A DNA stretch of 64,000 nucleotides from Mantamonas sphyraenae STR306 (Eukaryota > Protista > CRuMs): NCBI GenBank assembly GCA_026936335.1, contig JAPMXV010000042.1:620001-684000 (forward strand). Direction: 5' to 3'. This document shows positions 1-64,000 of the stretch, in pieces. The notes under the pieces were generated by a model. The model made no database searches and was not told the DNA's origin. It was given only the letters and a program-made list of their open reading frames with translations. Position 1 is the stretch's first letter, and the number at the start of each line of letters is the position of its first letter. A program made the translations under genes and the position numbers.

Positions 1-1540
1 GGTCGGCGACAATCTTGAAGCCAAAGAGACCGGTGTCGTTGTACGAGGTGTTGAAGCTCATGAGGGAGTGAGCAAGGTCGCCCTCGGCCAGGGTGGCGCA
101 GATGTTGGAGGACACGTTCTTGCCTCCGCCCGAGTTGCGGTCCCAGCAGCCCACCAGGCTCTGCATGACCATGAGGGTGAAGAAATCCGGGTGGGTCCAA
201 CCCACGCCCTGCACAGCGACGGCTACGTGGGCCTGCGGGATGCTCGAGTCGTGCACCCGAATCTCGGAGCCCGTAAACTCTGTCGGGGCCTGGTCAGCCA
301 CTGCGTTGTCTCGCGACAGGCCGCCGAAGCTCTGGTTTGCCAGGTCGACGAGCTCGTCGTGGTCAACGGGGCCGCATGCAGCCAGCACCATGCGCGGGGC
401 CGTGTAGTACGTGTCGATGTACGTCTTGAGGTCGTCCTGGGTGATGGAGCGGATGTTGCTCTCGGGACCCAGAATGGTACGTCCCAGCGCCTGGCCCTGG
501 AAAGCGGTGGCGTGCAGCTGGTCCATCAGCACCTCGTCCACATGCGACTCGACGCTCTTGAGCTCGCGCAGGATCACACCACGCTCACGCTCGATTGCAG
601 ACTGCTCCAACTGCGAGTTCTGCAGGATGTCGGACAGAATGTCCACGGCCTGTGCCACGTCCTTCTTGAACACCTTTGCGTGGTACACTGTGCGGTTCCA
701 CAACAGGCAACAGGGTGCACACATGGGACCAGAGGGTGTGTGTCCACAAGGCGGCAGTGCATGTGTGTGCATGTGTGTGTGTGTGTGTGTGCCCAGGCAG
801 AGCTGGTGTCAGTTTTCCAGCCTTCAAAGCTTTTCCTCTTGGCGGCCGCCAAAACGCGCCGCGGCCCTCGCTTCCTCCGCGCGCATGCAGAGCACAGAAA
901 AAGGGAGACAGAAGAACACGGCATGTTGCGTGTTGCACACTGGCCAATCTGCTTGTGTCCTGCATGGGTGGCGAGGGCGTAACCAAAGCCCTAGCCCGCG
1001 TGCTGCGCGGTGCGGCAGGAAAAGCCAGCGAAAGCCCTCCCGGCGCTTCGACCAGCGCTCAATCGGGCGTGCGCTACAGCGGCTGACACTCACCCGTCTG
1101 CTCTCGGCTCGTGTATGCGTTCAGGTGACCGCCCATGTTTTCGATTTCAATCTCCAGACCAGACTGCGAGCGCTTATTCGTTCCCTGTGGCGTGGCGAGG
1201 CGCATGGTCCGAAAAGTGGTCAGTGGAATGCAGCTCCCAGCGGCGGAGAGCCCGTGCGCCGCAAGTGACTCACCTTGAACGCCATGTGCTCCAGAAAGTG
1301 AGCCGTGCCATTGTTCTTCTCGTTCTCGTAGCGCGAGCCTGTGTTGACCCACACGCCCACGGTGGCCGTCTCGCCATAGAACTCCTGCGACGCGACTCGC
1401 ATTCCGTTGTCGAGTGCGCTCACCTGCGTGGGAGGCACATTCAGAATGGACGCCGGGTAGCGCGTCTGCGCATGAGCCACGGCGCTGCTGGAGAACTGAC
1501 GGACACCCTGCTTGCCCTGTTGCACGGTACGGCTGAACAT
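1..1540 (-). CDS. PMPCB: Mitochondrial processing peptidase beta subunit (M16 family), 3' end runs off the window; 2 introns seen
   Basis: ATG at 1540 gives a mitochondrial presequence-like [19 protein letters not shown]. Inverted Zn motif [14 protein letters not shown], then [10 protein letters not shown] and [19 protein letters not shown] donors near 1273 and 1094. Confidence 0.93.
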
Positions 1541-1775
1541 CGTGTTTTGAAGATGGGGTGGTTCGCCCGGCGTTCTCTTTTCCCATTCCGCCAACCACCA
1601 CCACGACACAGTTCACCCTCTGCACCATCCCCTTCCCCCCACCCACGGGCTTCCTTGCCCATTCGTTCTTCTCGATGGTGCGAACGATCAGGGTTTGCCG
1701 ACCCCACCCGTGGCGTGTCTTTGCCTTCCGCCGAGGCACACACCGACTGCAGCAACGAATCCCCCCCCACTGCAC

Positions 1776-3039
1776 ATGTCAACCAGGCGCAAGAAGAAGG
1801 CCGAGTTCAATCTGTCGACCGCCTGTGAGGACGGAGGTATCCCCAAGTACGACAGTCTGCAGGACCCGTATCTTGCCAGGCACTTTGGCTCAAAGGGGGT
1901 CCAGCAGAATCTGTACTCCAACGGTTTCGTACGTCGCCCGCATGCCATCCACCTGCGTCCCCCGCCCCATTGACCACCTCCACACTGCACTCGATGCCCC
2001 GTTACACCCTCTTTGGCTCTCAATTTTGTCTTCCACCTTCCCCGTGTGCGACGCACGGGCCTCGTTTTCGCCCGGCCTGCTGCTGACTCCGGAAACCACC
2101 GCACTCCCCGCATCCCTCCCCCCCACCGCGCAGATCGATCGCAATGGCTACATCCTCGACGTGGACCACAACGCCTCACAGCTCTTTATCATCGAACAGG
2201 AGTTCAAGAACGCAGAACGAGAGGAGCGCGAGCGCATCGAGGAGGAAAAGTACAGAAGGGTGAGTCGCTCAACGGTCGCCCTGATTTGCCTTTTCAGCCC
2301 TTCTGCACACGCCACAGCGATGCCCTTGTGCAACGACATACCACTCACACTGTCGAACACACACCACGGGTGCGTTGTGAACGCCTGTCTTGCACCCACC
2401 TGGCTTCATATCGGATGTGCAACGCAGCGTGTGATGGCTCTGAAGCGAAAGCAAGCGCTGAAGGAGGCTGAACGCCAGGCAATGTTCAACAAGATGAAGG
2501 AGGAGCGAGCCAAGCGCCAGCAACACATTCGCAATTACTATGCACAGAAAATCTCGGCCACGGCGTCGGCCAAAACCAAGCGCGCGTACGCCAAGACTGG
2601 CAGCGCCCCAACCAGCAGGCGCAACAGCAGCTACGCACCTGCACGCCATCCTCACCACACCTCCACCACCGTCGTGTCGTCCAATAACAGTTCGAGCAGC
2701 AGCAGCAGCAGCAGCAAAGGCAGGGGCCGAGCTGTTGCTTCTTCCAGCAGCAGCTCCGTCGACGGCTCAAAGACCAAGCGCAAGAAGCGCGTCAAGAGGC
2801 GCAAGAAGCGCTCCAAGAAGGGTACACGTGTGTCGCCCACAGACGAAGAACATGGAAAAGCCAGTGTGAACACGCTGGATCACCAGCCCATGGACGAGGA
2901 CGACCTCAAGCAACACCTCTCTGCCAAGCCCACCACACCACAGGCCGGCAATGATAGCACGACGACCATGAAGACGACGACGACGACGACCTCGCCGATG
3001 AGTATGACTGATGAACAGGAAAGCAATGCATTTGCATGA
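1776..3039 (+). CDS. ERICH3 N-terminal-domain-like, probably ciliary protein; 2 introns
   Basis: Spliced product [27 protein letters not shown]|IDRNGYIL resembles the ERICH3 N-terminus as I recall it (YNSLxDxHLxxYF...GLITRSGRIL). Followed by coiled coil and a low-complexity tail. Confidence 0.6.
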
Positions 3040-3070
3040 CCAACGCCCACGCCCACGCTCTTCCCGTGTT

Positions 3071-3601
3071 TTACACGTGCTCCAGCAGGTTCGTCTCGAT
3101 CTGGCGAGTCTCCGGGTTGAAGGTGGTGCGGAACTGCTCGGGCACAGGGTGCTCCACCCAGTCGTCGGTGGTGGCAACACCCGGCACCATCACGTTCATC
3201 TCGTCAGACTTGGAGGTGATCACCTCGCACTCCAGCGAGTTCTCGCTCAGAATGACCTGGAAGCCAGAGGTCTTGTCGATGGACATCGACGGGCAGGCGC
3301 CAGTGATCTGCATCTTGCACGACGAGCAGTTGACGGCGTCGCATCCGGACAGCACGTCCTCCACCACCACGCCGCTCTTCTTGCAGCCATCCATGGTCAC
3401 GTGGTTGAGCTTGCCCTTGATCTGCACCACCGTGTTTGTGCACTTGTACATGTACACAACCTGCTTGGTGTTCACAGGCTCGTCCTCACCAATCACCAGG
3501 TTGGCCCCTTCCTGGAACTCCACAACCCACTTGGTGCCCTGGCGCTCAAACACAGGCTCCTGCTTCTTCTGCGACGCTCCCCACTTGGGCTTGCTGGACA
3601 C

Positions 3602-3632
<31 letters not shown>

Positions 3633-4994
3633 GCCTTGACGACGGACACACGCTCCTCCTTGGGGCGGTTCTTTGTCTTCATGTCGTCCGTCACCTTGCG
3701 CAGGCCCTTGGTGATGTTGGAGCCCTGGTTGATCTCGCTAAACAGACCAGCCGTGTCGGGCTTGGACGGACCCTTGCTCTGAGAGCTGGTCTGCACGTCC
3801 AGCGAGATCTTGGGAGCAGGCGGAGGCGGCGGAGCGCCGGACGAGGAGTTGGACGACGCCTTCTTCGGTGCAGCACCGCCGTACACGGCCGTGCCCTCCT
3901 TGAAGTCGCCACCCTTGGCGTTCCATGTCACACCCGTGGTGTGGAAGTTCTTGATGTAGTCCTTGAGCTGCTTGAGGCACTCCTCAAAAGCAACCACCCA
4001 CGCCACGTGCGCCTCGCCGCCGTCGGTGTTCTTGTACTGCATGCGCACCTTGTTCGACCAGAACTGGCCGGCCTCAAACATGTCCTGCACAAACGGTCCC
4101 GGTGTAGGCTCCACACCCACCCAGCCAAACGAGGGCGCGGCCTCGCTCAGCGTCGACGCGTGGTTGTAGCAGTCGCCCTTGCGGCTGTACGAGTCCCGGC
4201 AGCCCTGGATGGTCATGATCGTGTCGCCGATCGGGGCCAGCAGGCTCGACGCAAGCACGTTGCTCGACGGCTTCTTGTTGTTCGAAGCCACCACCAGGAA
4301 CTCGCGCACCATGTTGCACGCGTTCTGCCACGCGTCAACCTGGTTCGACAGGTCGGCGTCGTTCAGGGATGCGGTAGCGCTGACCAAGTCTGCCACAGGG
4401 CCTGTGATTGCAACGCAACCCGTGTGGTTCGTCTGTGTCAGCTCCTTGTTTTGTGCGGTCCGTTTTTGTCACAGTGTCACAACGAATCTTGTGCACCCTC
4501 TCCACCTCTCTCTTTGTTGTGTGGCCTTGCCCCACGCCCCACAGCCCCTCCGGCTCCACACACACCACACCCTAGCCTAGCCCAGGCGCCCTTTGATGCG
4601 GCCATGTGCATGCGCGCACCGTGGTTGCAACGCGCCCTTGTGCGGCGGCTCCAGGAGGGGATGCGAACGGAAAAAAAGGGCCGTTTGCTCCGCACTTTGT
4701 CACTTACCGGCCAGGTACTTGTCATACTCAGACACAGACTTGCTCACGTCTCCGCCACCACCAGAAGACGAGCTGCCACCGGCAGAGATGCCGCCCTCGA
4801 GCTGCGTGTCGTGTGTCCACGCGTCAGTTTCCCAACAAGAGAGAGGGTCTTTGTGTCAACTACGACCCATTTCCGCTCCCTTCTTCCTCCCCCGTCCGCC
4901 TTTGAATCCCCGCTGTCAGCCCCCAGGCCTTCATCCAACTTACAGCCTCGAGGCGGTCCACAAGCTTGGTAAGTCGGTCAAGTTGAGCGTCCAT
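3071..4994 (-). CDS. CAP: Adenylyl cyclase-associated protein (CAP/Srv2); 2 introns
   Basis: Exon 1 MDAQLDRLTKLVDRLEA (RLE motif), then SVSEYDKYLAGPV, poly-Pro, WH2-like LFSEINQGSNITKGLRKV, and CARP domain ending PVPEQF. Confidence 0.95.
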
Positions 4995-5200
4995 TGTCGC
5001 GTGAAAAGTGTGTTTTTTGTTTGGGTGGCGTCGCCAGAGCAGTCCAGCGGCAACGAATCACAAGCATTGCACCTTGTGTGTCGCACACAGCATCCCACAT
5101 CCCTCTCATCCATCACCCGCCCCACCATCTGTTCTGATCGCAGCAGCGCAAACGCAGCGACAGGTCAGAACGCAGCTGCCCGACTCAGCAGGCAGCAGAT

Positions 5201-5961
5201 TCACTCCACATCCATCCCAAACTTCGCCTTGGCCTTGTTCAACGCCTGTTCGCGCGCCTCCAGACTTTGTTTCTTCTGCACCTTTTGCGTGGAGAAGTAG
5301 AGCACCACCAGGTAGCGGTTGAGCACGTTGAACCCGTTCAGGTGCTCCAGCGCGTTCTTGGCGTCGTAGATGTCCTCGTACACCACATACGCAGTACCCT
5401 TTGTGTCGCGTGTGTTGCCACTGTGCGTGTGACCCAATCCGTGTGTCCGTGTCAGTCTCTGTTCCCGCCTTCGAGACACCTCTCCGCCTGGCCGCTCGCC
5501 CGTTCTTCCCCTCCATACAACCTACAGCCGAATCTGTCGGATCGCTCCATACTTGCCGAAAATATCATACATATCCTCCGCCGTAATCTTGTACGGCAGG
5601 TTCCTGTGAGCATCGCCAAAGTACCATGCGTTAGCTCGCTGCCAGAGCCCTGCGCGCCTTCCGTCGCCTGCACCTTCCACCCTCGCCTGCGATTGACTCT
5701 ACATCTCTCTCTGCCCACTCCACGCGCCAAACTGCCTCTCACCCCGTATACGTACTTTACAAACAGAAACCGGTTCACCTCTGCCGGAAGCCGTGTCTAG
5801 ACGCGCCCGTTGGTGTTAGCCCATGCGAACACGGTGCTTGCTGCTCTCTACGTGTCGCTGCCTCTCTCTCACACTCTCTTTCTCGTACGTACCAACGGTA
5901 GCACTTGCTGCGTATCTTCTCCTCCCCCGCTGCTGCTGCTGCTGCTGCTGCTGCTGTCCAT
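5201..5961 (-). CDS. SF3B6: Splicing factor SF3b subunit 6 (p14); 3 introns
   Basis: Spliced [20 protein letters not shown]...[56 protein letters not shown]. Confidence 0.95.
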
Positions 5962-6073
5962 GCTGGCCTGGGCAAGAAGAGAGTCCTTTTGCCTCGGCCA
6001 TCGCATCCAAATGGTCAGTTCTCCATCAGCTTCATTGCTCCACATGTTGTTTTTCACCATTGTCCTCCCTCCG

Positions 6074-6709
6074 TCACTCCTGCTTGCCATCCTTGTCTGT
6101 GTCTGGCCTCCCGTCACCCTGTTTGCCCGACGCCGCGATGCACGCCACTCCCACAAGCATCAATGTTGCTCCTGTCCACCACTGAACACTCAGTTTCTCT
6201 CCAAACAAAGCCCACCCGGCCACCGCTGTAAAAACAAAGTTCAGTGCCGTGTTCATCACCGTTGCGTCTGTTGAGTTGCTCTTGTTCATCGATTTGACAA
6301 ACAGGTTCATCATCACCAGATTGCTCACAAAGATGCCTGCAAAACACACCACACGCACCACATAAAAGGCATAAACAAACTGCTGAAAGCTTTCAGCCAC
6401 TGTTGCGTGGCCCGCCTCCACAAACGCTGCGTCCAGCTCCGGTTCGCTGCACAGTGCAACCGCCTCTCCTCCGCCCATTCCTCCCACGTGCTGCATCCAC
6501 GTAGAGCACAGCATCCGAAACAGAAAGTTGTGCGACGAATCCATGGCCAGCTTTGCAAATACGGAAGCCAGCGCTGCAGCCAGCCCGCTCCAAAACGCAA
6601 ACTGAAACTTGTGCCACCACGAAAGCTGCTCGGCTCCGCCTTTGCCATTGGCTCCCTGTCCCTCCCTCTTTCCCCCTCCCTTGTTTGCCTCTGCCTCTTT
6701 GCTCGCCAT
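6074..6709 (-). CDS. TMEM42: TMEM42-like small DMT/EamA membrane protein
   Basis: SGLAAALASVFAKLA ... FVKSM ... ATVMNTALNFVFTAVAGWALFGEKLSVQWWTGATLMLVG. Confidence 0.8.
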   Translation of the reverse strand: MASKEAEANKGGGKREGQGANGKGGAEQLSWWHKFQFAFWSGLAAALASVFAKLAMDSSHNFLFRMLCSTWMQHVGGMGGGEAVALCSEPELDAAFVEAGHATVAESFQQFVYAFYVVRVVCFAGIFVSNLVMMNLFVKSMNKSNSTDATVMNTALNFVFTAVAGWALFGEKLSVQWWTGATLMLVGVACIAASGKQGDGRPDTDKDGKQE

Positions 6710-6771
6710 GTGGACCTTGCCGTGGATGCTGCTTCCGCCGGCGCAGCAAACGCACGCTGTGTCCCAGTCCC

Positions 6772-8087
6772 ATGCTGCGTCAACTCCACCTCGATCTCGA
6801 CGTCCTCCCCGATGTGGTGCCGTCCCACATGCGCCGCACAGATTACAATACGTCTTGGTCATCTGCCACCCCCAAGCAGCTTGTCAAATCGTCCCTGCTT
6901 CACCACAGCCTGGACAACAGTGCCTCCTTCGCTTCCACCACCTCCGTCTCCTCTTCCTCCTCCTCCTCCTCCTCCTCCTCCCCTTCCTCCTCTCCATCAT
7001 TGTACTGCCATCCGTGCCGGAAACCTTTCAAGTCCACCAACGCTCTCCAGCAGCACCTCCAGAGCAAGAGCCACAAGGCCAAGATTGCTGCACGCACGCC
7101 GTCTCCTCGTTCGGCCCAGCAGGCCTCTCCACGCGACTCTGCTCACAACAACTCGTCCAACAGCAGCAATGAGGACACCCAAAAGGCCCGCCAGCACCTT
7201 TCTGCCTCTCGCAAGGTACTCAAGGACGGCAAGCCCCGCAAGTCCGCACTTCATCTCTGGAAGGCCGCACGCCTGTTCACCGATCAACATGCGCTTCGTG
7301 CTGCCGTCTCTGCCTACGACACCTGCTATGCCATCTGTCAGCAGTACCACGACGATGTCGTCACGTGGGATCCTGCCAACTTGGCAGACGCAGCCTCGGA
7401 TTCGGACGAAAGCTGGTTTTCGCTACCACAGCGCATCTCCTTACGCCTTGGCCGCCTCCTACGTCTCGTCGACCCGCACTTTGCCATTCCTTGCTACCTT
7501 AACTTTATTGACCTGTTTGCCCAGCAGCCGACACCCCAACCTGACCTCCGCCTCTGCCGCCTCTCTGTGGATGCTCTCGACGACGCAGCGCTTGTCATCG
7601 TCGATTTTGAGCACTACAGTGAACTAGGAGACCTCCAGCGGGCCTCTCTTGCTCGTGTTCTCTTTGAAACGGCTTCGCTCTGCACACTCTCCGATCACGA
7701 CGAGCACCATGCACTTGCAGCCGTCCTCTACTGGACCTCATTCACCACACATGAGCGGGTGGAGCCCATTGAACAGCTGGTAGCCCTGTACAAGCAGTAC
7801 GGCCTGCCCTGGCTCGCGTTTGATATCCATCTACACCTCCTGCGCAACCACCAGTCCCTCGCAGATTCGATCGTGCCCACCATCGACTCTATGCTCACCC
7901 AATGTGTGCGATGGGACGACCGCACACGCGCGCAAAGAGATTGCTTCCTTGGATCGAGGGCATGCCCGCTGCCGCCCTCCTCTACCGCAGCTGGCTCACC
8001 GCTCTGGATGGCCCCATCCTCGCCCTGGTCGACGCACCAGCGTACAGCGTTCTGGATACCATTGTCAAGGATATGGACGACCACTGA
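6772..8087 (+). CDS. C2H2 (jaz/U1-type) zinc-finger protein with helical-repeat region; apparent frameshift near 7935
   Basis: LYCHPCRKPFKSTNALQQHLQSKSH. A protein-like C-terminus (RLLPWIEGMP...DMDDH*) lies in the -1 frame and stops 6 nt from the convergent TRMO stop. Confidence 0.65.
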
Positions 8088-8093
8088 ACGCCT

Positions 8094-9365
8094 TCATTCT
8101 TTGTTGTGTGCCGTTGCTTTGCCTGCTTCCTTCGCAGCCTTTTGTTCCGCCTTGCGCTTCTTCTCAGCCTCCTGGAACGCTTCCCAGTCTTCCACCAGGT
8201 ACACGACAGCGTGCCACTCGCCTTGGTCATCCTGATGCACGCGGAAACGCACGTTGAGGTTGTCAAAGGCAAAGCCATGGGAGCCTTTGCCTCCCTGCTT
8301 CTCCTTTTGCACGCGTCGCATGTAGGCGCTGCGGATGTCCAGCACCAGCAGCTCGCTGATGGCAGCCTTTACTTGTTCCGCTTCGTCGCGTCCGTAGAAC
8401 TGCAGATGACCAGCTTGCGTAAAGTCAAGCAGTTGCGCCTCGGCCTCCTCGCTAAAGGTGACACTGGCCAGCCGTTCCTGCTTGGTGCTCACCAACCAAT
8501 CGTCCACAGTCGCATCTTGCAGCGCGTCGTACTCTGGGATGTAGGGTTTGATGTCCAGGATCTCCGTGCCGTCCACCAGGTCGATGCCACTCACGTGCAA
8601 CACCTCACCCTCCACCTTTTCCACCTTGGCGACTGTCAATCCAATGGCGTTCGGTCGATGTGGAGACCGTGTGCTGTACAGTCCCACACGCTCGCCCAGC
8701 AGCCGCGGCGGTGCCACCTTTGCCTTCACCAGGCTGCTGCCCGATTTGCTTGCCCTGCTGCCCACCGTGTTCTGGTCAAACACAAACAGGATCCACACGT
8801 GCGAAAACTCGTCCACGTGGTCCAAAGCCTCCTCTGGGTTGAATGCTGTCATCAATCGGATCTGTCCACGTCCACTCGGCACAAGGCAGCCTTGCCGCGG
8901 CGTCCCGTTCTTCTGCCGGAACGGACACTCCATGCGTCCGATGCTGAGGAATTCAAAGGCACTGGTGCGTTTGCGCATCTCCACACGACCCACCTCGTTG
9001 CTCGACGACGATGTGGTCGCCGGCGTGGCGTCCAGCGACCCACCCGACTTGCTTCCCCCTCCGTATGCCACATGCTTTGCCACTTCCAGCTGTCGACGCA
9101 GCACACGGTTTGTCTCTCTCAGTGTGTGGATCTCCTGGCTATTGCTCACCAGCTTTTGCTGCATGCGTTCCTCTGTGCTGGTTTTGCCCTCGCCCATCTG
9201 CGCCTTGCTGGCACTTTCTCGCTTTTCGCCACTTCCCAGCATGTACGACACACCCAGGGTCACTGCAGTGGCTGCCGCGGCTCCTACGCCCAACCACATC
9301 CACTTTTCGTCTTTGCTCGCGACCGACGGCCACCACCCACTCGCTTCCGTGTCTGGTTGGCTCAT
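8094..9365 (-). CDS. TRMO: tRNA m6t6A37 methyltransferase (TrmO/TsaA) with N-terminal hydrophobic segment and coiled coil
   Basis: KNGTPRQG, FSHVWILFVF, KAKVAPPRL, GLYSTRSPHRPNAIGLT, GIDLVDGTEILDIKPYIP. Confidence 0.92.
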   Translation of the reverse strand: MSQPDTEASGWWPSVASKDEKWMWLGVGAAAATAVTLGVSYMLGSGEKRESASKAQMGEGKTSTEERMQQKLVSNSQEIHTLRETNRVLRRQLEVAKHVAYGGGSKSGGSLDATPATTSSSSNEVGRVEMRKRTSAFEFLSIGRMECPFRQKNGTPRQGCLVPSGRGQIRLMTAFNPEEALDHVDEFSHVWILFVFDQNTVGSRASKSGSSLVKAKVAPPRLLGERVGLYSTRSPHRPNAIGLTVAKVEKVEGEVLHVSGIDLVDGTEILDIKPYIPEYDALQDATVDDWLVSTKQERLASVTFSEEAEAQLLDFTQAGHLQFYGRDEAEQVKAAISELLVLDIRSAYMRRVQKEKQGGKGSHGFAFDNLNVRFRVHQDDQGEWHAVVYLVEDWEAFQEAEKKRKAEQKAAKEAGKATAHNKE

Positions 9366-9562
9366 ACAGTGGTTGGCTTGCGCAGCGCGCGACGTGCGCT
9401 TCCCATCTCTGCAACACTGGCCAATGCCACAGCCCACCGCAAACGCACCTCTTCTATCCTTTGAATGCATCACGTGTGCTCTGCAACGGCCACATGGCAA
9501 GCAATCAGCACAAGCCGAAGTCGCTGTATTGTTGTTGTCGCTCTCCCACCACCTCTGGCCGC

Positions 9563-10210
9563 TCAATTGTCGTCCCAACGATCTTGGCGCATGTTCACTC
9601 CGTGTTTGGCGTACAGTGCCTTGAGACGCTTGGCCTCCGCCTGCTTGGCCTCGATGGCTTCCTTTTGCATCCTCAGAATCTCTCCCTCGTCCACTTCCTT
9701 CAAGTGCGAGTTGGCTGAAATCTCTTGCATGTCGTCCTGTGTGGCACAACCCATGCCACAGTGTCGTGTGTGTGCGTCACACGTGCCGTGTTTCGTGTCA
9801 GCTGCGGTTGCGCGAATCCTGCTTCCATGCGCCCTTGCCCTCGCGCCACCTACCACTTCGCCAAGCAACACCACGTTCTCACCACGAATCAGAAATACGC
9901 CGCACTGGATGTCTCCGTAGCACTCGTCCACATAAATGCGCTCGATGGTGTTCTCCAACACAATGTTGGCTGAAAACGCACGTGTGAGCCGCCCCAGTCC
10001 TCTCGTGCCGCGTTTGCTCCGTTTCCCCCTCCGCCGCCTCTTGCACACTCACCAAATTGATCAAACGACCGCAGCACGCCCACCAACTTGCGTCCATCGC
10101 GCAGCACCACCAACAGCTTCTTGTCTAGCTGCTCCATCAGGCTCGCCGTTCCAGGAAGGAACCCGTCTTCCTCTTCGTCTTTCTCCTTCTTCCTCCTGTT
10201 GTTGTGTTGC

Positions 10211-10243
<33 letters not shown>

Positions 10244-10308
10244 CCGCCGCCATTGCCTCCATTCCTCCTCCGCCGTCCCGAATTGCCTCCGCCCTGCCTG
10301 CCGCTCAT
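9563..10308 (-). CDS. LSM1: Sm-like protein LSm1; 2 introns
   Basis: [35 protein letters not shown]|[14 protein letters not shown]...[15 protein letters not shown]. Confidence 0.95.
10198..10240. repeat. (GTT)n microsatellite encoding poly-Asn in LSM1
   Basis: Direct inspection. Confidence 0.9.
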
Positions 10309-10520
10309 TCTCGCGCGTCCTCGGTTTCGGGTTTCGGTTGGGTGGGCCGTCGTTCGCCCCGGTGCCGTATCGTGTCTCTCCGACACGTCGAGAACATTGC
10401 ATCCAACTCCTTTGCCTCCCCATGCGTGCACAGCCACACAGCTTCCCTCTGCATCCAAATCATGTTGTGCGAGTGTGCAGGTGGTGCGCTCTCTCTCCCC
10501 CACCCAACAATCCCTTCCAC

Positions 10521-12407
10521 ATGAGCACCACCGAACTGAGTGCCTCGCAGGCTCTGGAAAGTGCTGTGTTGTCGGGCACCCTGTCCAAGTTGGGTGCCAA
10601 ATTCAAGAGCTGGAAGAAGCGTTTGTTTGTCCTTACCAACGACGGCAAGGTGTACTACTTCAAAGACGAGAAGGTAGACATCGGAGAACACAATCACATC
10701 AGCGCGTCCTTTGTTTCCCTCTTTCTGCACTTTCCTGCATCCTCTTTCGCTTGCTGCCGATTGCTCACACTTCCAACCGTTGTCCTTGCAGGCGGCTGCT
10801 CCCACCGGCGTCATCGAGCTCGAGCCAAGCTCTGTCGTTGGCGAGGGCGATGCCAAGCCCTATGCACTCAACCTTTCCGTCAGTGGACGCACGTATGTGC
10901 TGGTGGCCAACGACAACGAGCATCGTGACACGTGGATCGCCTCCATCAACTCCGCCTTGGTTGGCATTCGTGAGGCGTCTTCCGCCAGCAACGAGACTTC
11001 GGCCGCCGACTCGGACGATGAGGACTCTGGCCTCGGAAATCGCGCCGGTTCTGTACGTTGAATGCCCATCGTCATTCCTGCAATATGCCCACCCTGCTTC
11101 CAGGCCTCCCACCCTCCTGCAGGGCCCGTTTCCCCAGGCCGACAAAAACTGCAGGGACCTCTTGCCAACCGAACCTCTTTTTTGCGTGCACGCCTGCAGT
11201 GCATGCACATGCATTGTCCACCTCTTTGCCCTCACTGCACCATAAACACCCTGCATGCACAGGCGTGTGTGTTTTTGCAAAGGCTAACACTGCCCCGCGT
11301 GTGCGGTATTGGGCACGTCTGCTCCAGCTGCTAAAAAACCTGCCGGCGAGCGACATCAAAGACCCCGACCTGACGGGCGTGCTCAAGAAGATGGGCGAAG
11401 GAAACAAGGCTTGGAAAAAGCGCTACTTTGTGCTTAAGCGTCACACCCTGCTTTACTTCAAGTCTGCGAGCGACAAGGCGTGTGCAGGGTACATCCCGTT
11501 GGGGTCAAAGTGTGAGATTGGTATGGACCAGGAGACCCTGCAATTCCACATCTTTGTGCCCGACCGCGACCGCAAGTACATGCTGCAGGCAGAGTCCAAC
11601 GAATCGATGATGGAGTGGGTCAATGCCATCGGCCTGGCCGTCGCGTCGGCCAAGAAGCTGGAGGAGGCCAAGCGGGCGAGCGGCTTCACAGCCACCGGTC
11701 CCGTCGATCGCGAACTGCTGGAGAAGAGTGGCGTGTTGCGTGTGTGGTTCGGAGACTCCTTCAAGGCATTCAAGTGTGGCAAGGAGACTACTGTGGCTCA
11801 GTTGAGTGAGCAGATCGCAAAGAAGATGAGCATGAGCAAATTTGCAAACCACTTTTCCCTGAAAGAGGTGATTGGCAAACAGGAAAACCAGCTGGACGAC
11901 GACCAGGTGCCCTACGACATCATGGCTTCCTGGCAGAAGGGCAGCGGCAACAAGTTTCTCTTTTCGCTGCGCACCGACGCAGAAGACGCAGAAAGCGGCG
12001 CCGGCGAAGGCAGTGCCAACCAGTCTTCGGCCGCCGAGGCTGCCCTGGAGGCCATCGATGCCTCTGTGTTTTTCCAGATCGAGGAGCTGCTGGAGGAACC
12101 GCTGGACGAAGTGGACGAAGAGGCACAGGGAGGTGAGGAGGGAGCCGATGTCGCTGGCGATCTCACCACCACAGAGGGAAGTAGCAGCGGTAGTGGCAGC
12201 AGCAGCGACAACATCGAAGAAGACACTGGGAAGAACGCAGGGGTGGACGATCTGGGTGCTGATTTCAGCGAGCTGGACAACTTGCTGCTGGATATGAACG
12301 TTGGCGACACAGCTGACGGCGAGCAGGAGATGTCCATGGCAGACAAGCGCAAGACGGTGCCTGAGGAGCTGGACGACATCCTGAGCATGTTGGAGACCGC
12401 AGAGTGA
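10521..12407 (+). CDS. Tandem PH-PH plus Ras-association-like domain protein with acidic tail; 2 introns
   Basis: SGTLSKLGAKFKSWKKRLFVL and GVLKKMGEGNKAWKKRYFVL (PH domains). GVLRVWFGDSFKAFKC...TTVAQL...FSLKEV...LDDDQVP is RA/ubiquitin-like. Confidence 0.8.
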
Positions 12408-12432
12408 GGCAAATCAACTGGGTTTCGTGTTG

Positions 12433-13674
12433 ATGATGAAAAGAGCCAAGGGTTGTTCATGTTGTTGGAAAGTGCATGTTTGGCTCTTGCTTGCACTGCT
12501 GTTCCTCGTCGTGGATGCCAAGCCGTCTGTGCGCAGGAGGCGAGGCGGAAGCAGCAACGCCTCACCCCAGCCCGGCGGCAGTGCAGAGGTGCCTTTTCGC
12601 GCAAACAACGCCACAGTCGAGTTTACAGAGGAGGAACTGGCGCTGTGTCCGTACGTGCAGCTGCTGGTGGGGGACGACTGCGTGGGATTTGTGCGCACAA
12701 TGTGGGAAGAGAAGCCGCAACACAGGCATGAAAGCAGCCCTGAGCTTGCCAAGCTCATGAGCACCCCCATTCTCAAGTGGGTGTTTGACACTTGGCGCCC
12801 AAACATTCATCCAAAGGACCATGGTCAGGTGGTCGTGCTCCGGGCCGGCTCGTTTCAACACGACGAGGCGGCCTTTCCCCACGGAAGCCCCATCACCTTT
12901 GACCAGGCGCACGAGGCTGTCATGAAACACAGTCGCACTGTTGTCATGCACAACACCGAACTCTATTGGCCTGTGCTGGGTGAGTTTGTCACCAAATTGG
13001 GCCGCTTTTTCAAGTTGTACGCCCAATCGAATGTTTACTGGACTGGACCTGGCCACACAGTGGCGACTTCGCCGCATCAGGACGCACAGAGTGTGTTCAT
13101 TGTCCAAGTGGAGGGCGAAAAACGATGGCAGGTGTTCCGACCGCCGTCCCTCTTGATGCCCAAGCCACTGCAGCGTGGCAAGGCCAACGACGTGCTCTCA
13201 CAGGAACACTTTGGACAGGCAGTGGTCGACGTGGTCCTTAAGCCCGGCGATGTGTTGTTTGTGCCGCGTGCATGGCCGCATACGACATCCACGGCAAACG
13301 CGTCGCAGCCTTCGCTGCACATCACTGTGGGTGTGGAAACGGAGTCGGACGACTGCTGCTGGGCTCACATTTTGGCCGAAGCCCTTCCCAAGGCCAAGGA
13401 AGCCATCATGGAGCGGTGGACGAGGGAAGTTCCACTGCGCCGGCACGTCCCTCGCCAGCTCTTGCGTCCAGCCCAGAGCATCCGTGGCACGGAATTCCAA
13501 CAGCAAGCATTGGATTTGCTGACTCATACGCAGCGACAGGCAGCCCTGCACGATGCTGATCGATTCTGGCGGGCCATCGACGAAGCCATCGAGAAGCGAC
13601 GCGATCTGGTTCGCCGCAAGCACGAGCAGATTGCTCGCATCAACGCCGCCGTGTTGCCGAAAGCCAACCAATGA
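12433..13674 (+). CDS. JmjC/Cupin_4 (ROX, NO66/MINA-like) 2-oxoglutarate oxygenase with predicted signal peptide
   Basis: SNVYWT, PHQDAQSVFIVQVEGEKRW, LKPGDVLFVPRAWPH, SLHITVG (HxD...H triad). N-terminal VWLLLALLFLVVDA|KP. Confidence 0.85.
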   Translation: MMKRAKGCSCCWKVHVWLLLALLFLVVDAKPSVRRRRGGSSNASPQPGGSAEVPFRANNATVEFTEEELALCPYVQLLVGDDCVGFVRTMWEEKPQHRHESSPELAKLMSTPILKWVFDTWRPNIHPKDHGQVVVLRAGSFQHDEAAFPHGSPITFDQAHEAVMKHSRTVVMHNTELYWPVLGEFVTKLGRFFKLYAQSNVYWTGPGHTVATSPHQDAQSVFIVQVEGEKRWQVFRPPSLLMPKPLQRGKANDVLSQEHFGQAVVDVVLKPGDVLFVPRAWPHTTSTANASQPSLHITVGVETESDDCCWAHILAEALPKAKEAIMERWTREVPLRRHVPRQLLRPAQSIRGTEFQQQALDLLTHTQRQAALHDADRFWRAIDEAIEKRRDLVRRKHEQIARINAAVLPKANQ

Positions 13675-13772
13675 ACAGAGTTGGTTGTATTCATGTGGTT
13701 GTGGGGTGGGTTCTTCATCATGAGGGGACATGCAATGCACGGGCGCTGCCACGTCATCTTTGCAGCATCCGC

Positions 13773-15230
13773 ATGACCGCTTCCCACCCGACGCAGGACG
13801 CAGAGAAGAAGCCTGCGCCCACCAACAGGCAGCTGGTGGCCCAGTACCTTGGCATTTCTGTGTCCTTGGCCGAACCCATTCTCTTTACGCTGTGCGTGGG
13901 TGGCATCTACGTGTGCTACCTTACCTACGGCCTGTACCAGGAGACCATGTACGTTTGTGGTCGTTGGACGCACTGTGCTCCCCTCCACACCCACCCACCC
14001 ACCCAAGCTTCATCTGCACACCTTCACGCGTGCCTATTGGTGTTCCGTAGCCACTGACACCACCCGTGCCGGAGCAGTTCCAAATCCACGTATGGCCCCG
14101 AAAACGCCCACTTCTCCTACACGGGGTTCCTGCTCTTTGTGCAGTGTCTGTTCAACATGATCATGGCCCGACTGGGTAGGTTGTTGCAGCATGTTGTGTC
14201 CCATGCTGCTTCCTGGCCCATCCTCGCCGTGCTGTTCCCGCCAGCTGACACGTCGCCCACCCAAGTCTTTCTCGTCATTCCGCCCGAGTCCTACCCACGC
14301 ACCTTTGTCAGTCGCCTGACCAAAGAGGCCAAGGTGGCGCAGACCCCTCCACCCATGTGGAAGTGGGCTCGTGTCTCCCTCGTCTATCTCACTGCCATGT
14401 TTGGCAGCAACGCCGCCCTGCGCTTCGTGGACTACCCGACGGCTGCCATCTCCAAGGCCTGCAAGCCCATTCCCGTCCTCCTTGTCTCTGTTCTGTGGTT
14501 GCGCAAGAAGGCACCCCTCCGCAAATTTGTTGTCGTGCTTCTTATCGTCTTTGGTATTGCCATCTTTATGCTGTACCGTCCAGGCAAAGCCGCTGCCGTC
14601 GCGGAAGCTGTCCACGATAGCACCTCCTTCACCGAGGCTCTCTTCCAGTCTGAATATGGCATTGGAGTCGCCCTGTTGATGCTTTCTCTCGCCTGTGACG
14701 GCTTCACCGGTCCTCTTCAGGAGGACATTGTCGAGCGTAAGTCACCATCCTTCCACTCGCCATCCTTGCTTTGTGTACACCGCTCACCCGCTCTCTCTCT
14801 CTCTCTTCTCTCTCTTCCACCAACGCCCACAGAGAACGCATGCACGAACTGGGAGCTGATGTACAATCTCAATCTGTATTCGCTGATGTGGAGCGGAGCA
14901 GTAGCACTTGCCGGTGGCGAGTTTGGCCCTGCCACAGCCCTGTGTCTCTCCGACTACATGCTCGTCCTGGATATCATCCGCTTTGCTCTCACGAGTGCCC
15001 TTGGCCAGCTTTTTATCTTTGTGACTCTCGTGGAATTCGGTTCCGTGGCCCTCAGTCTCACAACGACCACCCGCAAGTTCTTCACCATCCTCGTCTCTGT
15101 CATCAGCTTTGGCAACACCCTGGCTCCCATGCAGTGGGTTGCCGTGGCCATCGTCTTTTTCGGCCTTGCCATCGACGTGTGGGAGAAGCTCAGCAAGCCG
15201 CAGGGCAAGCCCAAGTCCAAAGCTGTGTAG
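13773..15230 (+). CDS. SLC35B1: UAA-family nucleotide-sugar/ATP transporter (SLC35B1/HUT1-like); 3 introns
   Basis: GIYVCYLTYGLYQE, SNAALRFVDYPT...KACKPIPV, SLACDGFTGPLQE, LGQLFIF, TTTRKFFTILVS; C-terminal di-lysine-like KPKSKAV. Confidence 0.9.
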
Positions 15231-15265
15231 CGCTGTGGAATGCAAATGCAATGCAATTGTTCTGT

Positions 15266-16807
15266 TTATCTGCTTTCCAACGATCGCATCACCGACTGAG
15301 ACAGTTCTACCAGACGCTTGCCCATCTGCTCGACGCTGGCCCAGTCTGCTTCTTCCAGGTCATCTGCCTCTACTGCGGCACCCTCGTCGTCTCCAGTCAG
15401 CTGTTTCACAAACGTCCCAAATGAACGTTGCTGTTTGTCCCACTGAATGCCCACAGCCTTGTTTGCTGTCCTCTCCTTTTCCACATCCGCTGCAGCTGCA
15501 GCTTGGCTGTTACTACGGCTCACGTCCACTGCGGACGCTGCAGCTGTTGCCGCCGCTGTTGTAGCCGTCTCCGAAGCCGCTCCCCCGTCACCGTCCTCTG
15601 TCTCCATGCTGCTGTTGCTATTGTTTCCCTTGCTTGTGTTTGCCGCGCTTGTCTTATTGCCTGCCGCGACGCTTGCCAGAGCCCCGCTGCTGCTGCTGCT
15701 GGTGATCCTGTTCAGCGAGATCACTTTCTTTGGAACACTGCCTGTTCGGTCGCGGTCGCTACTCGCAGACACAGACGCCTTCAGCGATGCCGGCTTTGTT
15801 GCTGCGGGTGATGACGACGAGCCGACGAGCGCAATCCTCGCCCGTTTCTTGCCTCCCGTGACTGCTTCTTCTGTGCTATCTGTCTCGCCTGCCAGAGCGT
15901 CTGCTACACCTCGCTTCTTCCCCTTGCCAGGTGCGTCGCCACCGGCCACAGTGGTCACTGCAGGTGCAGCAGCGGATGATGAAGCCGCGCTTGTCCCCTG
16001 TGCGCTTGGACTGCCTGTGCTTGCTGTGGTTGCTCCTGCACCACTTGAACCAGCCTCTTTGCCTCCATTCGCTGCCATCTGTGCTTTCTTGCGCCTCTTT
16101 TCCTCCATAATCTGAGCAAATGACTTGGGCCCGCCAAACACCTTTCCTGCGCCTCCAGCCCCTCCACCTGCTCCCCCTGTCCCTGAACCAGCTGACGCAC
16201 CGTCTCCCTTCCCGGCTTCTGTCTCTTCGGCCGCCTTGCCACTATTCAGTTTGTCTGCGCTGCTCGTGCTGTTGTTCAACGAGATGATCTTTGGTCGAAC
16301 GACGGAACCTGCGCCGCCGCTTCCGCCATCTGCCCCTGCCGTGCCGTCTCCTGCAGCTCCGTTCCCTGATGAACCACCCAACGAGCCTGCAACTCCTCCA
16401 CTGGCCTTGTTTGCGCTGCTCTTGTCATCCCCAACACTCTCCTCTGTGTCCATCGCGCTCTGATCAGTTCCAACCTGCCCGCCTTCCGTCTTCTTTCGCC
16501 CTGCCACCCCGCTGGACGCGCTCTTGGCCAGCGCCAGGCCGCTCTTCCCCCCCTTGCCCTTCTTTGTGTTTAGCGACGCAAACTTGGGATCGTGGTAGAA
16601 GCTGCACTTGTCCCCACGTGTGCACTTGCCCTGCTGCCAGAAATTGCACGGCTTCTGGCCGCCTGACCCGGTGATGCCCGACGACGACGACGACGACGAC
16701 GACAAAGCCGACCCTTTCTTGGACGGGTCGTGCTTGTATTCGCACAGTTCGCCCTTTGTGCACGTGCCACTCAGGTAGTAGATGCAATCGGCTTTGTTGT
16801 CAGACAT
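15266..16807 (-). CDS. CCCH zinc-finger protein (ZC3H11-like N-terminus) with long low-complexity region
   Basis: CIYYLSGTCTKGELCEYKH and CNFWQQGKCTRGDKCSFYH; also a KSFAQIMEEKRRKK motif. Confidence 0.8.
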   Translation of the reverse strand: MSDNKADCIYYLSGTCTKGELCEYKHDPSKKGSALSSSSSSSSGITGSGGQKPCNFWQQGKCTRGDKCSFYHDPKFASLNTKKGKGGKSGLALAKSASSGVAGRKKTEGGQVGTDQSAMDTEESVGDDKSSANKASGGVAGSLGGSSGNGAAGDGTAGADGGSGGAGSVVRPKIISLNNSTSSADKLNSGKAAEETEAGKGDGASAGSGTGGAGGGAGGAGKVFGGPKSFAQIMEEKRRKKAQMAANGGKEAGSSGAGATTASTGSPSAQGTSAASSSAAAPAVTTVAGGDAPGKGKKRGVADALAGETDSTEEAVTGGKKRARIALVGSSSSPAATKPASLKASVSASSDRDRTGSVPKKVISLNRITSSSSSGALASVAAGNKTSAANTSKGNNSNSSMETEDGDGGAASETATTAAATAAASAVDVSRSNSQAAAAADVEKERTANKAVGIQWDKQQRSFGTFVKQLTGDDEGAAVEADDLEEADWASVEQMGKRLVELSQSVMRSLESR

Positions 16808-16872
16808 CCAGCGGTTTGTTCTGTTCGCGACGACGCACCCACAACTTTTCCTCCTCCTTCTGCTCATTCCGC

Positions 16873-19800
16873 ATGTTCAACGTTCTCCAACCCCACGGAG
16901 GCAGCATCCAGTCCGACCTGGTCTCTATGGTCACCGACCTGTTTGGAACCACTCTGGAGGTCAGTTTCTCGCCCATGCTGTGTGCCTATGAAAAAACGCA
17001 GCACAGGGCGGCCATGTCGCTTTGCAGCTGCTCGGCCGTCCCTCCCTCCGCTTCCGAACGCCTTACTCACCCACGCCCAATCCCACACCAATGCCACAGG
17101 ACCTGCAACCGCCTGAGAACCTCACCTTCCAGCAGGTCATTGACGACGAAGTGGGTCGCAGTTACCTGCGTCGATTCCTGCAGCGGGACCAAAAAGACGA
17201 AGGCATCGCCTTTGTGTACGCCGTTGATCGCTTCAAAGAGTGCGTTTCTCCCGCTCCTGGCCAGCTGCAAAGTCACATCGCCTCCTCGCTCACACCTTCA
17301 TTTACATCGCCAATCCCCTCGTCGTCTCCTGCCCCTTCTTGTGCAGACTGCCGCCCGAAGAACGCCTTCAGGAGGCCCGTACCGTCATCTCGGTGTTTCT
17401 GGAGGAGGAGGGCGATGCACGCCTCCCCGATCTCCACCTCGTACGTTTTCCTCTTTGCCCCAACACCCTGCCATGTGGTCCACACCCCTTCGTCACATCA
17501 CCCTCTGCTCTACCCCCATGCCATTCGTGCTTCTCTACACACCCCTTCCTCGTCCCATGTTGACACCCGGGGCAAAATTGCGCTCCACAACTCCGGCGTC
17601 ACCTCCCCTCCCCGCACAGACGAAGCACAGGCAGAGGATCCTCGATCGCCTGGACAACGAAGATGAAGCCGCACTGGATGTACGTTGTATTCCATGGCAC
17701 TCCTGTCTCCTCCGGCCACGCCCTCCTGTCTCTAGGTGCTGCTTTCCAGGACCCGCTCACGTCGCACACCTCCTCGCCGCTCCCTCTTGCACAGCTTTTC
17801 GACGCAACTGTGACTCCGGTGCTTCGCTCTATGCGCCAGAATTCCTGGGAGAAGTTTGGCGTCAGCACAGAGTACAAGCAGTACCTCGAATCATGCGTCA
17901 ACCTCTACCAGGAACGCTGCAGCACAAACATGGTGAGTTTTGTGCAACCCCTCCTCCGCTTTCTTCGCCCTCCTCTTGCTTCCAGCACGTCCCCATTCGT
18001 ACGCACAAACTCACATACGCATGTCCTCCTCCATGACAACACCCTCCACACCTTTCTGTGCCTACTTGCCTCTCCTTGTGCAGCTTTCTGGCTACACCGA
18101 TCATGCTGATTCCCTCCTAAGGTTATCGGATGTCGTGTACAGTGTCCACGACCTCATCGAGAAGCTCATTGTCTTTAACGGCTTCCTCAAGTACACACAG
18201 AACCGCCGCCTGGACAACCACCTGGCTTTTCTGTTGCAGGTAGGTGTCCCCTGCGCCCAAGCTTGCTCGCAACCGCCCTTTCCTTTCACCCAGCCAGCTG
18301 ACCCTCATGCCCATCGCCACGTGCATGCGAACCTTGCCTGTTTCTTTTGTCTGCACAGGTTATGCGTGCAAAGAACCTGTACACGCGGTTGCTCCACCTC
18401 GAGAACGGCGGCGACGAGGAGGATCCGGGCGATAGCTCTCGCAAGTCCTACCATGAGTGCGACACTCGCTTCATGTCCCGCGACCAGTGTCTCACTGCCC
18501 TCGCCGAAGTGTACACCGCCATCCACGACACCTTCTTCTTTGAATATTCGCCCAAGCTGCTTGCTGTGCGTGAGGCTTCTCGCAACGAAGTCGTCGCACA
18601 GCTTAGTCCGCGCTTCAACAACGCCAAGCCCCCTCGCTTCCGCTCTGAAGACGACGCTAGCCTCCCGGATGACGACAACGACGAGGTCAACGGCCAAGAG
18701 ATCGATGCCCAGCAGGACGGCGACAGCACGGACGACGCAGACACGCAACCCGTCGAGGTGCCCTCGTTCGATGAATTGCCCCCGCCAAGCATCTTTGACG
18801 ACGCCGTGGCCCAGGTACAGGATCTTATGCGCCGCAAGTGCGACGTGTACACAGCCTCGCAGATGTACAAAACGGAGCGCAGGCGCATCACGCAGTTCCT
18901 GCCCGAACTGGAAAAGCCCAAGGACAGCAGCGCTCACCTTGCTCGCTACAAAGTGGACCTCGCCCTCACCTTCATGCAAGTCACCATGGTGTCTGGTGAA
19001 CGCGACCTCCTCAAACTCCCCTCGTCCCTCTCCTCGACCAAGGACATCCGCGCCCTGGTCCACGGCACAGCCTCTCGCCTCATGATGTTTCACTGGTTTG
19101 AGCGATTTGTCGCCAGCGAGTATTCCTCCGAGAATTTGACCTTTATTCTCGAGATGCAGCTGTGGCAGGATCTACTGCGTGCAAACGCCTCGCAATCCGT
19201 GATGCTCGCGCGCGCAAATGTCATCGTCAAGGAGTATCTCCTTGCAGGCGTGCCCAACTCACTCAACATTTCCTACGAGATGCGCCAAGAGGCCCTCGAG
19301 CTCCACGAGAAAAAGATTCTCGACGGTCTGTTTGAGCCCTCCACCTCCGAGACTGAAATCCTCCTTGTGAAGGACACGCACGGTCGGTTTGCAGAAACAG
19401 ATCGGTACCTGCATGCAGAGACTCCGGCCCAGGCTGTGCTCACTGTCCAGAGCTACGACGACGAGCAGTGGGTGGCCGACAACGAAGGCTTTCACCAACT
19501 GTTCAACCTCGCAGACGTCCCACACACCATCCTCTCCATGCCTGTTTCCCTGCGCCAGTCGGAGATCCTCATCAACGGCACCCTTGTGCTCACCAACAAC
19601 TACATGTGCTTCGCTGGCTACTTTTTCGGCTTTGAGGTCCGTGAAGTGATCGAACTCAAACGCATCGAGGGCGTCATGCTCAAGCATGTCGACAACCAGG
19701 TGTCACACTTGCCTGCAGACGTGTCCAGCGCAAGTGTACGTGGCAAGTCGGCAGGACGCCACGCATTTCTGGCCTCATCCTCGGCAGGCTCGTCGTCATC

Positions 19801-21393
19801 ATCATCATCATCGTCGTCGTCGTCATCAACATCCTCTGCATCCTCTTCCTCTTCGCTCTCGTCATCATCCTCTTCGGCGCTTGCCTCCACTTCCTCCGCC
19901 GCGCAGCCGGCGAGTTCTGCCGGGTCAGGTTCGGGCTGGGCGTCTTCATCCGGCGTCAGCGAAGAAGACGGCCTTACGTCCATGGTGGAGATCCTGGGCA
20001 CAGTGAGCGACGACACTCCCTTTGTGTACGAGTGCTTCACGGCAACGGCGGAGGAGGTGCCGGAACTGCACAGCATGCTGCTGCGCCTCTGGACATCGCT
20101 GGGTGTGGCGCGCGGCTCCAGTGTGCGCTCCATGTCCACCATTCGGCGAGCAGCCAAACAGGAGCTCAGCAAGCTCGGTACAGGCTCAGAGAGCGCTTTC
20201 ATCCGAGGCCGCTCCTGGATCTACTTTGCAGATGGGGCCACCCAATCGTCGTTTGAGCCGGACGCTCTCATCGCCGACAGGGGCACAATCATGCACTCTT
20301 TCTTTCAGGTGTGCGATGGCACTGTGCTCATGGAGGTGATTTCCGAGTCGGGGGAGACGTTTGTGCGCGAGCTAGGCCCTGGCGAACACTGTTGCGAGGA
20401 GTACTTTGTGATGCCCGGCAAGCTGCGCAACAAACTCACAGCGGGCTCTCGGGGAGCCATTGTGTACGAGCTCACCGACGGCCACATCCAAGATCTGCTG
20501 GATCTGGAGCCTGCGCTGACGGGCCGCTTCTACCGCTTTATCGGCATCCGGCTGTCGGAGCAGCTGATTGCGCAAAAGGCGGTGATGAAAGAGCACAGCC
20601 ACAACGAAGAGACGCAAAAGGCTCTGATGAATGTGGTGGATCTGCGAAAGCGCTTCCGGCTCGGCGACAGCGAAGAGGTGTTGAGTGCGTGGAGCGCGTC
20701 GCTGTCCAAGAAGCTGATGCTGCACGGCGAACTGTTTCTGTTTACAAACAACCTGTGCTTTCAGGGGAAGATGATGGGCATGACCATGAAGGAGGTGCTG
20801 CCACTCACCGAAATCGGTTCGGTGTTGGACAACGACACCGAGTTGGAAATCGGCATGATGGACGAAAAGACGTACACATTCTGCAAGCTGAACAACACCA
20901 AGCAGGTGTTTGAAGAGGTGACTGAGCAGTGGCGCGACGCAAAGCAGAGGGAACGACAGAGCGGGCGCCGCCAACGCCCTATTGGGGGCGGAGAAGTGTC
21001 GGAAGAAGACGAGATTCTGACGCATATGGACAAGAAGGTGCTGCTGATGGGTGCCAAACAGGCAGGATTCATGAAGGATCAGAGATTCTGCGGCAGGGCG
21101 AGGTGTGTCATTGCATCTACCAAATCGGGGACGGCCAGGTGCGTGTGGAGAAAGGGTTTGGGAGCAAGCGCAAGGTGATGGCCACACTGGAGACAGGTGA
21201 CATGTTTGGCGAGATCTCCTTCCTGATGGGCGGCACCGCATCCGCATCCGTGGTTGCAGACAGCGACACGGTGGACATTGTCATGATTGACGAACAGTTC
21301 CTGAACAGGCTGCTGGAGAGCCAGCCGACGCTGCCCAGCAGGTTTTTCAAGTATTTGGCCAAGGTTCTTACGCAGCGGGTGTTGCGCAAGTGA
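16873..21393 (+). CDS. Multidomain signalling protein: 3x RGS, GRAM, cNMP-binding, GRAM, cNMP-binding; 6 introns; frameshift at ~21082
   Basis: Seven exons splice in frame with GT-AG. RGS: FERFVASEYSSENLTFILE...LNIS. GRAM: NGTLVLTNNYMCF and HGELFLFTNNLCF. cNMP: RELGPGEHCCE and TLETGDMFGEISFLMGGTASASVVA. Confidence 0.8.
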
Positions 21394-21476
21394 CGCAATG
21401 AGCCATTGAGTGCGCAGCTGCTGGAGAGTCCGCGCCATTTCAACAAATCGAATTTGAACCTGATTCGCTGTGGGGA

Positions 21477-23716
21477 ATGTCGTCGCACGTGGGACCGTAT
21501 GTGTTAAATCGGCGTTTGGGCCAGGGCACCACTGGTAAAGTAAAGCTGGGTATCCATGAAGAGACTGGGGAGCACGTTGCCATCAAAATCGTTAGTAAGG
21601 ATTACCTCCTTAGCAAGCCACAGCTGTCCAAGAAGATTGAACGGGAGATTGCTATTCTCAAGTTGATTGATCACCCACACATTCTGAAATTGATTGACGT
21701 CTACGAGACGCGCAAGCACCTGTAAGGGCAGCGGTTTTTTTTCGCGGGTGTTTGACGTTGGTGGCGAAAGTCGAAATGGGGGTGGGCCAAGCAGGAGGGC
21801 GAGCATCAGTGCTGACACGGGAGGACTTTGGGCTGTGTGGGTGGACGTGCGATGGGGTGGGACGACGGGACGGTGCAGGTTCCTGGTGCTGGAGTACATT
21901 GAAGGAGGTGAGCTGTTCGACTATCTCGTCAGCAAGACGCGGCTGGAGCAAGACGAGGCGTTGCATTTTTTCCAGCAGATCATCTTTGCGCTGGACTATT
22001 GTCACGAGCACTTGGTGTGTCACCGAGACATGAAGCCCGAGAATCTGTTGCTAGACGGCGACAACAACATCAAGATCGCAGACTTTGGGATGGCGTCCAT
22101 GCAGAAGAAAACGGGCCTTCTTCGCACGAGCTGCGGGTGAGTTGAAAATGGGTGAGGGTGTGAGGGTGGAGCGCGCGAGGGTTATCGGCGTGCAGGAAGG
22201 CTGACACAGAGGCGGAACGGACTTGGATGCGAACCGTGTGGACGCGCAGATCACCACACTACGCGTCACCCGAGGTTGTGATGGGCAAGAAGTACAATGG
22301 CATGCAGGCAGACGTGTGGAGCTGCGGGGTGATCTTGTACGCGTTGCTGACGGGCAAGCTGCCATTTGACGACAACAACATCCGGCTGCTGCTACACAAG
22401 GTCAAAACGGGCATTTTTACGATTCCGTCATACGTTCCACCGCTGGCACGGGACCTGATCACAAAGATGATCACGGTGGACCCGAAAAGGCGGATCAGCG
22501 TGGGCGAGATCAAAGAGCATCCGTGGTTCACTCTGCTCACGCCATCAGTGCCAAGGGCAGTGTTTGCTGACCTGGACAAGAAGCACAAGGCCATTGAGCC
22601 CGAGGAGCTGGATGAGGAGTTGGTGGGCTCGTTGCGGTCGTTGGGTTTCGGGGAGAGCACGGAGAACCTGTTTGACCTGCTTTGTACAGAGCTGCAAACG
22701 GTGGAGAAGGTGTTCTACCGTATCATGTTGAAGCGCAAGCGGGTGCGAGAAGGACTGCCAGACAGCGACACAGACGGGGAGGAACACGACGAGGCGGAGC
22801 GCCAGGAGGACGACCAGGATGACAACGAGGATCTGTTTCTGTTTGACGACGAGCCTGGACAGGCGGGCGACGAGGAAGAGGAGGAGGACGAGGAGGACGG
22901 GAACGGGGACGGCCTGGAGCTGGACGATGTGGTGGGGCGAGGTCAGCGGTTCCGAGGTGGCAGCGAAAGTGGCAAGGAGAGCATGCTGTCGTCTTCATCG
23001 ACAGCCCAACGGGGCACACGGATGGACCATTCCTACGGAAGGGGATCGGGAGGAATGGTGCTGGATGAGGGGAGTCCCATGGGACGCTTTTCCTCGTCGT
23101 ACAACCCAAGCTCGATGGACGACTCGCCGTACGCGAGTCACATGACCAACTTTGATCTGACGGGCACGACACCGACGTTCCACAGGGCCATCCGCAACCG
23201 GTGGGAAACGGACGAGGAGCTGGAGGCAGGGACACCGTCGACGCCCATGTCGATCATGGAGCAGTTTGGACACACGCGACACACGTCGTCGTCGTCGTCG
23301 TCGTCTTCGTCAGCATACCAGCAGCGACTCAACATGGACCAGATCGAGGAAGAAGAAATGCCTGTGGAATTGTCGTCCAACTCGCAGGGGGACGACGAAC
23401 AATTTGTGTTTGAGGCAGACGGAATGGAGAGCACAGACAAGCAGAACAGGGCGAGCAAGACGATTATGACACGTATGCTGCCGCGAAAGATCACGAGCGC
23501 CATCAAGAACCTTGTGCAGTCTCGATGCGAAGAGTATGAGCAGCGGACAGCAACTCGTTCTCTGCGGTGTACCGGGAAGACGAGGAGCGAATGGTTGTGC
23601 AGCTGCGCATCGAAGCTGGCCTGGCCACTTACTCTGTCGTTGTGACATCGTTGGCCGGCAACTCGAAGCTGCTGGGTGCGTTTTGCGAGCTTGTGGAAGA
23701 GTGTGTGGCCGCATAG
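21477..23716 (+). CDS. BRSK/SAD (Gin4/Hsl1)-type AMPK-related Ser/Thr kinase with C-terminal KA1-like domain; 2 introns; frameshift at ~23543
   Basis: [68 protein letters not shown]1-like tail in the -1 frame ends at TAG 23714-23716. Confidence 0.9.
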
Positions 23717-23881
23717 GAATGGAAGGGCGTCTTTGGGAGTGGCGTGGTCTTTGGGAATGGAGTGGGTTTTGTGCAGCGGGTGAAGGGGTTGGGGAAGGAT
23801 GGCGACCTCTGGGAGTGGGAAGGAAGGGTGTGAGTGCAGTGCGCTGGCAAGTGCAACCATCTCGCCCGTGTTCAGTGTCCA

Positions 23882-23883
23882 AT

Positions 23884-23919
<36 letters not shown>

Positions 23920-25607
23920 CAGTAGCAGCAGTAGTGGTGGTGATATGCGTGAACAGGTGCGTGCTGCTTTGGAGCAGGTGACGGTGGAAGAGATGAAGGG
24001 GATGGACGAGAGTGAGCTGAAGGCACAGGTGGAGGGAGCGGTGGGGACAACAGTGGACAGCGATGTGTACAACGAGGAGTTGGACAGGCGGATGGAAAAG
24101 ATGATGGAAGAGACGATGGAGGAGGAGCTGGAAGCGGCTGGAGACGACGAGCAAGAGGAGGACGACCTGTTTGGCACAGGTGGGGCCGGAGACGACGACC
24201 TGGACGATGTGTTTGGGGGCGAGCTGGGCGATGACGTGTTTGGAGGCGAGCTGGGCGGTGGCGAGGAACAGGGTAAGGATAGCGGGGGCGGAAGGCGGCA
24301 TGCGTGAGGAGAGGGTTGCCCGGCGCGCCAAGGCGAGGTGACTGCACACACTGACGCAGGGGGAACCGTTGACCCTCCGTACCTGACTGGTCATGCACCT
24401 CATGTACGCGGGGTGCACGCATGTGATGCTGGAATTGGGGCAGACTTTGCAGGGACGTCTGAGGCGGCGCTGGCGTATCTGACCAACCTGACGCAAAAGT
24501 GAGCTGCGGTGCCCAAGAGGAGAGACAAAGAGGAGAAAAGAGGCGATGTGTGGAGACACACACTGACACCCACATGCACATCTCACACATCACTGCGTCT
24601 CTCTCTCTCTCTCTCTCTCTGTGTCTCTGTCTCTCTGTCTGTGACCACACAGTACGAAGAAAGCTAGCAAGAAGCGGCGGTCGACGCGGAAGCGAAAGGT
24701 GCCCGAAGGCGAGGGCGGTGCAGGGGATGGAGAGAAGGAGAAGGAGGAGGAGGAGCTGGACTGGTTCGAGCAGCGTATGAAGCAATTTAAGAAGGCGCGC
24801 AAGAGCAAGGCGGACACACAGGGCGACTCGACGGAACACGACGAAGTGGCCATGATGTTTGTCGCGAGGATGAACGAAGCTAACGAAGCGGACCGGGCCG
24901 CGTATGAGGCATCTGAACCAGCGTTCAACAAGCTCAAGATGTTGGGGGAGGTGGAGAGCATGATGGACAAGTCGTTCATGAAGAATGCGCTCCTGGACAA
25001 CGGATTCCTGCAGCTTCTGAAGGACTGGCTGGACCCGATGAGCGACGGGCAGCTGCCGTCGGTGCGCATCCGGGAAACGCTGATCAACAAGCTGGCCAGC
25101 GATGGGGGATACATCAACAACAACAACGAGCGGGCAGACAGCCACGTGAGGCAGCTGAAGGCAAGTAAGCTGGGGTTGGTGATCACCTTCCTGTCGCGAC
25201 ACCCCAAGGAAACGGCAGCCAACAGGCGGCTTTGCCAGGAGCTGATCAATCAGTGGTCGCGGATGATGTTGAACCTGCCCAGCGGATACGAGGACCAGGA
25301 GATTGAGGACGTGCAGGTGGATCCGCGGGAGCAGAAGCGAAAGCAGGCGCTGAGCCACCAGCTGAGCAAGCGCAAGCTGAAGGAAGACGTGGCGGCAGGA
25401 AGAGCCCAGCTGTTTGGACAGGCTGTGGACTTTGACTTTAAGAAGCGACCTGTGCAGGTGCTGCGTGAGGGCAAGGTGAAGAACAAGAACCCGAGCCAGT
25501 TCCGCTTCAAGCGCTTCGAAAAGGCGGGTCTGGAGCACCGCAAGAAGACAAGTGGGGCAGGCACTGCGGTGAAGATGAGTGTGCAGGGACGGGGAATGAA
25601 CATGTGA
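23882..25607 (+). CDS. IWS1: Transcription elongation factor IWS1/Spn1 (TFIIS N-terminal/Med26 domain); at least 2 introns
   Basis: PAFNKLKML, LLDNGFLQLLKDWLDPMSDGQLPS, LKASKLG...HPKETAANR...LINQWSR, and C-terminal AVKMSVQGR. A small exon ending at 24498 keeps the frame. Confidence 0.9.
23885..23935. repeat. (AGC/AGT)n poly-Ser tract right after the IWS1 start codon; similar tracts at ~5930-5956, 38795-38857, 50882-50935, 58912-58961
   Basis: Direct inspection. Confidence 0.9.
24598..24640. repeat. Intronic (CT)n microsatellite; other intronic tracts: (GT)n at ~765-790 and 38400-38428, (CA)n at 52218-52245
   Basis: Direct inspection. Confidence 0.9.
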
Positions 25608-25684
25608 TGACGATGATTGAGGGAGACGGGCGATGCCCTTGGCAACAGAACAGCAGCAGCAGCAGGTCCAGCCGCAAGAAGAAC

Positions 25685-26539
25685 ATGAGCCGCTTCAAGC
25701 GCAAGACGCAAGGAGAGGACGACGAGAGCGACTCGTCTTCTGACGAAGAGGGCATTCTGAACGTGATCCGGGAAAAGAGTGTGCAGGCGCAGGCTCGTGC
25801 GCAGGGGGAGTCGCCTCAGAAGAAGCGAGAGGGCGGACGAGGAGGGAGAGGGGCCAAAGTGGGCAAGGGGGGTAAGAAGAAACGTGAAATCAGGATAGAA
25901 GACAGCGTGGACAGCGTGGGAGACACGGTGGGCTCTGGACTGGCGCAGGACGAGCTGCTGGCGATCCAGGAGACACAGCGGAAACGAGAGGCGCGGGCGG
26001 CAAGCGCAGAAGACGGCAGCAGCGGCGGGCCGGAAGGAGTCAATGGGATACTGGGAAAGGTGTTGGGAGGGGTGAGTGACAACAAGAACACAAACAGTGG
26101 GGAGCACGGTGGAGGGAAGACACAGACAGGTGGTGGCGGAGGCGGAGGAGGAGGGGAAGAAGCCAGCGGAGGCAGCGGAAGCAGGAGGAGGACAGGCACA
26201 GGGACAAGCAATGGGGAAACATCATCTGCAAACAATGGGGCATCGACTGTGTTTGAGGATCCAGCTGTGAGTGGCGTGGGCAATGCACGGTGTGAAGGCG
26301 AGGCAAGGCTGCGGACGTTGAACAAGCGTGTGCGCAGCGAGGCAGTGGCACGGTACAACAAGGTGTACCATGACCTGGAGAAACAGGTTGTTTCGGACGA
26401 ACAAACGCTGAGCAAACACCTGTCGGGCACACAAGACATGCTCGTGCACGTGCGCAGCTTCAACGACGACCTGGACAAAATCTGCACCCAGAGTGAGCAC
26501 ATCACAAGCTTCCTGCAGCGTTGGGGCGAAAGCAAGTGA
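25685..26539 (+). CDS. Hypothetical protein; C-terminal coiled coil possibly BLOC-1 subunit 3-like
   Basis: Open ORF with codon usage like its neighbours. Acidic/low-complexity N-terminus and ~80-aa helical C-terminus. The family assignment is weak. Confidence 0.5.
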   Translation: MSRFKRKTQGEDDESDSSSDEEGILNVIREKSVQAQARAQGESPQKKREGGRGGRGAKVGKGGKKKREIRIEDSVDSVGDTVGSGLAQDELLAIQETQRKREARAASAEDGSSGGPEGVNGILGKVLGGVSDNKNTNSGEHGGGKTQTGGGGGGGGGEEASGGSGSRRRTGTGTSNGETSSANNGASTVFEDPAVSGVGNARCEGEARLRTLNKRVRSEAVARYNKVYHDLEKQVVSDEQTLSKHLSGTQDMLVHVRSFNDDLDKICTQSEHITSFLQRWGESK

Positions 26540-26574
26540 GCATGACGAGTGTAAACATGCATTGATGCATTGAA

Positions 26575-29317
26575 TCAGGCAGACGCATCCTCATCGTCGT
26601 CGTCGTCCTCGTTCTGCGCAGTGTTGCTTCGCTCCCTTTCCTGATCCCTCCAGAAGCCCGTGAGGTTTGCGCGCTCGCTCTGTCGCTCTTGCGCTTTGCG
26701 ACTCTGCTCCATTTCGCGGTAGGTACGGTCACGATCGATAAGTGCCATGGCAAACTGGATGTCCTTGTCCCGCTTCTTGCGTTCCCGTGCTTCCTTCAGC
26801 TCGATCTGTTGTTGCAGATACGATGTCAACTCGGCCTTTTCAGCTTCGCTCGGTCCAAACGACATCTGTTCGCTGGGCATCATGGGAGGGCGCTCGACCA
26901 TGGCCCTGCGCTCCGCCTGCTCCTGTTCGCGCTGCTTCTGCTTGAACGCAATCTGTTGCTGCAGGATGCGGAAAGTCTCACGCTTCTCGTTCTCAACAAT
27001 CTGGTTGTGCAGCTCATCGGCAGCGGTGCGCAGCTGGGTCTGGTAGTCGATTTCATGGTCGGCCTGCTTTTCATACTTGCGCTTCTCCTTGGCCTCCTTG
27101 GCGGCGCGTTTCTTTGCCTGCTCAAACACTGCGTTGACGCACTCCTGGTTGGGCTGTCGCAGTCGTTCCTTGTTGCTGTGGTTCCACAGTGTGTAAAAGA
27201 TGTCCCCCTTGAGCATAAAGTCGTCCACAACGGGGTTGTTGTCCTTTTCCACCGGGTTGTACCGTCCTGCCAGATGGTCGTTGTGATGCGGGTGGCCAGC
27301 TCGCTCGTCTGCCATGTTGAGCAGTTGCTCGCCATTTTCCTCAAAAAACTGTTTCGCCAGCATTTTGTTGCTGGTTCCGTTCTGCATCAGATGCACCTGT
27401 GTGCGGTTGAACGAGTTTTCCTCAATCCACTTGTCCAGTCCCTTGCCCTGTGCGCCCGTGTTTGTGTTGCCCTTGGCCACATTCTGAGTGTGAGACACAG
27501 CCTTGCGTGCTCGCGGAGACTGAGACGACGCTTGCGACGAAGCTCGGCCGCTGCTGCGGCGGGATTGGCGACTGGAGAGCAGTTCACGCTCTGCCTTTTC
27601 GGCATCCTGGAGCGCCTTTTGGGTTTGGGAGCTCATCAGACGGTTGTGTTTCTGCAGCACTTGCTGGCTGAGTGACGAGGAGGCACCTCCGCCTGCTTGG
27701 TGTCGACCACTGAGCATGGAGGTAGGGCGTGCGTTTTGCACTTGCTGGCGGTGCCACGACGCCTGCGTGGAAGGACGCTGGGACCCAGAGCCGTATGAAG
27801 AATAGGAGGAGTAGGACGAGGCGTAGCTGCCACTGCCGTACGAAGACCAGCTGTCGTAGGAAGCGTCCGAGGCGCGGCTGAACGATCGGAAGGAGCCCGA
27901 GAGGGAGCTGGAGGTGCTGGGACGCGATGTAACTGACTGACGCTCAATCTCTGCACTGTACGAGTCACGCTGCTGCTTGCGACGAAGCGGGACGGGCTTT
28001 TGCTTAACATGGAGCACCTGGTTGCCCGAAGCGTCTGTGCGCACAGACATGCTTGTCGACGGGCGCTCCTGGGCGTACTGAGGATGTCCATGACGGCTGC
28101 TGCTGCTTGTGATACTTCTCCTGCTGCTGCTGCTGCTTGTGCGGCCACGTGCAGAGGCCGACGAGGAACCGTGCTCCCATCCAAAGTCAATGTCGCTGTG
28201 GGCGTCGTTGTTGTCGTAAAACATGGGCCCACTGTTGTTGCCACCGGTTTCGCTGTTGCTGTTGGAGTTGGAGTTGGAGTTGCTGCTGTGTTGATCAGTT
28301 TCACTGGAGAGCGAAGCCAGCTCGGTGTCCGGTCGCTGCACGCCCAGCTGCTTCTGGGCCGATTTCCACGCCCGTGCCGAGTACTGCGAGTCACCCAAGT
28401 CTTTTTGCGAGGCTCGGCTGAGAGTTGACTCTCGGGTCTGCTGCACCTCGGATTGGCAGAGCTCAGAGACCACGTCGCAAAACTGGAACTGTAGCAGCGG
28501 TGTGTTAGCCACGAGACGCAAGGGGCTCGAGATCCACTCTGTGGGGGACACTGTACCCTTCCTCATCCATCCTCCCCCTATGGTTACCTTGATGGCGCGT
28601 CCAGACGACGTCAGCGTGCCGATCTTGAGATCGAGCTGGACGCGTTCGCCGGCACCCATGGCCGTGCCGATAGTGTCAAAGATATCAGAAAGGGAAACCA
28701 TGACCTGGCGTTTGGTCAATCCTGTGGCAACAATGAGCTCGCTGTAGTTGAGAGTGATGCCATTGACGTTGGCAAGAGAGACGCTGCGTGCCTGCGGGGG
28801 ATTTTGAACGTTGCGTCGCTTGTCAGCTGGGGCAACGGCCGGGAGGGTGCAGCTGGCGGTGACGAGTTTTCACGTCGCGCATGTTTACACACGAGACTAC
28901 AGCGGGTGTGGGGGTGTGGGAAGGTCTCTTCAACGTACCATCTTGACGCCGTAGCGGGAAGCAAACTTGTTGTGGATGGCAAACACTGGCCTGCGCTCTC
29001 GCACGCTGCCCAGGAGTCCACGATCACGCTCTGTGTGAAGGTAAGCCCATGTACCCAGGTCTGGGATACGTACACCCTGTTGGAGAGGCGTCAAGACGGG
29101 AGTGGGGTGGCCAAGAGGCGTGTGTGAGCCTGCCCAGCACTTTGTTGGCCGAAATTCAAGGAATGCCACCTACACGGCCGGTTTCCACAACATGCTTCCA
29201 GAGCCAGTTGAGGAGGGCTGACCACACCTTCTTGTAGGTGGTCTTTGTGATGCCCTCACGCTTGACACGTGGTTTGCGAATGCACTCGAGCAGGAGTTGC
29301 TTCAAGCCAAACGACAT
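26575..29317 (-). CDS. CCDC81: CCDC81-like protein (tandem HU-CCDC81 domains plus coiled coil); ~3 introns
   Basis: KKVWSALLNWL...GR|GVRIPDLGTW...RRPVFAIHNKFASRYGV...LNYSELIVATG...VQLDLKIGTL, followed by a C-terminal coiled coil. Confidence 0.75.
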
Positions 29318-29448
29318 CGGTGGTTGGCACAATCGTCGCAGCGGACCACAAACACACATGTGCCAAACTGTGGCTCAGTGGCGTGTGTGGATGATGCATG
29401 TGATGCACGGGAGAAGCCAGTTGGGCCCATGCGGAAGCAAACCATCGC

Positions 29449-31635
29449 ATGAGTCGCAGGCAACAGACTTTCAGCAGCGGCGGTGTGGGACTGCATGACG
29501 ACAGCCCAGGGGGGATCCGACGGAGCAATCGTCGCAATGTGAGCACCCTTTCGTTGGGAAGCTCAGCCAGTGTGCCGAGGAACTCTTGGAACATCGGCGG
29601 CAGTAGTCGAAATCGATCCTTGTACAGGTCAACAGAGAGCAGCGGGTATGGGGTTGGATCGCAGTACAAGACGAGCAACAGCCATGCGCACCCGAGTATG
29701 GGTGGGACAGGACGCAAGACAAGCCGAGACGGAGTTGTGGAGGAGACCATTGAGCTGAACAGCGGCAGCTCAGCGAAGCGCACCAAGCGCAGCTCGTCAC
29801 GTGGGTCAACCTCGTCGAACTCATCGGCAACGCAGTATGGAACGCACAACATGAACTCTGTGGAGGACAGATTGCGGTGGTACCAAGCGGGAGGCCGAAG
29901 CAGCGCGAGTGGCGGGACAACGGTCGGAAGCGGCAGCGGCAACGGGTACAAAGCATCGTTGGCCCGGGTGACAAATACGATGCAACACATGCAGGGGAGC
30001 ACGGCAGGGCTGGAAAGATCGAGTGGTGACAGCACGGGAGTGAGGGCAAGCAGCAGCCGGAATTTGTACGGGCAACTGAGCGGCGCACGAGAGTCTGTTG
30101 GAAGCCGCGTGGAGCACGGAAACTCGCGATTGCATCGAATGAGTGACCGAGACTCATACGCGAGCGTGAGTGAGCTGGGTGAAAGCGGAGGCGGAGTGCG
30201 GAGCAGATCGGTCGCAAGCAGATCCAGTGAGCCAGATGTGGAGGAAGAGGAGGAGGAAACGATGATGACAGAGAGGGACGGAAGGAGCAACCTGGCGTCG
30301 ACGAAGCATCGATTGTCGTCGTCCTCGCTGTCGTCGTCAGTGTCGTCGGGCAGGGGAAAGGGCACGCGCACACGGTTGGAGGAATACGAGAGCAGCAGCG
30401 GCGGGTCGTCGTCTTCGCCTCGGGGTCTGACCGGCCTGGAGAACTTGGGCAATACTTGCTTCATGAACAGTATTGTCCAGTGTCTCAGCAACACGCGCTT
30501 GCTGTGCAACTACTTTCTCAGCGGAGACTACACCGCGGATCTGAACACACAAGTGAGCACACGTGGGAAGCTGGCCAGCGCGTTTGGCAGTCTTATGGAG
30601 CAGATGTGGCGAAAGGGAAGTGGCGGAAGCAGCAGTAGCGGGCTCTACAGCGGCTCGTCCCGCTTGTACTCAAGCTCCTATTCGTCGTACTCGTCGTACT
30701 CGTCGTACGGAGGGCGCAGCAGCGTGTCACCATCTGCATTTAAGCGTGAGGTGGGCAAGTATGCGTCCCGATTTATGGGCTACGAACAGCAGGATGCCCA
30801 CGAGTTTCTCCGCTTTTTGCTGGACGGCCTTCACACGGATCTGAACCTGGTGCGGCGCAAGATCAAGTATGTGGAACGTACAGACGAAGAAGACGCGGCT
30901 CTGAGCAGCGAGGAGAAGGCAGAGGTGTACTGGGAGCGTCATGTCGAGCGCAACCAGTCGTTTGTGATGGATCTGTTCTGTGGCCAACTGCGCAGTTCTG
31001 TGCAGTGCACAGTGTGCAACACAGTATCAGAGGCGTTTGATCCATTCATGGACCTGTCCGTACCCATTCCCAAGCAGTACCAATCGTCTCGCAGCACCAG
31101 GCCATCGTACGGTGGATACCACTCCCGATTCAGCAGCTACGGCAGCAGCAGCTACGGCAGCTACAGCAGCTATGACGATTCGTCTGTATCTTGTACACTG
31201 ACCGAGTGCCTGGAGGAGTTTACAAAGAGTGAGCTGCTGGACGAGGAGGAAAAGTACTTTTGCTCACGGTGCAAGAAGCGCCAGCGCAGCCGGAAGGCAT
31301 TCTCCATCCGCACGCTGCCGCCGGTCCTTGTCATCCACATCAAGCGCTTTGTGTACAACACATACACTCGCTCCAAGTTGGCCACGAGCGTGGATTTCCC
31401 CACCCGCGGCCTGGATATGTCTGCGTATGCAGACGGCGGCCAAAACGCCGTCTACGATCTCTTTGCTGTCAGCAACCATATCGGGAGCATGGGAGGAGGT
31501 CACTACACAGCCCATTGTATCAACCAGGACGACGGGGCGTGGCACAGCTACAACGACTCGTCCGTGAGCAGCGCCTCAGAGTCGTCGCTCAGCAAATCCA
31601 ACGCCTACGTCCTGTTCTATGCGCTTCGCAAATGA
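29449..31635 (+). CDS. Ubiquitin-specific protease, USP2/USP21-like (peptidase C19); intronless
   Basis: Cys box GLENLGNTCFMNS, QQDAHEFLRFLLDGLH, His box NHIGSMGGGHYTA, NDS...AYVLFY. Confidence 0.93.
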   Translation: MSRRQQTFSSGGVGLHDDSPGGIRRSNRRNVSTLSLGSSASVPRNSWNIGGSSRNRSLYRSTESSGYGVGSQYKTSNSHAHPSMGGTGRKTSRDGVVEETIELNSGSSAKRTKRSSSRGSTSSNSSATQYGTHNMNSVEDRLRWYQAGGRSSASGGTTVGSGSGNGYKASLARVTNTMQHMQGSTAGLERSSGDSTGVRASSSRNLYGQLSGARESVGSRVEHGNSRLHRMSDRDSYASVSELGESGGGVRSRSVASRSSEPDVEEEEEETMMTERDGRSNLASTKHRLSSSSLSSSVSSGRGKGTRTRLEEYESSSGGSSSSPRGLTGLENLGNTCFMNSIVQCLSNTRLLCNYFLSGDYTADLNTQVSTRGKLASAFGSLMEQMWRKGSGGSSSSGLYSGSSRLYSSSYSSYSSYSSYGGRSSVSPSAFKREVGKYASRFMGYEQQDAHEFLRFLLDGLHTDLNLVRRKIKYVERTDEEDAALSSEEKAEVYWERHVERNQSFVMDLFCGQLRSSVQCTVCNTVSEAFDPFMDLSVPIPKQYQSSRSTRPSYGGYHSRFSSYGSSSYGSYSSYDDSSVSCTLTECLEEFTKSELLDEEEKYFCSRCKKRQRSRKAFSIRTLPPVLVIHIKRFVYNTYTRSKLATSVDFPTRGLDMSAYADGGQNAVYDLFAVSNHIGSMGGGHYTAHCINQDDGAWHSYNDSSVSSASESSLSKSNAYVLFYALRK

Positions 31636-31681
31636 AGCCCGGTTGATAGTGTACATCAAGGTTGCTTGATGAGATGTGGAT

Positions 31682-34600
31682 TCATTCCATGCGCACAATG
31701 CCTTTCTCTGGGAATTGTCGCCAGATGCGAATCTTCTCCGGGGACACGCCGTGCGAATGCTGCAACTCGACATCCAGCGCGTATGGCTGGATATCATTCG
31801 GCAGGTCGATTGCGTCATTGTCTACACTCGTGCCCATGAGTGCGTGCAGACGGAGCAGGTTTGTGTCCTGGGCCTCGTCGTCGTGAGTGCGACGCAGCAG
31901 GAGGCCGATGTTGCCGCCCCAGCCTGCACCGGGACACAGAAAACCAATGCAGTTGAGTTGTCCATGCTCGTTGTCTTCCATGCGATTGAGTTGCAAAGCC
32001 AGGGTGTACGCACGGTGAAGGACGCCATTGGCCGAGTCACCGCGGAAGAGGTGTCGCTTGTCGTGCCACGACTGCATGCCCAGGGCACCTACAAGAAACA
32101 GCCTCTGGAAATCAGACAACAGCACGGCATTGTCCGACTCTGCACATTCTCGAAGCGTGTGTGCGCGGAAAGTGAGCCCTTCTGCCTCTGCGTCGTCGGC
32201 CCAATTGAGCAAGTGTTGCTGCAAACGGGGCCAGTCCAGCTGGGCAACAGAGGAGGAAGCGGTTGTGAGCAACGCACATACTTGTGCAACACGCCAATCC
32301 TCATGTAGCATATACTCTGCCACGTCGAGCATTGGTGTGGTTGCTGTGAGCACGGCAACTTGCGGCGCACTTGTGCCTTGCGCGTACCCCAACAAGCGCA
32401 CGTCAGTTGGGTCTGCACCCACAGCCACGAATGGGATGAAATCTTCACCCTGGGGCTCCGCATGGATCTCCAACGAGGACACATCCACACCATCGGGTAG
32501 CACCATGCATTCCAGAGGCACCTGCGCTCGTTTGACATCCCACTCGGAAACATCCAATGCCAAACGACCGCCCCCCGTGTGTCTCAATAGCGCGAGAGCC
32601 ATGTGGTACTCACGCACGCGCTGGTTGAAGTTTGTGAGCGGGCTGTCTGCTTCACTGTCACTGTGGCTGCTGAGCTGGCGTGTGGAGCCCGTGTCCACGA
32701 TGACGAGGTCGTAGCCAACTTGCTGCAGGTGTGGCGACACGGATGCAAGGAGACTGGGTTCGTGGCCACAGTCGACAAAGGACAGGCGATCTTTCTCGGC
32801 GCAGGCGATAAGCAACGGGTCCATCACACCGGAGGCGACCCCGACCACTTGGTTTTCCACGTCGTGGCACAGTTGAGCCAGCGAAACGGGCTCGTACAGA
32901 AGCGGCGAGTCGCTGGCAATCAGGGAAAGGGTGCTTGTGGCCACAGAAAGCAACAATGCGGCTGAGCTGGACAGACCGGCACCCATGGCCAGGTCGCTGT
33001 CGATGAAAAGATCCAACGATGGCAATTCGACATCTGACAGGCGGTTGCAAACCTCGTTGATCACACCAGCGACGTAGTGGGTCCACACGGGCGCATCGCT
33101 CAGGTCCACTAGGCCCGCATCTGTGTAGGGCATGGTGCACATGCGGGCACCCCTTTGAAGGTTGCGCGAGTACACGCAAAGACGACGCTGGGAAGAAGTG
33201 CGAACAATGCGCACAGCTGTGCACACGCGCTGCGAGACGGCTAGGCCGAACGCACGCATGGACGCCCAGTCTGTGTGTGCGCCTCCACCATTGATGCGGC
33301 CAGCACAACCATACATGCGCTCTGGAGGATCCAATGGGCCATGGATCGATCGGAAACCGGCGCTCAGGCGTTGTGCATCGAGTTGCACCTCTTGATGGGC
33401 GAATTCGTCCACAGCCACATCCATCAGCCTGGACTGCGCCTCCACGTTGTAGCCTGGTCGCCAAGACTCGAGGACAGGGAGCCAGGAGTCACTTGCAAGC
33501 CACGAGAGCATCCATGCGAGTACACGGCGACGCTGTCGAGTAGCATCGTCGTCTGATCCGTGCGCTGATGGCAGCACATCGGCTACAATGGTGTCCACCA
33601 GTTGAATCCAGGATACTTCGGATGCAGTTGTGTGGGCCATGTGGAACACGTGTGGGATGAGCCACTGGTGGAGCAGTTGTTCAGCAGCGTAGGGCTCATG
33701 TGTGCGTTGCAAACGGTTGCTCACTGGAAGGGTGTCCAACACAGCGTGCAACTGAGCCATCCACACGGTGTCGTTGTCCTGTGAGGCCAAGTGGTGTGCC
33801 TCCAGGGAGTGCTCATCCAAACGCACCTGTATGAGCTCTTGTCTGCGTGCGTCCATGCGGTCCATGTCGATCTGCTTGGCCAGCTCGCCAAACGACTGCC
33901 AGTTGTTCACAATGGGAAAGGTGAGGGGCTTTGCACCGTGAAGAGCATCAACACGGTTGGCTCTGCGGTACAAAGGCCATCGGTGGGTGCGCTGGAAGGT
34001 CTGGTTGTGGTCAGAGGTGGTCCCAGCTGAGCTGAGGGTGCACACAAACTCATTTGCAGCCACCAGCAGAGGAGCATGTGCTATGAGATTGCGCTCCTGG
34101 TCTCCACCTTGCTCTGTGAGTCCGTAGGTACGCGAATCAAAGCCCACGACAAGCACCTGGCTGGCCTGACTGATGTGTCCGCCGCCGCCCACAAAACAGC
34201 TTTGGATGGCCACGCATGCATCCGGTGAGGCGGAAGGTTCAATGACGAGCTCCGTATCCTTCTCCAAGTGGATGTACGAGTCGCTGAGCAGTACACAGGC
34301 ATGTGAGTGTGCGTTGGACACCACCAGGCGCCCGCTGCCTGTGATGACCGTGTTGTGGAGCAGGAAAGCGGCTTCGTCCCCGACCTCCAGCTGCACGGTG
34401 TCCGCGACCGTGCTCCCAAAGGTGTGCTGGGACAGAGGAAGCAATCTGGCACGCGTGCGTCCCTCGTTGGTAAATGCACGCATGTACAGCGCCTGCAAAT
34501 AGAGATCAGGCTGGCCCAGGTCGCCGGCAATACACCCTTCGCCAAGGGAGGCCACGTACGTGGTGTACTTGGTCAGTGTGTCAAAGGCGCACTGCCAAAT

Positions 34601-35977
34601 GGCAGTGCCATCGGCTTGCCAAGCTTTCTGGTAGGCGAGCCATTCGTCGTGGTCGGGAAAGTCTGTGGGCGACTTGTCGATGCCGCTGTTCCAGTCGTGT
34701 ACCCACTCTTCACACGGCGTGTGGGGAGCTCCAAACAGGGTGTTTGCGTATCCAAAGGGCAGGGCCTGCCGCACGCTTTGGCCGGGGCTGACCTGCGACT
34801 CGATGGCAGAAAAGGCGTCGTACAGGGCGCGCACCACGTCTTTCTTCAGACCAGCATACATGACGCAGATCAGCACAGATCCCAGCGTGGTCATGGTCAA
34901 CATGATGTATGGGATGGATGGCTTCTCGCGAAAGTCCACCAAGCGCCCGGCGTCGTCAGCAAGAGCGTTGCCTTTGGATGAAAAGGTGAGCAGCTGATCG
35001 GCCAGATACTGCAGCTCAGAGCGCACGACAAGCACACCATCTACAGTAGCACCGTCTCGATCGGCAGCAAAGTCCAGCATGGCCGTGTAGGCCTTGGCAG
35101 AGATGAGGTTTGCAAAGCCGGTCACCTGGCTGGCGACAACCATGCGGTACTTTTCGATGAGATCTTGGGCCTTTTGGGGCATGGGAAGGGTGCAAATGAC
35201 CATGTCTGCATCGGAGGGGAGCTGGTTGAGCGGATTGCCGGCAACGGTGACGCTTTCAGGGACGAGATCGTAGTCCGAGGCGCACAGGATAGCCCACTCT
35301 TTGCCCTGGTTCGGGAACTGCGAGGCAAAGGCAGTGCTGGAAAGCATGGAGACTTCCCACACCAACTCGTCCAGCAGCTTGTACATGCCCTGGTAGCTGA
35401 AGAAGAGGGTCAAGAGGTAGTTGCGTGTCTTGCGTCCTCCATCCTGGGCGAGGAGAGACGAAGCATGTACGAGGAGCAGGGTAAGTGGACAATGTATGAA
35501 TGCGCACATGTCACCCAGCGCATTCGGTGGCTCGTCGTCCCAAACGTACCAGGATAAAGTGGATTGCGTTCTCGTCGCGGGCAACCGCCTTGTCGCTGTC
35601 CAAGCTCTCGCTGTACAGCAGATCACCAATCTTGAACAGGCCAACGAGATCTGCGAGGTGTGCATACCAATGTCCAACAGCAGGGCGTGAGTGTGAGTGC
35701 GTGACTGAGTGGGTTGGCGCGTGGAAGCAGAAGCGCAACCCTCCGACGTACCGTGTGCATACGTGCCTGGCTCCTCGTGGCTGAGGAGAACATGGCAGCC
35801 AGGATACTTGGAGAGGACGTCGGATGCAATGCGGCTGGCGTACATATGACCCGCTTGTGCGCCGGTAAACAGTTTGAGGTTGGTACAGAACAAGCGAGGA
35901 CCCCAGGAGCCATCCACAAGAGCTGAGCGGACAGCATCGCGCAGAGCAAGGTTTTCCGAGGTGGACAGGGCCTGCAT
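31682..35977 (-). CDS. Bifunctional FKP-type sugar-1-phosphate nucleotidyltransferase / GHMP (galactokinase-family) sugar kinase; 2 introns
   Basis: N-terminal half: HFIL|DGGRKTR, ILCASD, PLNQLPSDADMVICTL, LVDFREKPS, then a beta-helix-like stretch. C-terminal half: AGRINGGGAHTDW, WTHYVAGV, MGAGLSSSAA, SGVMDP, FNQRVRE, GAGWGG. Confidence 0.75.
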   Translation of the reverse strand: MQALSTSENLALRDAVRSALVDGSWGPRLFCTNLKLFTGAQAGHMYASRIASDVLSKYPGCHVLLSHEEPGTYAHGTSEGCASASTRQPTQSRTHTHALLLDIGMHTSQISLACSRLVICCTARAWTATRRLPATRTQSTLSWYVWDDEPPNALGDMCAFIHCPLTLLLVHASSLLAQDGGRKTRNYLLTLFFSYQGMYKLLDELVWEVSMLSSTAFASQFPNQGKEWAILCASDYDLVPESVTVAGNPLNQLPSDADMVICTLPMPQKAQDLIEKYRMVVASQVTGFANLISAKAYTAMLDFAADRDGATVDGVLVVRSELQYLADQLLTFSSKGNALADDAGRLVDFREKPSIPYIMLTMTTLGSVLICVMYAGLKKDVVRALYDAFSAIESQVSPGQSVRQALPFGYANTLFGAPHTPCEEWVHDWNSGIDKSPTDFPDHDEWLAYQKAWQADGTAIWQCAFDTLTKYTTYVASLGEGCIAGDLGQPDLYLQALYMRAFTNEGRTRARLLPLSQHTFGSTVADTVQLEVGDEAAFLLHNTVITGSGRLVVSNAHSHACVLLSDSYIHLEKDTELVIEPSASPDACVAIQSCFVGGGGHISQASQVLVVGFDSRTYGLTEQGGDQERNLIAHAPLLVAANEFVCTLSSAGTTSDHNQTFQRTHRWPLYRRANRVDALHGAKPLTFPIVNNWQSFGELAKQIDMDRMDARRQELIQVRLDEHSLEAHHLASQDNDTVWMAQLHAVLDTLPVSNRLQRTHEPYAAEQLLHQWLIPHVFHMAHTTASEVSWIQLVDTIVADVLPSAHGSDDDATRQRRRVLAWMLSWLASDSWLPVLESWRPGYNVEAQSRLMDVAVDEFAHQEVQLDAQRLSAGFRSIHGPLDPPERMYGCAGRINGGGAHTDWASMRAFGLAVSQRVCTAVRIVRTSSQRRLCVYSRNLQRGARMCTMPYTDAGLVDLSDAPVWTHYVAGVINEVCNRLSDVELPSLDLFIDSDLAMGAGLSSSAALLLSVATSTLSLIASDSPLLYEPVSLAQLCHDVENQVVGVASGVMDPLLIACAEKDRLSFVDCGHEPSLLASVSPHLQQVGYDLVIVDTGSTRQLSSHSDSEADSPLTNFNQRVREYHMALALLRHTGGGRLALDVSEWDVKRAQVPLECMVLPDGVDVSSLEIHAEPQGEDFIPFVAVGADPTDVRLLGYAQGTSAPQVAVLTATTPMLDVAEYMLHEDWRVAQVCALLTTASSSVAQLDWPRLQQHLLNWADDAEAEGLTFRAHTLRECAESDNAVLLSDFQRLFLVGALGMQSWHDKRHLFRGDSANGVLHRAYTLALQLNRMEDNEHGQLNCIGFLCPGAGWGGNIGLLLRRTHDDEAQDTNLLRLHALMGTSVDNDAIDLPNDIQPYALDVELQHSHGVSPEKIRIWRQFPEKGIVRME

Positions 35978-36087
35978 GACGTGTAGGTTCGGGCGGGGGG
36001 CGGGCGTGGGTTGTGAGGAGAAAAGGTGGAGGCGGGGGCGAAGAGAGGCGACGTCGCGGCCAACCCTTTCGAGCAGAAGCAAAGAGC

Positions 36088-37678
36088 ATGTCGTCTGGAA
36101 AAAGATTGTCGCCGGAAGAGCCGCTGACTGTGTGTGTGGCTGGAGGTGCGGGTTTCATTGGCTCGCACACGGCATTGAAGTTGAAAGAGGAGGGCCACAC
36201 AGTGATCGTGGCCGACTGGAAGAACAACGAGTTTATGGATCAAAGCGAGTACTGCGACACATTCCACCTTGTGGACCTGCGCACGCTGGAGAACTGCTTG
36301 GAAGTGACCAAAGGTTGCGATTGGGTGCTCAATTTCGCGGCAGACATGGGAGGTAAGGCGTGGAGGCGAGGTGGCGGGTGCGGTGCATTGGCCCACCGCA
36401 AGCAGTTTTCCCCAATTTGGCAGGGCCCTGAGCAGGGCACCCTGTTGCGCGATCGCTGACACAGTCTGTCGGTGTTCTACAGGCATGGGCTTCATCCAGA
36501 GCAACCACAGCGTGATCCTTTACAACAACACGATGATCAGGTGCGTGGTCAAAAAGAGAGTTTACACCTTGCGCGTGAGGCGCTGACACCCGTCGGGTTT
36601 CGCCTTTGCACGCGTCCTCCCACAGCTTCAACCTGGCCGAGGCCGCACGCCAGAACGGCGTGAAGCGCTTCTTTTATGCATCGAGTGCCTGTGTGTATCC
36701 GGAGCACATCCAGATGACAGAAGATCTGCAGGAAGGTGGGTGTGCGCAAAGACGTTTCGGAGCGGTTTTTTCGGTGAGGCTGGTCTCGGGACCTCTCCCG
36801 AGACCAGGGGAAGCATGGGCGTTCTGTGCGGCATCACCGACAACACAGGGCACTGACACGTGATGCGTGCTACATGGGGCCACACTCGGAATCGTGCCTG
36901 CGTAGGCCTGAAGGAAGATATGGCGTGGCCTGCACAGCCGCAGGATGCGTACGGCATTGAAAAGATCTGCTCGGAAGAACTGCTCATGTACTACCACAAG
37001 GACTTCCCTGAGATGGAGACGCGCATCGCACGATTCCACAACATCTACGGCCCGCGCGGCAGCTGGCGAGGTGAGTTTGTTGCGTGAGAAGCGGCTGCTG
37101 CTGTGGTGTTGCTGGTGTCTCGCCTCCTCTCGCTCACGCTCACACGGGTCGTGTACTTGTGTCTTGGTGTCTTGGTGTCTTGGTGTCTGGCAGGCGGTCG
37201 CGAAAAGGCCCCTGCTGCGTTCTGCCGCAAAGTGCTGTCGTCGGAATCGGAGTTTGAGATGTGGGGCTCGGGCAAGCAGACGCGCTCGTTCTGCCTGGTG
37301 GATGACTGCGTGGAGGGCGTGCTGCGTCTCATGCAGTCGGACTACAAGAAGCCTATCAACATCGGTTCGGAAGAGATGGTGAGCATGGACCAAATGGCCA
37401 AGCTGATCATGACTTTCGAGGACAAGCAGCTGGAAATCAAACACATCGACGGGCCCGAGGGTGTCAAAGGTCGCAACAGCAACAACGAACTGATTCGTGA
37501 GGTGTTGGGATGGGAGCCGACCACCAAACTGGAGGATGGTCTGCGCCTGACCTACAACTGGATCAAGGAGCAGATTGAGGCTGAGCAGGCACAGGGTATC
37601 GAGGAGGACTACAGCCACTCTGAGGTGGTTCCTGCACATGCCCCGTCGCAGCTGGGCGAAACCTTGGACAAGGAGTGA
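36088..37678 (+). CDS. GME: GDP-D-mannose 3',5'-epimerase; 4 introns
   Basis: GGAGFIGSH, DWKNNEFM, NFAADMGGMGFIQSNHSVILYNNTMISFN, FFYASSACVYPE, AWPAQPQDAYGIEK, RFHNIYGP, GGREKAPAAFCRK, GPEGVKGRNS. Confidence 0.95.
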
Positions 37679-37737
37679 ACGCAAGCTGCAAATGGCGGAG
37701 AGGAGAAATGGAAAACGCAAAGCAGACGCCGTGTGAA

Positions 37738-38636
37738 TCAATTTAGTGAATCCAGCACCCGGTGAAACAGTAGCGTGAACATCTCTGTGGTGAAGACGTA
37801 CGTCAGCCCGGTTTCCATGCGCACACGACTCCGTACAAGGCCACAGTGCGTCCTGTGGTGGACTTGGGTCTGCTATGGCTTACCATACACGTTATCGCCG
37901 CTCTTGGCTGACGTTTCAAAATAATAAAACGAGTACTGGTCTGCATACTCCTGGCCCTCCTCTGAGGAGACGGCGCGTTGCTTGGTGTCGCACTTGTTTG
38001 CACAAAGCACGACAACGGGTGGCAGCCCGTATTTGCGAGCCTCGTCCAACCAGTCGTCCAAGGCCTCAAACGTGCGGCGTGACGACACGTCGTATACCAA
38101 GAGTGCCTGTGCGTGTGGGCGAGCGATGGAAATGTGTCTGTGGCGTGAGCGGGCGGGGGTGGAACGAACTGAACACAACGGATTCTTGCGCGCCAAAAAC
38201 CCACCCCCTGTGCCATATCGTAGAACTCGTTGCGCACTTCCAGGTGGTACTCTGAGCCGCTCATGTCCCAAATGTTGACGCGCACGTCCTGGCCGTCGAT
38301 GTCCACCTTGTGCACGCCGTAGTCGACACCAATGGTTGAGTAGTACTTTTCCACAAACTGGGCAAAGGAAGGGTCAGTGGCTGCCAAACTGCTCTTGTAT
38401 GTGTGTGTGTGTGTGCGTGTGTGTGTGTATGTGCTGAATTGTGCGGATTGGTGGTCACGCAACGATACAGAGTCTGGCCGTACCTTTTCTTCTGCAAAGC
38501 GTTTCACAAGGCAGGTCTTGCCGACGCGCACTTGGCCCATGGTAACAATCTTGATGCGGCGTATCTTGGCCACTTCAGCAGAGATCGTCTCCGTGTCCAA
38601 CGAGGGGCGCTGGATGACGTCCTCGGAGCTGCTCAT
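37738..38636 (-). CDS. RJL: RJL-family Ras-like GTPase (DNAJC27/Rbj GTPase domain, no J domain); 3 introns
   Basis: RIKIVTMGQVRVGKTCLVKRF, KYYSTIGVDYGV, NIWDMSG, EVRNEFY, CANKCD, ETSAK. No C-terminal prenylation motif. Confidence 0.85.
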
Positions 38637-38791
38637 CACGTGGCAGAGCAGTTTGAATTGACTTCCACGTCGCACTCGCAATCCATGGCATGTGAAGGGT
38701 GTCTTGGCAAAACCAGTGATTCCTTGTTGTTCTCCGCCTTGAAACCCACATGTGCTGGTGATGGTGCGCATCGCGGGGCAGTCAATTCCAG

Positions 38792-38800
38792 ATGAGCAGC

Positions 38801-38834
<34 letters not shown>

Positions 38835-41800
38835 GTAGTAGCAGCAGCAGCAGCAGCGACGAGGGTACGCGCCAGTCGCTGAAGCGTGAGCAAATGGACG
38901 ACGACGAGGAGATGGATCTGGAGGATGAGGACTTTTTTGCAGAAGAGAAGCGCACAAAGATGCAGCGCACAGAGAGCGCGATGAGCAGTTCCTCGTACTC
39001 GCTGGTTGTCGACGATTACGACGAAGATGAGGATATGGTACGTGTGGCGTGCAATGCATGGTGGTGGAGGTGCGGGAGAACCTTCTTCTGTGCGTCTCAG
39101 AGAGACCGAGAGAGAAAGAAAGTGTGTTGTGTGCCAATCGGCGACTGACGTGCGGCTGATCACTCGTTTCCGTGCTCAGTTTCCCGAGGAGTTTGAACTC
39201 GATGAGTACAAACTGGACGCGCTGGACGCTGTTGCAGACATCGAGAAGCAGTGGAGCAGGCCGCCCCTGCCCGAGCTGGATCCCCTGGACGATACCATCG
39301 GTAGGTTGCGGATCTCGGGAAAAGCGCGCCAAATTGGCGCGTTTTTGGTGGCGTTTTGTTGACTGCGTCACATGTGTTTGCCGTGCCCATGTGTATCCGC
39401 CACGGCTCACATCGTTCCCCCCACACAGTGTTCCAGCAGCTGGATGTTGACTACACAGTGATTCCGCAGCCTGTGCCTGGCATGCCGGGCAAGCAGAAGG
39501 GCAAGGTTCCCGAAGTGCGAATGTACGGCGTGACACAAGAGGGCAACTCGGTGGCTGTGCACGTCCATGGCTTCCTCCCCTACATGTACATAGAGGCACC
39601 GCCCAACTTCTCGGGCGACAAGTGCGCCGAGGTGCGGCAGTTCCTCAATGACCAGCTGCAAAAGCGAGTGCGTGATCGAGACCAGTGCGACGAGTATTGC
39701 CTCGCTGTGGACCTCGTGGAAAAGAGCTCCATCATGGGCTACGACCCAAACGGCACTGTCGTGCCGTTCTTGCGCATCTGCGTCTCGCTGCCCTCACACA
39801 TCCCGACTCTGCGAAAGCTCTGTTCCGACGGCATTGCCATCCCCGGCGCGTCCTATCGCGAGTACCAGACCTACGAGGCCAATCTCCAGTTTGTCCTGCG
39901 CTTCATGATTGACCAAAAGGTGGTGGGTGGTAACTGGATCGAGCTGCCTGCAGGCACCTACAAGGTGCGCTCTGCAAGTCGCAAGGAGCTGCGTTGCCAG
40001 CTGGAGGTTGATGTGGCCTACGACGAGTTTGTCAGCCACGAACCCGTCGGAGATTGGTCGCACCTCGCTCCCATGCGCATCATGAGCTTTGACATCGAGT
40101 GTGCCGGTCGCAAGGGCCACTTTCCTGACGCAAAAATCGACAAGGTCATCCAGATTGCCAATGTGGTGCAGGTGCAAGGCGAATCGGACACCCTCATCAA
40201 GAACGTGATGGTGCTGGGCACCTGTGCAAACATTGTGGGCACAGACGTCCTCACATACTCTTCCGAGGCCGATTTGCTCATGGCCTGGCGGCGCTTCGTG
40301 GAGATCTGCGACCCAGACATCATCACGGGCTACAACATCGTCAACTTTGATCTGCCTTACCTCATTGACCGCGCAGCGGCTCTTGACAGCACGCAGTGCA
40401 GTGGGTTCCCGCTCCTTGGGCGGGTTATGCGCAAGCGATCCGTCATCAAGACTCAGACGTTCTCCTCCAAGGCATACGGCACCCGCGAGAACAAGGACAT
40501 CAACATTGAGGGCCGCGTGCAGTTTGACCTTTTGCAAATCATCAGGCGCGAGCACAAGTTGAGCTCGTACACGCTCAACGCAGTCAGCGCAACCTTTCTC
40601 AACGAGCAGAAGGAGGATGTGCACCATTCCATCATCACAGAGTTGCACGAAGGCAACGACGAAACCCGCCGACGCCTGGCTGTGTACTGCGTGAAAGACG
40701 CCGCGCTTCCGTTGAAGCTGCTCAACAAGCTCATGGCTCTGATCAATCACATCGAGATGGCGCGTGTGACGGGCGTGCCCATTCCGTGGCTTCTGACACG
40801 CGGTCAAACCATCAAGGTCATCTCGCAGCTGTACCGCAAGGCCAACGCCATGGACATGCTCATTCCGGTCGTGCCTTCGCAGGCCAACGGCGACGCAGTC
40901 GCCTACGAAGGCGCCACGGTGATTGAACCTGTGCGTGGCTTCTACCGAGAACCCATTGCCACTCTCGACTTTTCCTCACTGTATCCGTCCATCATGATGG
41001 CCAACAACCTGTGCTACTCGACTCTGATTAGCAAAGCCAAGTCGCGGGAGATGCCCAAGGACGATTTTATTGTCACGCCCACAGGGGACCACTTTGCGCG
41101 CGCGCATGTGCGCAAAGGACTGTTGCCAATCATTTTGGAGGAGCTGCTGAGTGCGCGAAAGAAGGCCAAGGCCGACCTGAAGAAAGAGACGGACAAGTTC
41201 AAGAAGGGGGTGCTCAACGGACGCCAGCTGGCGTTGAAGATCTCAGCCAACTCCGTGTACGGTTTCACGGGTGCCACGATCGGCAAGCTGCCGTGTCTGG
41301 AGATTTCCAGCAGCACGACTGCATTTGGACGCGAGATGATCGAGCTGACCAAGAACACGGTGGAGAAGGAGTATCCCGGGGCCAAGGTCGTCTACGGTGA
41401 CACAGATTCAGTGATGATCAAGTTTGCCAACGCGGAAACGGTGGCCGAGTCGATGGAACTGGGCCATGTGGCCGCGAAGCTGGTGACGGCAAAGTTCCCG
41501 CAGCCGATCCGGTTGGAGTTTGAAAAAGTGTACTACCCGTACCTGCTGATCAACAAGAAACGCTACGCAGGGCTGTACTGGACCAATGCAGACAAGTACG
41601 ATAAGTTGGACACCAAGGGTATCGAAACGGTGCGCCGCGACAACTGTTTGCTTGTGCGCAAGGTGATCAGCACCTGCCTGAACAAGATTCTTATCGAACA
41701 GGATCTGGACGGTGCGATCGAGTACACCAAAGGTCAGATCAGCGACCTGCTGCAGAACAGGCTGGACCTGTCCTACCTGGTGATCACCAAGTCGCTGAGC

Positions 41801-42451
41801 AAGGACAACGAGCAGTACAACGCGTCGCAGGCACACGCAGCGCTGGCTGCACGCATGCGCAAGCGTGACCCGGGCTCTGCACCGCGGGTCGGTGACCGTG
41901 TACCCTACGTCATGATCAAGGCGGGCAAGAATGCAAAGGGAGTGGACAAGAGCGAGGACCCCATCTACGTGCTGGAGAACAATCTGAGCATCGACACGAC
42001 GTACTACCTTGAGAATCAGCTGTCCAAACCGCTGCTGCGCATCTTTTCACCCATCATTGGTGAGCGGGACGCCGAAACGCTGCTGAAGGGGTCGCACACG
42101 TTTTCCAAGCAGAAACAGACACCCACGCATGGGAAGGGCATCATGAAGTTTGCAGTGAAACATCTGACGTGTATCGGGTGCCGTTCCGTGCTCTCGGGAT
42201 CGGAAAAGTCATTGTGCAACAACTGCAAGGAGAACGAAGCATTCTACTTCCGGCGCTCGATGGATCGTCTGGCAGAAACAGAGCAGCTGCATGCCAAGCT
42301 GTGGACTCAGTGCCAGCGCTGCCAGGGCTCTCTGCATCAGGACGTGTTGTGCACGAACAAGGATTGTCCCATTTTCTACTCGCGCAAAAAGGTCCAGAAG
42401 GACATGAAGGAGGCACAGAAGGTGGTGGATCGGTTCAACATCAACTGGTGA
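38792..42451 (+). CDS. POLD1: DNA polymerase delta catalytic subunit; 2 introns
   Basis: SFDIEC, GYNIVNFDLPY, LDFSSLYPSIM, KISANSVYGFTG, YGDTDS, CysA and CysB (CQRCQGSLHQDVLCTNKDCPIFY). Confidence 0.98.
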
Positions 42452-42525
42452 GCAGGTTGCTGAGAGGTATGTGTGGTGTGTGTGGGTGCGAATTCGAATG
42501 AACACCACCTCGACCACAACAAAAA

Positions 42526-44763
42526 ATGTCAGCTTCCCGACACCTGAAGGCCTTGGGCATTGCATTGCCGCAGAGCAAGACATCGCATGGGCGCAGGGTG
42601 GCACCGACACGACAGATGGCCACCGTAATGAGTGCGCGTCGAAAGCACAAGCAGTGGACGCGCAACAAGTTTGGGACGGCGCACTACAACGAGATGCGTG
42701 TGGGCACCGAGGAAGCTGGACGCGGGAGGACACAGCAGCGCATGTCTGGAGGCAACAGGGTGGATTTGTCTGCCTTGGTCGAGGAGCAGCGTGCCATGCA
42801 GCGAAAGAGGTCGAGCAGCCGGGAAAGTCGAGACGACTCGGCACTGCCAACGCCGAGCAGCAAACGCTCGCGCGTAGAAAGCGATGTTCACGAGCAGGAC
42901 GACGACCGCATGCTGTAAGTTGGCCACCAGCATGCATAAAGAGTGTGACGAACGCCCACACGTGTGTGCGTGTGTGTTTGTGTGTGTTCCAACGTGCATG
43001 CGAAAGTCGCAGGAGGTGTCAGGAAACGCGCTGATGGGTGCGGGGTGATCAGCACTTTCGCGCCAAAAACGGGGAGACAGCTGGTGACACGTGCTGGCTT
43101 GGAATGTCGCACGCTGGAGCAGCGCATATGGACGTGATGACCGCGCGCCACCAACTGACACGGTGTGCGTGTGCATTGCATGTGCATCTTGTGCACACAC
43201 AGGGCGTCGACACCGAGCCGGCAGGTGATGTCTCGGGAGCAGCTCCCGCCAAAACACAAAACGAAGCCGCGTGCGACAGTGAAACACCTACAGATGGAGT
43301 CACAGTCGCAGGTGCATGTCAACACATCCACGCACGGCGAAGGCAAGCGGGTGCGGCAGTTGGATGATGTGGAGCGTCGCAACTACGTGAAACGCGAGTT
43401 GGGACGGCACTTTAACCGCACTGCTGCGGAGGCGCAGGAGAGCAATGAGGACAACGCAGACGAGGCGCAGGAGGTTGCGGATGCGATGGAGGTTGTTGTG
43501 GTGGAGGAGAACGAAGAGGACGAGGAGGAGGACGATATTCAGCGCGCCGTGCGAATGTCGATGCAGGCGAGGCAGCTGCTCGGCAGCGACGACACGCATG
43601 AAGACAGGGGATCACAGGACGAGATGGATAGTGATGACGATGACAACGATGACAACGATGATGACGGCAGCAGCAGCAGCAGCGAGGAGGACCCGGCCGA
43701 GTTTACAGTGCTTTTCAACAGCCCGACGGACACACGTGCGCGTGTGGCACGTGACAGGGCACACCGCTCGCCATCAGTGCACAGGGAACACACCGGCATC
43801 ACAACTCACCAAGGGCCACGTGCACACGCACAGAGCAGCAGCAGCACCAGCACCAGCACCAGCACCAGCAGCTCCTCTTCACCCGGTCGTTCAAGCACAC
43901 TCGTGCAGACACGACTCGATCTGGGACAAAGCCTCAAGACCACAAGGACATGCTTATTGTGCGGTGGCGAGTACGACTCTGTCGACGAGTCGTGTGTGGA
44001 GACGCACAAGGTGTGCACGCTGACCCTGGAGCGTGGTGCTGCTTGGCGTGGCGCACTGCCCAGCGAACGTCTCACCCTCAGCACACATGTTTCGGGCAAG
44101 TATGACTGTGTGTTCCAAGTGACGCGCTCCCAGCTGGACTCGGACGCCGTACGCAACACGCTGCGCATGATGGAACTCGACCTTGGTCTTCCCTTCTCCA
44201 TCGAGGCAGGCCAAACCCTGTATTTTTATTTGGATGCCACCCGCAAGCGTATTGTGGCAGCCGTCGTCGGCCAAGCCAACGTCCGCGCCGAAAAGATGCG
44301 CCTGGTTCGCAAGCAGACTTCTTCGTCCGACGACGACTCTGCAGCCTCTTCTTCCTCTTCTTCCTCCACATCCTCCTCACTTCGCAAGCAAACCCAGCGC
44401 AAACTCGACATGCTCAAGCGCGCTCGGCCCCTTACATCCATCCTCGCGGGATCGGCACGGTCGTCCTCGTCGTCCTCGTCCACCACCTCGTCCACCTCTT
44501 CCAACGTGTCATCTGTGGCTGAGGACACCGAATGGGTACGCACGGGAGAGTATCAACGCTGCAAAATCGGTGTCGTCCGCATGTGGACGCATCAATCTTT
44601 CCGAAGACAGGGTAAGTGTCGCACCATCATCGACTACATGCGCAAAAAGATGGTTGTGGGCTCGGTCAAGAAGAGCGAATTGGCCTTTACCGTCACCACA
44701 TCTCTGGGTGAGTTCTTTGTCGACGACTATGCTCGCCAACAGGGAGTACGATTCGTTTTTTGA
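42526..44763 (+). CDS. ECO1: Eco1/ESCO-like cohesin acetyltransferase (divergent); 1 intron; start codon uncertain
   Basis: PIP-like LVQTRLDLGQ, zinc finger CLLCGGEY...H, GNAT C-terminus CKIGVVRMWTHQSFRRQG...LAFTVTTSLG. Confidence 0.75.
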
Positions 44764-44841
44764 CCAGAGCAGAAAGAGAATGATTCGCAATGAACTGAAC
44801 TGACCGTCTTCATTTCCGCGCTTGCTTCAGTCGCGACTGTT

Positions 44842-47800
44842 TTACGAAGACGAAGAGGACGATCCAGCCTCGCCCACTTGGGAGGCGATCCACTCTTGGG
44901 CAGCCACAATGGCGTCGGAAGCCTTGGAGACGTCCTCGCCTGTGCCCTGGGCCTTTTGGGCGCTGCCTCCACCACGGCCGTCAACGGCAGCGGTGACAGC
45001 CTTCATCCAGTCGCCGGCACTGATGACGATGACTGGGCCTTGGACACGCCTGCCACCATCTGCAGCTTGCCCTTCTTCAAGGCCGGGTTCTGGCTGACGA
45101 AAAACACGGGCGTCTCCTTGGAGGCCTTGTGTACCTCGCCCACAAAGTCGCGCATGCTCTTTGCGTTCAGACCCTCGCCAAGTTCGGCCACCACAAAGTT
45201 GCTGCCGTTGTTTTTGAGATCCTCAACGATGGCAGCCACGCGCTCTTGGCTCATGGCAGCTGCGTTGGCAACCTGGGCCTTCAGGAACTGCGAATGTGCG
45301 GTGCTGAGGCGGTCGATTGCAGCACGGCACTTGGTGCGCACCACGTAGGGCACCTCGATGCTCTCCAGACGCTCCTTGAAAGCCTTGATCGGCGTGTCCA
45401 GGGCAGCACTCATCTCCATGGCCTCCACCTCGGCCAGAGCAGCCTCCATCTCCTCACCGGCCTGGACCAGCGCACGTGCCTTGTCCCCCGTGTATGCCAC
45501 CACACGGCGCACACCACGAGCAATGCCCTCCTCCTGCACAATGGAGAAGCTCACAGCCACGCCGGTCTTGGTCAAGTGCGTGCCGCCGCAGAACTCCACG
45601 CTGTAGTTCATCCACTCCGGGTTGGCCGGCGACTCCAGCAGGGCAGCAATGGGCACACCCACAGACACCACACGCACGGGATCAGGGTACACCTCGCCAA
45701 ACACGGCGCGCAGGGTCTGGATCTTCTTGGCCTGGCGAAGGGGAACCACCTCGGTGTACACATCGAGATCGTTGGAAATGACGGCGTTGCACACAGCCTC
45801 CACCTGCTCCAGTGCCTCGGTGGGCACGGGTCCCTTGAAGGAAAAGTCGAAGCGCAGACGCTCACCGTCCACCAGCGATCCGCGCTGGTGGCAGCCTTCG
45901 CTGACCTTGTTGCGCAGAGCGTAGTTGAGCACGTGCGTGAGGGTGTGGTTGCTGGCCACGGGACTGCGTTGTTCGTAGTCCACCTCCAGCGTCACTGTGT
46001 CGCCCACCTTCAGGCTGCCGTTGGTGAGCTTGCCAATGTGCAGCACGTAGCCGCCGTACACCTGGCAGTCAGTGACATCCAGACGCACGGACGGATCGCT
46101 GCTCAGCGACAGTGTGCCCTTGTCGGCCACCTGGCCACCGCTCTCGGCGTAGTAGTTGGTCTCGGCACACAGGACACCCACTGTGTCGTCCGTTGCCTCC
46201 AGAGCGTCCACAAGGCCCTCCTCCAGGGTGACAAGAGCCAGGATGTTGCTGTTGATGGATTCGTTCCACACATACTTGGCAGCATCGTCGGTGGTGGCCA
46301 GATCCAGGCGCTTGACCTCTCCCAGCAGGTCCACGGTCAGCGACACGGTCTTTTCGCCCGTGCCCTTGGCCGATGCGCGCGAGCGCTCCTTGGCCTCCTC
46401 CATGCAGGCGTCAAACTCGCTTTGAAGCACCTTGACGTCGTACTCGATGGCCATCAGCTCGGTGAGATCGTAGGGGAAGCCGTAGGTGTCGTACAGCTTG
46501 AACGTCTCTTCGCCGCTGATGTGCCTGGTCTCGTCCACGTTGTCGACCAGGGAGCGGAAGTGACGCAGACCATTGTCCAGCGTCCTGGCAAATGCGTCTT
46601 CCTCCTCCTCAATGGTGTCCACGATGATGTCCTTGTACTGGATGATTTCCGGGAACTGTTCGCCCATCTGTTCGACAAGGGTGGGCACGAGGCGAGACAG
46701 GAAGTGTTCGCCGGCACCGAGGTTCTCGTGGCCATAGCGGTAGGCACGACGCAGAATGCGACGCACGACATAGCCGCGTCCCTCGCTGTTGGGAATGCCG
46801 CCGTCAGCAATGGCAAAGGTGATGGTGCGCAGATGGTCGGCAACAACACGGTAGGCCATGTCCACGCGCCCTTCGTCTTCGTCACCCATCTTGGCCGTGT
46901 AAGGATGCGGGGCGTTGGTCTCGCGATGGATGGCCTCGAAAAGCGGGGCAAACACATCTGTGTCGTAGTTGCTGTACTTGCCCTGGAGGATGCAGGTGAC
47001 ACGCTCAAAGCCCATGCCTGTGTCCACATGCTTGGCCGGCAGCGTCTTGAGCACGTCGGCGCTCTCGCGGTTGTACTGCATGAACACCAGGTTCCAGATC
47101 TCAATCACGGTCGGATCGTCCTGGTTGACCAGACTTGCAGCGTCTCGGCCCTGTGTGCGGTGTGTGGACAGGTGGGCGGATAGGTTCGGCGTGCGGTGTG
47201 TCGTTTACCACAGTGGCCCGTGCTGTGGTGTCAGTCGCTGTGCGTGGTTGCGTTCACTAAGCAAGCAACGGCTGCGGGAACATTCTGTTCCCGGGGACTG
47301 GGGCGAAACGGCCAGGCGAACCAACGCCTGCTCAGTTCCGGCTGTGGAGCGCAGGTCAAACAACAAAACACAGCCAGTAGAGCATGGGTGGCATTGCAGA
47401 AGCCAAAAGGACACATGCAACAGGCGGCGTGGCGACCCCAGCACTCAGGTGGGAGCCTGGACGGATTCGCCGGAATGCGAATGAGGCTGGGAAAGGTGCT
47501 GACCGAGGAAAAAACGCAACGTACGCCGACAATGTCGTAGTGGATCTCGGAGCAGGGACCACAGGGGCCCGTATCTCCCATCTCCCAGAAGTTGTCCTTG
47601 GCGTCGCAGCCGAGGATGTGCGAGGCAGGCAGGTACTTGAGCCAGAGCTCGCGTGCTTCGTCGTCGCACTCGACCTCGTCGCTGCCGCAAAAGTAGGTGG
47701 CATACATGCGCTCAGGGTCCAAGCCGTACGTGTTGACGAGCAAATCCCATGCCATGTCGATGGCCTCCTCCTTGAAGTAGTCACCAAAGGACCAGTTGCC

Positions 47801-48124
47801 CAGCATCTCAAAGAAGGTGTGGTGGTAGGTGTCCTTGCCGACGTCGTCCAAATCGTTGTGCTTGCCACCAGCACGGATGCACTTTTGGGTGCTGGCGGCG
47901 CGCTTGAGAGTGGCAAACTCCGTCTTGGGGTCCACCGTGCCCAGGAAGATGCTCTTGAACTGGTTCATGCCAGCGTTGGCAAACAGCAGGGTGGGGTCGT
48001 CCAGCGGCACCACGGGCGATGAGTCGATGATTGCATGCTCGTTCTTCTGTTCAAAATGGTCCAGGAATGTCTGGCGCACCCTTGAGGCGGGCCATTCAAT
48101 GTCTGACGATGTCGAAGAGGACAT
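44842..48124 (-). CDS. AARS1: Cytosolic-type alanyl-tRNA synthetase; 1 intron; frameshift at ~45030
   Basis: [72 protein letters not shown]-Ala tail DWMKAV...GRGGG..KAQGTG lies in the -1 frame, stop at 44842. Confidence 0.96.
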
Positions 48125-48199
48125 GAGGTCTTGAAAGTTTTGTTTTTGGTTTGGGTGGCTGCGTCGACGCATCCCACTCGTTTCCCCATCATCGCACAC

Positions 48200-48586
48200 T
48201 CACAACACAGCCACGGCAACACTGGATCCTGCCATGACAAGGGCAACCGGCACCCACAGCATCTTCTCCTTCTTGCTGGGACTGGCTGCGTTTGCAAGCA
48301 AGGTGAGGCAGCAGAAGCCAAAAACGACCCAAATGACGACGGTGCTGGTCTGGAACAGGTCTTGGAACAAGAGACGACCACGCACGAGGACCACCAGGAT
48401 GAAAAACACAAGAACCAGAGCGTTGAAAACGCTGGCGATGCGCATCTTTCGTGGGAGGACACCCGGCCACTTGCCGCCGTTGGAGCACTCACCCCACGGA
48501 GCCCCTGCAGCCAAAGCAAGTTGGAACGCGACTACTGCAGATGCAAACACAGCAAACACCAAAGCCAAAGCCGCTGCAGAATCCAT
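48200..48586 (-). CDS. Small ~4-TM membrane protein resembling a bacterial conserved-hypothetical family; intronless
   Basis: FQLALAAGAPWGE..NGGKWPGVLPRKMRIAS ... NAASPSKKEKMLWVPVAL; four hydrophobic segments. Confidence 0.75.
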   Translation of the reverse strand: MDSAAALALVFAVFASAVVAFQLALAAGAPWGECSNGGKWPGVLPRKMRIASVFNALVLVFFILVVLVRGRLLFQDLFQTSTVVIWVVFGFCCLTLLANAASPSKKEKMLWVPVALVMAGSSVAVAVL

Positions 48587-48781
48587 GCCTTTTCTTTCGG
48601 GTCAAAAAAGTGCTGTGAGCGTCTGCGCAGCGAGCGACCGCATGCATTGCGCATGCGTATGGATGCACGGCCACGCATTGCATTGACGCAGATTGTTTGT
48701 GTGTGCACGTGGACCAGGGTGAGAAGCATGTGCACACGACGGTCTCGCCAAACCAACAGAAGAGGCACTGCTCCACGCTCC

Positions 48782-51205
<2,424 letters not shown>

Positions 51206-51247
51206 GCGACAGAGGCACAACAATGGACACACCCTGTTCAGGGGATC

Positions 51248-52215
51248 CCAATCACCACTCGCACCATGTCGTCAGTATGCTGCCGCTGTGTGGTATGTTG
51301 TCGTGCCCACAACAGCGCAGCCGCCCGCCGAGCCAGCCAAAAACTCAACACAGATGGTGAGTGTGCACCTGCTGGTGCTGCAAGAGTGATATGGTGTCGA
51401 GTCGAAGATGGGGTGTGAGGCACGTGGCGGTGGAGTCCATGGAGCATCCAGAAGTGAAGGTTGTCCCGCACCACTGAAGGCGGGTTGCCGGCAGGATCTC
51501 CAGCCGCCGATGGAGGAGGCAGGAGGCAAGGAGGAGTTGCCATGTGTGAACCACGAGGGGATATGGTCACGGGAGAAGGACTCAGGGGCAAAGAGGAGGA
51601 CGTGTGTGGTGTGTGTGGATGTGGAGGGACAAAGATGTGGCGGCGCATGCATTTTTTTCGTGGCGGGCGGGAGAGGACGAAGGGCTAACGCAGTACTGGG
51701 GACGACACACAGACCAAGGGTACCTTTAGCCAGGGACGTCGCCACAACAAGACACACACGTCGTGCATCCGCTGCGCACGTGTGTCGTTCCACATCCAGA
51801 AGAAGACCTGTGCGTCTTGCGGCTACCCCGACCGCCGTATGCGCAAGTGTAAGTTTGAATGGAGGCGGGAAAGGGGCAAGGGGGCATATGGAGAGACGCG
51901 GGGGGTAATGGGAAGGTGTGGAGGAAGAGTGGGCAGTGGGATGGGGGCAAGAGGACGGGAGAGCGGGCGTGGGTGTGGAGAGGGGCGGAGAAAGAGGCGG
52001 AAGTGGGTCGCATTTTGGGAGGCCCCCCGTTTTGGCCGGTGCAGAAGATTGGCCGGCGGCGCGAGAAGGGTGTGGGGACATGGAAAGAGAGGAAGGGGAG
52101 AGGCGTGCGTGTAGAGGAGGGAGAGGAAGGGTGGATGTGGGGCGGAAAGGGATGGAGGGGGAGAGTGCAGAGGTGGGATTGGGTTCAGGTTTTCGCCCAG
52201 CACAACATCAGCGCT

Positions 52216-52247
<32 letters not shown>

Positions 52248-52466
52248 ACATGAACGCAACCACAGTCAACTGGGGCATCAAGGCCAAGCGACGACGCACG
52301 ACCGGCACTGGCCGCATGCGCTACCTGAAGCACATGGCCCGCCGCGCCAAGAACAACTTCCGTGAGGGCACTCAGGCCCCGAGCGTCAAGCGCGCTTAAG
52401 CGACAGGAATTGCAATTGGGAAAATGAACACGGTTTCAGGTTTTTGCTTCATTCATCAATGCGGCA
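51248..52466 (+). repeat. Left arm of ~1.22-kb inverted duplication (partner 60415-61634)
   Basis: Reverse complement aligns end to end with 60415-61634, with roughly a dozen small differences; those I saw are non-coding. Confidence 0.97.
51354..52399 (+). CDS. RPL37: 60S ribosomal protein eL37, derived copy; exons 51354-51356, ~51712-51848, 52266-52399
   Basis: M|[39 protein letters not shown]...|[21 protein letters not shown]. Confidence 0.96.
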
Positions 52467-52529
52467 GTCCAGTCCAACGACGTTGCGCAGCGACTGGAGA
52501 GAAATCACAAACGGACCCACGAGTCACTA

Positions 52530-53360
52530 TTATTCATCCCCTCCAGGAAACCGGAATTCGTACGCTAGCTTGGTGCCGCTTGCAATGCCAAAACGGCCTT
52601 TGGCTACCGTTTTGATGGTCAGGCCAGGCGTCAGCCATTCGGTCTTCCACTGTGTGGCTGGTGTTGGCATGATGGGTCCGACGCGAGGCACCCCGAGTAG
52701 CTCCGTGGGCGTCTTTTGCTCCACAATGCGCAGCAGTTGCTCGTGGCTCTCTTGGACACGCTTGCGCATGTGAAACGTGCGCGTCAACGCCATGGTTTGC
52801 TCCTTCTTGGACAGCTTTTGCTTGCGTTTGCGCTTCCCTTGTCCATCGCTCCCGGTGAAATGTACAGGTGCACCGCTGTGGCCGATCTTGGGTGGGGTCT
52901 GCAGCTCTGTGATGCGTCGTTTCTTGCGCACCCATTCGCGGTGAGGCGTGTGATCCACTCCAGCCTGTCCCGTCATGCTACTGCTCCTCTGCTGGCTCGC
53001 GTCCGGCGTCATAGTTTTCCCTTGAGGTTTTCGCCATTTGTGTCGTCCTTTGCTCTTCCCGTCCGTCCCGTTCCACTCATCCTCCTCCTCTTTCTTTGTG
53101 TCATCCATCACCAAAGCATCGCTGATGGCTTGTGAGCCCACCAATGAGCCATCCACGTCATCCTCGTCGCTGCTCCACCCGTCCTGTTCATCTTCAACTT
53201 CCTCGTCCCACTCTCGCGTCCGCTTCCTCGTTTCACCTCCTTCTGGCGATGCTGGCAGCGACTCTGTGCAATCTGCCTGCACCGTAGCTACAGCACTGCT
53301 CGACATGGGCACACTGGCGCTTGTGTTGCTTGGCAGAAAGCGTTGAAGTGTTGTCTGCAT
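52530..53360 (-). CDS. Hypothetical nuclear protein with N-terminal PIP-box-like motif
   Basis: ATG at 53360 gives MQTTLQRFL. Acidic and basic (KRKRKQK) low-complexity regions follow. Confidence 0.6.
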   Translation of the reverse strand: MQTTLQRFLPSNTSASVPMSSSAVATVQADCTESLPASPEGGETRKRTREWDEEVEDEQDGWSSDEDDVDGSLVGSQAISDALVMDDTKKEEEDEWNGTDGKSKGRHKWRKPQGKTMTPDASQQRSSSMTGQAGVDHTPHREWVRKKRRITELQTPPKIGHSGAPVHFTGSDGQGKRKRKQKLSKKEQTMALTRTFHMRKRVQESHEQLLRIVEQKTPTELLGVPRVGPIMPTPATQWKTEWLTPGLTIKTVAKGRFGIASGTKLAYEFRFPGGDE

Positions 53361-53410
53361 GGCCGCCGTCGCTGCCGCAGCCAACCAAAACCCCTCCCCC
53401 CTTCCTCGCC

Positions 53411-55347
53411 ATGTCGCGCCGCGAGACCAACGAGCAGATGGCTCTGCGCGTGTACGAGCGCGACATCAAGCCGCAACACGAAATGCGGCAGAACAATTAC
53501 TAGTGAGTCAGCGGCACGACCACATCTGCATCTCCAACGGTCGACACCCTTGCCAGCCCTCCACTGCTTCACCATCGACTTTCTGCATTACCACACAGCC
53601 CTCCACACCCGAAATGGCCCCATTCCCACTGACCAACGTCCCTATTGCTTGTCCTCATCGCAGTATGGAGAAGAACCAGGAACTGCAACGGAAGAAGGAC
53701 GAGCTGGTCGAGCGGATCCAAGAGTTGGAGCATACCCTGGAAGAAGAGCGCCAGGAGGTCCTCAAGAACGAACACTACAAGGTCGAAAGCGAGCAGAAGG
53801 ACAACAAGATCAACGAATTGGAAGCTCTGATCGCCAAGGCTGACCGTGACAAGCGTGCGTTGCTTCGGTGCCCCCCCCCCGTTTTCAAAGCCTTCACCGC
53901 AGCATGCCATATCGCTGACACATGCCGTCTTTCCTTGTTCTCACATCGACTCCTGGACTCTACACACACGGATACACACGCAGACGCCATGGAGAAACTC
54001 CACAAACTGCAGATGGAGCAGATGGAGGCAGAGAAGAACGCCAAGATTGAGGCCTTGAACGAGGAGCTGGCCACACTCAACACCTTTCGCGCACGCAAGG
54101 CTGAAATCGAACGGGAAGAGAAACGCATGAAACGGCAGCTGCAGGAGGAGCGAGAGGCCCACGAAGCCGAGATCACAAAGCTTGACCGCGAGTTTGCCCA
54201 GGAGAAACGACGTGTGCGCGAGTCGATGAAAGAGAAACTCAAGGAGACGCAGGACAACCTGCTCAAACTCACAGACAAGGCTCTCGACACAACTACAAAG
54301 CGCACCATTCTCGAGAACGTCAAACTGGGCGTCGAACTGGGCTTCCAGTCCAAGGAGAGCGAGAAGCTCATGTCGCAGAACAAGCTGCTGAAAAAGAAGC
54401 TGCACGAGCACAGGCTGCAGGAAGAGCTACTCGAAGAGGAAAAGGTGCAGCTGGCCAAAAAGCACATTTCCTCGCAAAAGGTGGTCAAAATGCTGATGGC
54501 GCGTGTCAAAGAGCTCGAAGACATGTTGGAAAAGTCGGTCAGCAAAGACAACGCTCACGCACTGGTTCAGCAGAAGAATGAGCAGGTGGCTGCTCGCGAA
54601 CAGGACATCACGAATCTCCTTAATGAGCGCGAAAACATGCTCGACGACCTCGAAGGCATGCAGCAGGAGATTGGCCATCTGCAGGAGGAGCAGCAAGAAA
54701 TGCTGGGCGTCCTCAACGAGGCTGCGGGCTTCATCGTCTCTTTGCTCAACCAGGCGCAGAACGGCGCTGCTGGACCCAACTCGCTCAACTCCTTGTCCAT
54801 GATGCCTATGATGAGCAACCTTTCCCTGGCAAACGCCAGCAAGCTTAGCGAAGTCAGCGTCGAGGGCGCTGAGGAGATGACTCCCTTGGAGCGTGAACGC
54901 GCCCTCCGCCAGATTCTTGCCAAACTCAACTTCTTCCAAGGTGACGACGACACGAACGGCACACAGGCCGCGTTGGAGGAACAGGTGCGCCTGCACCAAA
55001 GCGCTGCCGTCCACGAAAGCGACACGCCCTACAGCGAAGCCTCCGTTGACAGCGAAAGCATGCACGGTGAACACAGCGAGGATATGTACAAATCACAACA
55101 CAGGCGGCGGGTGGAAACCACAGACACTGGTGTCCAAACTGACAGTGTTGCCAAGCTGCTCCTGGGCAAACCATCCTCTCTCGCCGCAACCATCGGCTCT
55201 GCCCAGAGCCTCACTACGTCCACTTCATCCGCAGACGCCAGTGCCGCTGCCCTCAACGCCATGCCCTCACGCAGCTGGGGCAAGAAGGCAAGCTCCATGA
55301 AACTCAGCAAGCACTCGCCCCAAGTATTCTTGACAAAGCGACGGTGA
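53411..55347 (+). CDS. CFAP157: Cilia/flagella-associated coiled-coil protein, CFAP157-like; 2 introns
   Basis: LNEELATLNTFRARK, LDREFAQEKRRV, LDTTTKRTILEN...ELGFQSKE, LAKKHISSQKVVKML. Confidence 0.75.
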
Positions 55348-55415
55348 CGCTGCATGAATTCCATTCAACTGCATTTTCCTCCATGATGATGTCATGCTGA
55401 ATCCACACCTCCTCC

Positions 55416-56702
55416 TCACGCACTCACATGCTCAAGCAACCAGTCGATGACGTTCTCACCGTTGGCCACTTCTTCCTCCAACAGCAGATTGAACACGCTG
55501 CCCACAGTCGCGCCGGAATCCGCTGCCACGGTGGCCAACTTCTCCAAGTTTTCGGTTTCGTAGTGCCTAAACGTGCAGAACGACATGTGCTTGCCGGCAA
55601 GCGAGCACGCAAGCCAAATCAGCACTGCCTTGAGGTCCGGCTGGCCACCAAACATTCCCGAGCCCCACCGGCCTGCAGACACGCTTTTGTGCGTATCTGT
55701 GCCCACAAAGCCAGCCAGCAGCTTCAGCACCTCGCGCTTCATGTTCTTGGGCTTGAATTGGAACGAGGCCGGAGAGCCTGCAAAGAATATGGCGTCCACG
55801 GCAACAATCACTCGCTTCAAACATCCATCCTCATCCTTTTCCGTCACCTCTTCTTCGTGCACGCCTGTGCACTTGAAGCTGTGTCCGTACCCTGTGCCAT
55901 CGGTGAACTTGCGAGCGCCAGAAATCACAATCGCCTCGTTGTCCTCCATCTTTTCGCACAGCAGCATGCCCACCAGCGCTTCGGGATGCTGAGTGAACTG
56001 TAGCTCCTCCTGCACGTTGCCAAACGTCAGCACGCCGCCGCCCAGGTAGGCGTTGGCAAAGTCCATCATCAGGTGGTCCGTGGCAAAGTCGTCGATCACC
56101 TTGTCGTCGTGCAGGCTCACAGTAGTCAAGGGCACATCGCTGGAGGCCAAGTCCTCGTCTGCGTCGTACACCTTGCGTTCGAAGCGCAGATAGCGCTCCT
56201 CCTCTTCCTGAACGACCGCAGCAAAGTACAGCAGCAGGGCTGCCACCTTGTGCTGCTGGCTGCCGAGATCCCCTCCCGAGAACAGGTGGTGAGCCGACCA
56301 CTCGGGCCATCCAAAGTCGTGGTGCGATGCGATACCCAGGAACATGGCCGCCAGCAGGCTGGCGACTTGTCGCGCAGAAAGCAACACGGAATTCCCTTGT
56401 CCGGCTGGCATCTGCTGGATGGGTTCAGCAAATAGCTCGGGCATGTGACGAACCAATTCGTAGATGGCCTGAACGCTGGCATCAAAGTCCACAACATCCA
56501 GTTCAAGCGCTGCCCGCAGGGCCGACGTCGAGTTGTGATCGCCAAAGAAACCCTGGTTGAACGCGCCCATGCGCATCAGAAGACGCTCAGTGTCCTTGGG
56601 AACCTTTTCCTCAGCCACTTGCTTGGCAATCTTTGCCCAGCGTGACTCGTCCAGGCAGGGCGGGCTCCATGTGCGCTGTTCTTTGCTGTTCGTCTGCGAC
56701 AT
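55416..56702 (-). CDS. PARG: Poly(ADP-ribose) glycohydrolase, canonical catalytic domain only
   Basis: DFANAYLGGGVLTFGNVQEELQF (GGG-x-QEE signature), HPE, GYGHSF, VAVDA, GRWGSGMFGG. Confidence 0.92.
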   Translation of the reverse strand: MSQTNSKEQRTWSPPCLDESRWAKIAKQVAEEKVPKDTERLLMRMGAFNQGFFGDHNSTSALRAALELDVVDFDASVQAIYELVRHMPELFAEPIQQMPAGQGNSVLLSARQVASLLAAMFLGIASHHDFGWPEWSAHHLFSGGDLGSQQHKVAALLLYFAAVVQEEEERYLRFERKVYDADEDLASSDVPLTTVSLHDDKVIDDFATDHLMMDFANAYLGGGVLTFGNVQEELQFTQHPEALVGMLLCEKMEDNEAIVISGARKFTDGTGYGHSFKCTGVHEEEVTEKDEDGCLKRVIVAVDAIFFAGSPASFQFKPKNMKREVLKLLAGFVGTDTHKSVSAGRWGSGMFGGQPDLKAVLIWLACSLAGKHMSFCTFRHYETENLEKLATVAADSGATVGSVFNLLLEEEVANGENVIDWLLEHVSA

Positions 56703-56955
56703 CGATTTGGACTGCTCACCCGCGCGCAAGAGCACAAGAGCACACGTCTTGAACTCAAGACGTGAACGATGAGACGGAGAACGGGTCTCGCCTGCTTGCG
56801 TTGAGCCACAGGCACGTACAGTGTGGTGCCCTGCACGTGCCAGCACAAACACACCCGACCCAACAGCTCCAAGTCCGCTGCCTCCCCTGGCATCACCAAT
56901 TCCATCCGGCAGTCCCATCTTCACATCACCACACGTTGATTCTTTCTTGAAGGAC

Positions 56956-58923
56956 ATGTCTACCTTGGGTCTGAAACGCAACCCAAACAGACTGGTGTTC
57001 CGCTGGAACATTGTCAAGCGCAACTCTCTGGGACGACGCCAGCGACGACTGCTGGAAGTCAACACGCTGTTTGGGCGTCTGCAAACCTTCCAGGGCATTG
57101 ACGCCCCGCTGCTGCGCGACTTTCCGCTGGAGAGCATCCTGGAGGTGTCCAAATCGCAAACCGACGAAAAGCTGCTTAACGTCACCTTTGACAACCTCAG
57201 CCACCAGTACGCGCTTGAGTTTGAAAGCAGCCTGGACCGCGAGTTTGCGTACATTATCATCACATACTCGAAAAGCAGGGCCATTGCCAAGGTAGGAGCT
57301 GCGTAGGCGGCAGTGAAGTGCCACCAGCGCGCAGCACCAGATATGTGTGTTTGGACCACGCTCACACAAGCCTGCTGCACACCCGCCCTGACCCGGCGTC
57401 CCTTTACAGATGTGCCAACACATGACCAACGACGAAATCAAGGCTGTGATCAAACGGTTCGCCGACTCGGGCCTCCATGCCTACGTTGCGGACAAAGACG
57501 ACGTTCGCGTAAGTTGGCCGAGAGGGCCCACAAAGCAGAACCAGACGACCGGCACATCCTTGAGCCAGGCTGCTCTGCCACCCACGTCACGCGAGCACAT
57601 ACTCACATTCCCGCCCTGCTTCCCCTCTGCACACAGCAAGGCGTGGAGCAAGGAGGCGGCGCCATGATGAAGCTCAAGACGTCGCTGAAAGGCGGCTCGG
57701 ATTCGGCTCGCAGGATGTCCCAAGCTCGCGACGACCGCGTCGCAATCAAGACAGGCTGGCTCACAAAACTTGGAGGACGCACCTCGGGTCGCCAGAACTG
57801 GAAGTACGTGTCCACTGCCCGCTGCGTGTCTAGCCCTCGTGTTCCCGTGCTGCGCGGGCTCCCCGTTTGTTTGGCGTTTTGCTCATCGCAAAAAGCGAGT
57901 TGCACGATCCCTTTTGCACGCCTGCCCGTGCTCCCCCACGCCGTGTTTGACTCTTTCACCATACTCACACACGCACATTGCCATCTTCTACACAGGCGTC
58001 GCTACTTTGTGCTCCAGGGCACCCAACTGTTTTATTACAAATCCGAAAAGGTGGGCTTGCCAACTTTGTGCTTGTGACGAACATCCGAAAACGCCCCTGC
58101 TTTCGTTTGCTCACACCTGTCACCATCTGGTCACTCACTGTCCACGCCGCCCCATCCCACCCACCATCACTCTGCGCACTCACGTATGCACTCGGTACAG
58201 AATGCATCCAACAACAAGTACCAGGGCGTTGTGACGGTGCAGAACGCAACCGTGGGTACCGCCACAGACAAGCCAAACTGCTTCCAGGTGACCCAGGCCA
58301 ACGGCATTGTGTTCAAGGCTTACGCAGACTACCAGCCGCTGTGCTTGGACTGGATGGCTGTGCTGGACAAGGTCGCACGAGGCGAACCCATCGTTGCAAA
58401 CGAACCGCTGGAGAACAGCAGCAAGTCCTCCCTTGCAAGCAGACTGCGCGGGAAGAGCAGCCAAGGCTCGGCCAAAAAGTTGGAGAGCAAGCTTTCACGG
58501 GACGCCTCGGATGTGAGCACCGACGACGAAGACACCGCACAGCTCGCCAAACGGGCAGCCTCCAAGAAGCTCAAATCGGACCTGAACGAACGACTGGAAG
58601 CAGTCACGCTTTCACAGGACGAACTGGCGTCTATCGAAGAGTCTGTGGGCCAAACCGTGTTTGAGGACGAAGACGACGACCTCTCCGATCTAAGCGACGA
58701 CGAGCGCTCGTATCTCGAGGAACAGCGCACTCTTCGTGTCGCCGAACGCCTGGAGGAACTCAAAAAGGAGGCTTTGGAAAAGAAGCGATCGGCTGTGGAA
58801 AAGGAGTTTCGGGAACAGCACGCAGACGACGCTGGATACAGTAGTGACGAACTCGACTCGGCCGAGAGCAGCACAGGAGGCAGCAGCAGGCGCATGGGAA
58901 CAGGAGCTGGCAGCAGCAGCAAC

Positions 58924-58955
<32 letters not shown>

Positions 58956-60432
58956 TAGCAGCCTGACAAACAGCGACAGCGAAGGCGGATTGACAGGGGA
59001 ACGGGACGAAGACTACGACGGCGATCGGGAGGAGGAAGACGACCAGTTCCGCTCAGACTCGGTTGTGTACAGGCAAAAGCTCAAGTGCATTTTGGACGTG
59101 GACTCGTTCGAGTCGGCTGAGGAGCTGGAGGTGTTTGTGGGCACATTTAATCTGGGCAACGCGCCCCCACCCGAAGACGGACTGGAGGAGTGGATGCCTC
59201 GCAACGCATACCAGCTGTACGCCATTGGTTCGCAAGAGTGCAACTACAAACCGCGGGAAGGATTCAGCTCATGCGAACAGGACTGGTTCAGCACGCTGCA
59301 GAATCACCTCGGGTTCAATTATGTGCAGGTGGCCACCATCAGCCTGTGGGAAATCCGCCTGGGTGTATTTATCCACCGATCTCTTGTGGATCGTGTGTCA
59401 CAGGTCGAGACCCACAAGGTGGCCACAGGCATTGGGGACGTGTTGGGCAACAAGGGCGGAGTCGGCGTCGGTTTCCGGTACTTTGACACCGGAATGTGCT
59501 TCATCAACAGCCATCTTGCAGCGCGCACCGAACGCATCGAGGACCGCAACCAGAACTACCGTGACATTGTGAGTAGCATGCGCATCGGGTGCGTGGCCGG
59601 CTTTGACATCCACCACCAGTTTGACTACGTGTTCTGGTTTGGCGACCTCAACTATCGCGTGCACAACATTGAGCGCGAAGAGGTGCTGCGGCTTATTGAC
59701 GAAGGCGAGTACGACCAGTTGCTGGAGAAGAATGAGCAGATGGCGGAAGAGATGGAGGCTGGCCGCTGCTTCCCCGGGTACCACGAGGGAGGAATCTCTT
59801 TCCGCCCCACCTATCGCTACGAGCGCGACAGCAATGCGTGGAGCAAGAAGAAGCTGCACAACCTCCCCTCGTGGTGCGACCGCATCTTGTGGCGCCACTT
59901 TTCAGACTGTACGTGCAAGAGCCTGTCGTACAATTACACACCCACAGTGCGCACGAGCGACCACAGGCCCGTCTCTGCCACGTTCAGCATCACTGCACAG
60001 AGGCCGTATTTGCCGCTGGTGGCCATGCCGCCCAAGCACAAGTATCTCCTTGTGTTTGCAAACATGAAGTGCGAACTAGTCAAGTCTGCACAGGCATTTG
60101 TGCGTTTCTTTGGCCACTTTTTCTCCTCCGAGGTCATGGTATGCACCCCGTTCCTGGAGGAGTCGAGCGAGAAGCCCAGCTGGGAAGAACCCGTGGAGAT
60201 TGAGCCGTTCTTCCATACGCCCACCTATCTGGAACGACAGCGTGTCCTGCTTTGCGTCAACGAGAGCGACCGGGATTTGGGCATAGGCTTCATCACTGTT
60301 GGCCAGAGTGTGCTCTCGCTGCATGGCCTGTGCGACGAGGAAGTGCACACCTTCTCTGCGCCGCTGGAATCCAACGGAGCCACAAGTGGCACCATTTCCG
60401 GCAGCGTCCAACTTTGCCGCATTGATGAATGA
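56956..60432 (+). CDS. Inositol polyphosphate 5-phosphatase (SHIP-like) with N-terminal PH-like and PH domains and C-terminal C2-like domain; 4 introns
   Basis: KTGWLTKLGG..NWK|RRYFVL (PH). FVGTFNLGN, GNKGGV, FINSHLAA, FWFGDLNYR, PSWCDRILW, SDHRPV. Confidence 0.9.
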
Positions 60433-60634
60433 AGCAAAAACCTGAAACTGTGTTCATTTTCCCAATTGCAATTCCTGTCGCTTAAGCGCGCTTGACGCTC
60501 GGGGCCTGAGTGCCCTCACGGAAGTTGTTCTTGGCGCGGCGGGCCATGTGCTTCAGGTAGCGCATGCGGCCAGTGCCGGTCGTGCGTCGTCGCTTGGCCT
60601 TGATGCCCCAGTTGACTGTGGTTGCGTTCATGTG

Positions 60635-60665
<31 letters not shown>

Positions 60666-61634
60666 TGTCAGCGATGATGTGCTGGGCGAAAACCTGAACC
60701 CAATCCCACCTCTGCACTCTCCCCCTCCATCCCTTTCCGCCCCACAACCACCCTTCCTCTCCCTCCTCTACACGCACGCCTCTCCCCTTCCTCTCTTTCC
60801 ATGTCCCCACACCCTTCTCGCGCCGCCGGCCAATCTTCTGCACCGGCCAAAACGGGGGGCCTCCCAAAATGCGACCCACTTCCGCCTCTTTCTCCGCCCC
60901 TCTCCACACCCACGCCCGCTCTCCCGTCCCCTTGCCCCCATCCCACTGCCCACTCTTCCTCCACACCTTCCCATTCCCCCCCGCGTCTCTCCATTTGCCC
61001 CCTTGCCCCTTTCCCGCCTCCATTCAAACTTACACTTGCGCATACGGCGGTCGGGGTAGCCGCAAGACGCACAGGTCTTCTTCTGGATGTGGAACGACAC
61101 ACGTGCGCAGCGGATGCACGACGTGTGTGTCTTGTTGTGGCGACGTCCCTGGCTAAAGGTACCCTTGGTCTGTGTGTCGTCCCCAGTACTGCGTTAGCCC
61201 TTCGTCCTCTCCCGCCCGCCACGAAAAAAATGCATGCGCCGCCACATCTTTGTCCCTCCACATCCACACACACCACACACGTCCTCCTCTTTGCCCCTGT
61301 GTCCTTCTCCCGTGACCATATCCCCTCGTGGTTCACACATGGCAACTCCTCCTTGCCTCCTGCCTCCTCCATCGGCGGCTGGAGATCCTGCCGGCAACCC
61401 GCCTTCAGTGGTGCGGGACAACCTTCACTTCTGGATGCTCCATGGACTCTACCGCCACGTGCCTCACACCCCATCTTCGACTCGACACCATATCACTCTT
61501 GCAGCACCAGCAGGTGCACACTCACCATCTGTGTTGAGTTTTTGGCTGGCTAGGCGGGCGGCTGCGCTGTTGTGGGCACGACAACATACCACACAGCGGC
61601 AGCATACTGACGACATGGTGCGAGTGGTGATTGG
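60415..61634 (-). repeat. Right (donor) arm of ~1.22-kb inverted duplication (partner 51248-52466)
   Basis: Includes the last 18 nt of the 5-phosphatase CDS and the first 20 nt of the UFSP2 CDS, both continuous with their genes here. Confidence 0.97.
60482..61528 (-). CDS. RPL37: 60S ribosomal protein eL37, ancestral copy; 2 introns
   Basis: Same exon structure and apparently the same coding sequence as 51354-52399. Confidence 0.96.
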
Positions 61635-63687
61635 ACACACGCGTCAAAGTGACTTGGAGCAGCTGCTATCCCAAGAGCAGCACGAGGCAGTGCTGCTGAG
61701 TGGGTTCCTCTCCACCAGCGACTCTGGCGATGCGGAATTGGTAGTCGTGGGTGCTCTGGCAGTCGACCGCGACTCTGAGTGGCGTCTGCAGGTGGGTAAC
61801 GATGGTTCCATGGTGCCGTGGCTGCCTGCTGGATTGCGCGTGGTGGCTGTTGGTGTCCGCCGTTCAGATGCAGGCCTGGAGGACGTGTGGCAGGCTACAG
61901 CCGGTACATGGAATCCTGAGAATGAGACCGTGATGCATATGGTGGGTGTTCAGTCGGGTGGATCTTCCTTGGCTGTTCTTGCGAATGCAGAAGCACAGTG
62001 GGACCGCGTGGAAGACGACGAGATTGCAGCAAGGCTGGCAGAGGCATACATGCAGGTGCGTGTCAGCACAACGGTGGCGCTTTGGCGCAATGACAACGCG
62101 TCGCAGAGCAAGCACTGGATGGAAGAGCAAGCTGAGGAGTGGACTTTGCGCGTGCAGGCGGAAACCTCGGTTCTGGCGTTGCCAGCTGCCTCGGACACCA
62201 CCGTGAACGGTGTGGCCGCCATTGTGGGTGACCAGTCGCAGAGCAAGAGCAGTTTGACGTGGGCTGATGTGTTTGCTGCCCACAACGAAGCCGTGTCGTC
62301 GGCTCACAGTGTTCAGGGCTGGGAGCAACCGCGAAGCGGCAAAGGAAAAGGCAAGGGCAAGGGCAAGGGCAAGTCGGACGGAGGCTCAGGTGGCAACGGA
62401 GGTGGACAAGCAGTGTTGGGATTGAGTGCAGGGCATGAGGCAGCGCCAGGGCAGCAGGCAGAGCCGGTTTCGTTGCTTTTGCTGGAGGCGCATGAGTCGC
62501 TGGACGCAAGCGGCGTGCTTGAGGTGGACAGCAGCCACAGAAAGGACAGCGGAACCACATTGACATCGTTCACCTTGGATGTGTGCGCTTACATGCCCTG
62601 GTCGGGAGACGTATGCATCGGCAGCAAGGCGCTGCGGGACGCGCTTGCTGCACAGTTGCAGTACATGCTGTCTCTGCATGTGGACGACGCCGAGCACACA
62701 GAGTGGAGTGCCTTGCACTTTCAGGCTCAGCTTCAGAGCCATTGGATCACAGTGGTGTATCCTGTTCCCGAGAAAGCACTCGCTGCTGCAGCCAGCGGCG
62801 ACTATGAAGCCCTCAGCGCACACGAAAGCAATCTGAAGCCCAAACGTGCGATCATCCATCGTCGGTTGGGGCTTTCAATGGACCGCCCCTGTGTTCAGAT
62901 CACCCAGTCGCTGCAGTTTGGGCAGCGGGTGGCTATGGCGGCCAAGGCGGCTCAGGCTTCGTCGTCGTCCTCTTCGAGCTCATCGTCATCGGGATCTGAG
63001 AGCAGCACGCGAGCTGCGCTGGCCAAGCTCACACCGTTGGTGAATGTGCACGAGGGATTGGGTGCATCGGGCCAGGTCGACGGCGGCAAGCTTTACCTTG
63101 TGCAAGGCGACTACGAATACTACCACTACGGCATGGGCTTCAACGACGATGGATGGGGCTGTGCGTACCGCTCGTTGCAAACCATCTGGTCTTGGTTGCG
63201 TCTGCAGCGTTACACAGCCATGCCTGTGCCTACGCACGACGAGATCCAACGCGTGTTGGACGACATGGGGGTGCAGCCTGACCCCAAGAAACCGCAGAAG
63301 AAGTATCTGGGCTCGAAGATCTGGATCGGTAGCTGGGAGATCATGTCCTTCCTGTCGGAGAAGCTGGGACTTGAGTGCGAAATCGTCAGCGTCAACTCTG
63401 GCGAGCAGATCGCAGACAAGGCGCGCAAGCTGGCACAGCACTTTGAGACAAACGGAACCCCGATCATGATTGGAGGCGGTGTACGAGCGTACACGTTGCT
63501 GGGCATCGACTGGAACGAAAACACGGGCGACGTGCGCTTCCTGATTCTCGATCCGCACTATACGGGCGCGGACAACGTAGCCAACATCCACAAGAAGGGC
63601 TGGTGCAACTGGAAGGACGTGGATCTGTTTGAAAAGGGTGCATTCTACAACCTCAATTTGCCTCGTCGTCCCGAGGGCGAGATTTGA
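61615..63687 (+). CDS. UFSP2: UFM1-specific protease 2 (peptidase C78)
   Basis: YEYYHY..DDGWGCAYRSLQT..SW, WIGSWE, GTPIMIGGG, FLILDPHYTG. Confidence 0.93.
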   Translation: MVRVVIGHTRQSDLEQLLSQEQHEAVLLSGFLSTSDSGDAELVVVGALAVDRDSEWRLQVGNDGSMVPWLPAGLRVVAVGVRRSDAGLEDVWQATAGTWNPENETVMHMVGVQSGGSSLAVLANAEAQWDRVEDDEIAARLAEAYMQVRVSTTVALWRNDNASQSKHWMEEQAEEWTLRVQAETSVLALPAASDTTVNGVAAIVGDQSQSKSSLTWADVFAAHNEAVSSAHSVQGWEQPRSGKGKGKGKGKGKSDGGSGGNGGGQAVLGLSAGHEAAPGQQAEPVSLLLLEAHESLDASGVLEVDSSHRKDSGTTLTSFTLDVCAYMPWSGDVCIGSKALRDALAAQLQYMLSLHVDDAEHTEWSALHFQAQLQSHWITVVYPVPEKALAAAASGDYEALSAHESNLKPKRAIIHRRLGLSMDRPCVQITQSLQFGQRVAMAAKAAQASSSSSSSSSSSGSESSTRAALAKLTPLVNVHEGLGASGQVDGGKLYLVQGDYEYYHYGMGFNDDGWGCAYRSLQTIWSWLRLQRYTAMPVPTHDEIQRVLDDMGVQPDPKKPQKKYLGSKIWIGSWEIMSFLSEKLGLECEIVSVNSGEQIADKARKLAQHFETNGTPIMIGGGVRAYTLLGIDWNENTGDVRFLILDPHYTGADNVANIHKKGWCNWKDVDLFEKGAFYNLNLPRRPEGEI

Positions 63688-64000
63688 CCTGTGCAGCCTG
63701 CTTGAGCATTGCTCGCGGAGGATTGGCTGAAGGGAGCAATTGCTGAATAAATAGGAGGGCACGTCTCGATGTATGCTTGAGAAGCTCGTGTTTCTGGGCT
63801 TCGGCTGGGCTGTCGTCCCACTCTGCGCGCAACTCAGGCAGTGCGCAGAGCAAGAGGACAGCGGCAACAACAGATCGCTGCTCTGCGTCGGGGCAACATA
63901 GCAGCAGGGTGCCCTTTTGTTCCACAAGCACGTGATGGGCGAACGACACCAAGTCGTCGTGCTGGGCCACGAGGGGTCGCTTGTTCTTGCTAAACACCAT
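63653..64000 (-). CDS. RIT1: 3' end of tRNA A64-2'-O-ribosylphosphate transferase (Rit1, DUSP-like C-domain), partial
   Basis: LLLCCPDAEQRSVVAAVLLLC ... RRALLFIQQLLPSANPPRAMLKQ matches the Rit1 C-terminal pattern as I recall it. Confidence 0.65.
   Translation of the reverse strand: MVFSKNKRPLVAQHDDLVSFAHHVLVEQKGTLLLCCPDAEQRSVVAAVLLLCALPELRAEWDDSPAEAQKHELLKHTSRRALLFIQQLLPSANPPRAMLKQAAQVKSRPRDDEAN

Follow-up and report, generated by a model that had tools for sequence, protein, structure and literature searches.

Two genes of sugar metabolism lie head-to-head in the genome of Mantamonas sphyraenae, one encoding a GME and the other a pyrophosphorylase-like domain fused to a sugar kinase, and the locus raises the question of whether they work together or are simply neighbours. 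From GDP-mannose, GME produces both GDP-L-galactose and GDP-L-gulose. The window analysed here, by which we mean the whole stretch of 64,000 nucleotides, had been annotated before from its letters alone; this sequence-only reading proposed the two genes as a candidate module for GDP-L-galactose, GDP-L-gulose or a related sugar. Direct re-reading placed the divergent ATGs at 35977 (fusion gene, minus strand) and 36088 (GME, plus strand) with exactly 110 bp between them (35978–36087), and the stop codons at 31682–31684 and 37676–37678, respectively, all as previously given. Both starts are backed by homologue alignments of the fusion N-terminus and of GME exon 1. The features of the locus are collected in Table 1.

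Table 1. Features of the GME/fusion locus, with positions in the window
Feature	Position	Strand	Basis
Fusion exon 1, 75 codons + 1 nt; strand-helix-strand element extending the pyrophosphorylase domain N-terminally	35752–35977	-	Homologue alignment
Fusion exon 2, LVGLFKIGDLLYSESLDSDKAVARDENAIHFIL	35550–35650	-	Frame differs from unspliced ORF; junction peptides match homologues
Fusion exon 3 part 1, NDP-sugar pyrophosphorylase-like core	34454–35443	-	Family-conserved motifs; homologue model vs FKP N-domain
Pyrophosphorylase motif DGGRKTRN	35420–35443	-	Glycine-rich loop
Pyrophosphorylase motif ASDYD	35267–35281	-	Conserved across fusion family
Pyrophosphorylase motif FREKPS	34916–34933	-	Conserved across fusion family
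Pyrophosphorylase motif DLGQP	34508–34522	-	Conserved across fusion family
Fusion exon 3 part 2, left-handed beta-helix (predicted) following the pyrophosphorylase core; limits approximate	34154–34411	-	AF2 models, family block
Fusion exon 3 part 3, linker, largely helical, with poor conservation	33374–34153	-	Low P0001 conservation, low pLDDT
Fusion exon 3 part 4, galactokinase-clade GHMP kinase + stop	31682–33373	-	Pfam, NCBIfam, PDB, motifs
Kinase motif GRINGGGAHTDW	33266–33301	-	Motif search and sequence reading
Kinase motif II AMGAGLSSSA	32960–32989	-	PxGxGLSSSA-type
Kinase motif GVMDP	32816–32830	-	Catalytic Asp
Kinase motif III PGAGWGGN	31910–31933	-	GAGxGG-type
Intergenic spacer, divergent, 110 bp, G-rich on + strand	35978–36087	.	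Direct reading; putative promoter role
GME exon 1, ATG at 36088, NAD-binding GxxGxxG region	36088–36352	+	Pfam Epimerase E 3e-11; GT starts next intron
GME exon 2, 18 whole codons, MGFIQSNHSVILYNNTMI	36483–36540	+	Sequence reading; GT-AG introns on both sides
GME exon 3, ASSACVYPE with catalytic Cys	36626–36735	+	PDB: GME only; 2C59 positions 126–155, E 5e-10
GME exon 4, YGxEK Tyr/Lys pair	36906–37070	+	PDB: GME only; 2C59 positions 162–214, E 4e-19
GME exon 5 + stop; GREK Lys; C-terminal substrate domain	37194–37678	+	Plant GME 8SG0/2C59 positions 216–371

The plus-strand gene consists of five exons and four GT-AG introns and encodes a product of 360 aa, which is colinear with residues 25–371 of Arabidopsis GME and scores far above other SDR epimerases. 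Strong PDB matches of exon 1 were to GME only (residues 25–105 of Arabidopsis GME 2C59, E 1e-27), with the next-best families at E ~1e-5, and for exons 3 and 4 GME chains alone passed the PDB thresholds used. Exon 2, at 18 aa below the length for family tools, bridges 2C59 residues 105 to 126. Exon 5 matched plant GME (8SG0/2C59) at 218 bits (E 5.5e-64), and the next family, GDP-fucose synthase, was 160 bits lower at 56 bits. The motifs ASSAC, YGIEK and GREK align at Cys145, Tyr174, Lys178 and Lys217 (Arabidopsis numbering; positions computed from the PDB alignments, with a chain index offset of 2), residues to which Major et al. 2005 reportedly assigned catalytic roles. We regard the gene as a bona fide plant-type GME, predicted to act on GDP-mannose; the earlier assignment holds, since the exons are colinear with solved GMEs only and the catalytic Cys, Tyr and both Lys are present. 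The likeness to plant GME (Arabidopsis, 2C59) reaches 211–218 bits and roughly 70% identity by eye in exon 5, whereas the Mantamonas host is a heterotrophic CRuMs flagellate. We know of no role for L-galactose or L-gulose in Mantamonas.

The minus-strand gene had been read as a single ORF of 1431 aa. It contains two GT-AG introns (35651–35751 and 35444–35549, both with a GTACGT donor and an AG acceptor) that are open in frame by chance, and the corrected gene has three exons and a spliced product of 1362 aa. The splice-junction peptides HD/LVGL and HFIL/DGG (slash at the junction) agree with HDFVGL (HDFVGLL) and HFILDGG of the homologues. From its first residue onward, exon 1 can be aligned to the N-terminal ends of the homologues P0001, P0004, P0006, P0009 and P0003, with which it shares the blocks TN(I/L)K and LS.E....Y.H; exon 2 was aligned by eye, as MAFFT put this short piece in the wrong place.

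The N-terminal ~500 aa of the fusion protein had no Pfam match, and PF07959 matched neither the fusion protein (E up to 1) nor the whole genome nor any of 17 family members. The motifs nevertheless keep the order of sugar nucleotidyltransferases: DGGxKTR, ASD, FxEKP and DxGxP, then a beta-helix. HMMER aligned the family motifs to those of the ADP-Glc and UDP-Glc pyrophosphorylases (GGxGTR, EKP and DxGT), and the loop, the acidic residue after beta-4, the EKP Lys and the DxGT Asp of sugar-1-phosphate nucleotidyltransferases were found colinear. PDB matches of the family profile were weak (E 0.019–0.6), 13 of the 14 being sugar-1-phosphate nucleotidyltransferases with three colinear motifs. In the glycine-rich loop GGxGTR is changed to DGGxKTR, Lys replacing the second Gly; the GTR Arg, ASD Asp, EKP Lys and DxGxP Asp are kept in eukaryotic and bacterial members of the family.

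Structural matching used an AF2 model of a 28%-identical homologue (P0001, residues 1–600) and not the Mantamonas fusion protein, whose own AF2 model had a mean pLDDT of 34.9. The homologue model showed block-mean pLDDT values of roughly 57–96 over residues 11–390 and >85 over 230–370. It matched FKP-NTD with a Foldseek E of 8.5e-9 and a VIA Z of 19.8 (277 residues aligned at 3.2 Å), the best non-FKP structure reaching Z 12.4; other pyrophosphorylases (Z <=12.4) mostly aligned only from about residue 85. Through this homologue the elements of the FKP-NTD fold were recognized, namely the alpha/beta domain, the N-terminal extension and the left-handed beta-helix. In each of the AF2 models the beta-helix region forms a short ladder of beta-strands, with low confidence in both (block-mean pLDDT about 49–63 over homologue residues 420–480), and it aligns with the family block ..V.TG.G.........V.LS.S.I....; the linker behind it has low conservation against P0001 and low pLDDT in both models. 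Protein-language-model features of the Mantamonas N-domain lend soft support, as 29 of 30 named Atlas matches were PF07959. Judged from the homologue model, the predicted fold is closest to the FKP pyrophosphorylase domain, which it fits far better than any other structure.

The C-terminus of the fusion protein matched Pfam GHMP_kinases_N (E 1.2e-10), and motifs II and III, the catalytic Arg (GR-I-N) and the catalytic Asp (GVMDP) are intact. Its best PDB match was galactokinase 1PIE of L. lactis (E 3e-13), and no FKP chain was among the PDB matches at E<=0.001. PF10509 scored 17.6–18.6 bits in protein scans, under its cut-off of 23.1, and 23.6 bits at the fusion locus in a six-frame genome scan, barely above it. 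By these comparisons the kinase is a member of the galactokinase clade and not of the fucokinase clade. Two candidates were rejected: an L-fucokinase-clade kinase, as the domain matches galactokinase models and structures and no FKP chain, and a galactokinase proper, as the best NCBIfam galactokinase score of 86 bits lies under the cut-offs of 226–509 and the GRVNLIGEHTDY signature is not intact. The galactose signature reads GAHTDW in place of GEHTDY, with Glu changed to Ala in all seven fusion-family members checked; four of five bacterial GalKs checked keep this Glu, the fifth being without a pattern match. Because this change of the galactose-binding signature is family-wide, it speaks against plain D-galactose as the sugar. 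The gene identities given previously are largely borne out: an NDP-sugar pyrophosphorylase and an anomeric sugar kinase are joined in one predicted bifunctional protein, whose N-domain is FKP-like in fold and whose kinase is of the galactokinase clade.

A search of 1.84 billion representatives gave 16 matches, which marks the family as very rare. The holders found are Mantamonas (CRuMs), Gefionella (a malawimonad), Cyanophora (a glaucophyte) and a few protist contigs; the layout is conserved in P0001, P0002 (Gefionella), P0003 (Cyanophora), P0005/6 and P0009, and giant Omnitrophota proteins contain distant relatives of the N-domain. Its closest parallel is FKP/FKGP of Bacteroides fragilis and Arabidopsis, with the same order of alpha/beta pyrophosphorylase, left-handed beta-helix, helical linker and GHMP kinase (FKP layout: PMC11982464). 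In contrast to FKP/FKGP, the fusion protein lacks a PF07959 match, has DGGxKTR as glycine loop, carries a galactokinase-clade kinase with a galactose-binding-signature motif and is about 400 aa longer. AFKP80 of Leishmania major, which we take to be an FKP-family member, resembles it by description as a protist bifunctional kinase/pyrophosphorylase making a GDP-sugar via a sugar-1-phosphate; none of the 16 fusion-family relatives is a Leishmania protein. AFKP80 is an arabino/fucokinase-GDP-sugar pyrophosphorylase with GDP-D-arabinopyranose as product (PMC3347535). Zebrafish GKUP, a glucuronokinase with a putative UDP-GlcA pyrophosphorylase, likewise combines an N-terminal nucleotidyltransferase and a C-terminal GHMP sugar-1-kinase in a eukaryotic protein of patchy distribution (PMC3938481), but its N-domain is short (260 aa), RmlA-like and without beta-helix, and its kinase belongs to the glucuronokinase clade, so that it represents a separate family. 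The evidence supports a rare, undescribed bifunctional type, a hybrid and new variant of the FKP-type kinase/pyrophosphorylase.

In such a protein the kinase would use ATP to phosphorylate C1 of a free monosaccharide and the N-domain would convert the sugar-1-phosphate and an NTP to an NDP-sugar, giving an FKP-like salvage route in one protein. Because the N-domain is FKP-like, a GDP-linked sugar of the L-fucose, L-galactose or D-arabinose type is a reasonable guess for the product. It is possible, though we would not expect it, that the fusion instead activates a D-galacto-configured sugar (D-galacturonate, L-arabinose, D-fucose, GalNAc) to a UDP- or other NDP-product unrelated to GME chemistry. 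Galactokinases are the nearest relatives of its kinase, and the loss of the signature Glu could fit a C6-altered sugar; Yang et al. 2009 are said to have found Ala at this position in plant galacturonokinase. However, the N-domain is much nearer to GDP-fucose pyrophosphorylase than to UDP-sugar enzymes (Z 19.8 vs <=12).

A comparable pair is GAL1-GAL10 of yeast, in which two head-to-head genes, one for a GHMP sugar-1-kinase and the other for an SDR nucleotide-sugar epimerase, share a regulatory region; their co-regulation is proven and serves D-galactose catabolism via UDP-sugars. The putative Mantamonas pair shows the same arrangement of sugar-1-kinase and SDR epimerase genes, but with no more than 110 bp between them and with an epimerase predicted to act on a GDP-sugar. 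A shared promoter region, as suggested earlier, is a fair inference that the distance makes reasonable without showing co-regulation. A spacer of 110 bp is nothing unusual in this genome: the tail-to-tail spacers flanking the pair measure 46 and 124 bp, and with 9,416 genes in 25.06 Mb there is on average one gene per ~2.7 kb (PMC10492846). The flanking genes, a USP deubiquitinase, a Ras-like GTPase and DNA polymerase delta, are unrelated to the sugar pair. The sequence-only reading itself noted that unrelated head-to-head pairs are common in the window, and such pairs, like short spacers, are typical of this genome.

The adjacency is also not conserved. None of three other eukaryotic contigs with a fusion homologue has a GME within 6–10 kb: tblastn found none within ±10 kb of the homologues at L001 and L002/L003, and no GME was called among the genes of the JGI contig; in the Cyanophora gene model, prephenate dehydratase (PDT) lies upstream. 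A conserved pair of the GAL1-GAL10 type was thus absent from three homologue contigs and from the Cyanophora model. With the local neighbours unrelated and the spacer ordinary as well, none of these comparisons supports the two-gene GDP-L-galactose module of the sequence-only reading, which draws on adjacency and stays a weak claim. The locus probably holds two real and intact neighbours, an ordinary GME and a rare bifunctional fusion of FKP-like and galactokinase-clade halves, and not a conserved module; that they adjoin is best explained as a side effect of how compact the genome is.

Functional coupling of the two genes is accordingly unlikely in our estimate. In its full form, which we find doubtful, the fusion would salvage free L-galactose, L-gulose or L-fucose to the GDP-sugar and be co-regulated with GME from the 110-bp divergent promoter, giving joint control of de novo synthesis and salvage for glycans or an ascorbate-type route. 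Apart from the head-to-head ATGs, this agrees with an N-domain nearest to the GDP-fucose pyrophosphorylase of FKP, which fits GDP-L-sugars, exactly the products of GME. FKP-type chemistry would suit L-galactose, which is 6-hydroxy-L-fucose. A canonical PF07959 FKP is missing from the genome, which has GMD and NTP_transferase genes as well as two ALO-domain aldonolactone-oxidase-like genes. A nucleotide-sugar-metabolism neighbour is a priori unlikely (<1% per neighbour, a rough estimate), and GME is rare outside plants (PMC3220709), so that its coming to lie by chance beside a second rare sugar gene would be noteworthy. On another Mantamonas contig a single open frame joins a GalK-like kinase with a UDP-glucuronate-4-epimerase-like SDR, so the combination of salvage kinase and NDP-sugar epimerase does occur in this organism. 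Against coupling stand the missing conservation (0/3 other homologue contigs, nor the Cyanophora model), a kinase of the D-galactose and not the L-fucose clade, and the prevalence of short spacers and unrelated divergent pairs.

Decidedly improbable is a protein with an active kinase and a non-catalytic or regulatory pseudo-pyrophosphorylase, e.g. an NDP-sugar sensor like GMPPA. The altered glycine-rich loop and an N-domain recognized by no Pfam model would suit it; the pyrophosphorylase half of the comparable zebrafish DrGKUP is almost inactive, barely detectable in vitro (PMC3938481), and FKP-NTD has an additional nucleotide site close to its beta-helix (PMC11982464). However, eukaryotic and bacterial members alike retain the key Arg, Asp, Lys and Asp, which points to selection on catalysis, and with no pyrophosphorylase step to follow, a sugar-1-kinase would serve little purpose. 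Highly improbable is a 'GDP-Leloir' route in which the fusion would turn free L-galactose or L-gulose from prey polysaccharides into the GDP-sugar via the 1-phosphate and reverse GME would lead on to GDP-mannose and mannose/fructose-6-phosphate metabolism; if true, it would be a GDP-sugar catabolic analogue of GAL1/GAL7/GAL10, encoded by a divergent pair in a deep-branching eukaryote.

Returning to the reading of two independent neighbours, the fusion enzyme, if it works as proposed, would follow FKP/AFKP and GKUP as the fourth kind of enzyme that salvages sugars in one protein: a profile-invisible FKP-like pyrophosphorylase joined to a galactokinase-clade kinase, and a new catalyst for unusual NDP-sugars. 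A two-gene module, if true, would be a rare case of eukaryotic pathway clustering. GME in a heterotrophic flagellate hints at L-galactose/L-gulose glycans or a non-plant ascorbate route, and the odd distribution of the fusion family bears on the question of an ancient, mostly lost eukaryotic trait.

The minus-strand gene is a fusion of a pyrophosphorylase-like N-terminal domain, a predicted beta-helix, a helical linker and a galactokinase-clade GHMP kinase; it is a hitherto unseen variant among bifunctional kinase/pyrophosphorylases and belongs to a very rare family. The sequence-only reading had placed it head-to-head with a gene for a GDP-mannose 3,5-epimerase (hereafter GME), and direct reading of the sequence confirmed the spacing of 110 bp between the ATG at 35977 (minus strand) and the ATG at 36088 (plus strand), while the outer limits of 31682-37678 coincide with the stop codons of both genes. 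The single ORF of 1431 aa proposed for the minus-strand gene was wrong: the gene carries two introns and its predicted spliced product has 1362 aa. Both gene models were redrawn by eye and then checked on the sequence, all splice sites being predicted. At window positions 35444-35751 both fusion introns and the out-of-frame exon 2 are stop-free in the unspliced frame, so that the unspliced locus reads as one ORF of 1466 codons and misleads an ORF-based gene model. Exon 2 (35650-35550, minus strand) lies in a different frame from this ORF and encodes LVGLFKIGDLLYSESLDSDKAVARDENAIHFIL; the junction peptides HD/LVGL and HFIL/DGG (slash at the splice junction) match 'HDFVGLL' and 'HFILDGG' in the intronless homologue P0001. 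The GME model comprises four GT-AG introns of 85-170 nt each and a predicted product of 360 aa, and short GT-AG introns and a GC content of 56-62% characterize the window. The genome assembly used here has 25,061,354 bases in 78 contigs (published assembly: 25.06 Mb, 78 contigs, 59% GC and 9,416 genes; PMC10492846). Family and PDB sequence searches with the two genes were run exon by exon; GME exon 2, with 18 aa, is too short for them.

Features of the locus, its flanks and the contig 49 open frame (window positions unless given in aa)
Feature	Position	Strand	Remark
USP-type deubiquitinase	29449-31635	+	46 bp from the pair
Fusion gene intron	35651-35751	-	101 nt, GTACGT...AG
Fusion gene intron	35444-35549	-	106 nt, GTACGT...AG
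GME exon 1	36088-36352	+	
GME exon 2	36483-36540	+	
GME exon 3	36626-36735	+	
GME exon 4	36906-37070	+	
GME exon 5	37194-37678	+	
Ras/Roc-like GTPase	37803-39599	-	124 bp from the pair
DNA polymerase delta catalytic subunit	39356-42451	+	
Contig 49 frame, part 1	aa 165-641	-	GHMP kinase with GalK signature
Contig 49 frame, part 2	aa 731-1074	-	SDR closest to UDP-glucuronate 4-epimerase-like enzymes

The N-terminal half of the fusion matches no family in Pfam or NCBIfam. Aligned, the N-domain family displays four conserved blocks, DGGxK(T/S)R, (A/S)SD, FxEK(P/G) and DxGxP, followed by a ladder of strands. HMMER aligns these blocks to GGxGTR, EKP and DxGT of ADP-glucose pyrophosphorylase, and 13 of 14 weak matches of the family profile in the PDB are sugar-1-phosphate nucleotidyltransferases (best E 0.019). 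Because the AF2 model of the window's own N-domain was unusable (mean pLDDT 34.9, 2-sequence alignment), structural comparison was carried out with a model of residues 1-600 of P0001, which is ~28% identical to the window protein. This model, built on a 17-sequence alignment, reached a pTM of 0.66 and block-mean pLDDT values of roughly 57-96 at residues 11-390 and >85 at 230-370. Foldseek placed FKP, the bifunctional L-fucokinase/GDP-L-fucose pyrophosphorylase, at the top (E 8.5e-9), followed by pyrophosphorylases bearing a beta-helix. VIA-align matched 277 residues to the pyrophosphorylase part of FKP at 3.2 A with Z 19.8, versus Z 12.4 for the top non-FKP chain, and the first ~85 residues were covered by FKP and ADP-glucose enzymes only. 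Independently of the P0001 model, the window's own N-domain was compared by features from a protein language model, and 29 of 30 named Atlas matches belong to PF07959, the fucose pyrophosphorylase family. FKP itself consists of an alpha/beta domain, a beta-helix, a helical linker and a GHMP kinase (PMC11982464). The structure matches, the Atlas matches and this layout thus support an FKP-type architecture as modelled through the homologue. The fusion kinase stems from another GHMP clade, and the N-domain is past recognition by sequence profiles.

The identity of the minus-strand product as nucleotidyltransferase-sugar kinase, as first read, essentially holds. The kinase half contains a GHMP_kinases_N domain (Pfam, E 1.2e-10). 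The Pfam galactokinase signature is sub-threshold and NCBIfam galactokinase models reach 86 bits, far under their cut-offs. Lactococcus galactokinase is the closest solved structure (E 3e-13, PDB sequence search); FKP chains are absent among the PDB matches, though the PDB contains FKP. Outside its own family the kinase is nearest to bacterial galactokinases at ~30% identity, and the catalytic Arg and Asp as well as ATP motifs II and III are all intact. All seven family members examined carry the signature GR(I/L)Nxx(G/A)AHTDW, as against GRVNLIGEHTDY in four of five bacterial galactokinases (the fifth is not matched by the pattern). Loss of this sugar-contacting Glu throughout the family speaks against plain D-galactose as the substrate; plant galacturonokinase (GalAK) reportedly has Ala where GalK has Glu.

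Word-based protein search returned one relative of the N-domain; when 1.84 billion representatives were searched exhaustively with a profile, 16 were obtained. JGI metagenomes, scanned with an alignment of the family, yielded no further locus: of 123 pattern matches, none was confirmed. Full-architecture members were found in Gefionella okellyi (P0002), in Cyanophora paradoxa (P0003) and on eukaryote-like metagenome contigs (P0001, P0005+P0006 and P0009/P0022); the fusion gene is single-copy in Mantamonas sphyraenae. In P0003 (tig00000842_g4841.t1) the fusion enzyme follows a prephenate dehydratase domain that is complete (aa 6-183), and the model probably merges two neighbouring genes rather than describing a true three-domain protein. 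At 9222-13774 of loci L002/L003 there are two called genes 150 bp apart: P0006 (208 aa), which aligns with the N-terminus of the fusion family, and P0005 (1257 aa), which aligns with the rest. They are thus likely a single gene, split either by an intron or through miscalling. Distant relatives of the Pfam-invisible, pyrophosphorylase-like N-domain reside inside giant bacterial multidomain proteins (P0007, P0008, P0010, P0012, P0013, P0015 and P0016). P0007 has 5800 aa and comes from an Omnitrophota MAG, P0013 combines the N-domain with an eIF2B-epsilon-like beta-helix, and in P0015 it is joined by mannitol dehydrogenase plus a domain resembling PRK/uridine kinase. The gene contexts of the bacterial N-domain relatives P0011 and P0015 gave no hint of a sugar pathway.

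The plus-strand gene is predicted to encode GME, as the sequence-only reading had it. Exons 1, 3 and 4 match GME chain 2C59 at positions 25-105, 126-155 and 162-214, in order, and the gene model is therefore colinear with a solved GME; for exon 5 the top matches are plant GME structures (218 bits, E 5.5e-64), the runner-up family being GDP-fucose synthase at 56 bits. Residues aligned with Cys145, Tyr174, Lys178 and Lys217, which are catalytic in Arabidopsis GME, are kept.

Do the two genes form a functional pair for GDP-L-galactose? GME is rare outside plants (PMC3220709) and the closest structural kin of the fusion N-domain makes a GDP-L-sugar, but the expected linkage of fusion homologues to GME was not observed: no epimerase gene is called near P0001, P0005/6 or P0009, and tblastn with the GME exons found no match within +/-10 kb in the homologue contexts L001-L003. 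Moreover, the pair is flanked by unrelated genes, short spacers between unrelated neighbours being the norm here. At the 5' ends, the GTPase frame overlaps that of DNA polymerase delta; these two unrelated genes thus make up a second divergent pair, again very closely spaced. We regard a functional pair of GME and the fusion gene as unlikely, the two-gene GDP-L-galactose module being a hypothesis drawn from their adjacency. A pyrophosphorylase run backwards to free L-Gal-1-P in place of VTC2 (GDP-L-galactose phosphorylase) was rejected as the main reading, because the fused kinase would create a futile cycle.

Elsewhere, the genome offers the two-gene pair some support. On contig 49, outside the window, a 1619-aa unspliced open frame (L011:930-5786, minus strand) has three parts: a GalK-like kinase, an SDR that in the PDB matches 5U4Q best (E 9e-53) and MoeE5 next, and a tail of 539 aa that matches nothing in Pfam or the PDB and is unrelated to the fusion N-domain family (hhalign probability 0.1). 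Judged by its sequence, this frame may be a salvage-kinase/epimerase fusion, and kinase-epimerase coupling may thus occur in Mantamonas sphyraenae. The genome also holds NTP_transferase genes, but no canonical FKP: a profile search of the whole assembly gave zero PF07959 matches. A GDP-mannose 4,6-dehydratase and two ALO-domain (GULO/GLDH-like) genes are located at C8:318474-319657, C46:22393-23178 and C53:405767-406582, the dehydratase being bona fide (481 bits, over cut-off). Together with the absence of PF07959, these genes provide a context for GDP-sugar and possibly ascorbate metabolism in this organism.
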